From Candidatus Nitrospira inopinata (GTDB taxonomy: Bacteria > Nitrospirota > Nitrospiria > Nitrospirales > Nitrospiraceae), in NCBI RefSeq assembly GCF_001458695.1, contig NZ_LN885086.1, positions 1,200,001-1,232,000 on the forward strand: 32,000 nucleotides of DNA, given 5' to 3'. A model generated the notes under the pieces. The model saw nothing but the letters and a program-made list of their open reading frames with translations, did not search any database and was not told where the DNA came from. Within the stretch, counting starts at the first letter, position 1; each line of letters begins with the position of its first letter. Positions 1-32,000 of the stretch are shown piece by piece. A program made the translations under genes and the position numbers.

Positions 1-180
1 GTCCGTGATGGGCACACCGGCATAGCCGGAGCCGGAAACGTCCCCTGCGTCCTTCCCTAAGGCGCTGTGTCCCTGGACCTCCAGGGCCCCGGCCAGCGTC
101 AAGGTTGTCGAGTCCTTGATCAGCGAGACCAGTCGGCAGCCCATCCGTCCGGCCGCGCCGATAACGACGACTCCGATCAT
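1..180 (-). CDS. dapB: 4-hydroxy-tetrahydrodipicolinate reductase, N-terminal 60 codons only (gene continues past the left window edge)
   Basis: Absent from the ORF track because it is open-ended. The reverse complement of 1..180 starts at ATG (178-180) and reads MIGVVVIGAAGRMGCRLVSLIKDSTTLTLAGALEVQGHSALGKDAGDVSGSGYAGVPITD. This is the GxxGxxG Rossmann N-terminus typical of DapB. It lies directly downstream of dapA on the same strand, with an AAGGGGGA SD-like run about 10 nt upstream. Confidence 0.75.
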   Translation of the reverse strand, partial: MIGVVVIGAAGRMGCRLVSLIKDSTTLTLAGALEVQGHSALGKDAGDVSGSGYAGVPITD

Positions 181-222
181 GACCGGTTCTTTCCCCCTTC
201 TCTCCTGTCCGTATCCATGGCG

Positions 223-1095
223 TCAGATCAGGTTCATGTCTTTCAACACGTGGCGGAGCTTGTCTCGCGTCTCTTGCCCCATGGGACACAACGGCAGCCG
301 CAGCTCCGGATCGATCTTTCCCATCATCCCCAACGCTTCCTTGACCGGAATCGGATTGGTCTCCAGGAACAGGGCGGCAAACAAGGGAGACAGGGTAAAG
401 TGCAGTTTCCTGGCTTCGGTGACCTTGCCGTCGGCGAAGGTCTTGACCAATTGAGCCATTTCGCTCGGCACGATATTGGCCGTGACGGTAATCACTCCCT
501 TGGCGCCCACCGCCATCATGGGAAGTGTGAGGGAATCATCTCCGGCCAGAACGGTGATTCGATCGCCGCACATCTGGGCGATGTCGGAAGCCTGTTGAAC
601 CGAGCCGCTTCCTTCTTTCACCCCCACAATGGTGTCGATGGCCGAAAGTCTGGCGATGGTGGACGGCAACATGTTGACGCCGGTCCGTCCGGGGATGTTG
701 TACAACACCAACGGAAGATCCACGGCCTCGGCCACGGCCTTATAGTGACGGTAGAGTCCTTCCTGGGTCGGTTTGTTGTAATAGGGGGTGATCAACAGCG
801 CCCCGTCCGCGCCGGCCTGTTTGGCGTGTTTGGTCAGCGCAACGGCCTCTTCGGTGCTGTTCGAGCCCGTTCCGGCGATGACCGGCACACGTCGGTTGAC
901 CACCTCCACGGTCAATTGGATGACCCGATGATGCTCCTCATGGGACAGGGTGGCCGATTCCCCGGTGGTGCCGCAGGGAACGATCCCGTTGGTTCCCTTG
1001 GCGATTTGCCACTCGATCAATTCGGCCAAAGCTCGTTCGTCGATCCGTCCGTTCCGAAAGGGAGTCACAATGGCGATCAGCGAGCCGGTAAACAT
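223..1095 (-). CDS. dapA: 4-hydroxy-tetrahydrodipicolinate synthase
   Basis: 290 aa ORF. MFTGSLIAIVTPFRNGRIDERALAELIEWQIAKGTNGIVPCGTTGESATLSHEEH is the classic DapA N-terminus. Lies in a lysA-dapA-dapB context. Confidence 0.95.
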   Translation of the reverse strand: MFTGSLIAIVTPFRNGRIDERALAELIEWQIAKGTNGIVPCGTTGESATLSHEEHHRVIQLTVEVVNRRVPVIAGTGSNSTEEAVALTKHAKQAGADGALLITPYYNKPTQEGLYRHYKAVAEAVDLPLVLYNIPGRTGVNMLPSTIARLSAIDTIVGVKEGSGSVQQASDIAQMCGDRITVLAGDDSLTLPMMAVGAKGVITVTANIVPSEMAQLVKTFADGKVTEARKLHFTLSPLFAALFLETNPIPVKEALGMMGKIDPELRLPLCPMGQETRDKLRHVLKDMNLI

Positions 1096-1106
1096 AGCGG
1101 CGCCTC

Positions 1107-2369
1107 TTATTGCAAAAATTCCGGAATGGTTTCGCCCTTGATCAAGTCGTCGTACGTTTCGCGGGCCCGGATGACGTGAAAGTCCGCTCCCTTGACGAGC
1201 ACCTCCGGCGCGCGGGGGCGCGAATTGTAATTCGACGCCATCACGAACCCGTAGGCGCCCGCGCTCATGACGGCCAGCAATTCTCCCGGCTTGACCGACG
1301 CCAACATTCGGTCTTTGGCCAAAAAGTCGCCCGATTCACACACCGGGCCGACGACGTCCATCAATTGTTTCGTCCGAAGGCCTGCTTGCTGATTGACCGG
1401 ACGGATTTCGTGATATGCGCCGTACAGACTGGGGCGAATCAAATCGTTCATGGCGGCGTCAACGATCGCGAAGCGTTTCGTCTCGCCGGTCTTTTCGTAT
1501 AGGACCGTCGTGACCAGCACGCCGGCGTTGCCGACAATGACGCGGCCCGGTTCCATCACCAGCGTCACTCCCAAATCCTTGACGAGCGGAGAAACGGCGT
1601 CGGCCAGTTCGTGCGGCAGCGGCGGCTTCTCTTCGGCGTAGGTGATGCCGAGCCCGCCGCCGATGTTCAGGTAGCGAATGTCGATGCCTTGGCTCTTCAG
1701 CGTTTCAAGCAGCGCCACGACTTTTTTGAGCGAATCGACGAACGGCGTGACGTCCGTCAACTGGGACCCGATATGGGCGTGAACCCCGCAGACGTCGATG
1801 TGACTCAGCGCCGCCGCCGCTCTGTATTCCTCCAGCGCACGGTCCGCGGCGATGCCGAATTTGCTCTTTTTCATCCCCGTCGAGATATAGGGGTGGGTCT
1901 TGGGATCGACGTCCGGATTGATTCGCAACGCAATGCGGGCGGGCTTGCCCATCGAGGCCGCGACGTCGTTGATCGCGCGGATCTCCGCGGCCGACTCGAC
2001 GTTGAACATCAGAATGTCGGCCTGCAGCGCCTCCCGTATTTCATCCGGCGACTTGCCCACGCCGGCGAACACGATTTTTGAAGGGGGGATGCCGGCCTTC
2101 AACGCCCTGAACAGCTCGCCGCCGGACACGATGTCCGCTCCGCTTCCTTCCTTGGCCATCAGCCGCAAAATGGCGAGGTTGGAGTTGGCTTTCATCGCGA
2201 ACGCGATGAGGTGGGGAATGTTTGAGAAGGCCTGGTCATAGGCTCGAATATGACGAACCAGCGTCGCGTGGCTGTAGATGTAGCAGGGCGTGCCCACTTC
2301 CTTGGCGATTCTGTTGATCGGCACGTCCTCGCAATAGAGCTCGCCCTCGCGGTACTCGAAAAAATTCAT
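1107..2369 (-). CDS. lysA: diaminopimelate decarboxylase (PLP-dependent)
   Basis: 420 aa ORF. Has the alanine racemase-like TIM barrel signature (AFAMKANSNLAILR, HIGSQ, CESGD). Length and order match LysA. Only 11 nt separate it from dapA. Confidence 0.95.
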   Translation of the reverse strand: MNFFEYREGELYCEDVPINRIAKEVGTPCYIYSHATLVRHIRAYDQAFSNIPHLIAFAMKANSNLAILRLMAKEGSGADIVSGGELFRALKAGIPPSKIVFAGVGKSPDEIREALQADILMFNVESAAEIRAINDVAASMGKPARIALRINPDVDPKTHPYISTGMKKSKFGIAADRALEEYRAAAALSHIDVCGVHAHIGSQLTDVTPFVDSLKKVVALLETLKSQGIDIRYLNIGGGLGITYAEEKPPLPHELADAVSPLVKDLGVTLVMEPGRVIVGNAGVLVTTVLYEKTGETKRFAIVDAAMNDLIRPSLYGAYHEIRPVNQQAGLRTKQLMDVVGPVCESGDFLAKDRMLASVKPGELLAVMSAGAYGFVMASNYNSRPRAPEVLVKGADFHVIRARETYDDLIKGETIPEFLQ

Positions 2370-2417
2370 ATGTTCAATCCTTCGATTGTGGACGCAGTGC
2401 GAGCCGCCGATTCGCCA

Positions 2418-2660
2418 TTATCGCGTTCCGACAGGCCGCAGCGGCAGCAACTCTTCATCCTGCGCCTGGGGCATCGGGTCCGTCTCGTTGGTGCCGAGGC
2501 TTGGACTGTCTTCCGTCTCCCGGACCTCGGCCGGTTCTTGTTTCAGCTTCTGGCGTTCAATCACCGGAGCGACTCCGATCGTCTCCGGAGCCACCGGCGC
2601 TCCCACCACGCCGCAAGCGTGAAGCGTCGCCGCCATGACGACAAGAGAAACCCATTTCAT
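2418..2660 (-). CDS. small secreted lipoprotein (LppL/LptM-like by size and position)
   Basis: 80 aa. MKWVSLVVMAATLHAC has a lipobox (L-H-A-C), followed by a low-complexity Pro/Glu-rich tail. Its ATG overlaps the argH stop as ATGA (2657-2660), which argues for translational coupling and a real gene. Confidence 0.7.
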   Translation of the reverse strand: MKWVSLVVMAATLHACGVVGAPVAPETIGVAPVIERQKLKQEPAEVRETEDSPSLGTNETDPMPQAQDEELLPLRPVGTR

Positions 2661-4069
2661 CGCAACAACCGTTCAAGTTCTTTCAGCCGCCGGTTCACCT
2701 GCCGACGAGCCGTTCCTCCGACCTGCCGTTTTCGGTCGATCGCCGAGAGGACGGTCAAGCGAGAAAACACTCGTTCATCAATCCGATCGGAGAACGTCCG
2801 CAATTCCTCAAGAGAAAAGTCCGTCAGCTCCCGTCCTTGTTCCAGCGCGGCCAAGACGATGCGTCCCGTAATCTCATGAGCCTCCCGGAACGGCACCCCC
2901 CGTTCCACCAAGTAGTCGGCCAGCTCCGTCGCCAGGAGACCGCTGGTAGAAACGGCTTTCTCCATCGCCTCACGGTTCGCGCTCAGACGGCCCATCAGTT
3001 CCGTCATGACCCGAAGACACGATGCGGCGGTCTCCACCGCGTCAAACAGCGCCGGCTTGTCTTCTTGCAGGTCGCGATTATAGCTCAGAGGGAGGGCCTT
3101 CAGCATCACGAGCAGATTGATCAGGTGGCCGTAGACGCGGCCGGTTTTTCCCCGCACCAATTCTGGTACGTCAGGGTTTTTCTTCTGGGGCATCATGCTG
3201 CTGCCGGTGCAAAAGGCGTCCGGCAGGTCCACGAAGTGAAACTCCTGCGATGCCCAGATGACCAGCTCTTCGCTGAGGCGGGACAGGTGCATCATCATGA
3301 TCGACAACGCCGACGCCACCTCGATGGCGAAGTCGCGATCGGAGACGGCGTCCAGGCTGTTGGCGGTCACGGCCGGAAACCCTAGGAGTTTGGCCGTATA
3401 GGATCGATCGACCGGATAGTTGGTGCCGGCCAAGGCGCCGGACCCCAGCGGCATCACGTCGAGTCTTGTTCTGGCGTCGCGCAATCGCCCCTTATCTCGC
3501 TCAATCATCTCGACGTAGGCGAGGAGGTGATGGGCAAGGAGAACCGGCTGCGCCCGTTGCAGATGCGTGTAGCCTGGCATCGCAACCGAGAGATTAGTTT
3601 TGGCCTTGGCGACCAGGGTTCGTTGAAACTCCGCGCATTGTTCGATGAGTCCGTCAATTTGTTCGCGCAGGTAGAGCCGGACGTCCAATGCCACCTGGTC
3701 ATTCCTGCTCCGTCCCGTGTGCAGCTTGCCTCCCAGCGGTCCGATGAGTTCGGTCAGGCGCCGCTCGATCGCCATGTGAATGTCTTCGTCCTGAGGGGTG
3801 AATCTGAACCGACCCTGGTCCAGCTCTTGTTTGACCAGCTCAAGCCCCCGCACGATGGCGCGGGTTTCCTGAGCCGACAGGACGCCGGCTTTTTCGAGCG
3901 TTTTGCAGTGGGCGATGCTGCCTTGAACGTCGTGCGCGTACAGCCGCCGGTCCGTCGCCAAGGAGGCGGTAAAGGATTCGACCAGCGGGTGCGTTCGCTC
4001 GCGGAATCGTCCCGCCCAGGCCTTGCCGGATCCGGTCGCGGTTCCGGCTTGACGCGGTCTTTTCGCCAT
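2657..4069 (-). CDS. argH: argininosuccinate lyase
   Basis: 470 aa. Fumarate-lyase superfamily motif GSSMMPQKKNPD, with an ArgH-like N-terminus (WAGRFRE..., TASLATDRRL). Confidence 0.95.
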   Translation of the reverse strand: MAKRPRQAGTATGSGKAWAGRFRERTHPLVESFTASLATDRRLYAHDVQGSIAHCKTLEKAGVLSAQETRAIVRGLELVKQELDQGRFRFTPQDEDIHMAIERRLTELIGPLGGKLHTGRSRNDQVALDVRLYLREQIDGLIEQCAEFQRTLVAKAKTNLSVAMPGYTHLQRAQPVLLAHHLLAYVEMIERDKGRLRDARTRLDVMPLGSGALAGTNYPVDRSYTAKLLGFPAVTANSLDAVSDRDFAIEVASALSIMMMHLSRLSEELVIWASQEFHFVDLPDAFCTGSSMMPQKKNPDVPELVRGKTGRVYGHLINLLVMLKALPLSYNRDLQEDKPALFDAVETAASCLRVMTELMGRLSANREAMEKAVSTSGLLATELADYLVERGVPFREAHEITGRIVLAALEQGRELTDFSLEELRTFSDRIDERVFSRLTVLSAIDRKRQVGGTARRQVNRRLKELERLLR

Positions 4070-5283
4070 CAGCCCGAGCCTTTCCGCCGCTGCGCGCGAA
4101 TCTTCAACCGCAGACCGTTCAAGCGGATAAAGCCTTCGGCGTCCTTTTGGTTATAGACGTCGTCCTCTTCAAAGGTGGCGATATCCAATCGGTACAGCGA
4201 CCGTTTCGATTTGCGGCCGACGAGCGTGCAGCTTCCCTTGTAGAGTTTGACGCGGGCCGTGCCGCTCACGTCCTGTTGCGCGTGGTCGATGGCCGCCTGC
4301 AACAGCTCGCGTTCGGGGCTGAACCAATAGCCGTTGTAGATGAGGGCGGCATAACGCGGGATCAAACCGTCCCGGAAATGAAGCACCTCCCGATCCATCG
4401 TGAGCGACTCCAGCCCCCGATGGGCGACGTGCAGAATCGTCCCTCCCGGCGTTTCATAGACGCCGCGGGACTTCATGCCGACGTAGCGGTTTTCCACCAA
4501 ATCGACGCGGCCGATGCCGTGGGCGCCGCCCAGCTTGTTGAGATGAGCCAGAAGTCCGGCCGGGCTCATTTTTTTGCCGTTGACGGCCACGGGGTTGCCC
4601 GCCGCGTAATCGATCTCGATTTCCAGCGGCTTGTCCGGCGCGTCCTCCGGCGAGACCGTCATCTGAAAAATGTCGGGCGGCGGCGGCTCCCACGGATCTT
4701 CAAGAATGCCGCCCTCGTAACTCACGTGAAAGAGATTCATGTCCATGCTGTAGGGTTTGGCCTTGGTGGCCGTCACCGGAATGCCCCGTTGCTCGGCGTA
4801 CTCGATCAATTCGCGACGGGATCGCATGGTCCATTCACGCCAAGGCGCGATGATCTTGAGGTCCGGCGCCAGCGCCGTATAGGTCAGTTCGAACCGCACC
4901 TGGTCGTTCCCCTTGCCGGTCGCCCCGTGCGCCACGGCGTCGGCCCCCTCTTTGAGGGCGATCTCGACTTGTCGGCGCGCGATCAGCGGGCGGGCGATGG
5001 AGGTGCCCAACAGATAGCACCCCTCGTAGAGCGCGTTGCCGCGCAGCATCGGGAAGACGTAATCTTTGACGAAGGTCTCCCGCAGGTCCTCGACGTAGAC
5101 TTTCTTGACGCCGAGCTTCCGAGCCTTGGCCGCAATGCCCTGCAAATCTTCTCCTTGGCCGAGGTCGGCGCAAAAGGCGATCACTTCGGCGCGATACGTT
5201 TCTTCCAGCCATTTCAGAATAACGGAGGTATCGAGTCCTCCCGAATAAGCGAGGACGATCTTGCGAATCGATGTGCGTTTCAT
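4069..5283 (-). CDS. argG: argininosuccinate synthase
   Basis: [17 protein letters not shown]-pyrophosphatase motif. I place the start at ATG 5283 ([16 protein letters not shown]) rather than the TTG at 5295 given by the ORF track. The stop abuts the argH start. Confidence 0.93.
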
Positions 5284-5295
5284 CGGTGGTCCCAA

Positions 5296-6270
5296 CTATG
5301 TGCCTTTCCGTCCGGCGAGCAGCCGGACTAAAATCGCCTTCTGCATGTGCAGGCGGTTTTCCGCTTGATCGATGACGACCGACTGGGGGCCGTCGAGCAC
5401 GTCGGCCGTGATCTCTTCGCCTCGATGGGCCGGCAGGCAGTGCATGACGATGGCGTCGGGTTTGGCCCGCCGCAACAATCGTCCATCCAGCCGATAGGGA
5501 GTCAGAACCTTGAGCCGCTTGGCCCGTTCCCGTTCGCGGCCCATGCTGATCCAGACGTCGGTATAGAGGACGTCGGCTTCTTTCACCGCGACCAGGGGAT
5601 CCTCGATCACTTCGATGACGGCCCCGGTGGTTTCGGCTTCGACTCGAGCCCGCTCGATCACCCGCTGGTCCGGCTGATAGCCGGCCGGACAGCCGGCGAC
5701 GACCCGCATTCCCATTTTGGCCCCCGCTTCGATGAGCGAGTTCGCCACATTATTGCCGTCGCCCACGTAGGCCAAGGTCAAGCCCTGCAGGCGACCCTTG
5801 CGTTCTTGAATCGTCAACAGGTCGGACAGCGCTTGACAGGGATGGCTATGGTCGGTCAGCCCGTTGATGACGGACATGGACGAGGTCGCGGCCCATTCTT
5901 GCACGATGGCGTGATCGAACGTGCGGATCACGATGCCGTCCAAATAACGAGACAACACCCGCGCCGTATCGGCGATGCTTTCTCCGCGCGAAAGCTGGCT
6001 GTCGCCGGTGGGCAAGACCAGAGCATGGCCTCCCAGTTGGGTCATTCCCGATTCAAACGACACCCTCGTGCGGGTCGAGGGTTTTTGGAAGAGCAGTCCC
6101 AGGGTCTTTCCTGACAGCAGGCGGTGAGGGATTCCCCTTCGTTGTTTGGTCTTCAACAAGCCGGCCAAACGCAACAAATCGTCCATTTGTCGGCAAGCCA
6201 GGGCCCCTACGTCCAAAAGATCCTTGGCGTAGTCGGGCACGCGGTGCGGCTGTGGTGTCCCTCGTGCCAT
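5296..6270 (-). CDS. argF: ornithine carbamoyltransferase
   Basis: 324 aa. Carbamoyl-phosphate motif STRTRVSFE, ornithine-binding HCLPAHRGEE, and DTWISMG-like VWISMG. Confidence 0.93.
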   Translation of the reverse strand: MARGTPQPHRVPDYAKDLLDVGALACRQMDDLLRLAGLLKTKQRRGIPHRLLSGKTLGLLFQKPSTRTRVSFESGMTQLGGHALVLPTGDSQLSRGESIADTARVLSRYLDGIVIRTFDHAIVQEWAATSSMSVINGLTDHSHPCQALSDLLTIQERKGRLQGLTLAYVGDGNNVANSLIEAGAKMGMRVVAGCPAGYQPDQRVIERARVEAETTGAVIEVIEDPLVAVKEADVLYTDVWISMGRERERAKRLKVLTPYRLDGRLLRRAKPDAIVMHCLPAHRGEEITADVLDGPQSVVIDQAENRLHMQKAILVRLLAGRKGT

Positions 6271-6285
6271 GTGTCGCGCGTATTT

Positions 6286-7515
6286 TTAGTGATGGACGGC
6301 TCGTTCGTCGGTGATCCGACGGTTGAAGACCGCGGTCAGGGTCTCAATCAATTTGTCGATGTCCCGCTCCGTGATGATCAACGGTGGAACGAATCGTAGG
6401 ACCCGTTCGCCGGTTGCGTTGACGAGCACGCCTCGGTTGAGACAATCCGCGACGATCGCCTTGGCGTCGGTGTCCAGCTCCATGCCCTGCAAGAGGCCGA
6501 GTCCCCGGACTTCCCGCACGATTCGATGGCGATCCTTGCACTCCGTCAGTCCTTTCGCCAAATAGTCGCCCATCCGCCTGGCGTGATCCAAAACGGGTCC
6601 CTCGATGAGGGTTCGAAGAACGGTCAACCCCGCGGCGCACGCCAGCGGATTTCCTCCGAAAGTCGAGGCGTGGGAGCTGGGGGTAAAGGCCGCCGCGACC
6701 GATTCCGTCGCCAAACACGCTCCGATCGGCACCCCTCCGCCCAATCCCTTGGCCAGGGTCATGATGTCGGGCTCCACGCCCATCTGTTGGTACGCGAAGA
6801 GCGTTCCGGTGCGGCCCATGCCCGTTTGCACTTCGTCGAAAACGAGCAGGATATCGTGTTTCGTGCAGAACTCGCGGAGTTCACGCAGGTAGGCTCGATC
6901 GGCGACGTGCACGCCCCCCTCTCCTTGGATCGGCTCCAGCATGACGGCGGCGGTTTGCTTACCGGCTGCGGCCTCAATCGCCGAGAAATCGTTGAAGGGA
7001 ACGTATCGAAAGCCCGGCATCAGCGGCTCAAATCCCTTCTGGACTTTGTCTTGTCCGGTCGCCGTGATGGTCGCCAACGTTCTGCCGTGAAACGAGTTGT
7101 GCATGGTGATGACTTCAAATCGGTCCGCGCCGTACTTTTGGTGCGCGTAGCGCCGGGCCAATTTGATGGCGGCCTCGTTGGCCTCCGCCCCGCTGTTGCA
7201 GAAGAACACGCGGTCGGCGAAGGAATGTTCGACCAGCGTCTTTGCCAGGTGGATCTGCGGTTCCGTGTAGTAGAGGTTGGAGACGTGGATCAATTGCATG
7301 GCTTGCCGGTGAATCGCGTGGACGAGGTCCGGGTGCGTGTGGCCGAGGACGTTGACCGCGATTCCTCCGACGAAGTCGAGGTACTCCCGGCCTTCCAGAT
7401 CGTAGACTTTTACGCCTTTCCCTCGAGCGATCGAGATGGGTTGACGGCTATACGTCTGCATCAGATATTTGGCGGCGGCTTCTTTCAATTCTTCGGTCAG
7501 CATGGTCAACGACAT
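6286..7515 (-). CDS. argD: acetylornithine aminotransferase (class III PLP aminotransferase)
   Basis: 409 aa. FFCNSGAEANEAAIKLAR, LVFDEVQTGMGRTG and TLAKGLGGG (PLP lysine). First gene of the arg block. The start could instead be the second in-frame ATG at 7503. Confidence 0.9.
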   Translation of the reverse strand: MSLTMLTEELKEAAAKYLMQTYSRQPISIARGKGVKVYDLEGREYLDFVGGIAVNVLGHTHPDLVHAIHRQAMQLIHVSNLYYTEPQIHLAKTLVEHSFADRVFFCNSGAEANEAAIKLARRYAHQKYGADRFEVITMHNSFHGRTLATITATGQDKVQKGFEPLMPGFRYVPFNDFSAIEAAAGKQTAAVMLEPIQGEGGVHVADRAYLRELREFCTKHDILLVFDEVQTGMGRTGTLFAYQQMGVEPDIMTLAKGLGGGVPIGACLATESVAAAFTPSSHASTFGGNPLACAAGLTVLRTLIEGPVLDHARRMGDYLAKGLTECKDRHRIVREVRGLGLLQGMELDTDAKAIVADCLNRGVLVNATGERVLRFVPPLIITERDIDKLIETLTAVFNRRITDERAVHH

Positions 7516-7682
7516 CCTGTGCGTGGAAAGAAACGGAAGCTAGCACAGGGCCGACGCGAAAGCAATAAGGCGAAGGTGAAGAAGGAACCCGAGAGGGATG
7601 ACCGGAGATGATCTGCCGATCGGTCTGCGGGAGAACCTTCCTTCTTTTTGATCCTCCGGGAGGTGTGATAAGCTGCGCCGCG

Positions 7683-8345
7683 ATGAAGTCCTGCGGCCGT
7701 TGCAGTCGGCAGAGTCCGGATGAGGCCAATTTTTGCCCGCAATGCGGGGCGCCGCTCGATGAGTCCGGCGGGCCCGAGACGGTGTCGGTCGATCAATCGA
7801 CCGCCGCGTCAAGTCAGGACGAGGAGACGCTCTGGCGGCTGTTCATCGGTCCCAATGCCGATCGCTACCTTGAAACGTTCAAGAAGTTTGCATCGAGCGG
7901 AGGACCGAGATTCGCTCTCTCCTGGAACTGGCCCGCGTTTCTCTATATTTCGTTTCTCTGGTTTCTCTACCGAAAGATGTATCTCCATGCGTTCGTTTAT
8001 GCCGTGGGCCCCATGGTGTCCGCCTACCTCACGGGCGATATGAGCGCCGGTCTTGTCTGGGGTATCATGGCCGGTGTGACGGGAAACTATCTGTACTATT
8101 GGCATTGCAGAGAGCACATTGAAAGGATTAAGAAGATCGGGGGGTTGAGCCAGGCCGATCGTGAAGCCGCCCTCAAGGAAGCCGGTGGGGTACAGCCCTA
8201 CGTCATCTGGGTCGGCGTTGCGTTATACATCCTCTTTTTTATCTCCCTTGCCAAGATGGCGCAAGAAGGAGCTCCGGATCGTGACGGCCGGCCGGCTAAG
8301 CAAGTCGAGTTCACGAGGGTGAAGGCGAGTCAAGGGTCCTCGTGA
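7683..8345 (+). CDS. zinc-ribbon plus DUF2628-like membrane protein
   Basis: MKSCGRCSRQSPDEANFCPQCGAPL is a CxxC...CxxC zinc ribbon. FALSWNWPAFLYISFLWFLYRKMY is the DUF2628 hallmark, and further hydrophobic helices follow. I trimmed the start to ATG 7683. The ORF-track start at 7608 adds an implausible leader. Confidence 0.75.
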   Translation: MKSCGRCSRQSPDEANFCPQCGAPLDESGGPETVSVDQSTAASSQDEETLWRLFIGPNADRYLETFKKFASSGGPRFALSWNWPAFLYISFLWFLYRKMYLHAFVYAVGPMVSAYLTGDMSAGLVWGIMAGVTGNYLYYWHCREHIERIKKIGGLSQADREAALKEAGGVQPYVIWVGVALYILFFISLAKMAQEGAPDRDGRPAKQVEFTRVKASQGSS

Positions 8346-8481
8346 TAGTTGGTTCGTTCCCGCACGGTGAAGTGGGCGTCACGGTGCGTAATGGGCCGAC
8401 CCCGCACGGCACATGAGAAGACAGAGGGCACGTGGAGTCTTAATCGAAGCCTTAGAGAGTTGATGAGCGAGGAGGAGCGTT

Positions 8482-9090
8482 ATGATGGCCCGGCTGGTTC
8501 TGCTCCGACACGGTGAATCCCAATGGAATCTGGAGAATCGTTTTACCGGGTGGGTGGACGTCCCTCTGTCTCCGCGGGGCGTCGAGGAGGCGAGACAGGC
8601 CGGGAAGAAATTGCAAGGATTCAGGTTCGATCGCGCGTTCACCTCCATGTTGAGCCGCGCGAACGACACGTTGCGTCTTGTCCTGGAGACCATCGGGCAA
8701 ACGCACATTCCCGTTGAAAAGAATCAGGCTCTGAACGAGCGAATGTACGGGGAACTTCAGGGGCTCAATAAAGCGGAAACCGCGCAGAAATACGGCGAGG
8801 CGCAAGTAAAACTGTGGCGGAGAAGTTATGACGTGAGGCCGCCGGGCGGAGAAAGCCTGAAAGATACGGCCGATCGGGTCCTTCCCTATTATGAGACGGC
8901 GATCAAGCCATACCTGCTCAAGGGAGAGACGATTCTGATCGCCGCCCATGGCAACAGCCTTCGCGCATTGGTCATGGAGCTGGAGCGGTTATCGAAAGAA
9001 CAGGTGTTGGAGTTGAATATTCCAACCGGCGCCCCGCTGCTCTACGAGCTCGACGGCAACGGGAAGGTGCTCTCGCATCGATATCTGTAG
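8482..9090 (+). CDS. gpmA: 2,3-bisphosphoglycerate-dependent phosphoglycerate mutase (short form)
   Basis: [26 protein letters not shown] (RHGE catalytic motif), [10 protein letters not shown], and [15 protein letters not shown] near the C-terminus. GAGGAGGAG SD just upstream. Confidence 0.9.
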
Positions 9091-9251
9091 GGGTGCAAGT
9101 CGCTCATGGCGGATCGCCAGCCCCAGCCCCTTGCCCGACGTCCGGGTCTCTCGTGTCATGTGCTCGACCTCGACTAGGACTCGAGAACCGTCTCTCGAAA
9201 CCAGGTTCGGTTCCTGATTTCCGAGAACGACGTTCGCGCGCGGCGAGATCG

Positions 9252-9737
9252 TTATCCCGCCTCTTCCAGCAATTTGCCGTAGTGAGCCGCCGGCGCGTAG
9301 TCGATTAAAAGGACCAGCAATTTGTTGCGGTCTTCCTCGGACGAGAGGAAACCGTGATCCTCAATCAACGAAGCCGTTTCGGCGCTCACGGCCATGTGGC
9401 TCATGCCTTCATAATCGACTAAATACCCGTATCGGGCGCGCCGCTCTTCCAATTCTTGGAGATAGTCCTCCCAGGTGCCGCTTCCTATGAACCCCTTGTC
9501 CCACCAGGTCGCTTTGATTGAGCGCAGCAGCATCTCGCGAATCGCGGCGCGATAGCCGGGGGGGATATGGGCGTCGATGGCGGCCAGAATCCAGTAGAGG
9601 TTCAATGACAAAATTTCCCGCGAGATCAGGGAGAGGTCGGCCTCGGACACGGAAATGCCGTACTCATCGAGCTGCGTCGTTGTTAAGGGCGGCGGCATCA
9701 TCCGGAGAAGAGCGGCCGCGGCTTCAGCGGGCGTCAT
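9252..9737 (-). CDS. hypothetical cytoplasmic protein, no family recognised
   Basis: Start trimmed to ATG 9737 ([11 protein letters not shown]...). About 161 aa, predicted helical, with no signal peptide or TM segment. Coding-like GC3 composition. Divergent from ttcA. Confidence 0.55.
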
Positions 9738-9893
9738 CGTTCCATTGACCCCTTGGTCCAGTATTATGATGCGCGAGGATACTGCGACGCTCGTCCACAC
9801 TCAAGCGGGCGACGGTTCACTGTTCTCTATAGCCGCCGACGGGGAAGACGGCCGTCATCGACAGCGGGCCGTCGGGACAGGTACAATCGCGCC

Positions 9894-10778
9894 ATGCGCG
9901 CTCGTGCATCCGAGCCGTGTTCGCCTCATGGCGAGAACGGGAAATTAGACGACGAGACGGAGAAGATCCGGACACGTCTGTGCCGACTGGTGGGACAGGC
10001 CATCGCGGACTATCGCTTAATCGAGGACGGCGACAAGGTGATGGTGTGTTTGTCCGGCGGGAAAGACAGTTATGGGTTGCTGGATATCTTGCTCGTGCTG
10101 CAACGTCGCGCGCCGGTGCGGTTCGATCTCATTGCCGTCAATCTCGACCAAAAACAGCCGGGCTTCCCCGCCCATATCCTGCCCGAGTATCTGACCGGTT
10201 TGGGCGTTCCCTATCATATTGAATCGCGCGACACGTACTCGATCGTGAGGCGGCTCATTCCGGAGGGGGAGACGACCTGCTCGCTCTGTTCGCGACTGCG
10301 TCGGGGGCATCTCTATCGGATTGCGACGGAACTCGGCGCCACCAAGATCGCCTTGGGCCATCATCGCGACGACATTATCGAAACGTTGTTTTTGAATCTG
10401 TTCTACACCGGCAAGCTCAAGGCCATGCCGCCCAAATTGCGCTCGAAAGACGGACGGCATCTCGTGATCCGCCCGCTGGCGTTCGTGAAGGAATCGGATT
10501 TGGCTCGGTATGCGGAGCTGCGCCGTTTCCCCATTATCCCCTGCGACCTGTGCGGGTCACAGGAGGACATGAAGCGAAAGAAAGTGAAAGCCTGGCTCCG
10601 CGAATGGGAGCGAGACTCGCCGGGCTGCTCCGACAGCATCGCCGCCGCCATAACCAACGTCGCGCCGTCGCTCTTGATGGATCCTCGCCTGTTCGACTTC
10701 AAATCGCTCAACAGCACGGTTGAGCCCTCATCCGAAGGAGACGTCTGGCTGGACGAAGCCCCGACCGTCGCCATTTAA
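9894..10778 (+). CDS. ttcA: tRNA 2-thiocytidine(32) synthetase TtcA (PP-loop ATPase, Fe-S)
   Basis: [20 protein letters not shown]-loop, [10 protein letters not shown] and PCDLCGSQ Cys pairs. The N-terminal length matches TtcA when started at ATG 9894. Confidence 0.88.
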
Positions 10779-11058
10779 GTGATAGAGCGTCCGCGGCCGG
10801 CACCGAATAGCCGGCCCTGCTTACCCCGACGTGTCGACCTCGGTTCGTCATTGCATGACCGTTGGTCATAACTACGAGTACGGTCAGGGTGCGCATGGTC
10901 CGAGTTTTTTGCCATGGCCGGCCTTGACGAAACGGGGTTTATCGAGTTGAATGTTAAAAAAGAGGCGGCCGGGGCAAGGTTCCTGGCGTCTTTCGGCTGG
11001 AGGGAGAAGGACGGATCGTTCAATCGTTCATAAGTCTTCACCGGGGGAGGTAAGAGAC

Positions 11059-11616
11059 ATGGTCGCATTCTCGGTTGTATTTATTCTCGTGGCCGCGCTC
11101 TTCCCGGGCGTCGCGGCAGCTCATGGTAATGTGGCGTTGGAAGACGATATCTGCGTGCGACGGGTGGGCGGCAATCTGGTCCATTTTAACGCGTATCAGC
11201 CTCAGCATGAGGCCAAGGCTCAATACTGTACGGAGATTCCCGGCGAAGGCGATACGTTTTTGGTGCTCGATCTGGTGGATCCGGTGTTGCGCACCTTGCC
11301 GGTGGGGGTTCGCGTGGTCAGAGGCACCGACGGGCTATCGGAGGAGCAGACGGTGGCCTATTGGCCTCCGGTCACTCATCCGGACGGCGTGCTTCGAGGG
11401 GAGGCAAATTTGAGCAAGGGGCTGTACACGTTCGTCATCATGCCGGAGGGATTCAGCCATTCGTCGTATCTGCTGCGGGTGCAGCAAGCGGATTATGGGA
11501 AGATCTCACAAAAGGCGGTGGGCCCTCTCATGATTCTCCTGCTCCTTGCGTTGATCGGGTATGAAATCTCGAAGTCGAGACGGTGGGGAGGTCGGAGGGC
11601 GCCGGGCCGGTCGTAA
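11059..11616 (+). CDS. secreted, C-terminally membrane-anchored protein, possible PmoD/AmoD-like cupredoxin protein
   Basis: GGGGGAGG SD then ATG 11059. Signal peptide MVAFSVVFILVAALFPGVAAA|HGN. About 130 aa mixed-composition domain (beta-rich is my guess) with two Cys. C-terminal TM helix GPLMILLLLALIGY followed by a basic tail. C32-x7-L40-x-H42 resembles the PmoD Cx7MxH motif as I recall it. Lies immediately upstream of amoC. The CDS call is solid. The family assignment is tentative. Confidence 0.6.
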   Translation: MVAFSVVFILVAALFPGVAAAHGNVALEDDICVRRVGGNLVHFNAYQPQHEAKAQYCTEIPGEGDTFLVLDLVDPVLRTLPVGVRVVRGTDGLSEEQTVAYWPPVTHPDGVLRGEANLSKGLYTFVIMPEGFSHSSYLLRVQQADYGKISQKAVGPLMILLLLALIGYEISKSRRWGGRRAPGRS

Positions 11617-11671
11617 CGGCCACATATGAGAATGCGGAGGCATGTTATCTTTCTACAAGGAGGGATTCATT

Positions 11672-12481
11672 ATGGCGGCAGAGCGGGGCTATGACATTTC
11701 GCAGTGGTATGATTCGCGGCCGTGGAAGATTGGGTGGTTTGCGATGTTGGCGATTGGGATTTTTTGGGTATTGTATCAGCGGACGTTTGGGTATTCGCAC
11801 GGGTTGGACTCGATGACGCCGGAGTTTGACGCGGTGTGGATGGGGTTGTGGCGGTTTAACATTGTGGCCAATGCGTTATTTTTTGCGATTGCGGTGGGGT
11901 GGATTTGGGTGACGCGGGATCGGAATTTGGCGAATTTGGATCCGAAGACGGAGTTGAAGCGGTATTTTTACTGGATGGGGTGGTTGGCCTGCTATGTGTG
12001 GGGGGTCTATTATGCGGGCAGTTACACATTGGAGCAGGATGCGGCGTGGCATCAGGTGATCATTCGGGACACGAGTTTTACGGCGAGTCACATTGTGGCG
12101 TTTTACGGGACATTCCCGTTGTACATTACGTGCGGGGTGTCGAGTTATCTGTATGCGCAGACGCGGTTACCGTTGTATAGCCAGGCGACGTCGTTTCCGT
12201 TGGTGGCGGCGGTGGTGGGGCCGATGTTCATCTTACCGAACGTGGGGCTCAATGAGTGGGGCCATGCGTTTTGGTTTGTGGACGAGTTGTTTGCGGCGCC
12301 GTTGCATTGGGGCTTTGTGACGTTGGGCTGGTGCGGGTTGTTTGGGGCGGCGGGCGGCGTGGCGGCGCAGATTGTGAGCCGCATGTCGAACTTGGCGGAT
12401 GTGATTTGGAACGGGGCGCCCAAGAGCATCCTGGATCCGTTCCCCAGCCAGGTCAACCCCAACGCCAAAGCAGGATACTGA
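11672..12481 (+). CDS. amoC: ammonia/methane monooxygenase subunit C family protein, stand-alone copy
   Basis: AAGGAGGG SD then ATG 11672. Reads [46 protein letters not shown]...[14 protein letters not shown]...[29 protein letters not shown], which are hallmark AmoC/PmoC blocks including the metal-site D/H/H region. No amoA or amoB within the window. Confidence 0.92.
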
Positions 12482-12510
12482 GGACTGACGGGCGAGCGCG
12501 TGGAACGAAC

Positions 12511-12551
12511 GGGGGCTGTGCCGGTGAAGGCACAGCCCCCGTTTCTTTTTT
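12511..12551 (+). terminator. rho-independent terminator after amoC
   Basis: Perfect 12-bp GC-rich stem GGGGGCTGTGCC / GGCACAGCCCCC (12511-12522 and 12529-12540), 6-nt loop, followed by GTTTCTTTTTT. Confidence 0.8.
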
Positions 12552-12633
12552 GAGGACGACGAAGGATTTCGTTCGGTATCGGATGAATGGAGAAGATTTG
12601 GAGTTATGAAAAGAGATGTCAAAAGAGAGGCGT

Positions 12634-12710
<77 letters not shown>

Positions 12711-12715
12711 CGCGG

Positions 12716-12745
12716 ATGCTAACAAAGCCCGGAAGCTCTCGTCAA
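12716..12745 (-). promoter_or_regulatory. putative sigma70-type promoter for tRNA-fMet
   Basis: On the minus strand: TTGACG (12745-12740), 18-nt spacer, TAGCAT (12721-12716) preceded by TGT. The tRNA 5' end lies 6 nt downstream. The same TTGACN-N18-TAGCAT layout is found upstream of tRNA-Val. Confidence 0.4.
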
Positions 12746-12810
12746 GCCAATCACGTGGGGCGATGATCTCCACCGTTGTATTTCTGTCTAGTCGGTGCTA
12801 AAGGCATACC

Positions 12811-13749
12811 ATGCGTATCGTTTTTATGGGAACGCCGGACTTCGCCGTCCCGTCCCTGGAGGCTTTGCTCAGGTCGGACGACCACGTTGTCGGTGTGGTG
12901 ACTCAGCCGGATAGGCCGAAAGGGCGGGGGCAGACGCTGGTGGCGCCGCCTGTCAAAGTGGTCGCGGAACAAGCCGGCATCCCGGTGGTTCAACCGTTGA
13001 AGATCAGGACACCGGACTTTCTGGAAACCTTAGCCGGTTGGAAGCCGGATCTGATCGCGGTGGCGGCGTTCGGGCGGATCCTCCATGCGCCGATTCTCGC
13101 TCTTCCTCCTATGGGCTGCGTCAACGTGCATGGGTCGCTGTTGCCGAAATATCGAGGAGCGGCTCCGATTCAATGGGCGTTGATCAACGGAGAAACGGAG
13201 ACGGGCATCACGACGATGCTGATGGATGAAGGGATGGATACCGGCCCCATGTTGCTTCAAGCGAAGATTCCCATCCTGCCGGACGACACGGCCGGGACCT
13301 TGGCTCCTCGCTTGGCGAGACTGGGAGGACAGTTGCTGGTTCAAACCATCGCGGGACTCAGAGCCGGCACGATTACGCCGATTCCTCAGGACCATGCCCA
13401 GGCGACGATGGCGCCGTTGCTGAAGAAGGAAGACGGGGCGATCGATTGGACGATGAGCGCATCGGCCTTGGTCAATCGCATCAGAGGTCTGTCTCCCTGG
13501 CCCGGCGCCTATACGTTCCACGGGTCGGAACGATGGACTATTTGGAAGGCGGTCGCGGCTCCGGAGCCGGCTTCGAGCGGGCCGGGCACGGTGCTGGCCG
13601 TCACGAAACAGTCCATCAGGGTCGCGACCGGCGAGGGGACGTTGGAGCTTCTCGAAATCCAGACGGCCAATTCCAAACGAATGGCCGTCGGCCACTATCT
13701 CGCGGGTCATCGTGTCAGCGCCGGTGAGCGGCTGGGAGCCGCCGTGTGA
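12811..13749 (+). CDS. fmt: methionyl-tRNA formyltransferase
   Basis: MRIVFMGTPDFAVPSLEAL, NVHGSLLPKYRGAAPIQWALINGE (SLLP motif), 312 aa. Confidence 0.95.
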   Translation: MRIVFMGTPDFAVPSLEALLRSDDHVVGVVTQPDRPKGRGQTLVAPPVKVVAEQAGIPVVQPLKIRTPDFLETLAGWKPDLIAVAAFGRILHAPILALPPMGCVNVHGSLLPKYRGAAPIQWALINGETETGITTMLMDEGMDTGPMLLQAKIPILPDDTAGTLAPRLARLGGQLLVQTIAGLRAGTITPIPQDHAQATMAPLLKKEDGAIDWTMSASALVNRIRGLSPWPGAYTFHGSERWTIWKAVAAPEPASSGPGTVLAVTKQSIRVATGEGTLELLEIQTANSKRMAVGHYLAGHRVSAGERLGAAV

Positions 13750-15239
13750 CCCTTGTTCCCTATTCCTTGTCTTCTTACCGTATGTCGTCGCGCCGTTTGT
13801 CTTCAGACTCTCCCCCATCTCCCGCCCGCGCCGCCGCCTTGACCGTGCTGCTGGCTTTGCAATCCGATCAGACGACCGTCGACGATGAGCTGGAAAAGAA
13901 GGTTGCGGAGTTGCGACTGGATGCCAGAGATCGGGCCCTCGCGATGGAACTGATCTACGGGGTCCTGAGACGGTTGGAGTTCGTCGATTGGCGGCTGGCT
14001 CCTGTCCTTAACAAACCGCTTTCACGGCTTCCCGCAGGGGTTCAAATGTTGGTGCGGTTGGGAGCCTATCAACTTCTGTGTTTGGACCGCGTTCCCGCCT
14101 CGGCGGCGGTGGACGAATCAGTTCGGCTCGCCAAAACCCATTCGACGAGGTGGGGGCACGACTGGAGCGGGTTGGTCAACGCGGTTTTGCGCAACCTGCT
14201 TCGGATGCCCGAACCGCCGATGCCGGATCCCGCCGTCGATCCGGTCCATGCCCTATCCGTGCGCCATTCGATCCCGCTCTGGCTGTGCCGGCGATGGATG
14301 GACCGGCATGGTTTTGAAGGGGCGGACGACGTCTGCCGAGCGGCCGGTTCCATTCCTCCCTTGACGGTGCGGGTGAATCGCTTGCGAACGACGAGAGAGC
14401 AGTTTCTTGATCGGTGTCGCCGACAGGGCATCGAGGTCGGTACGACGACTTTCAGCCCGGTAGGAGTCGTCCTTCACACCGGCGGGTCTGTCACGACCCT
14501 CCCTGGATTTGCGGAGGGAGATTTCTATGTGGAAGACGAAGCCGCTCAGCTTATCCCGCTCATTCTCGATCCGCAACCGGGCGAACTCGTGCTCGATGTC
14601 TGCGCCGCGCCCGGCGGCAAAACCACCCATGTGGCGGAACGCATGAAGAATCGTGGCCGCGTCATCGCCATCGACCGCAAACCGGACAGGCTTGACCTTC
14701 TGCGGGACAACTGTCGCCGGCTGGGAATCACCATCGTGACGGCCGCGGTCCATGACGCGCGAAAGAGTCAGGAGATGATGCGCCTCTTCCGCCGGAGTCT
14801 CGGCGGAAAGGGCCATGTTGCGTCGGTTCAATCTTCCTCCGCCTCGACATCCGATGGAATGGTTGATCGGATTCTCTTGGACGCACCGTGCAGCGGCATC
14901 GGGGTGTTGCGGCGGCATCCGGAGATCAAATGGCGCAAGCATCCCTCGGTTTTTCCCCGGCATCAACGGCTTCAACGGGAGCTCTTGGAGTCGGCGGCCG
15001 CCGTCTTGCGGCCCGGCGGGGTGCTGGTCTATAGTACGTGCTCGACGGAGCCGGAAGAAACCGAGGACGTGATCGAACACTTTTGCCGACGGTATCCGGG
15101 CTGGATACGCGAGTCCGTGGGGCCCTGGCTTCCTTCCAACGCCCTTTCCTGCATGACGGCTCAAGGAGCGTTTTCAACCATGGGGAATCAGGTTGGAATG
15201 GACGGTTTCTACGCCGCCCGGCTGAGAAAGGTCTCCTGA
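13746..15239 (+). CDS. rsmB: 16S rRNA (cytosine967-C5)-methyltransferase RsmB/Sun
   Basis: NusB-like N-terminal domain, VLDVCAAPGGKT SAM motif, and the catalytic pair DAPCSG / YSTCS. A GTG start at 13746 overlaps the fmt stop (GTGA). ATG 13782 is an alternative start. Confidence 0.88.
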   Translation: MTLVPYSLSSYRMSSRRLSSDSPPSPARAAALTVLLALQSDQTTVDDELEKKVAELRLDARDRALAMELIYGVLRRLEFVDWRLAPVLNKPLSRLPAGVQMLVRLGAYQLLCLDRVPASAAVDESVRLAKTHSTRWGHDWSGLVNAVLRNLLRMPEPPMPDPAVDPVHALSVRHSIPLWLCRRWMDRHGFEGADDVCRAAGSIPPLTVRVNRLRTTREQFLDRCRRQGIEVGTTTFSPVGVVLHTGGSVTTLPGFAEGDFYVEDEAAQLIPLILDPQPGELVLDVCAAPGGKTTHVAERMKNRGRVIAIDRKPDRLDLLRDNCRRLGITIVTAAVHDARKSQEMMRLFRRSLGGKGHVASVQSSSASTSDGMVDRILLDAPCSGIGVLRRHPEIKWRKHPSVFPRHQRLQRELLESAAAVLRPGGVLVYSTCSTEPEETEDVIEHFCRRYPGWIRESVGPWLPSNALSCMTAQGAFSTMGNQVGMDGFYAARLRKVS

Positions 15240-15919
15240 TGGGCCGGCCGGTCCTGATCGCCCCTTCCATCTTGTCCGCCGATTTCGCCCGACTGGCCGA
15301 TGAAGCGGCCGCGGTCGAACGGGCGGGGGCGGATCTGCTGCACGTCGACGTCATGGACGGGCACTTCGTGCCGAATTTGACGGTGGGGCCGCCGATCGTG
15401 CAGGCGCTGAAGAAGGAAACAAAACTCCCGCTCGACGTCCATTTGATGATTACGAACGCCGATGCGTTCGTAGGCGAGTTCGCCAAGGCGGGGGCGGATT
15501 ATCTGACCGTGCACGTGGAAGCCTGCCCGCATCTGCATCGGACGATTCAATCCATCAAAGAGCACGGCGTCAAAGCCGGTGTGACGTTGAACCCGGCGAC
15601 GCCGATTCATTCGTTGGAGGAAATCCTGCCGGACGTCGATCTGGTGTTGATTATGTCCGTCAATCCCGGCTTCGGCGGGCAGACCTTCATCGCGTCCTGT
15701 TTGTCCAAGATACGGGCCGTGCGAGGGATGCTGGATCGGATCGGCAGCCGCGCCTTGTTGGAGGTGGACGGCGGCGTGAAAATTGACAACGCGGCTGAGA
15801 TACTGGAGGCCGGGGCGGACGTTCTGGTCGCCGGCTCGGCGGTTTTTTCCAGTCCCGATTACGCCGCGACCATTGCCGCGTTGCGCGCCGCCGGACGGTC
15901 GGTTTCCGTTCATCCATAG
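15239..15919 (+). CDS. rpe: ribulose-phosphate 3-epimerase
   Basis: Start trimmed to ATG 15239, which overlaps the rsmB stop (TGATG). IAPSILSADFARL, HVDVMDGHFVPNLT and MSVNPGFGGQ are canonical Rpe motifs. Confidence 0.95.
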   Translation: MGRPVLIAPSILSADFARLADEAAAVERAGADLLHVDVMDGHFVPNLTVGPPIVQALKKETKLPLDVHLMITNADAFVGEFAKAGADYLTVHVEACPHLHRTIQSIKEHGVKAGVTLNPATPIHSLEEILPDVDLVLIMSVNPGFGGQTFIASCLSKIRAVRGMLDRIGSRALLEVDGGVKIDNAAEILEAGADVLVAGSAVFSSPDYAATIAALRAAGRSVSVHP

Positions 15920-15926
15920 GCGTTCG

Positions 15927-17492
15927 GTGGATACGACGTCTTCCTGCGACAATCTCCATCCCCTCGAAATCGCGGTGCTTGGGGTCTTTGGGGCTCATCC
16001 CGCCGGGGCCGCGCTCACAACGGAGCAACTCGCCGAGGCGACCAAACTCGAATCATCTCAACTGAGCATGGCGATCGAGTGGCTGTTGGCGAAACAGCTC
16101 CTCGCGGTCACTTCTGAAACGGTCACGTCGGTCGTGTCGTTGACGGCGGTGGGAAAGACCTACGTTGAGCGGTCCTCGCCGCTGGATTGCGTCCTGTCCG
16201 CCGCGCGAGAGGCCTCGAGCACGGGGAAGCGGCTGACGATCGCCGATCTTCAGACGAAAGAGGAGCTTGAGCCGTCCGACGTCAGCAAGGCGGTGGGCCG
16301 TCTCAAAAAAGAGGGGGCGCTTCTGGTCGTGCAAGGCGGCTGTCTTGAGTCCACCGGCAGGCCAAGTCTTTCCGTCGAGGCGATGCGCGCGCTGCTCCGT
16401 GAGCTTGATGAAGGGCCTCGCCCGCTGGAAAGTTTCCCGGAGGTCCAGCGGGCGCTCATTCACGATTACGCGGTGAAGCGAGGAAGCGCCAGGGAACCGT
16501 TTCGAATCGAGGAGCGCGCGACGCGATCCTACACGTTGTCTCAGGCGGGCGCGGCGGCGGTCACCGCGCTTGCCGGTCAGGCCAAAGCGGAGGAAGTCGC
16601 GCAGCTCAGTCCCGACTTGCTCAAGGACGGCAGTTGGAGATCGAAGCGGTTCCGAAAGTACACCATCAGCCTGCGCCCGCCTCGGATCGCAGCCGGCAAG
16701 AAGCATCCGTATCGTGAGTTTCTGGACGCGGTCAAGCTCAAGTTGGTCAGCATGGGTTTTCAGGAGATGCGCGGCTCGCTCGTCGAGACCGAATTTTGGA
16801 ACATGGACGCGCTGTTTATGCCCCAATTCCACCCGGCCCGCGACATTCACGACGTCTATTTCGTCAAAGAACCGGCGCGCGCGTCGGCGGTTGCCGAGCC
16901 TTTTTTCTCGCGCGTGGCCGCGACGCATGAACACGGCGGGACGACCGGATCGACCGGCTGGGGGTATCGGTTCGATCCGGAGCGGGCGAAGCGGTTGGTG
17001 TTGCGGAGTCAAGGCACGGCGGTGTCGGCCAGGACCCTCGCCTTGTCGCCTTCGGTGCCAGGCAAATATTTTTCGATCGCGCGGTGCTTTCGCTACGATC
17101 AAGTGGATGCGACCCATGCGACGGATTTTTTTCAAGTCGAGGGAATCGTCTTGGGCGAGGACATCAACTTCCGCACGCTGTTGGGATTGCTGAATCTGTT
17201 CGCCCGGGAGGTCGCCCAGGCGAAAGAGGTGAAGTTCGTGCCCGCCTATTTTCCGTTTACGGAACCGTCGGTCGAACTCCACGTCCGTCATCCCCGGTTG
17301 GGCTGGATGGAGCTGGGCGGGGCCGGTCTGTTCAGACCCGAGGTCACTCAACCCCTTGGAGTAACGGTGCCGGTGATCGCCTGGGGGCTGGGGTTGGACC
17401 GTATGGCGATGGTGGCGCTCGGCGTTCACGATATCCGCGAGCTGTTCACCGATAACTTGGATCTGATCCGCACGACCAGAGGAGCGTTTTAG
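15927..17492 (+). CDS. pheS: phenylalanine--tRNA ligase alpha subunit, archaeal/eukaryal-type (long form)
   Basis: About 521 aa from GTG 15927, which is 8 nt after the rpe stop. Long N-terminal region where archaeal/eukaryal alpha subunits carry winged-helix-like repeats. FWNMDALFMPQFHPARD, PAYFPFTEPSVEL, GWMELGGAGLFRPEV and IAWGLGLDRMAM. The AWGLGLxR block and the length resemble archaeal/eukaryal rather than bacterial PheS (about 330-350 aa, GFAFGMGxER). Confidence 0.88.
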   Translation: MDTTSSCDNLHPLEIAVLGVFGAHPAGAALTTEQLAEATKLESSQLSMAIEWLLAKQLLAVTSETVTSVVSLTAVGKTYVERSSPLDCVLSAAREASSTGKRLTIADLQTKEELEPSDVSKAVGRLKKEGALLVVQGGCLESTGRPSLSVEAMRALLRELDEGPRPLESFPEVQRALIHDYAVKRGSAREPFRIEERATRSYTLSQAGAAAVTALAGQAKAEEVAQLSPDLLKDGSWRSKRFRKYTISLRPPRIAAGKKHPYREFLDAVKLKLVSMGFQEMRGSLVETEFWNMDALFMPQFHPARDIHDVYFVKEPARASAVAEPFFSRVAATHEHGGTTGSTGWGYRFDPERAKRLVLRSQGTAVSARTLALSPSVPGKYFSIARCFRYDQVDATHATDFFQVEGIVLGEDINFRTLLGLLNLFAREVAQAKEVKFVPAYFPFTEPSVELHVRHPRLGWMELGGAGLFRPEVTQPLGVTVPVIAWGLGLDRMAMVALGVHDIRELFTDNLDLIRTTRGAF

Positions 17493-17500
17493 GCGACGCC

Positions 17501-19216
17501 ATGCCCACGATCTCCATCTTCAAGAGCGATTTGGAATCGTTGCTCGGAGCTCCCGGTGAGCCGCGCACGGTCTCGATCGATGAGCTGCAGGAGCGGCTCA
17601 CCCTCGTGAAAGGCGAGGTGAAGGGGTATCAGGCGGACACCGGAGAGTTACGCGTTGAGTTGCAGGACAGCAATCGTCCGGATCTCTGGTGTTGCGAGGG
17701 GATCGCGCGACAAATCCGCGTCAAGCTCGGCGGGACGGCGAAGCCCTATCCTTTTTTATCCAAGCAGCCCGGGCGATTGCCGCAACTGCTCGTCGCCCCG
17801 GGGCTCGATCGTGTGCGCCCCTATGTCGCCGCGTGCGCCGCCACGGGTTATCGGGTCACGGAGCAGGGGTTGGCCCAGCTCATTCAGACGCAGGAGAAGC
17901 TGGCGGACATCTTCGGGCACAAGCGGAAGACGGTCTCGATCGGCATCTATCGGCTTCAGAAGATCCGCTTCCCCGTCACCTACGAGTTGGCGAGTCCGGA
18001 CGACGTGCGGTTCACCCCCTTGGGGATGGACACGGCGATGACCCTCTCGGAAATACTCATGGTCCATCCCAAGGGACTGGAGTACGGGTCCATCTTGGCG
18101 GGACAAAGCCGCCTGCCTCTGCTGCGGGACGCGGATCATCGGCCTCTGTCGTTTCCTCCGATCATCAACAGCCGGGAGATCGGAGAGGTGCTGGTCGGGG
18201 ATGACGAGTTGTTCGTCGAGGTGACGGGGACCGATGCCGCGATGGTCGTGTTGACGTTGAACATCTTTGCCGTCAACTTGGCGGATCGAGGGGCTGCGAT
18301 CCAGCCGATCGCGGTGCGCTACCCATATGAAACTCCGTTCGGCAAACGTGTGGTCACGCCGCGCGACATCGGACGCCCGCGAGGAATTCAAATCGAGACG
18401 ATTGAACGGGCCTTGGGTCAAGAACTCGGGGCGACGGTCGTCAAAGAGGCGCTCGAAGCCTACGGGTATCACGTCTCGACAGGAAAAAAATCGGTCACGG
18501 TCAAGTTGCCGCCCTATCGGCAGGATCTGATGCACGCCATGGACGTGGTCGAGGACGTGGCGATGAGCCTCGGCTACGGGGCGTTTTCACCGGAAATGCC
18601 GTCGCAATTTACCGTCGGGGGGCTGTCTCGAATTGAACAACTCTCGGATCGGGCGCGGGAGTTGATGGTCGGGCTCGGGTTTCAGGAGATTATTTCCAAT
18701 ATCCTCGGCTCTCCCGACCACTACCGTGACGCGATGCGGTTGGAGGGAACGGAGTGGGGGAAGATGGTGGAAGTCCGCAACGTGATGTCTTCAAGTTTCA
18801 GTTGCCTCCGCCAGTGGATGATTCCCTCGCTGCTGCGGGTCGAAGCGGCGTCGGCCCGATCGTTCTATCCCCACCGTCTGTTTGAAGCCGGCGAGGTGGC
18901 GATTTTTGATTCGGCGCACGACGTCGGTTCCCGCACGGAGACGGTGCTGGGGGCGATGATTGCCCACGCCGCGGCCCATTTTTCCGAGATCCACTCCTGC
19001 TTGGACGCTTGCCTCTATTACTTGGGCAAGACGTACGGTCTGGAGCCGATCCCGCATCCGTCGTTTCTCGACGGTCGCGTCGGAACGATCGTCGTCTCCG
19101 GAACGGCGATCGGTTTGATCGGCGAAATTCATCCGGAAGTTCTCGAACGTTGGCAAATCGCCATGCCGGTCGTCGCGTTCGAGGTGAATCTTTCCCGGCT
19201 TGAGCATCTGGTCTAA
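17501..19216 (+). CDS. pheT: phenylalanine--tRNA ligase beta subunit, archaeal/eukaryal-type (short form)
   Basis: 571 aa, against about 790-800 aa for bacterial PheT. The N-terminus MPTISIFKSDLESLLG...RVELQDSNRPDLWCCEGIARQIR matches the archaeal PheT pattern. It follows pheS after 8 nt. Confidence 0.88.
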   Translation: MPTISIFKSDLESLLGAPGEPRTVSIDELQERLTLVKGEVKGYQADTGELRVELQDSNRPDLWCCEGIARQIRVKLGGTAKPYPFLSKQPGRLPQLLVAPGLDRVRPYVAACAATGYRVTEQGLAQLIQTQEKLADIFGHKRKTVSIGIYRLQKIRFPVTYELASPDDVRFTPLGMDTAMTLSEILMVHPKGLEYGSILAGQSRLPLLRDADHRPLSFPPIINSREIGEVLVGDDELFVEVTGTDAAMVVLTLNIFAVNLADRGAAIQPIAVRYPYETPFGKRVVTPRDIGRPRGIQIETIERALGQELGATVVKEALEAYGYHVSTGKKSVTVKLPPYRQDLMHAMDVVEDVAMSLGYGAFSPEMPSQFTVGGLSRIEQLSDRARELMVGLGFQEIISNILGSPDHYRDAMRLEGTEWGKMVEVRNVMSSSFSCLRQWMIPSLLRVEAASARSFYPHRLFEAGEVAIFDSAHDVGSRTETVLGAMIAHAAAHFSEIHSCLDACLYYLGKTYGLEPIPHPSFLDGRVGTIVVSGTAIGLIGEIHPEVLERWQIAMPVVAFEVNLSRLEHLV

Positions 19217-19271
19217 GTCGCGCCGCCCGGAGGCCGTTCAAAAAGGCGGGTGCGGCATTCGGCAGGTGCGC

Positions 19272-20705
19272 CTACGGCCGATCTTCTTTTGCAAGGTCGG
19301 GAGCCGTCACGTGGCGCGCGTGAGTGTCGAGGGGATTTATCGGTGGGATCTCATCACCGGATGCCGCGCCCAGTTCTCTGAATCGCCTGGCAGCCGGGAG
19401 AATCCGGCTTTCCAAGGAGCCGACGGCGCTGTTGTAGGCATGGGTGGCTTTATCCAGGCCATTGCCGATGTCCGTAATATAGCCGGCGAGCGTTCTCATT
19501 CGTTCATACAGTTGCTTGCCCAAGTCGCTGACGGCCTGCGCGTTCTCGGCCAGGCGCTCTTGTTTCCATCCGTAAGCCACCGCGTGAAGCAGCGCGATCA
19601 ACGTGGTGGGGGTCGCCAGCACGACTCGTTTTTTCATCCCGTCTTCGATGAGGCGATGATCGGCGTCCGCCGCGGCCGCAAAAAATGACTCGCCGGGAAT
19701 GAACATGATCACGAACTCCGGCGTCCGTTCAAACTGATCCCAATAGGTTTTCGCCGATAAGGCCAGCATATGGGCTCGCATCTGATCCGCGTGACGCGCC
19801 AGCGAGTCCGTTCGACGTTGTTCGGAGTCGGAGGAAACGGCGTCGAGGTAGGCGTCAAGAGGCACCTTGGCATCGACCACGATCGCTCGTCCGACCGGAA
19901 GATGAACGACAAGGTCGGGGCGGACACGGCCCTGATCGGTCGTGACGCTCAACTGCTCCGTGAAATCGCAGTGCTCGGACATGCCGGCCAGTTCAACCAC
20001 GCGCCGCAACGTCAGTTCGCCCCATCTGCCGCGAACGTGCGGTGTTCTAAGCGCCGTCACCAGGTTGGCGGTTTCCCGCTGAAGCCGTTCCTGGGCTCCC
20101 GCCAACAACGTGAGATGCGATTCGAGGCTGGTATAGGCCTGCTGGCGCGTCGTTTCGAGCCGACGCACATGGTCGTCGAACGATTTGAGAGAGTCGGCCA
20201 AAGGTAAGACCAACCCGCGAATCGCTTCCTCTTTCTTGCCCAACTCTCCTTTGGCTTCCGTCAAGACCTTGTCGAAGGTCTCTCTGGCGAGAGCCAGGAA
20301 CGTCGTCTGACTTCCTTCCAGAGCCGTGGTCGCCAAGGCTCTGAAGGTGTCCGTCAGTTTCTCTTGTGCTTCCCGCAAAAGGCGTTTCTCGTCCTCCAAC
20401 CGTTGCGACAGTTCTTGTCTCTCGGTTTCCGCCTTCACTCTGGCCGCATGTTCCTCGGAAAGCGTCGTTCTCAGCTCGTGCAACTCGGCGTCGGTGGTTG
20501 TTCTGGCTTCTTCAATCTGCCTGCGCAGCTCCGCCGTCGTGGCTTCAGCCGCTGCCGCGTTCGCTTCGGCGAGAGCGGCCCTCCGCTCGACATCCTCGAT
20601 CCTGCGCGCACGTTCGGATTGAGCGCGCGTGGTCGCCATCAACCAGGCAAGGGAGAAACCGATCATGAGCCCGGCGAACGCCCATGCGGCTGATTCCATC
20701 ATCAC
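19272..20705 (-). CDS. rmuC: DNA recombination protein RmuC
   Basis: 477 aa. N-terminal TM helix, a long Ala/Glu/Arg coiled coil, then a C-terminal RmuC nuclease-like region (CDFTEQ..., VVDAKVPLDAY, FIPGESFF). Confidence 0.85.
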   Translation of the reverse strand: MMMESAAWAFAGLMIGFSLAWLMATTRAQSERARRIEDVERRAALAEANAAAAEATTAELRRQIEEARTTTDAELHELRTTLSEEHAARVKAETERQELSQRLEDEKRLLREAQEKLTDTFRALATTALEGSQTTFLALARETFDKVLTEAKGELGKKEEAIRGLVLPLADSLKSFDDHVRRLETTRQQAYTSLESHLTLLAGAQERLQRETANLVTALRTPHVRGRWGELTLRRVVELAGMSEHCDFTEQLSVTTDQGRVRPDLVVHLPVGRAIVVDAKVPLDAYLDAVSSDSEQRRTDSLARHADQMRAHMLALSAKTYWDQFERTPEFVIMFIPGESFFAAAADADHRLIEDGMKKRVVLATPTTLIALLHAVAYGWKQERLAENAQAVSDLGKQLYERMRTLAGYITDIGNGLDKATHAYNSAVGSLESRILPAARRFRELGAASGDEIPPINPLDTHARHVTAPDLAKEDRP

Positions 20706-20818
20706 GTCCTCAACGATCGAATGCGTACCGATGAACGGAACGTTCCGGGGTGGTCCGCGTGCAATCTCCCGTGGGCTTCCACTACAAGGCCGCCGCTACA
20801 TGGAGTTTGGCTGAAGAC

Positions 20819-20853
20819 GAGAAGAGGGGCGACGATCCGTCGCCCCTCTTCTC
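20819..20853 (-). terminator. strong hairpin downstream of rplT (terminator-like, no U-tract)
   Basis: Perfect 16-bp palindromic stem GAGAAGAGGGGCGACG-ATC-CGTCGCCCCTCTTCTC, 26 nt past the rplT stop. No T-run follows on either strand, so intrinsic termination is uncertain. Confidence 0.5.
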
Positions 20854-20879
20854 GGAGGAAGTCACGCCGGTCGGCGAGA

Positions 20880-21248
20880 CTAAACCGCAGCGGGGGCCAT
20901 GTGCTGTTTGGCGAGGCCGATCAATTGCTCGAATCCGGCTGCGTCTTTGATGGCCATGTCGGACAAGACTTTGCGATCCAACAGCACGTTCGCCTTTTTG
21001 AGGGCGTTGATGAACCGGCTATAGGTCATCCCATGATTGCGCACCGCGGCGCTGATGCGCGCGATCCAGAGGCGGCGAAAGTCGCCTTTTCTGTCTTTTC
21101 GGCCGACATACGCGTACGTCAGCCCTTTGTCGACGCTTTCGGTCGCCGAGCGGAAGAGCCGACTCCTTCCGCCGTATTGCCCTTTTGCCAACTTCAGCCG
21201 CTTCTTTCTCCGATGCCGAGTTTTGGGTCCGCCTTTTGCGCGAGGCAT
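20880..21248 (-). CDS. rplT: 50S ribosomal protein L20
   Basis: MPRAKGGPKTRHRRKKRLKLAKGQYGGRSRLFRSA...FRRLWIARI; 122 aa. Confidence 0.97.
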   Translation of the reverse strand: MPRAKGGPKTRHRRKKRLKLAKGQYGGRSRLFRSATESVDKGLTYAYVGRKDRKGDFRRLWIARISAAVRNHGMTYSRFINALKKANVLLDRKVLSDMAIKDAAGFEQLIGLAKQHMAPAAV

Positions 21249-21308
21249 AGTTTCATGCTCCTTTTCGTCGTTCGTTCCGCCGACACGGCGTCGGCCCTCG
21301 TCTAAAAA

Positions 21309-21500
21309 CTATTTTGAGAGAAGTTGATTCAAGACCGCGGTTGCTCTACCGACGACGACCGCCGCGCCGCTCAATCGGCGCTTCCGATCACGTTTTTTAT
21401 GAGATAACAAATGACGTTTGCCGGCCTTGCGACGGACGATCTTTCCGCTGCCGGTTTTGGCAAATCGTTTGCTGGCGCCCTTGTGCGTCTTCATTTTCAT
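21309..21500 (-). CDS. rpmI: 50S ribosomal protein L35
   Basis: [35 protein letters not shown]. Start trimmed to ATG 21500, with a GAGG SD 6 nt upstream. The ORF-track start at 21548 adds 16 non-homologous residues. Confidence 0.93.
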
Positions 21501-21553
21501 GGTTTTCCTCGGTGGACGTTTTTTTGATGTAAACCGCTCGTCATGCAAGCCCC

Positions 21554-22063
21554 TTAACTTTTGGGAGCCACGATCATGATTAGGTTGCGTCCCTCCATGT
21601 GGGGAGCATGTTCGATGGTGCCGTATGGAGCCAACTGTTCGATCACCGAATTCATGACCGCGCGACCCATTTCCTGGTTGGCCATTTCACGCCCGCGATA
21701 GGTCAAGGTGACTTTGGTTTTATTGCCGTCTTCCAGGAACGCTCTCATCTGTCGAACCTTGATCTCCAAGTCATGTTTGTCCGTGCGAGGCCGGAGCTTG
21801 ATTTCTTTGACTTGCGTGGACTTTTGATGGCGCCGGCTCTGGTGCTCTTTCTTGTTGAGTTCGTATTTGTATTTGCCGTAGTCCATAATCCGACAGACCG
21901 GCGGTATCGACGTGGGAGCGACCTCAACGAGATCGTAACCGCTTTCTTGAGCCTGACGGAGCGCGTCGGGGGTCGGGAGAATGCCCAGTTGCTCGCCGCC
22001 GGGCCCGATCACCCGCACCTCTCGGACGCGGATCTCACGATTCACGCGCAGTTTGGGAACGAT
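21554..22063 (-). CDS. infC: translation initiation factor IF-3, probable non-canonical ATC start
   Basis: [22 protein letters not shown]...[15 protein letters not shown] is canonical IF-3. The ORF track starts at GTG 22045, which has no SD. An in-frame ATC at 22063-22061 sits 6 nt downstream of AAGGAGG (22076-22070). IF-3 genes classically use AUU or other non-AUG starts. The body of the gene is certain. The start is inferred. Confidence 0.85.
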
Positions 22064-24003
22064 ATGCCACCTCCTTGTACGGGTTGGACGTTCGGCCGGG
22101 CTCGCGCGGTTTCAGCGCGGAGGAGGTCGATCACTCCGGAAACCGTCATATTCCCCAGGTTCGCGCCGCTTCGCCCCCTCACCGAGACGGTTTTCCCTTG
22201 GACTTCGCGGTCGCCCGCCACCAGCATGAACGGAACTTTCGCCTTCTCCGCTTCGCGAATTTTGAACCCGATTTTTTCATTGCGCAGGTCCGCTTCGGCG
22301 CGGAAGCCGGCGGCTTTCAGCTCTGCGGCGACGGCGGCAACGTAATCCCGTTGGTGATCGGTGATATTCATCACCGTCGCCTGCACCGGCGCGAGCCACG
22401 TGGGAAAGGCTCCTCCGTAATGTTCGATCAAGATTCCGAAGAACCGTTCGATCGATCCCAGTAAGGCGCGGTGGATCATGATGGGCTGATGAGCCTTGCC
22501 GTCTTCGCCGATGTAGCTCAACTTGAACCGTTCGGGGTTGTTGAAATCGACTTGGATGGTGGAGCACTGCCACGAGCGACCTAGCGCGTCTTTGATCTTA
22601 ATGTCGATCTTCGGGCCGTAGAAGGCGCCTCCTCCCTGGTCCACGCGGTAGGTGATGTGTCGATTTTTGATCGCCGCCTCCAAAGCTCCGGTCGCTTGCG
22701 TCCAATGTTCGTCGGACCCGACCGACTCTTTCGGTCTGGTCGAGAGAAAGACCTCGAACTCGGCGAATCCGAACGTCCGCAGCATGAGAAAGGTAAAGTC
22801 AAGGACCCGGCTGACTTCCGTTTCCATCTGATCGGGCCGGCAGAATATGTGGGCGTCGTCCTGCGTAAACCCGCGCACGCGCAACAGCCCGTGCAGCACG
22901 CCGGTCCGTTCATAACGATAGACCGTCCCCAGTTCGCCGTATCGGATGGGAAGATCCCGATAGCTGCGGAGATGCGACTTGTAAATCATGATGTGGTAGG
23001 GGCAGTTCATCGGTTTGAGTTGATAGTCGCTGCCCTCCACCTTCATCGCGGCGAACATATTCTCGCGGTAGAAATCGACGTGACCGCTGGTTTTCCACAA
23101 ATCGAGGCGGGCGACATGGGGAGAATACACCAACTCGTAGCCGTCCTTGATATGCTGCTCGCGCCAGAAATTTTCGATCAACAGCCGGATCATCGCGCCT
23201 TTGGGGTGCCACAGCACCAGGCCGGGGCCGATTTCATCTTGGACGGAAATCAAATCCAAGTCTTTCCCCACCTTCCGATGATCCCGTCGTTTGATCTCCT
23301 CCAAACGGGCCAAATGGGCTTCCAGCTCTTCTTTCGTCGGGAAGGAGGTGCCATAGATCCGCTGGAGCATGGGATTCCGCTCATCGCCGCGCCAATAGGC
23401 TCCCGCAGTCGACAGGAGTTTCAAGGCGCCGATGTGTCCCGTCGAAGGCACATGCGGGCCGCGGCATAAATCGACGAAATCCCCTTGGGCATAGATGGAA
23501 ACCAGCTCCCCTTCGGGAAAGTTTTCGATCAGCTCGACCTTGTACCGTTCGCCGCGCACCTGGAAAAACTCGATCGCCTCTTGTTTGGACAGCTCTTTTC
23601 TGGTGATCGTCAAATTTCGTTTGAGAATCTCGCGGGCCCGTTCCTCGATTTTCTCAAGGTCGTCCGGGGTGAACGGCCGCTCATAGGCGAAGTCATAATA
23701 AAAGCCGTCTTCCAGCGCCGGTCCGATCGTCAATTGGGCCGTCGGGAACAGCTCTTTGACGGCCTGGGCCATGATGTGCGTGCTGCTGTGCCTGTACACG
23801 TCACGGCCTTCCGGGCTATCGAACCGAAGCGGCTCTATGACGGCGTCCTCGCGCAACGGCGTCGAAAGATCGACGACCGACCCGTTGACCCGTGCCGCTA
23901 CGATATCGATGCCGACCGAAACTCCCAGGGCGGACAAAGCGGCTCCGACCGTTTGGCCGGTCCGCACGTCGCCGCTAGGGCCGTCTTTGACTGTGACTTT
24001 CAT
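22042..24003 (-). CDS. thrS: threonine--tRNA ligase
   Basis: 653 aa. N-terminal TGS domain (MKVTVKDGPSGDV...), editing domain, class II core (FRYERTGVLHGLLRVRGFTQDDAHIF) and a C-terminal anticodon-binding domain. Confidence 0.97.
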   Translation of the reverse strand: MKVTVKDGPSGDVRTGQTVGAALSALGVSVGIDIVAARVNGSVVDLSTPLREDAVIEPLRFDSPEGRDVYRHSSTHIMAQAVKELFPTAQLTIGPALEDGFYYDFAYERPFTPDDLEKIEERAREILKRNLTITRKELSKQEAIEFFQVRGERYKVELIENFPEGELVSIYAQGDFVDLCRGPHVPSTGHIGALKLLSTAGAYWRGDERNPMLQRIYGTSFPTKEELEAHLARLEEIKRRDHRKVGKDLDLISVQDEIGPGLVLWHPKGAMIRLLIENFWREQHIKDGYELVYSPHVARLDLWKTSGHVDFYRENMFAAMKVEGSDYQLKPMNCPYHIMIYKSHLRSYRDLPIRYGELGTVYRYERTGVLHGLLRVRGFTQDDAHIFCRPDQMETEVSRVLDFTFLMLRTFGFAEFEVFLSTRPKESVGSDEHWTQATGALEAAIKNRHITYRVDQGGGAFYGPKIDIKIKDALGRSWQCSTIQVDFNNPERFKLSYIGEDGKAHQPIMIHRALLGSIERFFGILIEHYGGAFPTWLAPVQATVMNITDHQRDYVAAVAAELKAAGFRAEADLRNEKIGFKIREAEKAKVPFMLVAGDREVQGKTVSVRGRSGANLGNMTVSGVIDLLRAETARARPNVQPVQGGGISFPNCA

Positions 24004-24029
24004 TGAACCAGAAGATTTAGCAGTCGCGT

Positions 24030-24072
24030 AAAAACAATAAAGGCACCCCGCCGTTGAAGGCGCTGGGATGCC
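24030..24072 (-). terminator. intrinsic terminator/attenuator-like hairpin between tRNA-Val and thrS
   Basis: Minus strand: GGCATCCC-AGC-GCC ttcaac GGC-GGGGTGCC (8 bp including one G-U, a 3-nt bulge, then 3 bp), followed by TTTATTGTTTTT. It starts 9 nt after the tRNA CCA end, and its T-tract ends 26 nt before the thrS ATG. Confidence 0.6.
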
Positions 24073-24080
24073 TCGACCAG

Positions 24081-24155
24081 TGGTAGGCGCGGACGGTCTT
24101 GAACCGTCGACCTCTACCGTGTCAAGGTAGCGCTCTCCCCCTGAGCTACGCGCCT
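24081..24155 (-). tRNA. tRNA-Val (GAC)
   Basis: The reverse complement reads AGGCGCG-TA-GCTC-AGGGGGA-GAGC-G-CTACC-TTGACAC-GGTAG-AGGTC-GACGG-TTCAAGA-CCGTC-CGCGCCT-A-CCA. This is a full cloverleaf with anticodon GAC and an encoded CCA. Confidence 0.93.
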
Positions 24156-24170
24156 ATCGTCCGGTCGGGC

Positions 24171-24200
24171 ATGCTAATATAGGCCAGCCCAAGGTGTCAA
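24171..24200 (-). promoter_or_regulatory. putative sigma70-type promoter for tRNA-Val (and possibly thrS-infC-rpmI-rplT)
   Basis: Minus strand: TTGACA (24200-24195), 18-nt spacer containing TATAT, then TAGCAT (24176-24171). The tRNA 5' end lies 16 nt downstream. Confidence 0.4.
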
Positions 24201-24410
24201 GAAAAGCGGAGGGGGAAGGGAGCCGCGAGGAACCGTCCGTCTCCTTAGCTCCAGCCGATCGAAGGAGCCGTCATTTCGTTCTTGCTCCATAAAAAACGGA
24301 TTGTCACCGTATACTCCGAGGAGAGATCCCGGTGCATTCATGGGTGGGAGCAAAGGGGAAAAGTCCGGTATCGCTCGGAGACATCGAAGACGGGGACCTA
24401 AGGGAAAGCT

Positions 24411-25010
24411 CTATCGAGTCTGTCGAGTTTTTCTTCGCGTGTGCTTCAACGGGATGTGTAAGTCGAGAATCTTTTTCCGCAAGGTATTCCTGTTCAACCC
24501 CAACAGTTCGGCGGCTTGAATCTGATTGCCTTGGGTCTCTTGCAAGGCCGAGGCGATCAAGGGGCGTTCGATCGCCGAAATCAAGACCGGATAGAGGTTT
24601 TTTGCGGAGCCGTTTCTCATGCTTCTGACGAAGTCGCCCATCTTTGTTTCGAGGTAGCCTTGCAAGGAGTCATCGCGATGCTTTCCGGAATGCGAGCCGG
24701 ATGAATGCGCGTGGTGGCGATCGAGGAGCTGGAAGGTTTTTGCGGCTTTTTTGAGCACCGCGCGGGAGCCGGCAATGACCAAGGTCCGAGAAGGATCGAC
24801 GGAAACCGGCAATGCCAGAGACCGTTCGAGCCCTCCGCGAGATTCGATGACGACCGCGTCGAAAGAGTGTTTGGACGCCTCTCTTTGAAAAGCGGCGGCA
24901 TCGCGCACGACGGTGATCGATGCGTCGCGCAGCGCATGCTTCAGATGCGCTTGTATCTCGCCGTCCGCGGTCAACGCAAGGATCGTCAGCACCGGTGGGG
25001 GCACAGCCAT
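24411..25010 (-). CDS. Fis-type HTH transcriptional regulator with degenerate receiver-like N-terminal domain
   Basis: The C-terminus [42 protein letters not shown] is a Fis/NtrC-type HTH. The N-terminal roughly 100 aa have the alternating beta/alpha pattern of a receiver domain but carry AD instead of DD and Glu56 (codon 24843-24845) where the phospho-Asp is expected. There is no AAA+ domain. Start chosen at ATG 25010. The ORF-track start at 25127 adds 39 residues with AT-rich third codon positions. Confidence 0.7.
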
Positions 25011-25253
25011 TGAGGTACCACGCGAAGAGGGGCGGATTATTGCCCGCTGGGAGCGCGATGTCAATTCGTTTTTATCAAGAACGTAAGACTCGGCGAGTTG
25101 CTTTGAACGCGCGATCGTAAATTTCATGGCTCATGCCGAGAAGCCGTCGGCAACGGTTACACGCAATCTCCATGAGCCGAAAATGACGGGGAGATACGCG
25201 CCCAAGTGGTCAAACCACCCCTAAAGGTTGCCTTATCACTCGGAAATTGAGGC

Positions 25254-25281
25254 TTGACAGGGCGAGAAGGAACATGATAAA
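25254..25281 (+). promoter_or_regulatory. putative promoter of the rrf2-sir-cysH operon
   Basis: TTGACA (25254-25259), 16-nt spacer, GATAAA (25276-25281), in the AT-richest stretch I noticed by eye in the window, about 45 nt upstream of the Rrf2 ATG. Weak -10 match. Confidence 0.3.
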
Positions 25282-25323
25282 CGAACAATTCATACGGGAA
25301 TAATAGAGAATGTAAATAAAAGA

Positions 25324-25773
25324 ATGAAAGTATCCCGGCGGGCCCTGTACGGCATCATGGCTGCCATTGATCTTGCGATCCATGGGAAAGAAGTTCCAGT
25401 GCAAGCTCGATCGATTGCGAGACGCCAGGCGATCCCGATTAAATTTTTGGAGCAAGTCCTCCTCGCCCTGAAGAAAGGAGGATTGGTCCACAGTTTACGA
25501 GGGGCGCACGGTGGATACAGACTCGTTAAAGAACCATCCGCTTTGTCGGTCGCCGATATTCTCGAAGTGCTCGACGGCCCGGTTTTCCACTCTGGCGCCT
25601 CGAACGGCTTTCCCGCCAAAGGGCATCAGTCCAAGCAGGAGCTCCTTCTTGGCCATATCTGGAAGCAGGTCGCCCAGGCCGAGCACGATGTTCTTCAGCG
25701 GATCAGGATCGACCAGTTGGCCGAACGGCAACGGGCGATCGAGGGGCGATATACCCCCATGTATCACATTTAA
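25324..25773 (+). CDS. Rrf2-family transcriptional regulator lacking the Fe-S cysteines (CymR-like)
   Basis: MKVSRRALYGIMAAIDLA...ARSIARRQAIPIKFLEQVLLALKKGGLVHSLRGAHGGYRL is the Rrf2 winged HTH. The whole 149-aa protein contains no Cys, so it cannot bind a cluster the way IscR or NsrR do. It lies directly upstream of the sulfate-assimilation genes. Confidence 0.85.
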   Translation: MKVSRRALYGIMAAIDLAIHGKEVPVQARSIARRQAIPIKFLEQVLLALKKGGLVHSLRGAHGGYRLVKEPSALSVADILEVLDGPVFHSGASNGFPAKGHQSKQELLLGHIWKQVAQAEHDVLQRIRIDQLAERQRAIEGRYTPMYHI

Positions 25774-25847
25774 CCGCGAGAGTGCGTATCAGGTTTCCGG
25801 AGAGGATGGATGCGTCGGTCTCATTGTCGCCAAGAGGAGATGCCCCA

Positions 25848-28352
25848 ATGACTCCCCAACAACTGAAAACGGTCGAGGTCGTGACGACTCCCATTCCGCC
25901 CGCCATTGCCGAAGAAATTGAAACGTTCGAGGCCGAGGCCCTTCGGTGTCTGGCCGGCGACCTTTCTTCGGATCTTTTTAAGCCGTTCCGCCTCCAGTTC
26001 GGCATTTATGGGCAGCGGCAATCCGGGGTCCAGATGGTGCGGGTCAAAATCCCCTTTGGAGGCATTTCGGCCAATCAGCTTCGCCGCCTCGCCGAGTTGG
26101 TCGATCGGTATGCCACCGGCGTCGGTCACGTGACGACGCGGCAGGATATCCAGATGCATTTCGTCGAGCTCAAAGACGTGCCGACGATCATGCGCGGGCT
26201 GGCGGAAGTCGGCCTGACGACCAGAGAGGCCTGTTCCAATACGGTCCGGAACGTGACCGCCTGCCACTTGGCCGGCGTCTGTCGGAGCGAGGTGTTTGAC
26301 GTGACGCCGTATGCCAAAACAGTGGCGTATCATCTCCTTCGCAATCCGCTCAACCAGAGCTTGCCCCGCAAGTTCAAGATCGCCTTTTCCGGATGCGCGC
26401 ACGATTGCGCCGTGACTCCCATTCACGACATCGGGCTCATGGCCGTCAAACGGGAGGACGGGGCCGTCGGTTTTCGGATGGTGGCCGGCGGAGGGTTGGG
26501 GCCGCTGCCTCGGATGGCCAAGGTGCTGCGAGAGTTTACGCCGATGGACGAACTGATCCCCAGCATCGAAGCGGTGATCAAAGTCTTCGATGCCTTGGGG
26601 AATCGAAAAAACCGCCACAAGGCCCGCATGAAGTTCGTCATCGACAAGTTGGGGTTTGAAGAATTCAAGCGACGGTGGGAAGCGGCGTATGCGGCCTTGG
26701 GGTACAACCTGCCTGCGGATCGGCCGATCCGACTGCTCCATCATGACGATCGACCGGTTCCACTGATCATGCCGACCAGGAGCGGATCGGCTTCCAATGG
26801 CACGCCCGCCAACGGACATCGCGAGGACGATCATGAAACGTCCTTTCAGACGTGGAAGCGGACCAACGTGATTCCGCAGAAGCAGGAAGGCTACGTCACG
26901 GTCGTGATCAAACTCTTCATGGGAGACATCACGGCGGACCAAATGCGGTGGGTGGCGGATCTTGCCGAGCGGTATTCCAACGGCAATCTCCGAACGACGA
27001 TTCATCAAAACCTCGTGATCCGATGGATTCCTGAAGACCGGATCGAAGCCTTGTATCAGGACCTGGCGCTTCAGGGGCTGGCCGATCCGGGAGCCGAGCA
27101 CGTTGAAGACATCATCGCCTGCCCCGGCACCGATACATGCGGCCTGGGCATCACCTCGTCCAAAGGGATGGCTCGGGGGCTGGCCGAGATTTTCCCGGCC
27201 GGACGAGTGCCGGACGATCTGGCCGGAGTCACCGTCAAGATCAGCGGTTGCCATAATTCCTGCGCCCAGCACCACATCGCGACGATCGGACTGCACGGCG
27301 TCGGCAAACGGATCGGAGACCATACGCTGCCCATGTATGAACTGCATCTCGGGGGCAAGGTGAACGGCACAGCCAAGATCGGGCAGATGACCGTCAAACT
27401 GCCCGCCAAGGCGGTTCCGGCGGCCGTTACGCATTTGATCGACGTGTATCGGAGGGACCGCAAACCGGGCGAAACGATGCCGGCGTTCATCGACCGCGTC
27501 GGGAAAAACGACCTGAAGGACGAACTCATTCCCTATACCATCGTTCCCTCTTACGAGGAGGACTCTACGTTTTATTACGACTGGGAAGGGGATGACCCCT
27601 TTGTGCTCGAAGACCATGGCCCCGGCGAGTGCGCCGGAGGCGCCCTCGAAATGATCGAAAACGGAATTTTGGAAGCCGATCAAGAGCTCTATTTGGCAAG
27701 GCTCCACGTCGAAAAGCACCAGTACGCGGTGGCGGTGAACAAAGCGTATCGAGCCGTGTTGGCCGCCGCGAAAGCTCTGTTGGTGACGGAAGGGCTCGAT
27801 CCCTCGACCGACTCCGAAACGCTCGGTGAATTCGACGCCCGCATCGCCCAGAAGGGCGTCGTCCCCGCGCAGTATCGAGACCTTGGCGGGCAGGTCGGCG
27901 ATCTGGGAAGCAAAGAGAGCGGCGAACCATTCGCCAGGGAAAAAATCGCGTTTGCGAAGGGCTTTGTGGATGCCTGCCGGGCCGCGACGGAGCGCATGGG
28001 CAAAGATCTCAAGTTGGCGCCGACCGCCGAGACCGCGACGGCGACTTCAACGGCCGAGCCGCAACGGAAACCGGAACCCAAGTCGGAACTTGTCTCTCCC
28101 CCTTCGGCTCCGGCCGACGTTCCCGTGTACGACCTGCGGGGCGTGGCTTGTCCGATGAACTACGTCAAAACCAAGCTGAAGCTCGAAATGATGGAGGCGG
28201 GCGAGCGGCTCGAAGTTTGGTTGGATGCCGGTGAGCCGATCAAGAACGTGCCGATGAGCCTCAAGAATGATGGGCATAAGGTGCTGTGGGAAGAGGCGCT
28301 GGAGCCGGAAGCGACGCACTATCGGCTGTTGGTCGAGAAGGTCGGGGACTAG
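25848..28352 (+). CDS. sir: siroheme/[4Fe-4S] sulfite (nitrite/sulfite family) reductase fused to a helical domain and a C-terminal TusA/SirA-like domain
   Basis: Start at ATG 25848 (AGGAG SD 10 nt upstream). Two nitrite/sulfite-reductase repeats, each with Cx5C...Cx3C: TACHLAGVC...SGCAHDC at 26262-26408 and ACPGTDTC...SGCHNSC at 27120-27263. An Ala/Leu/Glu-rich, probably helical region of about 130 aa follows (about 27620-28020), then a Pro/Thr/Ala linker. The C-terminus VYDLRGVACPMNYVKTKLKLEMMEAGERLEVWLDAGEPIKNVPMSLKNDGHKVL is a TusA-like fold with its Cys codon at 28149-28151. Sulfite rather than nitrite as substrate is inferred from the cysH/cysDN context. Confidence 0.85.
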   Translation: MTPQQLKTVEVVTTPIPPAIAEEIETFEAEALRCLAGDLSSDLFKPFRLQFGIYGQRQSGVQMVRVKIPFGGISANQLRRLAELVDRYATGVGHVTTRQDIQMHFVELKDVPTIMRGLAEVGLTTREACSNTVRNVTACHLAGVCRSEVFDVTPYAKTVAYHLLRNPLNQSLPRKFKIAFSGCAHDCAVTPIHDIGLMAVKREDGAVGFRMVAGGGLGPLPRMAKVLREFTPMDELIPSIEAVIKVFDALGNRKNRHKARMKFVIDKLGFEEFKRRWEAAYAALGYNLPADRPIRLLHHDDRPVPLIMPTRSGSASNGTPANGHREDDHETSFQTWKRTNVIPQKQEGYVTVVIKLFMGDITADQMRWVADLAERYSNGNLRTTIHQNLVIRWIPEDRIEALYQDLALQGLADPGAEHVEDIIACPGTDTCGLGITSSKGMARGLAEIFPAGRVPDDLAGVTVKISGCHNSCAQHHIATIGLHGVGKRIGDHTLPMYELHLGGKVNGTAKIGQMTVKLPAKAVPAAVTHLIDVYRRDRKPGETMPAFIDRVGKNDLKDELIPYTIVPSYEEDSTFYYDWEGDDPFVLEDHGPGECAGGALEMIENGILEADQELYLARLHVEKHQYAVAVNKAYRAVLAAAKALLVTEGLDPSTDSETLGEFDARIAQKGVVPAQYRDLGGQVGDLGSKESGEPFAREKIAFAKGFVDACRAATERMGKDLKLAPTAETATATSTAEPQRKPEPKSELVSPPSAPADVPVYDLRGVACPMNYVKTKLKLEMMEAGERLEVWLDAGEPIKNVPMSLKNDGHKVLWEEALEPEATHYRLLVEKVGD

Positions 28353-28374
28353 AGAGGGAAGACGAGTCTTGATT

Positions 28375-29091
28375 ATGACGGACAGCCAAAATTCGGACAT
28401 CGCCGGCCGCCTTCGTTCGTGGGGCGAGTCGTTTGAAGCAAAACCGCCGCAAGAGGTGCTGGCGGCCGCCATCGAGCGGTATGCGCCAAACATCGTCCTC
28501 GCCTGTAGTTTCGGCGCGGAAGACGTGGTGTTGGTGGACATGATCCATCGGATCAATGCCTCCGTGCCGCTGTTCTATTTGGATACGGAGTTTCTCTTTC
28601 CGGAAACGTATGCGACGAGAGATCGCGTCATCGAGCGATACGGACTGGCGCCGGCACAGGTGATCCAGGTCAAATCCTTGCTGACGCCGGAACAACAAGC
28701 GCGGCAATACGGCGAGGCGCTGTGGTCCAAAGATCCGGACCTCTGCTGCCGATTGCGGAAAGTCGAGCCGCTCGCCGGAATGCTCAAAAAATTCGATGCG
28801 TGGATTACCGGTATTCGCCGTGAGCAGGCTCTCTCCAGAGCCGACGCCGGTCTCATCGAGTGGGATGCCAAGTTCGGCCTGGTCAAAGTCAATCCGCTGG
28901 CGCGGTGGACCTGGGCCGACGTGTGGACCTACATCAAGGTCTATGAAGTGCCGTACAACCCCCTCCATGACAGGAACTACCCGAGTATCGGTTGCACCCA
29001 TTGCACCAAGCCGGTGAGTCCGGGAGAGGACTTGCGCGCCGGTCGCTGGCAAGGCCACGCGAAAACCGAGTGCGGCTTGCATCGGTCGTGA
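28375..29091 (+). CDS. cysH: adenylylsulfate (APS) reductase, thioredoxin-dependent, Fe-S type CysH
   Basis: ACSFGAEDVVLVDM, TGIRREQ, and a C-terminal ECGLH. It also has the CC (DLCCRLRK) and CxxC (GCTHCTK) pairs that mark [4Fe-4S] APS reductases rather than PAPS reductases. Start at ATG 28375, with an in-frame TTG at 28369 also possible. Confidence 0.9.
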   Translation: MTDSQNSDIAGRLRSWGESFEAKPPQEVLAAAIERYAPNIVLACSFGAEDVVLVDMIHRINASVPLFYLDTEFLFPETYATRDRVIERYGLAPAQVIQVKSLLTPEQQARQYGEALWSKDPDLCCRLRKVEPLAGMLKKFDAWITGIRREQALSRADAGLIEWDAKFGLVKVNPLARWTWADVWTYIKVYEVPYNPLHDRNYPSIGCTHCTKPVSPGEDLRAGRWQGHAKTECGLHRS

Positions 29092-29092
29092 C

Positions 29093-30133
29093 ATGACGTT
29101 TCAGGACATCCTCGCCAAAATCGCCAAGGGTCCCAAGACGTCCAAGGATTTGACGTGGGATGAAACCAAGCGGGCGATGAGAGCCCTCATCGAAGGCGAA
29201 GCGACTCCGGCCCAAACGGGAGCCTTCTTGATCGCCATGCGATTTAAGTCGGAATCGGTCGCGGAATTGGCGGGCATGACGGCCGCCGTGAGACATTATG
29301 TGCCTCCTCTCGCGGTTCCGAAAGAAATCGCCCTCGTCGATGTGCCGACCTATGCGGGCAAACAGGACACCTTCCATGCGCTGGTGGCCGCCTCCATTGT
29401 CGCCGCTTCCGCCGGGGCTACGGTGCTGATGCACGGCTACGACGGGATTCCCGGAAGGCCTGGCAGCGCCGGGGTGCTGAAGGCGATGGGTATCCCGATC
29501 GATTCCACCCCGCGCGCCGTGACCGAGGATCTGCTCAAGAAGGGGTTCGCATATCTGGATATCGGCATCTATCATCCGGCGGTCTATCGATTTCTGGAGA
29601 TGCGACAGGAGCTGGGCGTGAGGAACGTCTTTCATCCGATCGCCAGATTGCTCAACCCGGCTCGCGCTTCCGCGCAGGTGGTCGGACTGTCGCATCCCCC
29701 GCATTTCGAGAAAACGGCCGAAGCGTTGCGCATGCTCGGTTGCCCGAGGGGGTTCGTCATTCGCGGGGTCGAGGGCGATCCGGAACTCTCCCTGTCGGCG
29801 GTGACCAGGGTGTTGGAACTGAGGGATGAGCGTATCACGCCTTTGGGAGTGGCTCCCAAGGATTTCGGGCTGGCGCTCGGTTCTTCGCGGGAGATGGCGG
29901 GCTTTCCGCCGGATCAACGGGACAGGGAAGCGGAGCTGCTCCACCGTATTCTTCAGCATCAGGTGCAGGGGGGACCCAAGGAATGGGTTCTGATGAACGC
30001 GGCGATGTTGCTGTACGCGGCGGGAAAGGGGCAATCGCTCTCGGCCTGCTACCCCCGGGCCAAGGCGGCGCTTGAAGGGGGAGCGGCGGCTCGGAAATTA
30101 GAAGAGTTGACCCGGGAAACGGTGGGGGCTTAG
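29093..30133 (+). CDS. anthranilate phosphoribosyltransferase (TrpD)/glycosyltransferase family 3-like protein with degenerate active-site motifs
   Basis: 346 aa, collinear with TrpD over the full length ([36 protein letters not shown]..., [44 protein letters not shown]). The PRPP-binding GTGGD is replaced by PTYAGKQD (about 29347-29370), and KHGNR...SKSGSADVLEALG is replaced by [21 protein letters not shown]. The ATG begins 1 nt after the cysH stop. Confidence 0.8.
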
Positions 30134-30155
30134 GCGGAGGGAACGGGCGGGTAAG

Positions 30156-30986
30156 TTGAGTTCGGATGAGACGAAAGGACGTAAAACGGTGAAACATCTG
30201 CATTGGTTGGAAGACCAAAGCGTGTACATCCTTCGGGAGGCCTACAAGCACTTTGACAACCTGGCCATGCTGTGGTCGATCGGGAAGGATTCGACCGTTC
30301 TATTGTGGTTGGTCCGCAAGGCGTTTTTCGGCCATGTTCCGTTCCCGCTGATCCACATCGACACCAGCTACAAGATTCCCGCCATGATCGAGTACCGAGA
30401 CCGATTGGCCCGCGAGTGGCGGTTGAATTTGGTCGTGGGCCAGAACAAGGAGGCGCTGGCGGCCGGGATGAATCACACGATGGGACGCGACGTCTGTTGC
30501 ACGGCGCTCAAGACGATGGCGTTAAAAAATCTGATCGAGTCGAAAGGGTACACCGGCATCATTTTGGGCGTGCGCGCCGATGAAGACAGCACCAGGGCCA
30601 AAGAGCGATACTTCTCGCCCCGCGACAAACACGGAGACTGGGATTTCCGCGATCAGCCGCCGGAACTGTGGAACCAGTTCAAAACGACGTTCCCGCCGGG
30701 GACCCATATCCGAATCCACCCTCTGCTTGATTGGACGGAAGTCAACATCTGGGAATACATCAAGGCCGAGAATATCCCCTTTATCGATCTGTACTTGGAC
30801 AAGGGGGACGGCACACGCTACCGGAGTCTGGGGTGCGCTCCCTGCACGACGCCCGTAAAGTCCACCGCCAAGACGGTGGATGAGATCATCGAAGAGCTGC
30901 GGGCGACGAATATCGCGGAACGGGCCGGACGAGCCCAGGACGCGGGACGCGGCATGGAGATGCTCCGGAAGAAAGGGTACATGTAA
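30156..30986 (+). CDS. cysD: sulfate adenylyltransferase subunit 2
   Basis: [34 protein letters not shown] (PP-loop), [27 protein letters not shown]. Start is either TTG 30156 or GTG 30189 (VKHLHWLE), unresolved. Confidence 0.92.
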
Positions 30987-32000
30987 TGGACGAGGCGACG
31001 GCAGCGGCGGCGCGAGCCGCTTCGAAACCGGACGAACATTTCAACATCGTCATTGTCGGTCACGTGGACCACGGAAAGTCCACGCTCGTGGGACGGCTCT
31101 ATGCGGATACCGGGTCGTTGCCGGAGGGCAAATTGGAGAAGGTGCAGGCGATCTGCCGCCAGCAGGGGAAAGAATTCGAGTACGCGTTCCTGTTCGATGC
31201 GTTCTTGGAGGAGCAGGAGCAGGGCATCACGATCGATACGGCGCGGACGTTTTTTATTTGGAAGGGACGGCAGTACATCATCATCGACGCGCCGGGCCAC
31301 AAGGAATTCCTTAAAAACATGATCTCCGGCGCGGCCAGGGCCGAGGCGGCGCTCCTCGTGATCGACGCCCTCGAGGGGGTCAAAGAGCAGTCCAAAAAAC
31401 ACGGGTATTTGCTGTCTCTGCTCGGGGTTCGCCAGTTCGCGGTCGTCGTCAACAAGATGGACCTGGTCGGCTATCGGCAGGACGTCTTCGACGGCATTGA
31501 GAAAGAGTATCGGGAGTTTCTCGGGCAGTTCGGCGCGATCCCCGAACGGATTATTCCCGTGAGCGCCAAGCTCGGCGACAACATTGCCGACCGCAGCCGG
31601 GCCATGCCGTGGTACGGGGGACCGACCGTCCTGGACACCCTCAGCCTCTTTAAAAAAGAAACGGCCTCGGCCGATCAGCCTCTGCGATTTCCCGTTCAGG
31701 ACGTGTACAAGTTTGATGCGCGTCGCATCATCGCGGGCCGCATCACGGCCGGCCGTCTGAAAGTCGGCGACCAACTGATCTTCTCTCCTTCGAACAAGCG
31801 GGCCAACGTCAAATCGATCGAAGCGTTCAACGTCGAGCCCCTTCCGATGAGCGCCGAGGCGGGCCAATCCATCGGCGTGACCCTCGATGAGCAGATCTTC
31901 GTGGAGCGGGGGGAAATCGCCGCCCATCCAAGCGGCCTGCCCCACGTCTCAACGTCGTTCAAGGCCAACCTGTTTTGGCTGGGCAAGCGACCGCTGGAGC
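30986..32000 (+). CDS. cysN: sulfate adenylyltransferase subunit 1 (GTPase), 5' part only, runs off the right window edge
   Basis: Absent from the ORF track because it is open-ended. ATG 30986 overlaps the cysD stop (TAATG). Hand translation gives [38 protein letters not shown]...ITIDTAR...[11 protein letters not shown]...VVVNKMDLV..., that is G1/G3/G4 motifs of the EF-Tu-like CysN family. Whether a CysC kinase domain is fused at the C-terminus cannot be seen. Confidence 0.9.

Follow-up and report, generated by a model that had tools for sequence, protein, structure and literature searches.

What might a PmoD-like protein do when its gene lies beside a spare copy of amoC, and when leucine stands where the CuA centre of PmoD has methionine? 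This question is raised by a locus of Candidatus Nitrospira inopinata, found within the 32,000-nt stretch of DNA that we analysed (the window). Knockout of pmoD impairs copper-dependent growth, and the cited literature, including a 2026 review, assigns its product no definite role in pMMO or AMO; AmoC may house the product-forming active site (2026 review). The locus can be regarded as an experiment of nature in a complete nitrifier that is available in culture, in which a duplicate of AmoE has Leu in place of the CuA Met and is apparently co-transcribed with a spare AmoC. The pmoD-like gene as such is an expected, fairly ordinary member of a known family and not a surprise.

The pmoD-like gene and its family

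The gene is an open reading frame of 185 codons for amino acids, with the following features.

11046..11050, + strand: Shine-Dalgarno sequence GGAGG, 8 nt 5' of ATG 11059, read from the sequence
11059..11616, + strand: pmoD-like gene, 185 aa
11059..11121, + strand: signal-peptide-like segment, residues 1-21, ending P-G-V-A-A-A (hydrophobic core; homologue conservation)
11122..11124, + strand: His22, predicted first mature residue (CAT codon; invariant in 120/120 close homologues)
11122..11508, + strand: periplasmic cupredoxin-like PmoD/AmoE domain, residues 22 to ~150 (AF2 model, Foldseek and HMMER match to 6cpd)
11152..11184, + strand: ligand motif C32-x7-L40-x-H42 (residue-for-residue alignment with PmoD CmvmfgydMiH)
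11227..11229, + strand: Cys57, the second invariant Cys, aligned with PmoD Cys65 (second Cys of 6cpd); invariant in every alignment
11515..11565, + strand: C-terminal transmembrane helix, residues ~153-169 (hydrophobic run AVGPLMILLLLALIGYE; helix 146-177 in the AF2 model)
11566..11616, + strand: basic tail ISKSRRWGGRRAPGRS and stop codon, read from the sequence; five Arg and one Lys

Independent gene callers also chose ATG 11059 as the start. An upstream ATG at 10951, giving a 221-aa form, was rejected: it has no Shine-Dalgarno sequence and overlaps a conserved -10-like element, the extension is hydrophilic and unlike that of the homologues, and the gene callers pick 11059. We found 1503 homologues of the protein at E <= 1e-3. 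Since there are so many, and since H22, C32, H42 and C57 are invariant, the open reading frame is not there by chance. These four residues are the same in all of the 120 best homologues, and in a set of 45 homologues, the most distant of them 67% identical, 62 positions do not vary, every candidate ligand included. As judged from these alignments, the gene is under strong purifying selection.

The initial annotation had described a soluble domain with exactly two Cys, followed by a single C-terminal transmembrane helix with a basic tail. We found both Cys, C32 (11152-11154) and C57 (11227-11229), and no others, and the hydrophobic run lies inside the longer helix of the model. The tail after the membrane anchor reads KSRRWGGRRAPGRS; because of its five Arg and one Lys it is probably cytoplasmic, following the positive-inside rule.

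The gene encodes a true member of the PmoD/AmoD/AmoE family of copper proteins, located in the periplasm and anchored in the membrane. A search of the PDB matched PmoD 6cpd (phmmer 1.3e-8, hmmsearch 1.1e-9). An AF2 model built from a diverse 56-sequence alignment reached a pLDDT of 91.7, with 6cpd_A and 6cpd_B as its best Foldseek matches (E 1.6e-10, probability 1.0), a target-normalised TM of 0.76-0.77 and an rmsd of 2.3-2.7 Å over 124-125 columns. Thus, the PmoD/AmoD-like architecture first proposed from the letters alone was supported by both the profile match and the fold. An earlier model from 45 close homologues (pLDDT 60.9) was discarded, as its fold matches were meaningless; the diverse alignment cured this. 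Neither Pfam nor NCBIfam holds a model for the PmoD/AmoD/AmoE family, in agreement with the report that no family model existed for PmoD homologues (Fisher et al. 2018, PMC6189053). The following features of the family as defined in that study are found here: a signal peptide (by sequence rules), a PmoD-homologous cupredoxin-like domain, two invariant Cys, a C-terminal transmembrane helix and occurrence in a CuMMO genome, in this case with amoC adjoining. The family had initially been described as restricted to methane and ammonia oxidisers. Consistent with this, the 80 related genome loci that we kept (of 228 relatives) are all named Nitrospira, Nitrospiraceae, Nitrospirota or Nitrosospira, and species encoding CuMMOs hold 98.5% of the family (Fisher et al. 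2018, PMC6189053).

Within the family, a rough neighbour-joining tree places the gene (hereafter Leu-type) as a paralogue, in comammox Nitrospira, of the "amoE" gene of the amo cluster; Leu-type genes form one clade in this tree, sister to the Met-type genes. The Leu-type protein is 68% identical to the Met-type protein of locus L019. There the order is the Met-type gene, two further PmoD-like genes, copC, copD and amoC. We take the first gene of this comammox trio in the main amo cluster to be amoE. Leu-type and Met-type genes occur together in the same genome in three cases (L059 with L069, L056 with L071, and L024 with L019). The nearest homologue from beta-AOB (Nitrosospira, 54%) was considered as an operon amoE and rejected, being a lone gene with the motif C-x8-M-x-H.

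The probable copper site: Leu40 and the predicted N-terminal His22

The ligand motif lies in exact register with PmoD. C32, L40 (CTG at 11176-11178) and H42 (CAT at 11182-11184) occupy the columns of the CuA ligands Cys41, Met49 and His51, so that the spacing of Cx7MxH is kept with Met exchanged for Leu, as the initial annotation had claimed. Its description of the motif as a variant stood only in part: the exchange is real but not exotic. The protein has the Cys at 0 and the His at +10 of the CuA subclass (Cx7MxHxnC), with Leu at position 40 where that subclass has Met at +8 from the first Cys. The string C32-VRRVGGNLV-H42...C57, with no Met at +8 or +9, is that of the Cx9HxnC class. In family representatives, some genes within CuMMO operons included, the position of L40 is most often occupied by Leu. 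Going by these class definitions, Cx7LxH is not a new motif and belongs to the published Cx9HxnC class. L40 is present in 116 of the 120 best homologues, and because six different synonymous Leu codons encode it across loci, Leu at this position is, on the codon evidence, selected for rather than drifting.

In PmoD, the substitutions C41S, M49A and H51A each abolish CuA, and the crystal contains a Cys41-Cys65 disulfide; every family member assayed in vitro binds copper, and homologues of the Cx9HxnC and CxnC classes do so without CuA features (Fisher et al. 2018, PMC6189053). Because M49A loses CuA and a Cx9HxnC homologue binds copper without it, we consider a mononuclear Cys/His copper site the most likely arrangement in the Leu-type protein, rather than a dimeric CuA centre.

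Leu is not Ala, and in this respect the analogy with M49A is imperfect and a CuA-like centre is conceivable. The Cx9H protein that was assayed in vitro is only distantly related and is encoded in another genomic setting, near copC.

One alternative, quite unlikely in our judgement, builds on such a centre. The Leu variant would still form a dimeric Cys2His2 CuA-like site, whose reduction potential is raised by a non-coordinating axial Leu, and the protein would exchange electrons with AMO as a redox-tuned partner, possibly within a heterodimer that includes the Met-type AmoE. Both the bridging Cys and the ligand His are in register and do not vary, the core around the ligands is nearly identical in the Leu-type protein and its Met-type paralogue (CVRRVGGNLVHFNAYQPQ vs CVRRIGGNMVHFNAYQPQ), and the selection on Leu40 fits a tuned site. 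When an axial Met is changed to Leu in other cupredoxin and CuA sites, the site generally persists with a shifted potential, and natural variation of this kind is a known means of tuning cupredoxin potentials. However, PmoD itself loses CuA in M49A, all the non-Cx7MxH homologues assayed in vitro lack CuA features, and the CuA of PmoD is known only in vitro, its physiological relevance having been left open by the authors.

The N-terminus of the protein reads MVAFSVVFILVAALFPGVAAA|HGN. Its core is hydrophobic, and Pro occupies position -6 and Ala positions -3 and -1; Pro16 and Ala21 are invariant in homologues, Ala19 is nearly so, and the n-region carries no basic residue. Sequence rules and family-wide conservation, by which we judged the cleavage, both point to A21|H22, and the signal peptide with an AxA site leaving His22 first, as initially predicted, agrees with an AxA|HG junction conserved across the family. 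Among family representatives the AxA|H junction is conserved in 111/121 (~92%). Of these 111, 98 have Ala and 12 have Gly at position -1, and 104 have Ala, Val or Leu at position -3; in 101 of the 111 the His precedes the first Cys by 10 residues (H-x9-C). The His22 column is at least 90% conserved in the diverse alignment, together with Gly23, Asp30 and His42, and its codon is CAT or CAC across loci. The predicted mature N-terminal His is thus best described as a family-wide feature, and not as one special to this gene. With these results, none of the four outcomes that had been named beforehand as counting against the initial annotation was seen: similarity to PmoD was present, the ligand residues fell inside their columns, a signal peptide was predicted by sequence rules, and, going by the 80 loci kept and the published 98.5%, the homologues were not widespread in organisms without Amo or Pmo.

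The subfamily of the crystallised PmoD is an exception to the N-terminal His, as far as its sequences tell. We considered that the conserved His had been trimmed off the crystallised construct and rejected this idea, as the close relatives of the crystallised PmoD with which we made the comparison read ...FAHA|EGGAGPEAMSMGNMC or have no His.

A second alternative, which we regard as possible but unlikely, would place copper at a mononuclear site of the histidine-brace type, to which mature His22 contributes its free amino group and its imidazole, and to which His42 also belongs. Cys32-Cys57 would then be a structural disulfide, and the protein a periplasmic copper chaperone for AmoC or AmoB. 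The fixed distance of the His from the first Cys, the signal-peptidase site before it and its joint conservation with Gly23, Asp30 and His42 all speak for this. In addition, the AmoB and PmoB proteins encoded beside family members share an AFA|HGE junction. The N-terminal His of AmoB/PmoB is an established ligand of the CuB brace. The disulfide in the PmoD crystal has the corresponding Cys pair, and the extra N-terminal Ser-Met on all published constructs would block a brace; the predicted N-terminal His is unusable as a free N-terminus in any of them. On the other hand, the His is absent from close relatives of the one crystallised PmoD and hence not universal, and its conservation could serve processing or another role. 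A broader form of the idea, which we put forward only tentatively and think improbable, is that, throughout most of the AmoD/AmoE/PmoD superfamily, the conserved site for copper is a mononuclear, histidine-brace-like one (mature His, H-x9-C-x9-H, His42, with the Cys in a disulfide) and not the CuA dimer seen in vitro. Published N-extended constructs would be unable to form such a site, and the amoC-linked Leu-type protein would be a dedicated chaperone that loads newly made AmoC.

The extra amoC and the proposed two-gene unit

The pmoD-like gene lies in the following surroundings.

10924..10952, + strand: candidate sigma-70-type promoter, TTGACG, 17-nt spacer, TTGAAT (consensus and conservation)
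11617..11671, + strand: 55-nt spacer, with the amoC Shine-Dalgarno sequence GGAGG at 11659-11663 and no terminator
11672..12481, + strand: orphan amoC, 269 aa (Pfam AmoC 1.6e-105; NCBIfam AmoC_BACT 340.8 bits vs cut-off 319)
12507..12553, + strand: intrinsic terminator closing the two-gene unit, 16-bp stem (11 G-C pairs), 6-nt loop, CTTTTTT
12634..12710, - strand: tRNA-Met, downstream boundary of the module, given for context (ARAGORN)

The amoC start at 11672, with its own GGAGG 8 nt upstream, lies 55 nt past the pmoD-like stop codon, exactly where the initial annotation had put an orphan amoC. Our search of the 32,000 nt covered amoA, copC and copD and returned none of them, and to that extent amoC is an orphan. 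The spacer measures 38-85 nt in 45 loci and has a conserved ...TAACAAGGAGG; only ~20 nt upstream of amoC, the Shine-Dalgarno region, are shared with the amo-cluster copy. A search of the spacer for an attenuator or terminator gave a modest hairpin over the amoC Shine-Dalgarno sequence (z = -2.25) and no T-run. The spacer seems to leave no room for a separate amoC promoter, and the extra amoC apparently relies on the promoter of the pmoD-like gene upstream. The candidate promoter block is invariant in the aligned upstream regions of relatives, in diverged surrounding intergenic DNA, and is found in 11 loci with ttcA...fmt synteny; a stricter promoter scan did not list it. Because there is a promoter-like element 5' of the pair, a terminator-free spacer within it and a strong terminator after amoC, we infer that the two genes form one transcription unit.

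The idea of a two-gene module also fits the wider distribution. Among the 80 genome loci, amoC lies within 100 nt of the Leu-type gene in 47/52 informative cases and of the Met-type gene in 0/7. The pairing, a survey of which had been suggested, is thus common but not absolute. Leu is not strictly tied to amoC adjacency: outside the 80 loci, P0112 has Met and lies 52 nt upstream of amoC, and L024, L041 and L050 are Leu-type genes at the same locus without amoC, the same tRNA directly following the pmoD-like gene in L050 and L041. Some genomes keep amoC copies without the pmoD-like gene, and others the pmoD-like gene without amoC. Moreover, because Leu-type genes also directly follow amoB/pmoB in other CuMMO operons, Leu is not a signature of an AmoC-specific role. 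In those other genomes that allowed a comparison, the amoC copy that follows the Leu-type gene has 91-99.6% DNA identity with the same genome's amo-cluster amoC, and the extra and cluster AmoC proteins are 94.5-100% identical.

Such uncoupling of the two genes, the loss of the Met ligand and the lack of any PmoD-family protein in cryo-EM maps of AMO/pMMO (2026 review) would suit a protein with no copper role, which would either serve AmoC in a structural or membrane-organising capacity or be a duplicate that is drifting. We consider this highly improbable, given the 62 invariant positions that include all candidate ligands, the synonymous turnover of the Leu codons and the copper bound by all family members assayed in vitro.

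Our combined findings are best explained, and fairly probably so, by an exported AmoE-type paralogue with a mononuclear copper site that acts as a copper-handling or assembly partner of AMO/AmoC. As judged from its sequence, the protein is exported by Sec, with its cupredoxin-like domain in the periplasm and its C-terminus anchored in the membrane; the near-identical extra amoC would be carried on the same transcript. It retains the family-invariant His22 (the predicted mature N-terminus), Asp30, Cys32, His42 and Cys57, with Leu at the CuA Met, and would bind copper at a Cys/His site near the N-terminus. Its partner would be ammonia monooxygenase, and specifically the AmoC from its own transcript; this role seems most likely, ahead of that of a general electron carrier. 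The frequent adjacency of Leu-type gene and amoC, together with the conserved predicted N-terminal His, makes specific experiments possible.

Comparison with known systems

PmoD of Methylocystis sp. Rockwell (Met49242_1452, PDB 6CPD; PMC6189053) has the same signal peptide, cupredoxin-like domain, transmembrane helix and two Cys; the Cys and His ligand columns are in register, the folds agree (TM 0.76-0.77), and both proteins are encoded beside CuMMO genes. The two differ in that they are 24% identical over the structural alignment, with Met49 replaced by Leu40, and in that the pmoD-like protein lacks the Met-rich stretch of PmoD around the first Cys (MSMGNMCMVM). It also has a predicted N-terminal His, which close PmoD relatives lack, and its gene pairs with a lone amoC, whereas that of PmoD follows pmoCAB.

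Closer are the AmoE/orf4-type proteins (Cx7MxHxnC; AmoE of beta-AOB and, in comammox, L019 5866-6552). The L019 protein, 68% identical, has the same AAA|HG junction, architecture and length, and the common core is CVRR[VI]GGN-x-VHFNAYQPQ. In the Leu-type protein, however, Leu replaces the Met ligand, and the Leu-type genes form their own clade on the neighbour-joining tree. The Leu-type gene is followed by amoC, the cluster AmoE gene by amoD1, amoD2, copC and copD.

With the Cx9HxnC-class PmoD homologues, such as MettrDRAFT_0370, the protein shares the formal motif C32-x9-H42...C57, and the class binds copper without CuA spectra. This class makes up 22.2% of the family and is often found near copC (Fisher et al. 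2018, PMC6189053). The Leu-type clade, in contrast, is an offshoot of the AmoE lineage with linkage to amoC, and the assayed MettrDRAFT_0370 is a distant homologue. The histidine-brace sites (PmoB/AmoB CuB, CopC and LPMOs) have a mature N-terminal His; the pmoD-like protein is predicted to begin with His-Gly after AxA, and AmoB/PmoB of neighbouring operons read AFA|HGE at this junction. The fold context differs, and the likeness is one of resemblance only.

Finally, lone amoC/pmoC copies are known elsewhere, for example amoC3 of Nitrosomonas europaea, a copy for stress and starvation recovery that is likewise an extra amoC outside the amoCAB cluster. Some pmoD homologues are found near lone pmoC genes (Fisher et al. 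2018, PMC6189053). The amoC3 copy of N. europaea has diverged to 67.5% identity (2026 review), whereas the comammox extra AmoC is 94.5-100% identical to the cluster copy where both could be compared, and its gene seems to be served by the promoter of the pmoD-like gene.

Family membership and fold of the window protein

The gene upstream of the extra amoC lies in a locus with the following features (window coordinates):

10924-10952, +, candidate promoter TTGAC[GA]-N17-TTGAAT, conserved in 11 loci with the same synteny
11059-11616, +, window gene, an ORF of 185 aa with GGAGG 8 nt 5' of the ATG
11672 (start), +, amoC, 55 nt after the window gene (Pfam AmoC, 1.6e-105; NCBIfam AmoC_BACT above cut-off)
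12507-12553, +, terminator 3' of amoC (16-bp stem, T-run)

This is a genuine gene. Independent gene callers use the same ATG on public assemblies, where it is annotated as "hypothetical protein", and an identical protein is encoded in assembly GCA_001458755.1. The protein begins with MVAFSVVFILVAALFPGVAAA|HGN... ("|" being the predicted cleavage point), contains exactly two cysteines (C32 and C57) and the motif C32-VRRVGGN-L40-V-H42, and ends in a hydrophobic stretch (~153-169) followed by the tail KSRRWGGRRAPGRS. Reading frame, cysteines, motif, C-terminal segment with its tail and the adjoining amoC were all found where the initial annotation had placed them. Homologues number 1503, every close one being named Nitrospira; all of the 120 best share H22, C32, H42 and C57, and 116 of them have L40. 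A 39-aa ORF that gene callers annotate just 5' of the gene (10914-11033, +), overlapping the candidate promoter, is probably spurious.

Pfam and NCBIfam searches returned no model covering the PmoD/AmoD/AmoE family. Against the PDB, the protein matched the Methylocystis sp. Rockwell PmoD structure (6CPD) both by plain sequence (E 1.3e-8) and by profile (E 1.1e-9). An AF2 model from a diverse 56-sequence alignment (pLDDT 91.7), which superseded a poor first model from close homologues only (pLDDT 60.9), had 6cpd_A and 6cpd_B as its best PDB matches (E 1.6e-10, probability 1.0), with a target-normalised TM of 0.76-0.77 and an rmsd of 2.3-2.7 Å over the whole soluble domain. With a predicted signal peptide, a cupredoxin-like domain, two invariant cysteines, a C-terminal helix and a CuMMO context as well, we regard membership in the PmoD/AmoD/AmoE family, as initially proposed, as virtually certain. 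C32, L40 and H42 align exactly with the C, M and H of PmoD CmvmfgydMiH. In PmoD, these are Cys41, Met49 and His51, the ligands of a dimeric CuA site that is lost in each of C41S, M49A and H51A, and Cys65 is invariant yet not a CuA ligand (Fisher et al. 2018, PMC6189053). The suspected register with the ligand columns was thus borne out, Leu standing in place of Met.

The pairing with amoC

Searches of the window for amoA, copC and copD found none, and the neighbours of the gene pair are housekeeping genes (PP-loop ATPase, fmt, rsmB, pheST). A terminator scan between the window gene and amoC gave no terminator-like site. Across 45 loci this spacer measures 38-85 nt, with the conserved end TAACAAGGAGG. 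It resembles DNA upstream of the cluster amoC copy over only ~20 nt, and thus the extra amoC appears to have no obvious promoter of its own. The intergenic DNA flanking the TTGAC[GA]-N17-TTGAAT element has diverged among the 11 loci. From this anatomy (spacer, terminator and candidate promoter) we infer that the window gene and amoC are co-transcribed. A GCGGAGG box (window 11633-11639) is conserved in the spacers of many loci, lying ~25-30 nt before the Shine-Dalgarno of amoC; the box in the window is followed by an alternative in-frame start codon (ATG, 11642), which other loci do not conserve. The genes for the histidine phosphatase and the PP-loop ATPase flank an ORF of 182 aa (9252-9800, -; 161 aa long on public assemblies) that matches no Pfam family.

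Within a genome, the amoC behind the Leu-type gene (Leu at position +8 from the first Cys) and the cluster amoC share 91-99.6% DNA identity. In >30 MAGs, contigs break inside the former amoC, ending 130-400 nt past the pmoD-like gene in loci L001-L007, L010-L015 and many others. Short-read assembly evidently fails at near-identical amoC copies, so that MAGs will give too low a count of amoC copies and of the gene pair. At two loci of Nitrospira genomes (L009, 1127-5725; L069, 5123-10977) amoC, amoA and then a gene for an FtsH-like protease come after a response regulator gene, and amoB is not adjacent; in L009 a Leu-type gene and second amoC come after the ftsH-like gene.

Leu-type and Met-type paralogues

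A scan of 185,579 species genomes yielded 228 relatives, of which 80 were kept, all from genomes named Nitrospira, Nitrospiraceae, Nitrospirota or Nitrosospira. Leu-type and Met-type genes were found together within single genomes. Among the 80, amoC lies 45-98 nt downstream in 47 of the 52 Leu-type loci with sufficient downstream sequence, and within 100 nt in 0 of 7 informative Met-type (Cx7MxH) loci. In three Met-type loci (L019, L065, L070) further PmoD-like paralogues come next; in L019, copC, copD and amoC lie beyond them, and this is the main amo cluster. The window protein shares 68% identity with the Met-type protein of L019, and their cores differ solely at Met versus Leu. In a rough NJ tree without support values, the Leu-type genes group in a single clade whose sister is the Met-type of the comammox cluster, with other Met-type genes and a Val/Ala-type group outside this pair. 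This placement suggests that Met was probably ancestral at the Leu40 position, and that the Leu clade probably arose by duplication of the main-cluster gene. Six different Leu codons are used there across loci, which argues for selection to keep Leu itself.

The link to amoC is strong, not absolute. One Met-type copy also adjoins amoC, 52 nt upstream of it, and three loci (L024, 6540-7423; L041, 979-1203; L050, 2270-2494) have, at the same ttcA...tRNA-Met-fmt locus, a Leu-type gene but no amoC. The dedicated two-gene module suggested initially is supported by the 47 loci, but the pairing does not extend to every locus. The three loci read ttcA - pmoD-like - tRNA-Met(-) - fmt - rsmB, as in the window (ARAGORN detected no tRNA on L024; tRNA-Met is present in L050 and L041), and form a sub-clade with L072, whose contig stops inside the pmoD-like gene. 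Given this shared synteny, amoC was either lost in the sub-clade or inserted in other lineages.

Genes with Val (L075, L077, L079, L080) or Ala (L076) at position 40 form a subgroup of Nitrospiraceae that is more distant (54-57% identity) and lacks amoC downstream; in L077, an amoC that has diverged (78% identity) lies ~1.5 kb upstream. The closest beta-AOB homologue (54% identity), in Nitrosospira MAGs (L078, 2983-3564; L074), has the motif C-x8-M-x-H via a one-residue insertion, and was rejected as operon amoE, being a lone gene amid unrelated genes. In L049 (6663-6938), a partial second pmoD-like copy, 65% identical to residues 94-185, separates the full gene from a fragmented amoC; it arose either by local duplication or as an artefact of assembly. 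Most homologues outside the window's lineage (proteins P0008, P0011, P0048 and others; L009, 5836-6552) are ~220 aa long, with a conserved ~35-aa N-terminal extension, absent from the window protein, that has its own hydrophobic segment and basic loop. It reads (MTTMFLAVVALSVVAGVM.R..W.VR.VR..Q..RSHR) and precedes a signal-like segment and an AGA|HG site; if translated and cleaved, it would leave a small two-helix membrane peptide.

Proposed copper site and motif class

An exhaustive profile search gave 615 clusters (50% identity) at E <= 1e-3. Of 121 representatives, 111 have a His ahead of the first Cys, and in 101 of the 111 the distance is exactly 10 residues, with Ala or Gly at position -1 and Ala, Val or Leu at -3; among the 10 that seem to lack such a His, several are errors of detection. 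In the diverse alignment H22, G23, D30 and H42 are at least 90% conserved, and C32 and C57 invariant. The N-terminal His, at a predicted mature end, is a more general observation than the Leu motif. AmoB/PmoB proteins encoded beside two family members have the same junction, AFA|HGE. In PmoB, that mature N-terminal His is a ligand of the CuB histidine brace. The family-wide His and the shared junction would fit a rival reading, a brace of His22 and His42 with a C32-C57 disulfide, but in close relatives of the crystallised PmoD the His is missing and the N-terminus is Met-rich, and the cleavage exposing His22 is itself a prediction. Published PmoD-family constructs all carry an extra Ser-Met at the N-terminus, which would prevent brace formation, and a 2026 review of AMO says nothing of a histidine brace in PmoD/AmoD/AmoE proteins. 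We consider it unlikely that the protein both forms such a brace and acts as an AmoC copper chaperone.

Motif classes of the family (Fisher 2018, PMC6189053)
Cx7MxHxnC, 23.6%
Cx8MHxnC, 13.4%
Cx8MxnC, 7.9%
Cx9HxnC, 22.2%
CxnC only, 29%

The window motif, C32-x9-H42...C57, belongs to the Cx9HxnC class, a representative of which bound copper with CuA spectra absent (Fisher 2018, PMC6189053). A redox-tuned CuA site with Leu as axial residue is a rival reading here, as is a role not involving copper. Building on the family, fold, ligand register, paralogy and synteny established for the window gene, we favour a different scheme. The protein would be exported, cleaved at the predicted A21|H22 site and tethered by its C-terminal helix, leaving the domain in the periplasm, and its gene would be transcribed together with amoC. 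By analogy with PmoD M49A and the Cx9H class, copper would be held by a mononuclear Cys/His site and not by a CuA dimer, and the protein would serve copper supply, assembly or stabilisation of AMO via AmoC. This explanation as a whole, mechanism included, seems to us moderately probable.

The window motif is not very unusual in sequence: among the 121 representatives, all chosen for an intact core, 24 have Leu at position +8, 19 have Met and 13 have Val. Two of the Leu-type ones directly follow amoB/pmoB in CuMMO operons. The CuMMO operon at L089 (223-2615) runs amoA (PF02461), a 111-aa gene, amoB (PF04744) and a Leu-type homologue. Earlier publications describe the family and the classes of its motif, and report that it is confined to organisms oxidising methane or ammonia and is sometimes paired with a lone pmoC/amoC; Fisher 2018 (PMC6189053) noted homologues close to lone pmoC genes as well as in Nitrospirae. 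What is specific here is that the AmoE lineage of comammox Nitrospira includes a derived Leu clade linked to amoC. This clade is a new member or subgroup of the PmoD/AmoD/AmoE family, not a new kind, and may already be named in comammox genome papers. Compared with PmoD (6CPD), the window protein has Leu40 where PmoD has the ligand Met49, and whereas N. europaea amoC3 is a divergent copy, the amoC behind the Leu-type gene is near-identical to the cluster amoC.

Follow-up and report, generated by a model that had tools for sequence, protein, structure and literature searches.

An order-wide sulfate-reduction operon of Nitrospirales with a TrpD-fold component and candidate CysK-docking tails

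The Nitrospirales operon and its described relatives

In Bacillus subtilis and Staphylococcus aureus, CymR, a repressor of the Rrf2 family that has no cysteine ligands for an Fe-S cluster, controls sulfur-assimilation genes together with CysK. The tail of S. aureus CymR (...GYMFYI) has a KD of 25 nM for the CysK active site, and its C-terminal isoleucine is conserved (bioRxiv 10.1101/2024.09.19.614015), and the DFSI tail of Mycobacterium tuberculosis CysE ends in an isoleucine that is essential (PMC9547175). Experimentally defined CysK-binding tails include MFYI, DFSI and MNYDI (bioRxiv 10.1101/2024.09.19.614015, PMC9547175). The APS-dependent assimilation of mycobacteria and Pseudomonas leads from sulfate through APS and sulfite to sulfide by means of CysDN(C), an Fe-S CysH and a ferredoxin-type SirA/NirA. 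Further relatives are the class 4e ThiS/MoaD-JAB-E1-SirA(TusA) systems (Iyer, Burroughs and Aravind 2006) and the CysO/CysM and HcyS-type thiocarboxylate routes, in which TusA/SirA accompanies sulfite reductase, PAPS/APS reductase and sulfate activation. In such systems SirA/TusA was predicted by Iyer et al. to replace rhodanese, and a catalogue of sulfate-assimilation neighbourhoods linked to TusA(SirA) dates from the same year, 2006 (PMC1779556).

The locus described here resembles each of these systems in part. As with CymR-CysK, an Rrf2 protein lacking Fe-S cysteine ligands accompanies sulfur-assimilation genes, its C-terminus has the form Met-aromatic-x-Ile-COOH (MYHI in Nitrospira, MFYI in S. 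aureus) and the genome encodes a CysK-type OASS. By orthology, the Nitrospirota Rrf2 lies outside CymR. Its gene stands first in the very operon for sulfate reduction that it apparently autoregulates, the candidate operator is ATTCC-N4-GGAAT with no wider regulon detected, and the second CysK-type tail is found on CysN or an AprB-like ferredoxin, whereas CysE of N. inopinata carries no Ile tail. With the mycobacterial and Pseudomonas route the locus shares the order of reactions, the CC...CxxC and ECGLH motifs of CysH, a monomeric NirA-like siroheme reductase and a CysN fused to a CysC-like domain. It differs in the HEPN-fold and TusA domains of Sir, in the missing lid and DGD of the CysC-like domain, in a TrpD-fold gene between cysH and cysD, in having no chelatase in the operon and in the rrf2 gene upstream. 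The class 4e components are all present in the genome, including rhodanese-less E1 enzymes, a JAB protease, ubiquitin-like carriers and PLP enzymes, but they are split over two loci 1.7 Mb apart, and TusA forms part of the Sir polypeptide, joined to it by a HEPN-fold domain and a flexible linker.

The window, meaning the whole 32,000-nucleotide stretch of the Candidatus Nitrospira inopinata genome that was analyzed, carries six genes on one strand in the order rrf2, sir-HEPN-TusA, cysH (Fe-S APS type), TrpD-fold paralog, cysD and cysN, separated by junctions of 74, 22, 1, 22 and -1 nt (Table 1). This co-directional layout, already read off in a first-pass annotation, was confirmed from the ORFs and from Pfam/NCBIfam profile matches (NIR_SIR and NIR_SIR_ferr, each twice, in Sir; PAPS_reduct in CysH and CysD; GTP_EFTU in CysN). 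The comparative genomics that the annotation had proposed found the gene order conserved throughout the order Nitrospirales: it is intact in 80 Nitrospira genome loci as far as the contigs reach, in 9/9 loci of other genera and the sister family, and in most of the metagenome loci examined (15 loci with the order kept). The synteny thus spans approximately 100 independent loci in two families, with Rrf2 identity down to 42%, and leaves next to no room for a chance juxtaposition in one genome. The cluster is an order-wide assimilatory sulfate-reduction operon of Nitrospirales. To call it an undescribed variant of the pathway, as had been done, was too strong. The Sir-TusA fusion is phylum-wide, is found in other phyla and is already annotated as a "modular sulfite reductase" in Nitrospira genomes, and the pathway is therefore a lineage variant rather than a new one. 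Our literature searches found no study on sulfur uptake or its regulation in Nitrospira, and neither the TrpD-fold gene of the operon nor a regulatory logic based on tails was found there.

Table 1. Features of the sulfate-reduction operon, in window coordinates
Feature	Position	Strand	Basis or remark
-35 element TTGACA, operon promoter	25254..25259	+	conserved upstream of rrf2
-10 element, GTATA/TATAAT type	about 25276-25282	+	~17 nt after -35; weak in this genome
Candidate Rrf2 operator, inverted repeat ATTCA-TACG-GGAAT	25288..25301	+	between -10 and rrf2 ATG
rrf2 (Rrf2-family repressor, 149 aa)	25324..25773	+	ORF
sir	25848-28352	+	ORF; other possible start, GTG at 25782
Ferredoxin-type siroheme sulfite reductase core (NirA/SirA-like)	25848..27599	+	NIR_SIR 196 bits, NIR_SIR_ferr 137 bits (Pfam)
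Sir C-terminal extension	27600..28352	+	GxGECAGG motif, HEPN-fold, linker, TusA
HEPN-fold helical domain of Sir	about 27627-27992	+	weak Pfam match; Foldseek
Disordered Pro/Ala/Glu linker of Sir	about 28038-28109	+	AF2 pLDDT <50
TusA domain of Sir with invariant Cys-Pro	about 28125-28349	+	PF01206 61.8 bits
cysH	28375..29091	+	ORF
TrpD-fold paralog, 346 aa	29093..30133	+	ORF
cysD	30156..30986	+	ORF, TTG start
cysN	30986..32000 within the window, running on to window-equivalent 32852	+	621 aa; L002:5987-7852

The TrpD-fold protein

The fourth gene encodes a protein with the Pfam domains Glycos_transf_3 and Glycos_trans_3N. Its AF2 model (pLDDT 95) matched anthranilate phosphoribosyltransferase (AnPRT, TrpD) 4hkm in Foldseek with an E-value of 9e-27 and a TM of 0.88, which places it in the class II PRT/nucleoside phosphorylase fold. 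Like AnPRT, it has two domains with an N-terminal helical bundle and an Arg equivalent to M. tuberculosis R193. The NCBIfam trpD model scores 210 bits against a cutoff of 199, and the public name "anthranilate phosphoribosyltransferase" follows from this score. The GTGGD loop of AnPRT binds the PRPP 5-phosphate and anthranilate (PMC9835598). Unlike in AnPRT, this loop, the Asn of KHGN and the first acidic Mg ligand are all replaced, other residues being invariant: GTGGD has become TYAGK, KHGN MHGY, DGxDE EGDPE and NIST HALV, and neither the Mg-binding Asp-Glu pair nor Ser119 and Asn138 (M. tuberculosis numbering) are retained. The protein belongs to a "P-x-YAGK" subfamily, in which P-T-Y-A-G-K stands in place of GTGGD and is conserved in 107 orthologs; in the same orthologs the remodelled pocket is near-invariant (Y87, K90, T93, H95, H114, H181, R185 and H201). 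It is encoded in a sulfur operon, unlike canonical trpD, which is found elsewhere in the genome.

With the PRPP and Mg motifs lost, a function as anthranilate phosphoribosyltransferase was rejected. So was a siroheme chelatase, to which the first-pass annotation had likened the gene in this slot: the protein folds like AnPRT, and genes of the CbiX type and for uroporphyrinogen methylase lie elsewhere. Most likely this conserved protein has taken on a new function, as an enzyme or a ligand-binding protein, and would work with Sir-TusA or CysDN. In a phylum sample of 151 genomes, grouped into families (f1, f2 and so on), the paralog was present in 20/20 f1 and 10/10 f2 genomes, and in one metagenome locus (L164) its gene directly follows Sir-TusA in an operon that has an AprAB-like reductase instead of CysH. 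Distant members of the subfamily (L145 and L150) occur in unrelated contexts.

A more specific proposal, possible though on balance rather unlikely, is a new enzyme or carrier for a sulfur anion or sulfonucleotide (sulfite, thiosulfate, APS or AMP), which might for example channel sulfite from CysH to Sir-TusA. It would account for the constant co-location with Sir-TusA, in L164 as well, and for a pocket that has lost the Mg Asp and is predicted to be cationic through conserved Lys90, Arg177, Arg185, His95, His114, His181 and His201. Against this, the proposal is read from sequence, Nitrospirota lineages with Sir-TusA and Sat manage without the TrpD-fold protein, and no contextual clues of other kinds were found; "Rosetta stone" fusions were sought among longer proteins with none detected, which is weak evidence.

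Promoter, operator and C-terminal tails

The octamer CTTGACAG occurs exactly in 69 of the 85 orthologous upstream regions, at a constant distance from the rrf2 start, and the same -35/-10 layout is found in distant Nitrospirota classes. The conserved elements were found upstream of rrf2 and not inside the operon. The rrf2-sir spacers (n=86) contain no -35 element and no second operator, a consensus scan for internal promoters and terminators showed no excess in the operon, and an Rfam E-value scan of positions 24000-32000 for riboswitches or leader RNAs returned only a tRNA. One sigma-70-type promoter upstream of rrf2 most likely transcribes the whole operon.

Downstream of the -10 element lies an inverted repeat with the consensus ATTCC-N4-GGAAT, of which 9-10 of the 10 arm bases are matched in 80/85 Nitrospirales upstream regions while the flanks are scrambled. 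The left arm is degenerate in N. inopinata (ATTCA). Family f12 has a perfect ATTCC-TATC-GGAAT at -23 to -29 before rrf2 and family f4 a palindrome with one mismatch; the palindrome is present in f1, f2, f4 and f12 and missing in f3 loci, which are without rrf2. The promoter and palindrome before rrf2, kept even in distant Nitrospirota classes, are new here. Whole-genome PWM and core-motif scans revealed no second convincing operator and none upstream of the cysK cluster, the genome-wide matches all falling in coding regions (among them a site at genome position 680064 within a small DUF2892-like ORF). These scans thus give no support for a wider cysteine regulon. The cysteine-free Rrf2 would act as a local autorepressor that binds ATTCC-N4-GGAAT over the transcription start.

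The regulator is an Rrf2-family protein (PF02082 99.4 bits, cutoff 30; TIGR00738 98.6 bits, cutoff 73.3) that matches the solved structures of CymR (2y75, 64 bits) and IscR (63 bits) about equally. On the CymR equivalog model NF047409 it reaches 93.7 bits, far under the cutoff of 195, so that a resemblance to CymR in behaviour would have to be convergent or very remote. It contains no cysteine, as do 78/85 Nitrospirales orthologs, and the three Cys around positions 92-104 that serve as ligands in IscR/NsrR-type proteins are missing; the genome's two further Rrf2 paralogs contain 3-4 Cys (Fe-S ligands) and have no MYHI-type tail. MYHI is the C-terminus in 90/90 orthologs and is invariant across proteins that are only 34-56% identical. 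The absence of cysteine, the invariant tail and the conserved operator support the earlier suggestion of a cysteine-free, CymR-like Rrf2.

Similar tails end other proteins of the pathway. CysN terminates in QYSI here and in Q[YF]SI in 90/92 orthologs, and the Fer4 (AprB-like) ferredoxins of related operons end in DFSI, EYSI or TYSI. Ends of the form [FYW]-x-I are scarce in the genome, with 8 among about 2752 ORFs, and the others of these (an ABC exporter, a phosphatase, an epimerase, a pentapeptide-repeat protein and one unknown) look like background. The single OASS of the genome is of the CysK type (TIGR01139 465 bits, cutoff 351). As features of the sequences, the MYHI tail on a Cys-free Rrf2, Q[YF]SI on CysN, DFSI on the ferredoxin and the PRPP-less TrpD-fold protein with its near-invariant pocket appear to be new here.

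The short tails on the operon proteins suggest control of the operon by CysK. Rrf2 would sense sulfur status as Firmicute CymR does, with its MYHI tail inserted in the CysK active site, and competition from O-acetylserine for this site would lift the repression. On account of the second CysK-type tail, on CysN or as DFSI on the AprB-like ferredoxin, CysK may also dock at the sulfate-activating step (CysN) or the APS-reducing step (ferredoxin), for which no literature precedent was found. We regard as unlikely an autonomous small-molecule or redox sensor in which the MYHI, QYSI and DFSI ends serve folding, oligomerisation or another partner than CysK. The score under the CymR cutoff and the lack of an operator at cysK fit such a sensor, and so do two distant orthologs (L172 and L167) with three Cys in Fe-S-ligand-like positions together with MYHI, from which it follows that the tail predates the loss of the Fe-S cluster. 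It leaves aside the closeness of MYHI to the experimentally defined CysK-binding tails, its invariance despite the low overall identity, the rarity of [FYW]-x-I ends in the genome and the presence of similar tails on non-homologous pathway proteins in alternative versions of the operon.

Sulfate activation, reduction and sulfur hand-off

Homology and motifs support the route from sulfate to APS, sulfite and sulfide through an Fe-S APS reductase that the first-pass annotation had outlined. CysD scores 362 bits on NF003587 (cutoff 195), is 80-90% identical across the order and would make APS together with CysN. CysH matches PAPS_reduct (170 bits) and NF002537 (269 bits, cutoff 154) and comes marginally under the cutoff of the APS_reductase model TIGR02055 (232.1 vs 235.3 bits). 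With CC...CxxC and ECGLH in its translation, it is of the thioredoxin-dependent [4Fe-4S] APS reductase type and is predicted to convert APS to sulfite. The ferredoxin-type siroheme Sir would then reduce sulfite to sulfide; both of its halves carry the Cx5C...Cx3C siroheme-[4Fe-4S] ligand motif of ferredoxin-type reductases.

No APS kinase had been visible at first pass, and completion of cysN had been proposed to see whether CysC is fused to it. A CysC-like domain is indeed fused to the C-terminus (Pfam 65 bits, profile positions 1-110 of 152), but it is degenerate and lid-less: most of Walker A remains, every ortholog has lost about 30 residues of the lid, DGD is variable (DGE, DPE, AAE, GPE, DGQ) and FISP has become TTNxF. 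On these features the domain does not qualify as an APS kinase and is probably non-catalytic, and a canonical CysC is encoded elsewhere in the genome, in a polysaccharide context.

The C-terminal extension of Sir includes an invariant GxGECAGG motif and is modelled by AF2 with a pLDDT of 84, the linker falling below 50. Foldseek matched its two domains to HEPN (2hsb, TMt 0.77) and to TusA (1dcj, TMt 0.78; 3lvj, TMt 0.81). The alignment shows no conserved Arg or His in the helical domain, and the HEPN nuclease motif R-x4-6-H is not conserved. In the last domain the Cys of D-L-[RK]-G-V-x-C-P is invariant in 35 sequences, as in TusA/SirA carriers, which together with the profile and fold matches substantiates the sulfur-carrier domain claimed earlier. 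The linker-tethered TusA most likely takes up reduced sulfur or hands it on to a ubiquitin-like carrier route 1.7 Mb away. This route would comprise ThiS/MoaD-like carriers, rhodanese-less E1 enzymes, a JAB protease, CysK and a ThrC-like enzyme, in accordance with a ThiS/E1/JAB/CysK/ThrC-like cluster at that distance whose E1 enzymes lack the length to include a rhodanese domain. What counts against the hand-off is that Sir produces sulfide, whereas the usual cargo of TusA is sulfane sulfur; the distance between the carrier cluster and the operon also speaks against it.

A quite improbable alternative is that Sir is also or mainly an assimilatory nitrite reductase and that the operon serves sulfur only in part. 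Sir is the sole NIR_SIR protein of the genome, and its best solved relatives (plant NiR 3b0h and the M. tuberculosis NirA entry 1zj8) and its NCBIfam relatives are NirA-type nitrite reductases. However, one of these best matches, the M. tuberculosis "NirA", is considered a sulfite reductase, the operons that hold Sir across the phylum are of the cysH/cysDN or sat/apr-like kind, and the fusion of Sir to TusA points to sulfur.

Still less probable is that the TrpD-fold protein is no enzyme and is instead a TrpD2/YbiB-like nucleic-acid binder, acting as a co-regulator of the operon or as a partner of the GTPase CysN. The idea draws on the loss of the PRPP motif, as in TrpD2 proteins (PMC9835598), on YbiB, described as binding the GTPase ObgE (PMC10123104), and on the position of the gene directly before cysD-cysN. 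Membership of the TrpD2/YbiB family was rejected: the NCBIfam YbiB model NF006005 gives 144 bits, under its cutoff of 185, solved chains of genuine AnPRT are much nearer than those of YbiB (157 vs 71 bits), and the near-invariant substituted pocket residues point to a small-ligand site.

Taken as a whole, an operon with one promoter, Rrf2/CysK control through tails, sulfur hand-off by TusA and a TrpD-fold partner is in our view the probable explanation. More tentatively, and with rather less than even confidence, the single CysK of Nitrospirota may be the hub sensor of sulfate assimilation through tails on Rrf2 and on CysN or the AprB-like ferredoxin, not on CysE, with the TrpD-fold protein as a further component of the Sir-TusA module. 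O-acetylserine and sulfide status would then govern transcription as well as flux, through competition for docking in a single active site, and the TrpD-fold protein would be an undescribed enzyme or sulfur-anion carrier of the module.

In soils, waters and wastewater plants, nitrite is oxidised chiefly by Nitrospira. The analysis provides a defined promoter and candidate operator for a Nitrospirota-wide Rrf2 regulator, and it corrects a systematic misannotation, the operon "anthranilate phosphoribosyltransferase" without PRPP motifs, leaving for biochemical study a conserved TrpD-fold protein tied to sulfite reduction. It also offers the testable hypothesis that CymR-type control via CysK extends far beyond Firmicutes and reaches CysN or the AprB-like ferredoxin. 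If this is true, CysK docked to these proteins would represent a new type of "moonlighting" complex for this enzyme.

Gene content and conservation of the operon

The six genes that the first-pass annotation had placed on one strand, with successive junctions of 74, 22, 1, 22 and -1 nt, were borne out by open reading frames and family searches. Rrf2 matched its Pfam family at 99 bits, the sulfite reductase Sir showed two NIR_SIR and two NIR_SIR_ferr repeats, and CysH is a PAPS_reduct protein whose CC...CxxC and ECGLH motifs indicate the Fe-S APS reductase type. The gene between cysH and cysD matched Glycos_transf_3 and Glycos_trans_3N (the TrpD fold), and matches were also obtained for CysD and for the GTPase portion of CysN. 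The sulfur-carrier domain claimed for the reductase was confirmed as a TusA domain (62 bits) at the Sir C-terminus, with a weak HEPN match between it and the reductase repeats. The genome was searched as one contig of 3.3 Mb (the window being G000:C1:1200001-1232000), in which a convergent HDOD gene follows cysN and therefore ends the operon.

Synteny was examined using the six proteins as tblastn queries against a species-level genome collection; the nearest relatives of the window's genome are hot-spring Nitrospira MAGs. All 80 Nitrospira loci showed the order rrf2, sir-TusA, cysH, TrpD-like, cysD, cysNC as far as the contig extends. The order was also intact in nine loci retrieved for other genera and for the sister family (lowest identities to the window proteins: CysD ~83%, Sir ~65%, CysNC ~64%, CysH ~62%, TrpD-like 40-47%, Rrf2 42-44%) and in most loci of a metagenome scan, which together rule out a chance juxtaposition. 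This is a real operon, typical of its order. The undescribed pathway variant proposed initially was too strong a reading: the reactions are known ones, and the Sir-TusA fusion has been catalogued before; the N. lenta and N. nitrificans proteins carry the public name 'Putative Sulfite reductase, contains SirA-like domain (Modular protein)'.

Other Nitrospirota families carry different versions. Family f3 has cysH, sir-TusA and sat without rrf2, f12 has rrf2, an AprA-like flavoprotein, a small 2x[4Fe-4S] protein, sir-TusA and sat, f4 has the f12 gene set divergent from sir-TusA, and metagenome contig L164 has AprA-like, Fer4, sir-TusA and TrpD-like genes. Given these varied neighbors, Rrf2 and Sir-TusA form the recurrent core; sulfate activation (CysDN or Sat) and APS reduction (CysH or AprAB-like) are exchangeable, and the TrpD-like gene, an addition specific to this taxonomic order, remains beside Sir-TusA. 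The flavoprotein (~572 aa) and the small protein (126-156 aa) that replace CysH adjoin Sir-TusA and Sat with the flavoprotein gene first, in contrast to dissimilatory systems, where the gene order is aprBA.

The first-pass annotation saw no APS kinase. Completing CysN from the genome (621 aa) revealed a fused C-terminal domain resembling APS kinase (Pfam, 65 bits over profile positions 1-110 of 152), so the statement fails for the literal sequence but stands for function. Walker A is mostly retained; unlike canonical CysC, however, every ortholog differs at LDGDN (DGE, DPE, AAE, GPE or DGQ), has FISP substituted and lacks ~30 lid residues. A canonical CysC (GLSGSGKST, LDGDNVR, FISP) is encoded elsewhere, and its setting suggests that its PAPS goes into sulfating a cell-envelope glycan and not into assimilation. 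From the degenerate fused domain together with this stand-alone enzyme, the operon is read as encoding the route through APS, in agreement with the Fe-S type of CysH.

Locations of the operon, its regulatory elements and related features (window positions unless a genome, G000:C1, or fetched-locus, L, handle is given)
Feature	Location	Strand	Remark
Operon, six ORFs	25324-32000	+	cysN continues beyond the window
-35 element	25254-25259	+	alignment of 85 upstream regions
Candidate Rrf2 operator ATTCATACGGGAAT	25288-25301	+	inverted repeat, one arm mismatch
Receiver-like/Fis-type HTH gene	24411-25127	-	divergent from rrf2
Sir	25848-27599 (reductase core)	+	
Sir Cx5C...Cx3C motifs	26262-27263	+	
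CysD C-terminus	30975-30986	+	
Best secondary operator match	G000:C1:680064-680083 (L174)		
ThiS; CysK; E1 270 aa; ThrC-like PLP enzyme; MoaD/SAMP-like; NIL protein; E1 267 aa; JAB	G000:C1:2953780-2959033 (L182:3780-9033)		
Canonical stand-alone APS kinase	G000:C1:3021461-3022111 (L085:1417-2067)	-	beside GDP-mannose dehydratase (gmd) and DegT-type aminotransferase
AprA-like/2x[4Fe-4S] pairs	L171:5918-8101; L167:1422-3568; L164:3-1314		in place of CysH
Distant Rrf2 orthologs with Cys	L172:14030-14479; L167:3636-4085		

Promoter, candidate operator and the Rrf2 regulator

Alignment of 85 regions upstream of rrf2 on TTGACA showed CTTGACAG exactly in 69 of them, a conserved GTATA/TATAAT-type -10 element ~17 nt 3' of the -35 element, and a conserved inverted repeat, AATTCC-TAYC-GGAAT, ending ~11 nt before the rrf2 ATG; the sequence around these elements showed no conservation. 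Family f12 has the same promoter and a perfect ATTCC-TATC-GGAAT before rrf2, and f4 has the palindrome with one mismatch, whereas it was not found at the f3 loci, which are without rrf2. By this joint occurrence the palindrome is linked to the regulator. It lies across the expected start of transcription, a placement compatible with Rrf2 autorepression. The rrf2-sir spacers (n = 86) contained no second operator and no -35 element, internal terminators were not in excess, and no Rfam element was found in the operon; such sequence features support a putative single transcript.

A genome-wide scan with the PWM and the core gave no further convincing operator site, and the regulator therefore looks local. 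The best secondary match falls within the ORF of a small membrane protein (DUF2892/YgaP-like by eye), whose neighbors are an RND efflux pair and a pyridine-nucleotide-disulfide oxidoreductase, and is probably due to chance. The divergent receiver-like/Fis-HTH gene is a conserved rrf2 neighbor across the window's family and is missing in the sister family; its product may be a second regulator using the same intergenic region.

Translation confirmed that Rrf2 has no cysteine, as first noted; Cys is absent from 78 of 85 Nitrospirales orthologs, and the two other Rrf2 paralogs of the genome have 3-4. The proposed resemblance to CymR was correct as regards the lack of cluster ligands and an Ile-ending C-terminus (M-Y-H-I in 90/90 orthologs examined, distant classes included), yet CymR orthology was rejected (93.7 bits against a cutoff of 195). 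In S. aureus, CysK takes up the CymR C-terminus ...G-Y-M-F-Y-I in its active site (KD 25 nM), and the terminal Ile is common to CymR and CysE tails (10.1101/2024.09.19.614015, 2024 preprint). This Ile is essential, the native M. tuberculosis CysE tail is DFSI, and MNYDI is a tight binder (review, PMC9547175). The one OASS of the genome is CysK-type (TIGR01139, 465 bits against a cutoff of 351), and the genome's CysE ends in ...ENRDS without an Ile tail. We infer that Rrf2 would dock to CysK in the CymR manner. Some distant orthologs combine the MYHI tail with three Cys (~92, 101-103, 107-109), which their near relatives within the same family lack; the lineage may stand midway between sensing by an Fe-S cluster and sensing through a partner protein.

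The TrpD-fold component

A second TrpD-fold gene beside a canonical trpD was present in 20/20 genomes of the window's family and 10/10 of the sister family within a 151-genome phylum sample, and otherwise in one further family only, unlinked to cys genes. The canonical trpD of the window's genome retains GTGGD and KHGN. The operon paralog is predicted to adopt the AnPRT fold (pLDDT 95; 4hkm, TM 0.88), but the defining motifs (PMC9835598) are substituted: GTGGD by P-T-Y-A-G-K, NIST by HALV, KHGN by MHGY and DGxDE by EGDPE. The public name 'anthranilate phosphoribosyltransferase', given because the TIGR01245 cutoff is passed (210 bits against 199), is very probably wrong. Since the substituted residues are near-invariant in 107 operon-linked orthologs (Y87, K90, T93, H95, H114, R177, H181, R185, H201, E227, E231), a working, remodelled and rather cationic pocket is favored over a decayed pseudoenzyme. 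A HMMER search outlined a small 'P-x-YAGK' subfamily whose named members are nearly all from Nitrospirota and whose more distant members lie in unrelated gene contexts; no fused forms were found.

We tentatively consider that the protein may act within the Sir-TusA/CysDN module as an enzyme or ligand binder, the ligand being a sulfur anion or a nucleotide. A YbiB-like nucleic-acid or GTPase partner is unlikely, the protein being closer to AnPRT than to YbiB (157 vs 71 bits), and something else takes the remaining probability.

Proposed sulfur hand-off and CysK-type tails

The Sir extension comprises an invariant GxGECAGG motif, a HEPN-fold bundle (2hsb, TMt 0.77) with no conserved Arg/His pair, a disordered, variable Pro/Ala/Glu linker, and a highly conserved TusA domain with invariant Cys-Pro. 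With its carrier domain tethered this flexibly, Sir may hand sulfur on by a swinging arm. The full extension (HEPN-fold and TusA) occurs in at least seven Nitrospirota families, and the ESM Atlas lists clusters combining Sir with TusA for Aquificota, and others pairing Sir with a HEPN match for Bacteroidota. Sir is also the sole NIR_SIR-family protein of this nitrite oxidizer, with no separate NirA, and so either reduces nitrite as well or nitrogen is assimilated by another route. Both pseudo-symmetric halves carry a complete Cx5C...Cx3C (TACHLAGVC...GCAHDC and ACPGTDTC...GCHNSC); classical assimilatory enzymes are not known to retain it outside the C-terminal half.

The sulfur-carrier components, Sir-TusA and a ThiS-to-JAB cluster 1.7 Mb from the operon, were confirmed as genes of this genome. 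The ThrC-like PLP enzyme of the cluster has an N-terminal zinc-ribbon-like segment, and neither E1 enzyme is long enough to include a rhodanese domain, which SirA/TusA is predicted to replace in such systems (Iyer et al., PMC1779556). The cluster appears to encode synthesis of cysteine and homocysteine by way of protein thiocarboxylates.

The C-terminus of CysK is YFNI, that of CysN is Q-[YF]-S-I in 90/92 orthologs, and the small ferredoxin-like protein of AprAB-like operons ends in DFSI (L164, L172, L173), EYSI (L171) or TYSI (L167); no such end was found on the Sat and flavoprotein of these operons. For CysD, the C-terminus was [DK]-G-Y-M without exception among 100 orthologs. Only 8 of ~2752 long ORFs in the genome have [FYW]-x-I ends, three being Rrf2, CysN and CysK. 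This rarity and the AprAB-operon tails indicate one tail type on non-homologous proteins of one pathway. No precedent was found in the searchable literature for a CysK-centred complex extending past the regulator, and the tails on CysN and the ferredoxin-like protein are the strongest hint that one may exist. New and testable are the promoter and operator, the CymR-like tail of an Rrf2 that is not a CymR ortholog, the CysK-type tails of CysN and of AprB-like proteins, and a conserved, misannotated TrpD-fold component.

Follow-up and report, generated by a model that had tools for sequence, protein, structure and literature searches.

A predicted sulfite reductase of Candidatus Nitrospira inopinata with a HEPN-fold spacer and a tethered TusA sulfur carrier

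Reading frame and reductase core

In the textbook description of sulfate assimilation, free sulfide diffuses from sulfite reductase to cysteine synthase. The gene at 25848..28352 on the + strand of the window (the 32-kb stretch of DNA analysed here; all features below lie on the same strand) raises the question of why a reductase of this kind should carry a sulfur carrier of its own. Its 834-aa product, hereafter SiR-TusA, consists of a siroheme reductase (SiR) core to which a HEPN-fold spacer, a flexible linker and a TusA sulfur carrier are permanently attached. Our preferred reading, to which we give a probability of roughly 45%, is that of an assimilatory sulfite reductase that would hand its product on as a persulfide of the tethered carrier.

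The frame that ends with the TAG stop codon at 28350-28352 has two possible starts, GTG 25782 and ATG 25848. By reading of the sequence, a Shine-Dalgarno AGGAG (25835..25839) lies 8 nt 5' of the ATG, and independent gene calls likewise give 834 aa. A frame of this length could in principle be an artefact of assembly or annotation, in which an overlooked stop or frameshift makes two or three genes look like one, and the sequence-only reading, which treated it as a single uninterrupted ORF, had asked for a check of this point. The frame is intact. Exactly this protein is encoded on at least 23 contigs that were assembled independently in JGI, NCBI and Logan data, the 120 best homologues (76-99% identity) all share the architecture at lengths of 817-838 aa, and the same domain order is kept in full-length homologues that number in the hundreds and come from several phyla. 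Even the short matches to the extension all have the tail of the reductase core as their first part. With the exact protein on independent contigs and homologues of full length, artefactual joining is refuted, and we regard its remaining chance as negligible.

The two-repeat siroheme reductase core that had been recognised from the letters, ending around 27600, is borne out by Pfam, which finds both of its domains twice (NIR_SIR, E 3.7e-58; NIR_SIR_ferr, E 1.7e-40) in tandem NIR_SIR_ferr + NIR_SIR repeats at 25995..26717 (aa ~50-290) and 26841..27557 (aa ~332-570), with the core ending at about aa 575-585 (about nt 27600). In Foldseek comparisons the core matches NirA, nitrite reductase (NiR) and SiRHP with TM values of 0.76-0.81, the best match being NirA of Mycobacterium tuberculosis (1zj8, E 5e-34, TM 0.80). 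The C-terminal repeat holds the canonical siroheme-[4Fe-4S] ligands C425, C431, C468 and C472 (nt 27120-27263) in a CX5C...CX3C arrangement, which is invariant in all 60 divergent family representatives (~30% identity) and in 121 of 121 Nitrospira sequences. Basic residues for substrate binding come from the N-terminal repeat, among them R174-K175-F-K177 (nt 26367-26378), which give the Lys-x-Lys anion pocket of sulfite reductases, where nitrite reductases have Lys-x-Asn: the 'prkfkiaf' of SiR-TusA aligns with 'prkwnvcv' of tobacco nitrite reductase and with 'prkwkpcv' of its N226K mutant, which mimics sulfite reductase. Because K175 and K177 are kept without exception in 95/95 sequences and the operon holds cysH, cysD and cysN, we read the substrate as sulfite rather than nitrite, and the best reading of the core is that of a predicted assimilatory, ferredoxin-type siroheme sulfite reductase.

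In its two-repeat core, cluster ligands, K-x-K pocket and cysH/cysDN operon the protein thus resembles M. tuberculosis NirA/SirA and plant SiR (5h8v), from which it differs in being only ~26% identical. It also scores below every curated NCBIfam equivalog cut-off (NirA family NF007126, 297 vs. 523; sir TIGR02042, 127 vs. 731.5; CysI TIGR02041, 138 vs. 756.6), and therefore forms a distinct subfamily rather than a member of the NirA, sir or CysI equivalogs. A further difference from NirA and plant SiR, overlooked in the sequence-only reading, is a second complete motif in the N-terminal repeat, C139-x5-C145...C183-x3-C187 (26262..26408), found by listing the cysteines. Internal repeat alignment pairs its residues with C425, C431, C468 and C472, so that the motif is pseudo-symmetric to the canonical cluster ligands and makes a putative extra [4Fe-4S] site. 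It is invariant in the 121 Nitrospira sequences and present in about half of the family (26-33 of the 60 representatives).

The C-terminal extension

Beyond the core lies a 260-aa extension (G-E-C loop, HEPN fold, linker and TusA domain) that is found in no solved sulfite or nitrite reductase. It includes the invariant junction motif D578-W579...F585...G593-E594-C595 (27579..27632). C595 (nt 27630-27632), within the G-E-C motif at the boundary of core and HEPN domain, is conserved in 60/60 family representatives and 95/95 sequences; beside the TusA cysteine it is the second such residue that lies beyond the core, and the sequence-only reading had overlooked it. The low model confidence that follows it (pLDDT <50 at aa 596-599) suggests a mobile loop by C595.

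The domain of the extension that had been expected to be helical is indeed so, and its identity as a HEPN fold, missed at first, is indicated by both Pfam and Foldseek (27642..27992, aa 599-715). The Pfam HEPN match (PF05168, aa 608-655) is marginal (24.3 bits; cut-off 22), and the top five structural matches are all HEPN proteins (2hsb, 1o3u, 1wol, 1ufb and 4nqf), the best of them, 2hsb, having E 8e-4, TM 0.78 and rmsd 2.5. The predicted four-helix up-down bundle is like those of AF_0298 (2hsb), TM0613 (1o3u) and ST0689 (1wol), with TM values of 0.70-0.78. Unlike these proteins, it sits between a reductase and a TusA domain, has no partner nucleotidyltransferase and does not conserve the R-x4-6-H of HEPN RNases: the query has R618...H624, at columns that in the family as a whole consist mostly of gaps and otherwise mix E, K and R. 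At least the HEPN part is therefore non-enzymatic.

The linker that follows (28017..28124, aa 724-759) is rich in Ala, Thr, Pro and Glu, in agreement with the Pro/Thr/Ala/Glu composition first reported for it, and is disordered in the model with pLDDT <50 over aa 729-756. Across the family it varies between 11 and 44 aa, remains A/E/P/K-rich and is not conserved in sequence; within Nitrospira its identity to the query is 22%, compared with 82% for the core and 90% for the TusA domain, which there changes least of all segments.

The TusA/SirA-like domain (28125..28343, aa 760-832) matches Pfam TusA (PF01206, E 5.2e-17) at aa 761-831 with 61.9 bits (gathering threshold 28.6) over profile positions 3-70 of 70. 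AlphaFold2 (AF2) predicts beta-alpha-beta-alpha-beta-beta order over aa 760-830 at pLDDT >90, a two-layer alpha/beta sandwich that superimposes on E. coli TusA/YhhP (1dcj, 3lvj_C) with TM 0.77-0.80. The ACPMN motif falls exactly where it had been placed (28146-28160, aa 767-771), and C768 (nt 28149-28151) stands at the start of helix 1, aligned with the CPxP cysteine of TM0983 (1jdq), YedF (1je3) and YeeD/TsuB (8j4c). Lack of conservation of this cysteine among homologous fusions would have counted against the assignment; C768, P769 and N771 are invariant in all 60 divergent representatives and in 121/121 Nitrospira sequences. Unlike the free TusA proteins of ~80 aa, the domain is part of an 834-aa enzyme, and the canonical C-P-x-P is absent, being replaced by an invariant C-P-x-N. 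By its sequence, then, this TusA domain may differ in behaviour from TusA itself.

The replacement of CPxP by CPxN and the loss of R-x4-6-H from the HEPN domain would also suit an extension that takes no part in sulfur chemistry, in which the HEPN and TusA domains form a docking, oligomerisation or regulatory module (recruiting ferredoxin or cysteine synthase, for example) and the cysteines are structural or redox-sensing. Carrier-protein genes are likewise missing near the fusion in the clade nearest to Nitrospira. It is hard, however, to explain by docking alone why C768, at the reactive position, and C595 should both be absolutely invariant at ~30% identity, and the linkage to ThiS, ThiF and JAB genes described below also speaks against such a module, which we consider very improbable.

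Gene neighbourhoods in Nitrospira and in distant clades

In Nitrospira the gene order is Rrf2, SiR-TusA, cysH, trpD-like, cysD, cysN. Directly 5' of the reductase gene in the window is a CymR/IscR-like regulator of the Rrf2 family (25324..25773; Pfam Rrf2, E 2.3e-28), which is above the NCBIfam cut-off for rrf2_super and, with a score of 93.7, below that for CymR; an Rrf2 gene lies upstream of the fusion in 74/80 Nitrospira loci and is also present in L082, L084 and L090. The cysH gene (28375..29091; Pfam PAPS_reduct, E 5e-50) starts 22 nt past the reductase stop and reaches 269 (cut-off 154) with NCBIfam phosphoadenylyl-sulfate reductase, while 'DLCCRLRK' and 'GCTHC' in its translation give the CC...CxxC signature usual in APS reductases of the Fe-S type. 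Inside the operon is a TrpD-like gene of glycosyl transferase family 3 (29093..30133; Pfam Glycos_transf_3 and Glycos_trans_3N; TIGR01245 trpD, 210 vs. 199), present in 77 of the 80 Nitrospira loci and in none of the non-Nitrospira loci examined. It is followed by cysD, the sulfate adenylyltransferase small subunit (30156..30986; NCBIfam CysD, 362 bits vs. 195), whose stop codon is overlapped by the ATG of cysN. The 5' part of cysN (30986..32000; NCBIfam CysN/CysNC, E 1e-88 to 1e-91) runs past the end of the window, and the gene follows cysD in 69/80 Nitrospira loci.

The fusion adjoins cysH in 78/80 Nitrospira loci and also in L082, L088, L089, L090 and L091, which would fit a role for the extension on the substrate side: the TusA cysteine, with C595 as the resolving thiol, might act before the siroheme, either as a thiol reductant that frees sulfite from the S-sulfocysteine intermediate of CysH and channels it to the reductase, or by binding and splitting thiosulfate in the manner of YeeD/TsuB. 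In favour of this role are also the likeness of the TusA domain to YedF and YeeD, the TauE sulfite-exporter-family gene that is found between cysH and the fusion in L090, and the precedent of plant APS reductases, which have a fused thiol-reductant domain. Adjacency to cysH is nonetheless expected for any sulfite reductase, the TusA fold is not that of thioredoxin, and a substrate-side role leaves unexplained both the ThiS/ThiF/JAB linkage and the fusions to JAB itself, so that we find it distinctly unlikely.

This linkage comes from distant relatives. By the names in the source annotations, the SiR-TusA architecture extends over no fewer than eight phyla or classes of bacteria: Nitrospirota, Nitrospinota, Chrysiogenetes, Omnitrophota, Spirochaetota, Calditrichota, Deltaproteobacteria and Acidobacteria. 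Being widespread and already auto-annotated in databases (as 'sulfurtransferase TusA family protein' or 'HEPN domain-containing protein', and there with neither a curated family nor a solved structure), the fusion is not unique to this genome. All six loci examined in two distant clades (Deltaproteobacteria, Terriglobales, Omnitrophota, Spirochaetia, Calditrichota and one metagenome contig) have the order ThiS, MetY, ThiF, JAB protease, SiR-TusA. Downstream, several continue with cysH-cysD-cysNC (cysH only in L089), and some hold other genes, for siroheme synthesis, homocysteine synthesis or a second ThiS-ThiF set. Some family members (P0367, P0405) are fused to the JAB protease itself.

ThiS, rhodanese-less ThiF and JAB protease are components of protein-thiocarboxylate sulfur transfer. 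The ThiS neighbours end in GG plus extra residues, as does HcyS-Ala, so that trimming by JAB is needed, and the ThiF neighbours (267-276 aa) have no rhodanese domain, which means that a persulfide donor is missing from the gene set unless TusA supplies it. In other systems ThiS, MoaD and CysO receive their sulfur from ThiI and rhodanese domains via acyl-persulfides. The distant fusions, from five phyla and one metagenome contig, thereby resemble two pathways that reportedly proceed through protein thiocarboxylates: methionine biosynthesis by HcyS-HcyF-HcyD-MetY-Sir in Wolinella succinogenes and cysteine biosynthesis by CysO-MoeZ-Mec-CysM in M. tuberculosis. In the Wolinella scheme free bisulfide from Sir is said to attack the HcyS acyl-adenylate, without participation of a reductase-borne TusA domain.

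The Nitrospira operon differs from the HcyS and CysO systems in this respect: ThiS, ThiF, JAB and MetY genes were found neither in the 32-kb window (tblastn, E <= 0.01) nor within 8 kb in the 80 Nitrospira loci, and hence no sulfur acceptor for the fusion is encoded nearby over this range. Elsewhere in the query clade, ThiS, ThiF and JAB are absent near the fusion in L090 and L091, and in L092-L094 the fusion gene stands alone with none of these three as neighbours.

A possible route for protein-bound sulfur

The anatomy described in the sequence-only reading stood in full. Its further idea, that the product of the reductase is handed off as protein-bound sulfur, gains circumstantial support from the invariant TusA cysteine, the swinging-arm-like linker and the ThiS/ThiF/JAB neighbours in distant clades. 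In the mechanism we prefer, sulfite from the adjacent APS/PAPS reductase would be reduced at the siroheme-[4Fe-4S] site of the C-terminal repeat, and the reduced sulfur would be kept by the protein, caught as a persulfide on C768 of the tethered TusA domain with C595 as partner or resolving thiol. The swinging TusA domain would then bring the sulfur to acceptors. In many lineages the acceptor would most likely be a carrier protein of the ThiS/CysO/HcyS type, adenylated by a rhodanese-less ThiF-like enzyme, and the resulting protein thiocarboxylate could be used by MetY- or CysM-type enzymes for homocysteine or cysteine. In E. coli, TusA takes over persulfide sulfur from IscS and passes it to TusBCD and to molybdopterin synthesis; for the domain considered here the sulfur source would be the reductase rather than the cysteine desulfurase that serves TusA-type carriers.

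One balanced version of the capture on C768 would be C595-C768 disulfide + HS- -> C768-S-SH + C595-SH. Against the mechanism speaks that a siroheme reductase releases sulfide (S2-) and TusA carries sulfane sulfur (S0), so that either a further redox step must take place or an intermediate must be intercepted. The CPxN motif and the lack of ThiS, ThiF and JAB genes near the fusion in the query clade count against it too.

Interception would instead make the extension a co-substrate in the manner of DsrC, in which the TusA cysteine together with C595 attacks partly reduced sulfur on the siroheme, so that reduction stops after four electrons, a protein persulfide or a C595-S-C768 trisulfide is left, and the last two electrons are supplied downstream, as an assimilatory counterpart of DsrAB-DsrC. 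This would remove the redox mismatch and yield persulfide, the chemical form that TusA-type proteins are established to carry, and of the two invariant cysteines outside the core, which also favour it, one is on a mobile domain and the other on a low-confidence loop. SiR-TusA belongs to the same siroheme reductase superfamily as DsrAB, carries cluster motifs in each of its pseudo-symmetric halves, like DsrA and DsrB, and shares with DsrC the idea of a two-cysteine protein part that takes sulfur from the active site. It is, however, a single polypeptide in an assimilatory gene context, it has no DsrC-like domain and no sequence or fold relation to DsrC, its dsrB (84.8 vs. 341.5) and dsrA (40.1 vs. 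392.9) scores are far below the cut-offs, and the nearest enzymes to its core (M. tuberculosis NirA, plant SiR and NiR) complete the six-electron reduction free of any partner. Co-substrate chemistry of this kind is thus unlikely.

Returning to the preferred reading of a tethered carrier, its most far-reaching form, which we put forward as a speculation and regard as rather doubtful, is that of an assimilatory sulfite reductase that never frees sulfide, with C768 and C595 taking the siroheme sulfur as a protein persulfide or trisulfide and passing it straight into carrier-protein cysteine, homocysteine or cofactor synthesis, as an analogue of DsrAB-DsrC. In this form the putative extra [4Fe-4S] site in the N-terminal repeat of Nitrospira and about half of the family might serve as an electron source for the thiol chemistry.

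The occurrence of a sulfur carrier tethered to a reductase in so many bacterial lineages suggests a protected, protein-bound product route. If true, such a route would tie the mechanism of assimilatory reductases to that of the DsrAB-DsrC system and would provide the missing persulfide donor for rhodanese-less ThiF in cysteine and methionine pathways of the ThiS/HcyS type. The invariant pair C768 and C595 makes the hypothesis directly testable, and it would be relevant to organisms like Nitrospira, where low free sulfide may be needed.

An intact and widespread fusion gene

The gene for SiR-TusA, read from sequence alone as a sulfite reductase core fused to a helical domain, a linker and a TusA domain, is an unbroken forward-strand open reading frame that starts at 25782 (GTG) or at 25848 (ATG, with AGGAG 8 nt 5' of it) and ends with the TAG stop at 28350–28352. 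From the ATG it encodes 834 aa, a length that independent gene predictions on this sequence also give and the basis of the residue numbers used here. All 120 best database relatives are 817–838 aa long, 76–99% identical and of the same Pfam architecture, and the identical 834-aa protein is encoded by at least 23 contigs, drawn from assemblies of JGI, NCBI (GCA_001458755.1) and Logan. With the last 260 aa as query against 1.84 billion representatives, 368 proteins were found at E ≤ 1e-10, and 59 among the best 150 were full-length proteins of 690–902 aa in which the match is C-terminal. Taken together, these same-architecture relatives, the recurrence of the identical protein and the search with the C-terminal extension rule out an assembly artefact, and the missed stop or frameshift that the sequence-only reading had raised as a risk is absent. 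Stand-alone HEPN-TusA proteins were also considered, but the short matches to the extension all start in the last part of the reductase core and are therefore fragments.

According to source names, on which the taxonomy of the distant members is based, the fusion is present in Nitrospira (including N. moscoviensis and Ca. N. nitrificans) and other Nitrospirota, and also in Nitrospinota, Chrysiogenetes, Omnitrophota, Spirochaetota, Calditrichota, Deltaproteobacteria and Terriglobales. Some relatives, among them P0367 and P0405, are JAB-SiR-HEPN-TusA proteins of 928–940 aa, with a Prok-JAB protease domain added at the N-terminus. The fusion is abundant in databases and already annotated automatically under generic names (“sulfurtransferase TusA family protein”, “HEPN domain-containing protein”, “sulfite reductase (ferredoxin)”). 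Since the protein scores below the cut-off of every curated NCBIfam equivalog, we regard it as a separate subfamily. The architecture is covered by no curated family among the NCBIfam profiles and by no solved structure in a sequence and fold search of the PDB, and we know of no biochemical characterization of it.

Reductase core and a second cysteine motif

The core contains two NIR_SIR domains (Pfam, E 3.7e-58) and two NIR_SIR_ferr domains (E 1.7e-40). Its closest PDB sequences are ferredoxin-dependent, with tobacco nitrite reductase (3b0h) at E 5.7e-60; maize sulfite reductase is also among the closest, and M. tuberculosis NirA (1zj8) matches at E 9e-46 and is nearest to the predicted core fold (E 5e-34, TM 0.80) in a structure model with a mean pLDDT of 81.8 and a pTM of 0.70. 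No variation is seen at the canonical ligands C425, C431, C468 and C472. The anion pocket reads R174-K175-F-K177, with both lysines invariant in 95 of 95 sequences, whereas plant nitrite reductases have K-x-N in place of K-x-K and come to mimic sulfite reductase through the N226K mutation. The K-x-K pocket together with the operon context described below supports sulfite as the substrate.

The N-terminal repeat holds a complete second CX5C-X37-CX3C motif (C139, C145, C183 and C187, window positions 26262–26408), whose positions mirror those of the canonical siroheme-[4Fe-4S] ligands in exact pseudo-symmetry; C129 is a further cysteine here. Among 121 Nitrospira sequences this second motif never varies, but in the family at large only about half of the members have it, and the plant nitrite reductases, as solved relatives compared residue by residue, have no cysteine at these positions. 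DsrAB carries a cluster in both halves, and the N-terminal repeat of the fusion may likewise bind an extra [4Fe-4S]. Because the basic substrate residues have no mirror in the other half, the motif is likelier to be a putative second [4Fe-4S] site than a second catalytic site.

The C-terminal extension and its two cysteines

Directly after the core lies an invariant motif, D578-W579...F585...G593-E594-C595, which brings in a second invariant cysteine, C595, absent from the sequence-only reading; the residues right after it are modeled with low confidence. The region that follows (aa 599–715) is predicted to form four long helices and has a marginal Pfam match to HEPN at aa 608–655 (24.3 bits against a cut-off of 22). 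Modeled alone (pLDDT 84), the helical domain has HEPN proteins as all five of its best PDB fold matches: 2hsb (E 8e-4, TM 0.78, rmsd 2.5 Å), 1o3u, 1wol, 1ufb and 4nqf. This identity came from the fold comparison only, whereas a search of PDB sequences with the domain profile gave no significant match (best HEPN E 0.43). An RNase function of the HEPN type was rejected, as the R-x4-6-H motif is not conserved, and for this reason a scaffold or spacer is the best description of the domain. The linker that comes next (aa 724–759) is disordered in the model, rich in A, E, P and K, and 11–44 aa long across the family, with an identity of only 22% among Nitrospira homologues.

The TusA domain (aa 761–831) is, at 90% identity, the best-conserved segment in Nitrospira. 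The sequence-only assignment stands on a clear Pfam match (61.9 bits against a cut-off of 28.6), and the ACPMN motif that it placed at 28146–28160 corresponds exactly to aa 767–771, with C768, P769 and N771 invariant among the homologous fusions. The reactive cysteine of TM0983, YedF and YeeD aligns with C768. The predicted beta-alpha-beta-alpha-beta-beta fold (pLDDT above 90) resembles E. coli TusA/YhhP with a TM of 0.77–0.80. A rival explanation, that the HEPN-TusA extension is purely structural or regulatory, has the scaffold-like HEPN domain in its favor and the invariance of C768 and C595 against it. SiR-TusA is, in sum, a conserved four-part protein: its active site is of the sulfite type, two extra cysteines are invariant, and its tether is flexible and variable.

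Gene context and a possible sulfur relay

The gene order in the window is Rrf2 regulator, SiR-TusA, cysH (after a 22-nt gap), trpD-like, cysD and cysN. Across 80 loci from a scan of genome contigs with a 9-sequence alignment, all of them Nitrospira or Nitrospiraceae, Rrf2 is found in 74, cysH in 78, the trpD-like gene and cysD in 77 each, and cysN in 69. CysH (28375–29091, forward strand) has two cysteine patterns typical of APS reductases with an Fe-S center, “CC” in DLCCRLRK and “CxxC” in GCTHC, and would probably convert APS directly to sulfite. The APS and PAPS types are not cleanly separated by NCBIfam here. The trpD-like gene between cysH and cysD (29093–30133, forward strand) belongs to glycosyl-transferase family 3, scores 210 against a cut-off of 199 for TIGR01245 trpD, and has no counterpart in the cys clusters examined from other phyla.

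Elsewhere in the window, an AmoC gene (ammonia/methane monooxygenase subunit C; 11642–12481, forward strand, Pfam E 1.7e-105) has no amoA or amoB beside it and is preceded by a 221-aa open reading frame (10951–11616) with no Pfam match; a lone AmoC gene in a Nitrospira genome points to a complete ammonia oxidizer (comammox) with an orphan amoC copy. At 15783–19216 (forward strand), the two subunits of phenylalanyl-tRNA synthetase resemble the archaeal/eukaryotic type, unlike the usual bacterial PheST: alpha (569 aa) has a winged-helix region at its N-terminus, and beta (571 aa) contains the domains B5 and tRNA_synthFbeta.

In two distant clades, all loci examined share one kind of cluster. In Deltaproteobacteria (L082 and L083) the order is Rrf2, a PALP-family (CysM-like cysteine synthase) gene, ThiS, MetY-like, ThiF, JAB, SiR-TusA, DUF2061, cysH, cysD and cysNC, and the loci from Terriglobales (L084 and L085), Spirochaetia (L088) and Calditrichota (L089) are similar. 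The DUF2061 protein, of 76 aa, is conserved between SiR-TusA and cysH in the Deltaproteobacteria and Spirochaetia loci (L082 10367–10597, L083 5623–5853, L088 10354–10584). The Omnitrophota contig (L086) combines the cluster with siroheme synthesis genes and a ThiS-PALP fusion (6634–7770, with “...YYMGGG” at the junction) directly upstream of SiR-TusA; a second, free ThiS and a ThiF lie downstream. Locus L081 has ThiS, ThiF, a JAB-SiR-TusA four-part fusion (2509–5331), a ThiI-like gene and homocysteine-biosynthesis genes (HcyBio/NIL-ferredoxin). In the neighboring ThiS proteins, additional residues follow the GG at the C-terminal end, and the ThiF proteins (267–276 aa) have no rhodanese domain. 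A closely related Wolinella succinogenes gene cluster (HcyS/HcyF/HcyD/MetY/Sir) has reportedly been studied already. The clade nearest Nitrospira is less informative, with cysH, TauE and the fusion in L090 (Nitrospinota, where the gene for the TauE/SafE-family membrane protein, of the sulfite exporter family, lies at 7186–7962), cysH, the fusion and sat in L091, and a solitary gene in L092–L094.

One balanced scheme can be written with both cysteines, in which a C595-C768 disulfide would react with HS- to give C768-S-SH, this persulfide would attack the ThiS acyl-adenylate to form an acyl-persulfide, and C595 would resolve the latter, freeing ThiS-COSH and regenerating the disulfide. The scheme parallels ThiI and rhodanese chemistry. 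In a more radical variant, C595 and C768 might intercept a siroheme-bound intermediate, by analogy with DsrC.

For the window itself, the chief weakness of such a relay is that carrier-protein genes are not nearby in Nitrospira: ThiS, ThiF, JAB, MetY and PALP-family genes are found within 8 kb in none of the 80 loci and nowhere in the 32-kb window. The rival of a substrate-side role, in which the domain would serve CysH as reductant or sulfite channel or handle thiosulfate as YeeD does, has cysH immediately downstream in its favor and the carrier-protein genes of the distant loci against it. Over the family, the gene context is assimilatory, and in the distant relatives it is repeatedly linked to carrier-protein sulfur transfer. 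We infer that the TusA domain takes up the reduced sulfur in persulfide form and passes it on to acceptors.

What the first reader, a model, noticed from the sequence alone, without database searches (positions are those of the whole stretch)
29093..30133. TrpD-fold protein with an ablated PRPP-binding motif, translationally coupled between cysH and cysD
The 346-aa product aligns end to end, by eye, with anthranilate phosphoribosyltransferase. The shared features are the N-terminal helical bundle with EATPAQxxAFLxAxRxK, the YHPA...RxELGVRxxFxxxxxLxNP core, and the C-terminal VLxNAAxxLYxAG.

The catalytic signatures are gone. GTGGD is replaced by TYAGKQD, and KHGN...SGSAD by MHGY...PGSAG.

Its ATG starts 1 nt after the cysH stop, and cysD follows 22 nt later, so it is almost certainly co-expressed with sulfate activation and reduction rather than with tryptophan synthesis. 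No trp genes are nearby.

The fold family (nucleoside phosphorylase II / glycosyltransferase family 3) binds phosphate-type oxyanions and ribosyl or nucleoside substrates. Speculative roles include sulfate/APS/AMP binding or recycling, a scaffold between CysDN and APS reductase, or a regulatory sensor. This is my top candidate for an undescribed function in the window.
Basis: partly seen in the sequence, partly recalled or inferred. Interest (0 to 1): 0.7.

Follow-up and report, generated by a model that had tools for sequence, protein, structure and literature searches.

The report
TrpD-like accessory gene of sulfate assimilation
A gene that databases label as a tryptophan-pathway enzyme has lost that enzyme's substrate-binding site and is instead a conserved, still uncharacterised part of the sulfate-assimilation operon of Nitrospira, a major group of nitrifying bacteria.

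Summary
ORF 29093-30133 (+, 346 aa) has a full-length TrpD fold (Pfam E 7.5e-39 and 1.7e-19; AF2 pLDDT 96; TM 0.88 to TrpD 4hkm). Its PRPP/Mg2+ signatures are gone: GTGGD is TYAG-K, N-x-S-T is H-x-L-V, KHGN is MHGY and D-E is P-E.

The replacement residues are invariant in 139 unique orthologues. Selection is purifying (dN/dS about 0.07-0.12).

The start lies 1 nt after the cysH stop. In 147 related loci the order Sir/TusA-CysH-X-CysD-CysN(C) or a close variant holds in 143.

Relatives at 38-40% identity sit next to different sulfate enzymes: Sat, AprAB and a small sulfite reductase. Nitrospira marina has a canonical trpD in its trp operon as well, and its X protein was detected by proteomics.

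X shares YbiB/TrpD2 hallmarks: a P-[ST]-Y-x-G loop, an N-terminal G-K-G...K-D-L loop and the Arg123 equivalent. It meets no curated family cut-off except TIGR01245, which it barely passes (210 vs 199 bits). That explains the widespread "anthranilate phosphoribosyltransferase" label.

I found no paper describing it. The function is unproven. My best guess is an anion- or partner-binding accessory factor acting with the sulfate adenylyltransferase.

The parts
25324..25773 (+). Rrf2-family (CymR/IscR-like) regulator, the first gene of the cluster
   Evidence: Pfam Rrf2, E 2.3e-28. NCBIfam rrf2_super above its cut-off, and CymR E 1e-26. It is found upstream of Sir-TusA wherever the flank is long enough. 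It also heads the Sat/AprAB-type cluster in L178.
25782..28352 (+). NirA-type sulfite reductase fused through a long linker to a C-terminal TusA domain
   Evidence: Pfam NIR_SIR x2, NIR_SIR_ferr x2 and TusA (E 5.4e-17), plus a weak HEPN hit in the linker. The fusion is conserved in related loci.
28375..29091 (+). cysH, a PAPS_reduct-family (APS/PAPS) reductase carrying the CC...CxxC cysteines
   Evidence: NF002537, 268.9 bits against a cut-off of 154. TIGR02055 APS_reductase, 232.6 against 235.3. The stop is TGA at 29089-29091.
29093..30133 (+). X: a TrpD-fold, GTGGD-less (TrpD2-like) protein of 346 aa. This is the finding.
   Evidence: Key residues: N-terminal loop K9-G13-K15-K18-D19-L20-T21; P85-T-Y87-A-G-K90; T93-F-H95; M113-H114-G115-Y116-D117; P120-G-R122; R171; H181; R185; H201-P-P-H204-F-E-K207; G225-V-E-G-D-P230-E231-L-S.
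30156..30986 (+). cysD, the small subunit of sulfate adenylyltransferase
   Evidence: NF003587, 362.4 bits against a cut-off of 195. It lies immediately downstream of X in 133 of 147 related loci.
30986..32000 (+). cysN, the GTPase subunit, cut off by the end of the window. In orthologous loci it is a CysNC-like fusion with an APS-kinase-like C-terminal domain.
   Evidence: Pfam GTP_EFTU, E 2.2e-45. The ATG overlaps the cysD TAA. Full-length orthologues in L001 and L098 carry PF01583 APS_kinase.

Best explanation
X is not an anthranilate phosphoribosyltransferase. It is a full-length protein of the TrpD/PRT-III fold. [quoted passage not shown] In the phylum Nitrospirota it has become a fixed, translationally coupled gene of the assimilatory sulfate-reduction operon.

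Shown:
- the fold;
- loss of the pyrophosphate/Mg2+ ligands and of the PRPP loop;
- invariance of the replacement residues under purifying selection;
- recurrent linkage to sulfate genes, even when the partner enzymes are non-orthologous;
- a separate canonical trpD, and detection of the X protein, in N. marina.

Inferred mechanism (about 0.3 for this specific version): X no longer carries out PRPP chemistry. The old pyrophosphate pocket has become hydrophobic (L97, V98, M113). The old 5-phosphate pocket has gained cationic and H-bonding side chains (K90, R122, H95, with H114 and R171 retained). This pocket would bind an oxyanion or an adenylyl-sulfate/nucleotide-type ligand, or an acidic segment of a partner protein, much as YbiB's groove binds polyanions.

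Through this binding, X would act as an accessory subunit at the sulfate-activation/APS step, alongside the sulfate adenylyltransferase. That is the only gene class adjacent to X in every cys-linked arrangement: CysD, CysNC, Sat, or an NMNAT-like adenylyltransferase. A plausible effect is holding or handing over APS, which would relieve product inhibition of an energetically uphill reaction.
For: Fold:
- Pfam, NCBIfam and PDB sequence hits.
- AF2 with a 126-sequence alignment gave pLDDT 96.1 and pTM 0.93.
- Foldseek's top 50 hits are all TrpD, the best with TM 0.88.

Motif loss and conservation:
- Alignments.
- In 139 unique orthologues, Y87, K90, H95, H114, R122, R171, R177, H201, E206, K207, E227, P230 and E231 are invariant, and none has GTGG.
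- dN/dS is 0.066-0.070 for the two closest pairs (dS about 0.2), with a median of 0.12.

Weak fit to TrpD:
- X scores 210.4 bits on TIGR01245 (cut-off 199). A genuine TrpD scores 412.8.

TrpD2-like features:
- The P-[ST]-Y-x-G loop and the G-[KR]-G...[KR]-D-L N-terminal loop are shared with E. coli YbiB.
- R122 aligns with YbiB R123, which is needed for binding the acidic ObgE tail.
- GTGGD-less sequences separate from canonical TrpD in 68% of NJ bootstraps.

Linkage:
- 80 of 80 Nitrospira species genomes have Rrf2-SirTusA-CysH-X-CysD.
- 63 of 67 metagenomic loci are cys-linked, in three arrangements.
- The gap from the CysH stop to the X start is -1 to 2 nt in 110 of 139 loci.
- Distant relatives: SirTusA-X-Sat with overlapping genes; small SIR-AprA-AprB-Sat-X; Rrf2-SirTusA-CysH-NMNAT-like-X.
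- As a control, canonical TrpDs picked up in the same scan all lie in TrpE-TrpG-TrpD-TrpC operons.

N. marina:
- trpD_1 lies next to cysD and was detected at 5-6 spectral counts. A canonical trpD_2 sits in the trp operon.
Against: - No ligand, partner or activity has been measured, so the mechanism rests on residue changes and gene order only.
- I had no model coordinates, so pocket geometry was inferred from alignment to TrpD ligand lists.
- K90 and R122 are not universal. Marine Nitrospirales have P-x-Y-G-E-K and no Arg at the R122 position, which weakens the 'cationic pocket' argument.
- All named family members are Nitrospirota. Part of the linkage could therefore be inherited gene order rather than independent evidence.
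- Some class-A relatives are not cys-linked:
  - VKOR/DUF309;
  - PdxA-KsgA-AsmA, and a Crp-like neighbour;
  - trpS;
  - a trp operon.
- Deep branching is poorly supported, with class-A monophyly at 26%.
- By profile score, X is nearer to an uncharacterised 'PYDGK' family (612) and to TrpD (478) than to YbiB (342).
Confidence: 0.6

Rival explanations
1. TrpD2-type regulator. Like YbiB, X would bind nucleic acid (or another polyanion) in its cleft. It would control transcription or translation of the cys operon, possibly together with the Rrf2 regulator that heads the operon and in response to a sulfur metabolite.
For: - Loop motifs and the R123 equivalent are shared with YbiB.
- The protein is basic, with pI 8.95.
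- An Rrf2 gene heads both the CysDN-type and the Sat/AprAB-type clusters.
- Abundance in N. marina is low relative to CysD, about 5 against 27 spectral counts, as expected of a regulator.
Against: - X scores only 144 bits on the YbiB model (cut-off 185), aligned over residues 1-231 only.
- Profile identity to YbiB is 22%.
- Its position is in the middle of the enzyme genes, tightly coupled to CysH and CysD and not next to Rrf2.
- YbiB's own physiological role is unknown (PMC10123104).
Confidence: 0.2
2. New enzyme. X would retain ribosyl-transfer or phosphorolysis chemistry of the TrpD/nucleoside-phosphorylase-II fold, but on an adenine nucleotide of the pathway. An example is an AMP- or APS-cleaving or recycling activity that removes a product of APS reductase.
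For: - The fold family includes AMP phosphorylase and thymidine phosphorylase.
- X keeps R171 (the Arg that binds the base or aryl acid), H114-G115 and E231.
- It has many invariant polar residues (Y87, H95, H181, R185, H201, E206, K207).
- AMP is the co-product of APS reduction (established pathway knowledge).
Against: - The phosphate/pyrophosphate site used by both TrpD and nucleoside phosphorylases is largely replaced by hydrophobic residues: S119 to L/I, T120 to V/I and K135 to M. One Mg2+ ligand is lost (D251 to P).
- X gave no match to the AMP-phosphorylase model at E <= 0.01.
Confidence: 0.12
3. The database annotation is right. X is a divergent but working anthranilate phosphoribosyltransferase, or a second isozyme.
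For: X passes the TIGR01245 cut-off (210.4 against 199.05). It is named anthranilate phosphoribosyltransferase in NCBI and IMG records. R193 and E252 equivalents are retained.
Against: - GTGGD, S119, T120, K135, N138 and D251 equivalents are all replaced, and the replacements are invariant.
- A real TrpD scores about 413 bits on the same model.
- There are no trp genes nearby.
- N. marina has a canonical trpD in its trp operon.
Confidence: 0.03
4. Functionless passenger. X would be a decaying duplicate that merely rides in a well-expressed operon.
For: The catalytic motif is lost. 'Genomic hitchhiking' has been raised as a possibility for ybiB (PMC10123104).
Against: - Full length is retained in 144 of 147 loci, with no stops.
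- dN/dS is about 0.07-0.12.
- Dozens of positions are invariant, including the replaced ones.
- The gene is kept next to sulfate genes through several rearrangements and partner replacements.
- The protein was detected in N. marina.
Confidence: 0.03

Closest known systems
Anthranilate phosphoribosyltransferase TrpD (PRT type III; Pfam PF02885 + PF00591; TIGR01245)
   Same: - Same two-domain fold over the whole length (TM 0.88, about 30% identity to 4hkm).
- Conserved helical-bundle motif (ATPAQ..AFL.A.R.K.E).
- Conserved R-x-E-L-G-V-R...L-N-P core.
- R193 and E252 equivalents retained, and the C-terminal NAA..LY.AG motif is present.
   Different: - The GTGGD loop is replaced and one residue shorter.
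- Pyrophosphate/Mg2+ ligands are replaced: S119, T120, K135 and D251.
- N138 is replaced by Tyr.
- X reaches half the TIGR01245 score of a real TrpD.
- It sits in a sulfate operon instead of a trp operon, and a canonical trpD co-exists in N. marina.
TrpD2 family / E. coli YbiB (nonspecific DNA-binding protein; NF006005)
   Same: - TrpD fold without the PRPP motif.
- Shared P-[ST]-Y-x-G loop in place of GTGGD.
- Shared N-terminal G-[KR]-G-x-x-x-x-[KR]-D-L loop.
- The H-G of KHGN is kept.
- R122 aligns with YbiB R123.
   Different: - 22% profile identity.
- NF006005 score of 144 is below the 185 cut-off and covers only residues 1-231.
- YbiB is shorter (320 aa) and sits in a LexA-controlled dinG-ybiB operon.
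- Nucleic-acid binding by X has not been tested.
Uncharacterised 'PYDGK' TrpD-like family (nearest NCBIfam model NF005635/PRK07394, 'hypothetical protein')
   Same: It is the closest profile to the X family (hhalign score 612, 36% identity). It also lacks GTGGD and KHGN, and it has the same N-terminal loop.
   Different: The loop sequence differs (P-Y-D-G-[KR], with a 1-2 residue insertion after H-G...P-P-K). No sulfate linkage was seen in the single context I could retrieve. Its function is also unknown.
Nucleoside phosphorylase II (thymidine phosphorylase, AMP phosphorylase)
   Same: Same superfamily fold. AMP phosphorylase acts on a nucleotide that is a product of APS reduction.
   Different: X lacks the extra C-terminal domain and the T-G-G phosphate loop. 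It gave no match to these models at E <= 0.01.

Membership tests
TrpD (anthranilate phosphoribosyltransferase) | Two-domain PRT-III fold (helical bundle plus alpha/beta domain) | tested here: met
   Pfam PF02885 and PF00591. AF2 pLDDT 96.1. Foldseek TM 0.88 to 4hkm.
TrpD (anthranilate phosphoribosyltransferase) | GTGGD PRPP-binding loop | tested here: not met
   The loop is replaced by P-T-Y-A-G-K and is one residue shorter. None of 139 orthologues has GTGG.
TrpD (anthranilate phosphoribosyltransferase) | Pyrophosphate/Mg2+ ligands (Mtb N117, S119, T120, K135, D251, E252) | tested here: not met
   The equivalents are H95, L97, V98, M113, P230 and E231. Only the Glu is kept.
TrpD (anthranilate phosphoribosyltransferase) | Anthranilate ligands (Mtb N138, R193) | tested here: inconclusive
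   R193 is kept as R171, which is invariant. N138 is replaced by Y116.
TrpD (anthranilate phosphoribosyltransferase) | Score above the curated TIGR01245 cut-off | tested here: met
   210.4 bits against 199.05, so only marginally met. A genuine TrpD scores 412.8, and distant X-family members fall below the cut-off at 155-176.
TrpD (anthranilate phosphoribosyltransferase) | Genomic association with trpE/G/C/F/B, or being the genome's only trpD | tested here: not met
   No trp genes in the window. 143 of 147 loci are cys-linked. N. marina has a separate canonical trpD_2 in its trp operon. The window's own genome could not be searched.
TrpD (anthranilate phosphoribosyltransferase) | Catalysis of anthranilate + PRPP to PRA + PPi | not testable with these tools
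   This needs an enzyme assay or trpD complementation.
TrpD2 / YbiB | TrpD fold lacking the PRPP motif | tested here: met
   The definition comes from PMC9835598 and PMC10123104.
TrpD2 / YbiB | Conserved groove arginines (YbiB R92, R123) | tested here: inconclusive
   R122 aligns exactly with R123. K90 lies one to two columns from R92. Both are invariant in the Nitrospira clade but absent in marine Nitrospirales relatives.
TrpD2 / YbiB | Score above the curated NF006005 (YbiB) or NF006564 cut-off | tested here: not met
   144.0 against 185, and 164.6 against 257.
TrpD2 / YbiB | dinG-ybiB / LexA operon context | tested here: not met
   The context here is cys genes. The E. coli context is shown.
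TrpD2 / YbiB | High-affinity, sequence-independent nucleic-acid binding | not testable with these tools
   This needs EMSA or anisotropy with purified protein.
Assimilatory sulfate-reduction operon component (operational definition) | Conserved co-directional adjacency to sulfate activation and reduction genes across lineages | tested here: met
   In N. marina the gene is next to cysD.

The most novel reading that the evidence does not exclude
X would be a previously unrecognised component of assimilatory sulfate reduction. It would be a TrpD-fold protein re-tooled to bind adenylyl sulfate, or another pathway anion, and it would physically couple the sulfate adenylyltransferase (CysDN or Sat) to APS reductase and sulfite reductase. 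That would be an APS-channelling or product-release subunit with no counterpart in the textbook E. coli, Bacillus or plant pathways.
Probability: 0.2. Interest if true: 0.75.

Novelty: new variant of a known kind. Interest (0 to 1): 0.58.

Why it matters
- **Ecological reach.** Nitrospira carries out nitrite oxidation and complete ammonia oxidation in soils, waters and treatment plants. Every genome sampled keeps this extra gene inside its sulfate-assimilation operon, so the pathway in these organisms has a conserved component that textbook schemes lack.
- **Annotation.** The gene is systematically annotated as anthranilate phosphoribosyltransferase because it just clears the TIGR01245 threshold. 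Metabolic reconstructions therefore count a trpD that is not one, and they miss an unknown sulfur-pathway factor.
- **Evolution of the fold.** It gives the poorly understood TrpD2-like branch of the fold a second, well-defined physiological context, with clear candidate ligands and partners. That makes the function of these proteins experimentally approachable.

Tried and rejected
- **First AF2 run.** A 15-sequence Nitrospira-only alignment gave pLDDT 56 and was discarded. A 126-sequence alignment gave pLDDT 96. That alignment is dominated by canonical TrpDs, so the model may lean towards TrpD.
- **Metagenome scan.** It was repeated with 6 sequences.
- **Phylogeny.** A Biopython bootstrap timed out. 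It was re-implemented with numpy. Deep nodes stayed weak, so I do not claim that X is sister to YbiB.
- **Persulfide carrier idea.** I considered X as a partner of TusA and rejected it. C319 is not conserved (104 of 139 orthologues) and no Cys is conserved across the family.
- **AMP + PPi to adenine + PRPP.** I considered this as a way to remove both by-products and rejected it as unlikely, because the pyrophosphate site is ablated.
- **RNA and signal scans.** Rfam found only two tRNAs and no riboswitch or leader. The promoter/terminator scan showed nothing above shuffle expectation inside the operon.
- **Literature.** Four searches combining the TrpD-like gene or the Sir-TusA fusion with sulfate-assimilation terms found nothing describing it. 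The original YbiB/TrpD2 paper (PMC4528117) is not held. The supplements of the comammox guanidine paper had no relevant entries.
- **Class B context.** This stayed essentially unknown, because only short contigs were available.
Full report
**1. What is in the sequence**

ORF 29093-30133 (+) encodes 346 aa. cysH ends with TGA at 29089-29091, and one base separates it from the ATG of X.

X ends with TAG at 30131-30133. The cysD ORF begins at TTG 30156, 22 nt downstream. An in-frame GTG at 30189 is the only alternative start. The cysD TAA overlaps the cysN ATG at 30986.

Upstream lie an Rrf2 regulator (25324-25773) and a NirA-type sulfite reductase fused to a C-terminal TusA domain (25782-28352), followed by cysH (28375-29091).

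The rest of the window holds arg genes, fmt/rsmB, pheST, rmuC, infC, thrS and a stand-alone amoC. It has no trp genes. GC and GC3 of X match those of its neighbours.

**2. Fold and family signal**

- Pfam finds Glycos_trans_3N (E 1.7e-19) and Glycos_transf_3 (E 7.5e-39).
- The best solved relatives are all TrpDs; 4hkm gives E 8e-45 over residues 18-336. YbiB comes much lower, at E 1e-18 over residues 1-230 only.
- With a deep alignment, AF2 gives pLDDT 96.1 and pTM 0.93.
- All 50 top Foldseek hits are TrpD structures, the best with TM 0.88.
- The AF2 alignment was dominated by canonical TrpDs, which may bias the model towards them.

**3. The active site is remodelled, not merely degraded**

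I used the ligand list for M. tuberculosis TrpD from PMC9835598 and the alignments.

| Mtb TrpD | X |
|---|---|
| GTGGD 107-111 | T86-Y87-A88-G89 plus a one-residue deletion |
| N117 | H95 |
| S119 | L97 |
| T120 | V98 |
| K135-H-G-N138-R139 | M113-H114-G115-Y116-D117 |
| S142/S143 | P120/G121 |
| G147 | S125 |
| R193 | R171 (kept) |
| D251-E252 | P230-E231 (Glu kept) |

The pyrophosphate/Mg2+ site has therefore lost most of its ligands and become more hydrophobic. The loops that hold the 5-phosphate of PRPP have acquired K90 and R122.

In 139 unique orthologues (52-98% identity) recovered from 147 loci, these positions are invariant: Y87, K90, H95, H114, R122, R171, R177, H201, E206, K207, E227, P230 and E231. 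No sequence contains GTGG.

dN/dS against the window gene is 0.066-0.070 for the two closest pairs, and the median is 0.12. The gene is under strong purifying selection.

**4. Place in the superfamily**

An exhaustive search of 1.84 billion representatives gave 8,906 relatives. At the GTGGD loop, the 134 sequences aligned from the best hits fall into three classes:

- **Class A:** P-x-Y-A-G-[KR]. This class holds X and its distant relatives. E. coli YbiB, with P-S-Y-N-G-A-R-K, aligns here.
- **Class B:** P-Y-D-G-[KR], with a small insertion.
- **Class C:** canonical TrpD.

Classes A and B and YbiB also share an N-terminal G-[KR]-G-x-x-x-x-[KR]-D-L-T loop that TrpD lacks. X R122 aligns with YbiB R123, a residue needed to bind the acidic tail of ObgE.

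NJ trees separate GTGGD-less sequences from canonical TrpD in 68% of bootstraps. Finer relationships are unresolved, with class-A monophyly at 26%.

By profile comparison, the X family scores 612 against class B, 478 against TrpD and 342 against YbiB.

X is below the curated cut-offs of the YbiB, PRK09071 and PRK07394 models. It just clears TIGR01245, at 210.4 against 199.05. A real TrpD scores 412.8. This marginal pass explains why NCBI and IMG call these proteins anthranilate phosphoribosyltransferase.

**5. Gene neighbourhood**

*Close relatives.* A scan of one genome per GTDB species found 216 relatives. The best 80 are all Nitrospira or Nitrospiraceae, and all 80 have Rrf2-SirTusA-CysH-X-CysD.

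A metagenome scan returned 67 X-family loci at 52-84% identity. It also returned 13 canonical TrpDs. The 9 whose flanks matched my gene panel sit beside trpG and/or trpC, 5 of them with trpE, which makes a useful negative control.

Over all 147 loci, 143 carry cys genes next to X. Three arrangements occur:

- SirTusA-CysH-X-CysD-CysN, the commonest. The complete five-gene order is seen in 111 loci.
- SirTusA-CysH-CysD-CysNC-X.
- CysH-DsrE-like-X-CysD.

The gap from the CysH stop to the X start is -1 to 2 nt in 110 of 139 cases.

*Distant relatives keep the association with different enzymes.*

| Relative | Identity to X | Context |
|---|---|---|
| P0135 (Nitrospirota) | 40% | SirTusA-X-Sat, genes overlapping |
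| P0133/P0296 (Nitrospirota) | 38% | Rrf2-small sulfite reductase-AprA-ferredoxin-Sat-X, with a divergent DASS anion symporter |
| P0127 (marine Nitrospirales) | 39% | Rrf2-SirTusA-CysH-NMNAT-like adenylyltransferase-X |

In every cys-linked arrangement, the gene next to X is a known or putative sulfate adenylyltransferase. In L178 a toxin-antitoxin insertion separates the two.

*Relatives that are not cys-linked.*

| Relative or locus | Context |
|---|---|
| P0126 | VKOR/DsbA-DUF309 |
| L097, L120 | Crp-like neighbour; PdxA-KsgA-AsmA |
| P0132/P0330 | overlapping trpS |
| P0143 | inside an archaeal trp operon beside a canonical TrpD |

*Taxonomic range.* Every named member of the cys-linked clades is from Nitrospirota. 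The family looks like a phylum-level innovation, and part of the conservation of gene order is inheritance.

**6. Independent evidence from the literature**

In the N. marina proteome supplement (PMC8115632):

- trpD_1 ('putative anthranilate phosphoribosyltransferase', 362 aa) lies between cysD and a small 'peroxiredoxin family' gene. The equivalent gene in my loci is DsrE-like.
- It was detected at 5-6 spectral counts under oxic conditions and 0-1 under low O2.
- trpD_2 lies within trpE-trpD-trpC-trpF.

A canonical trpD therefore co-exists with X, and X is expressed as protein.

I found no paper that discusses a TrpD-like gene in sulfate assimilation.

**7. Interpretation**

*Shown:* X has a TrpD fold without PRPP chemistry. 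It is conserved, expressed, and genetically tied to sulfate activation and reduction.

*Inferred:* X is an accessory, probably non-catalytic, binding protein. The constant adjacency to the adenylyltransferase points to the sulfate-activation/APS step. That reaction is thermodynamically uphill and strongly product-inhibited (established biochemistry), so a protein that binds APS or bridges to the reductase would be useful.

The remodelled 5-phosphate pocket (K90, R122, H95, H114, R171) is a plausible anion or phosphosulfate site. However, K90 and R122 are not kept in the marine clade, and I had no coordinates with which to examine the pocket.

*Rivals:*
- A YbiB-like nucleic-acid or polyanion-binding regulator, perhaps working with Rrf2.
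- A new nucleotide-cleaving enzyme.
- A genuine TrpD or a functionless passenger, both of which are very unlikely.

**8. Verdict**

The protein is best described as a new, sulfate-operon-specific variant of the GTGGD-less (TrpD2-like) branch of the TrpD superfamily. It is mis-annotated as TrpD and its function is unknown.

Interest is moderate to high. It is a conserved unknown in a core pathway of an ecologically important phylum, with clear experiments available. It is phylum-restricted, and its mechanism is still only inferred.

Noticed in passing
window 11642-12481 (+): A stand-alone AmoC gene (PF04896, 352 bits) lies far from any amoA or amoB in the window. This suggests the window comes from a comammox Nitrospira with an orphan amoC copy.
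   Followed up: partly
window 25782-28352 (+): The sulfite reductase is fused through a linker of about 200 aa (weak HEPN hit, E 4e-5) to a C-terminal TusA sulfur-carrier domain. The fusion is conserved across Nitrospirota loci. Its role in an assimilatory pathway is unexplained.
   Followed up: partly
L001 7627-9747; L098 4155-5984 (orthologues of the window cysN, 30986 to the window end): CysN carries a C-terminal APS-kinase-like domain (PF01583) with an unusual P-loop, GGRHxGKS instead of GLSGSGKS. It may be a regulatory or degenerate kinase domain sitting beside an APS-type CysH.
   Followed up: partly
L124 5567-5989 (also N. marina IMG gene 2597406591): In some lineages a 140-aa DsrE-like gene (PF02635) is inserted between cysH and X. 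Together with the TusA domain, this hints at a sulfur-relay element in an assimilatory operon.
   Followed up: partly
L093 6001-7020: In a Euryarchaeota MAG, a GTGGD-less TrpD paralogue (motif D-Y-A-G-R) sits inside a trp operon. It lies between trpG and a canonical trpD that scores 412.8 bits on TIGR01245.
   Followed up: partly
L179 1527-2582 and L094 1155-2207: Another class-A subfamily (P0132/P0330) lies next to tryptophanyl-tRNA synthetase (TIGR00233, 261-267 bits). In L179 the two genes overlap by 22 nt. In L094 a CbiX gene lies between them. These TrpD-like proteins may keep a link to tryptophan.
   Followed up: partly
L086 5457-5984: In marine Nitrospirales, a 175-aa NMNAT-like nucleotidyltransferase (PF01467, E 1.2e-6) lies between cysH and X, and no CysDN or Sat is found within 13 kb. 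It could be an unrecognised small sulfate adenylyltransferase, or it could be unrelated.
   Followed up: no
L178 5156-8699: Several toxin-antitoxin-type genes (PIN, RHH, HepT/MNT, AF2212-like) are inserted between Sat and X, in an otherwise conserved Rrf2-SIR-AprAB-Sat-X cluster.
   Followed up: no
window 15783-17492 and 17501-19216 (+): PheS is long (up to 569 aa from the first start codon) and has winged-helix hits in its N-terminal part. PheT is short (571 aa). These proportions look like the archaeal/eukaryotic type of phenylalanyl-tRNA synthetase, not the usual bacterial one.
   Followed up: no
window 29093-30133 and public records (P0001-P0120): X clears the TIGR01245 cut-off by only 11 bits, so orthologues are widely named 'anthranilate phosphoribosyltransferase' in NCBI and IMG. 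This is a systematic annotation error. It could be fixed with a dedicated family model or an exception rule.
   Followed up: yes
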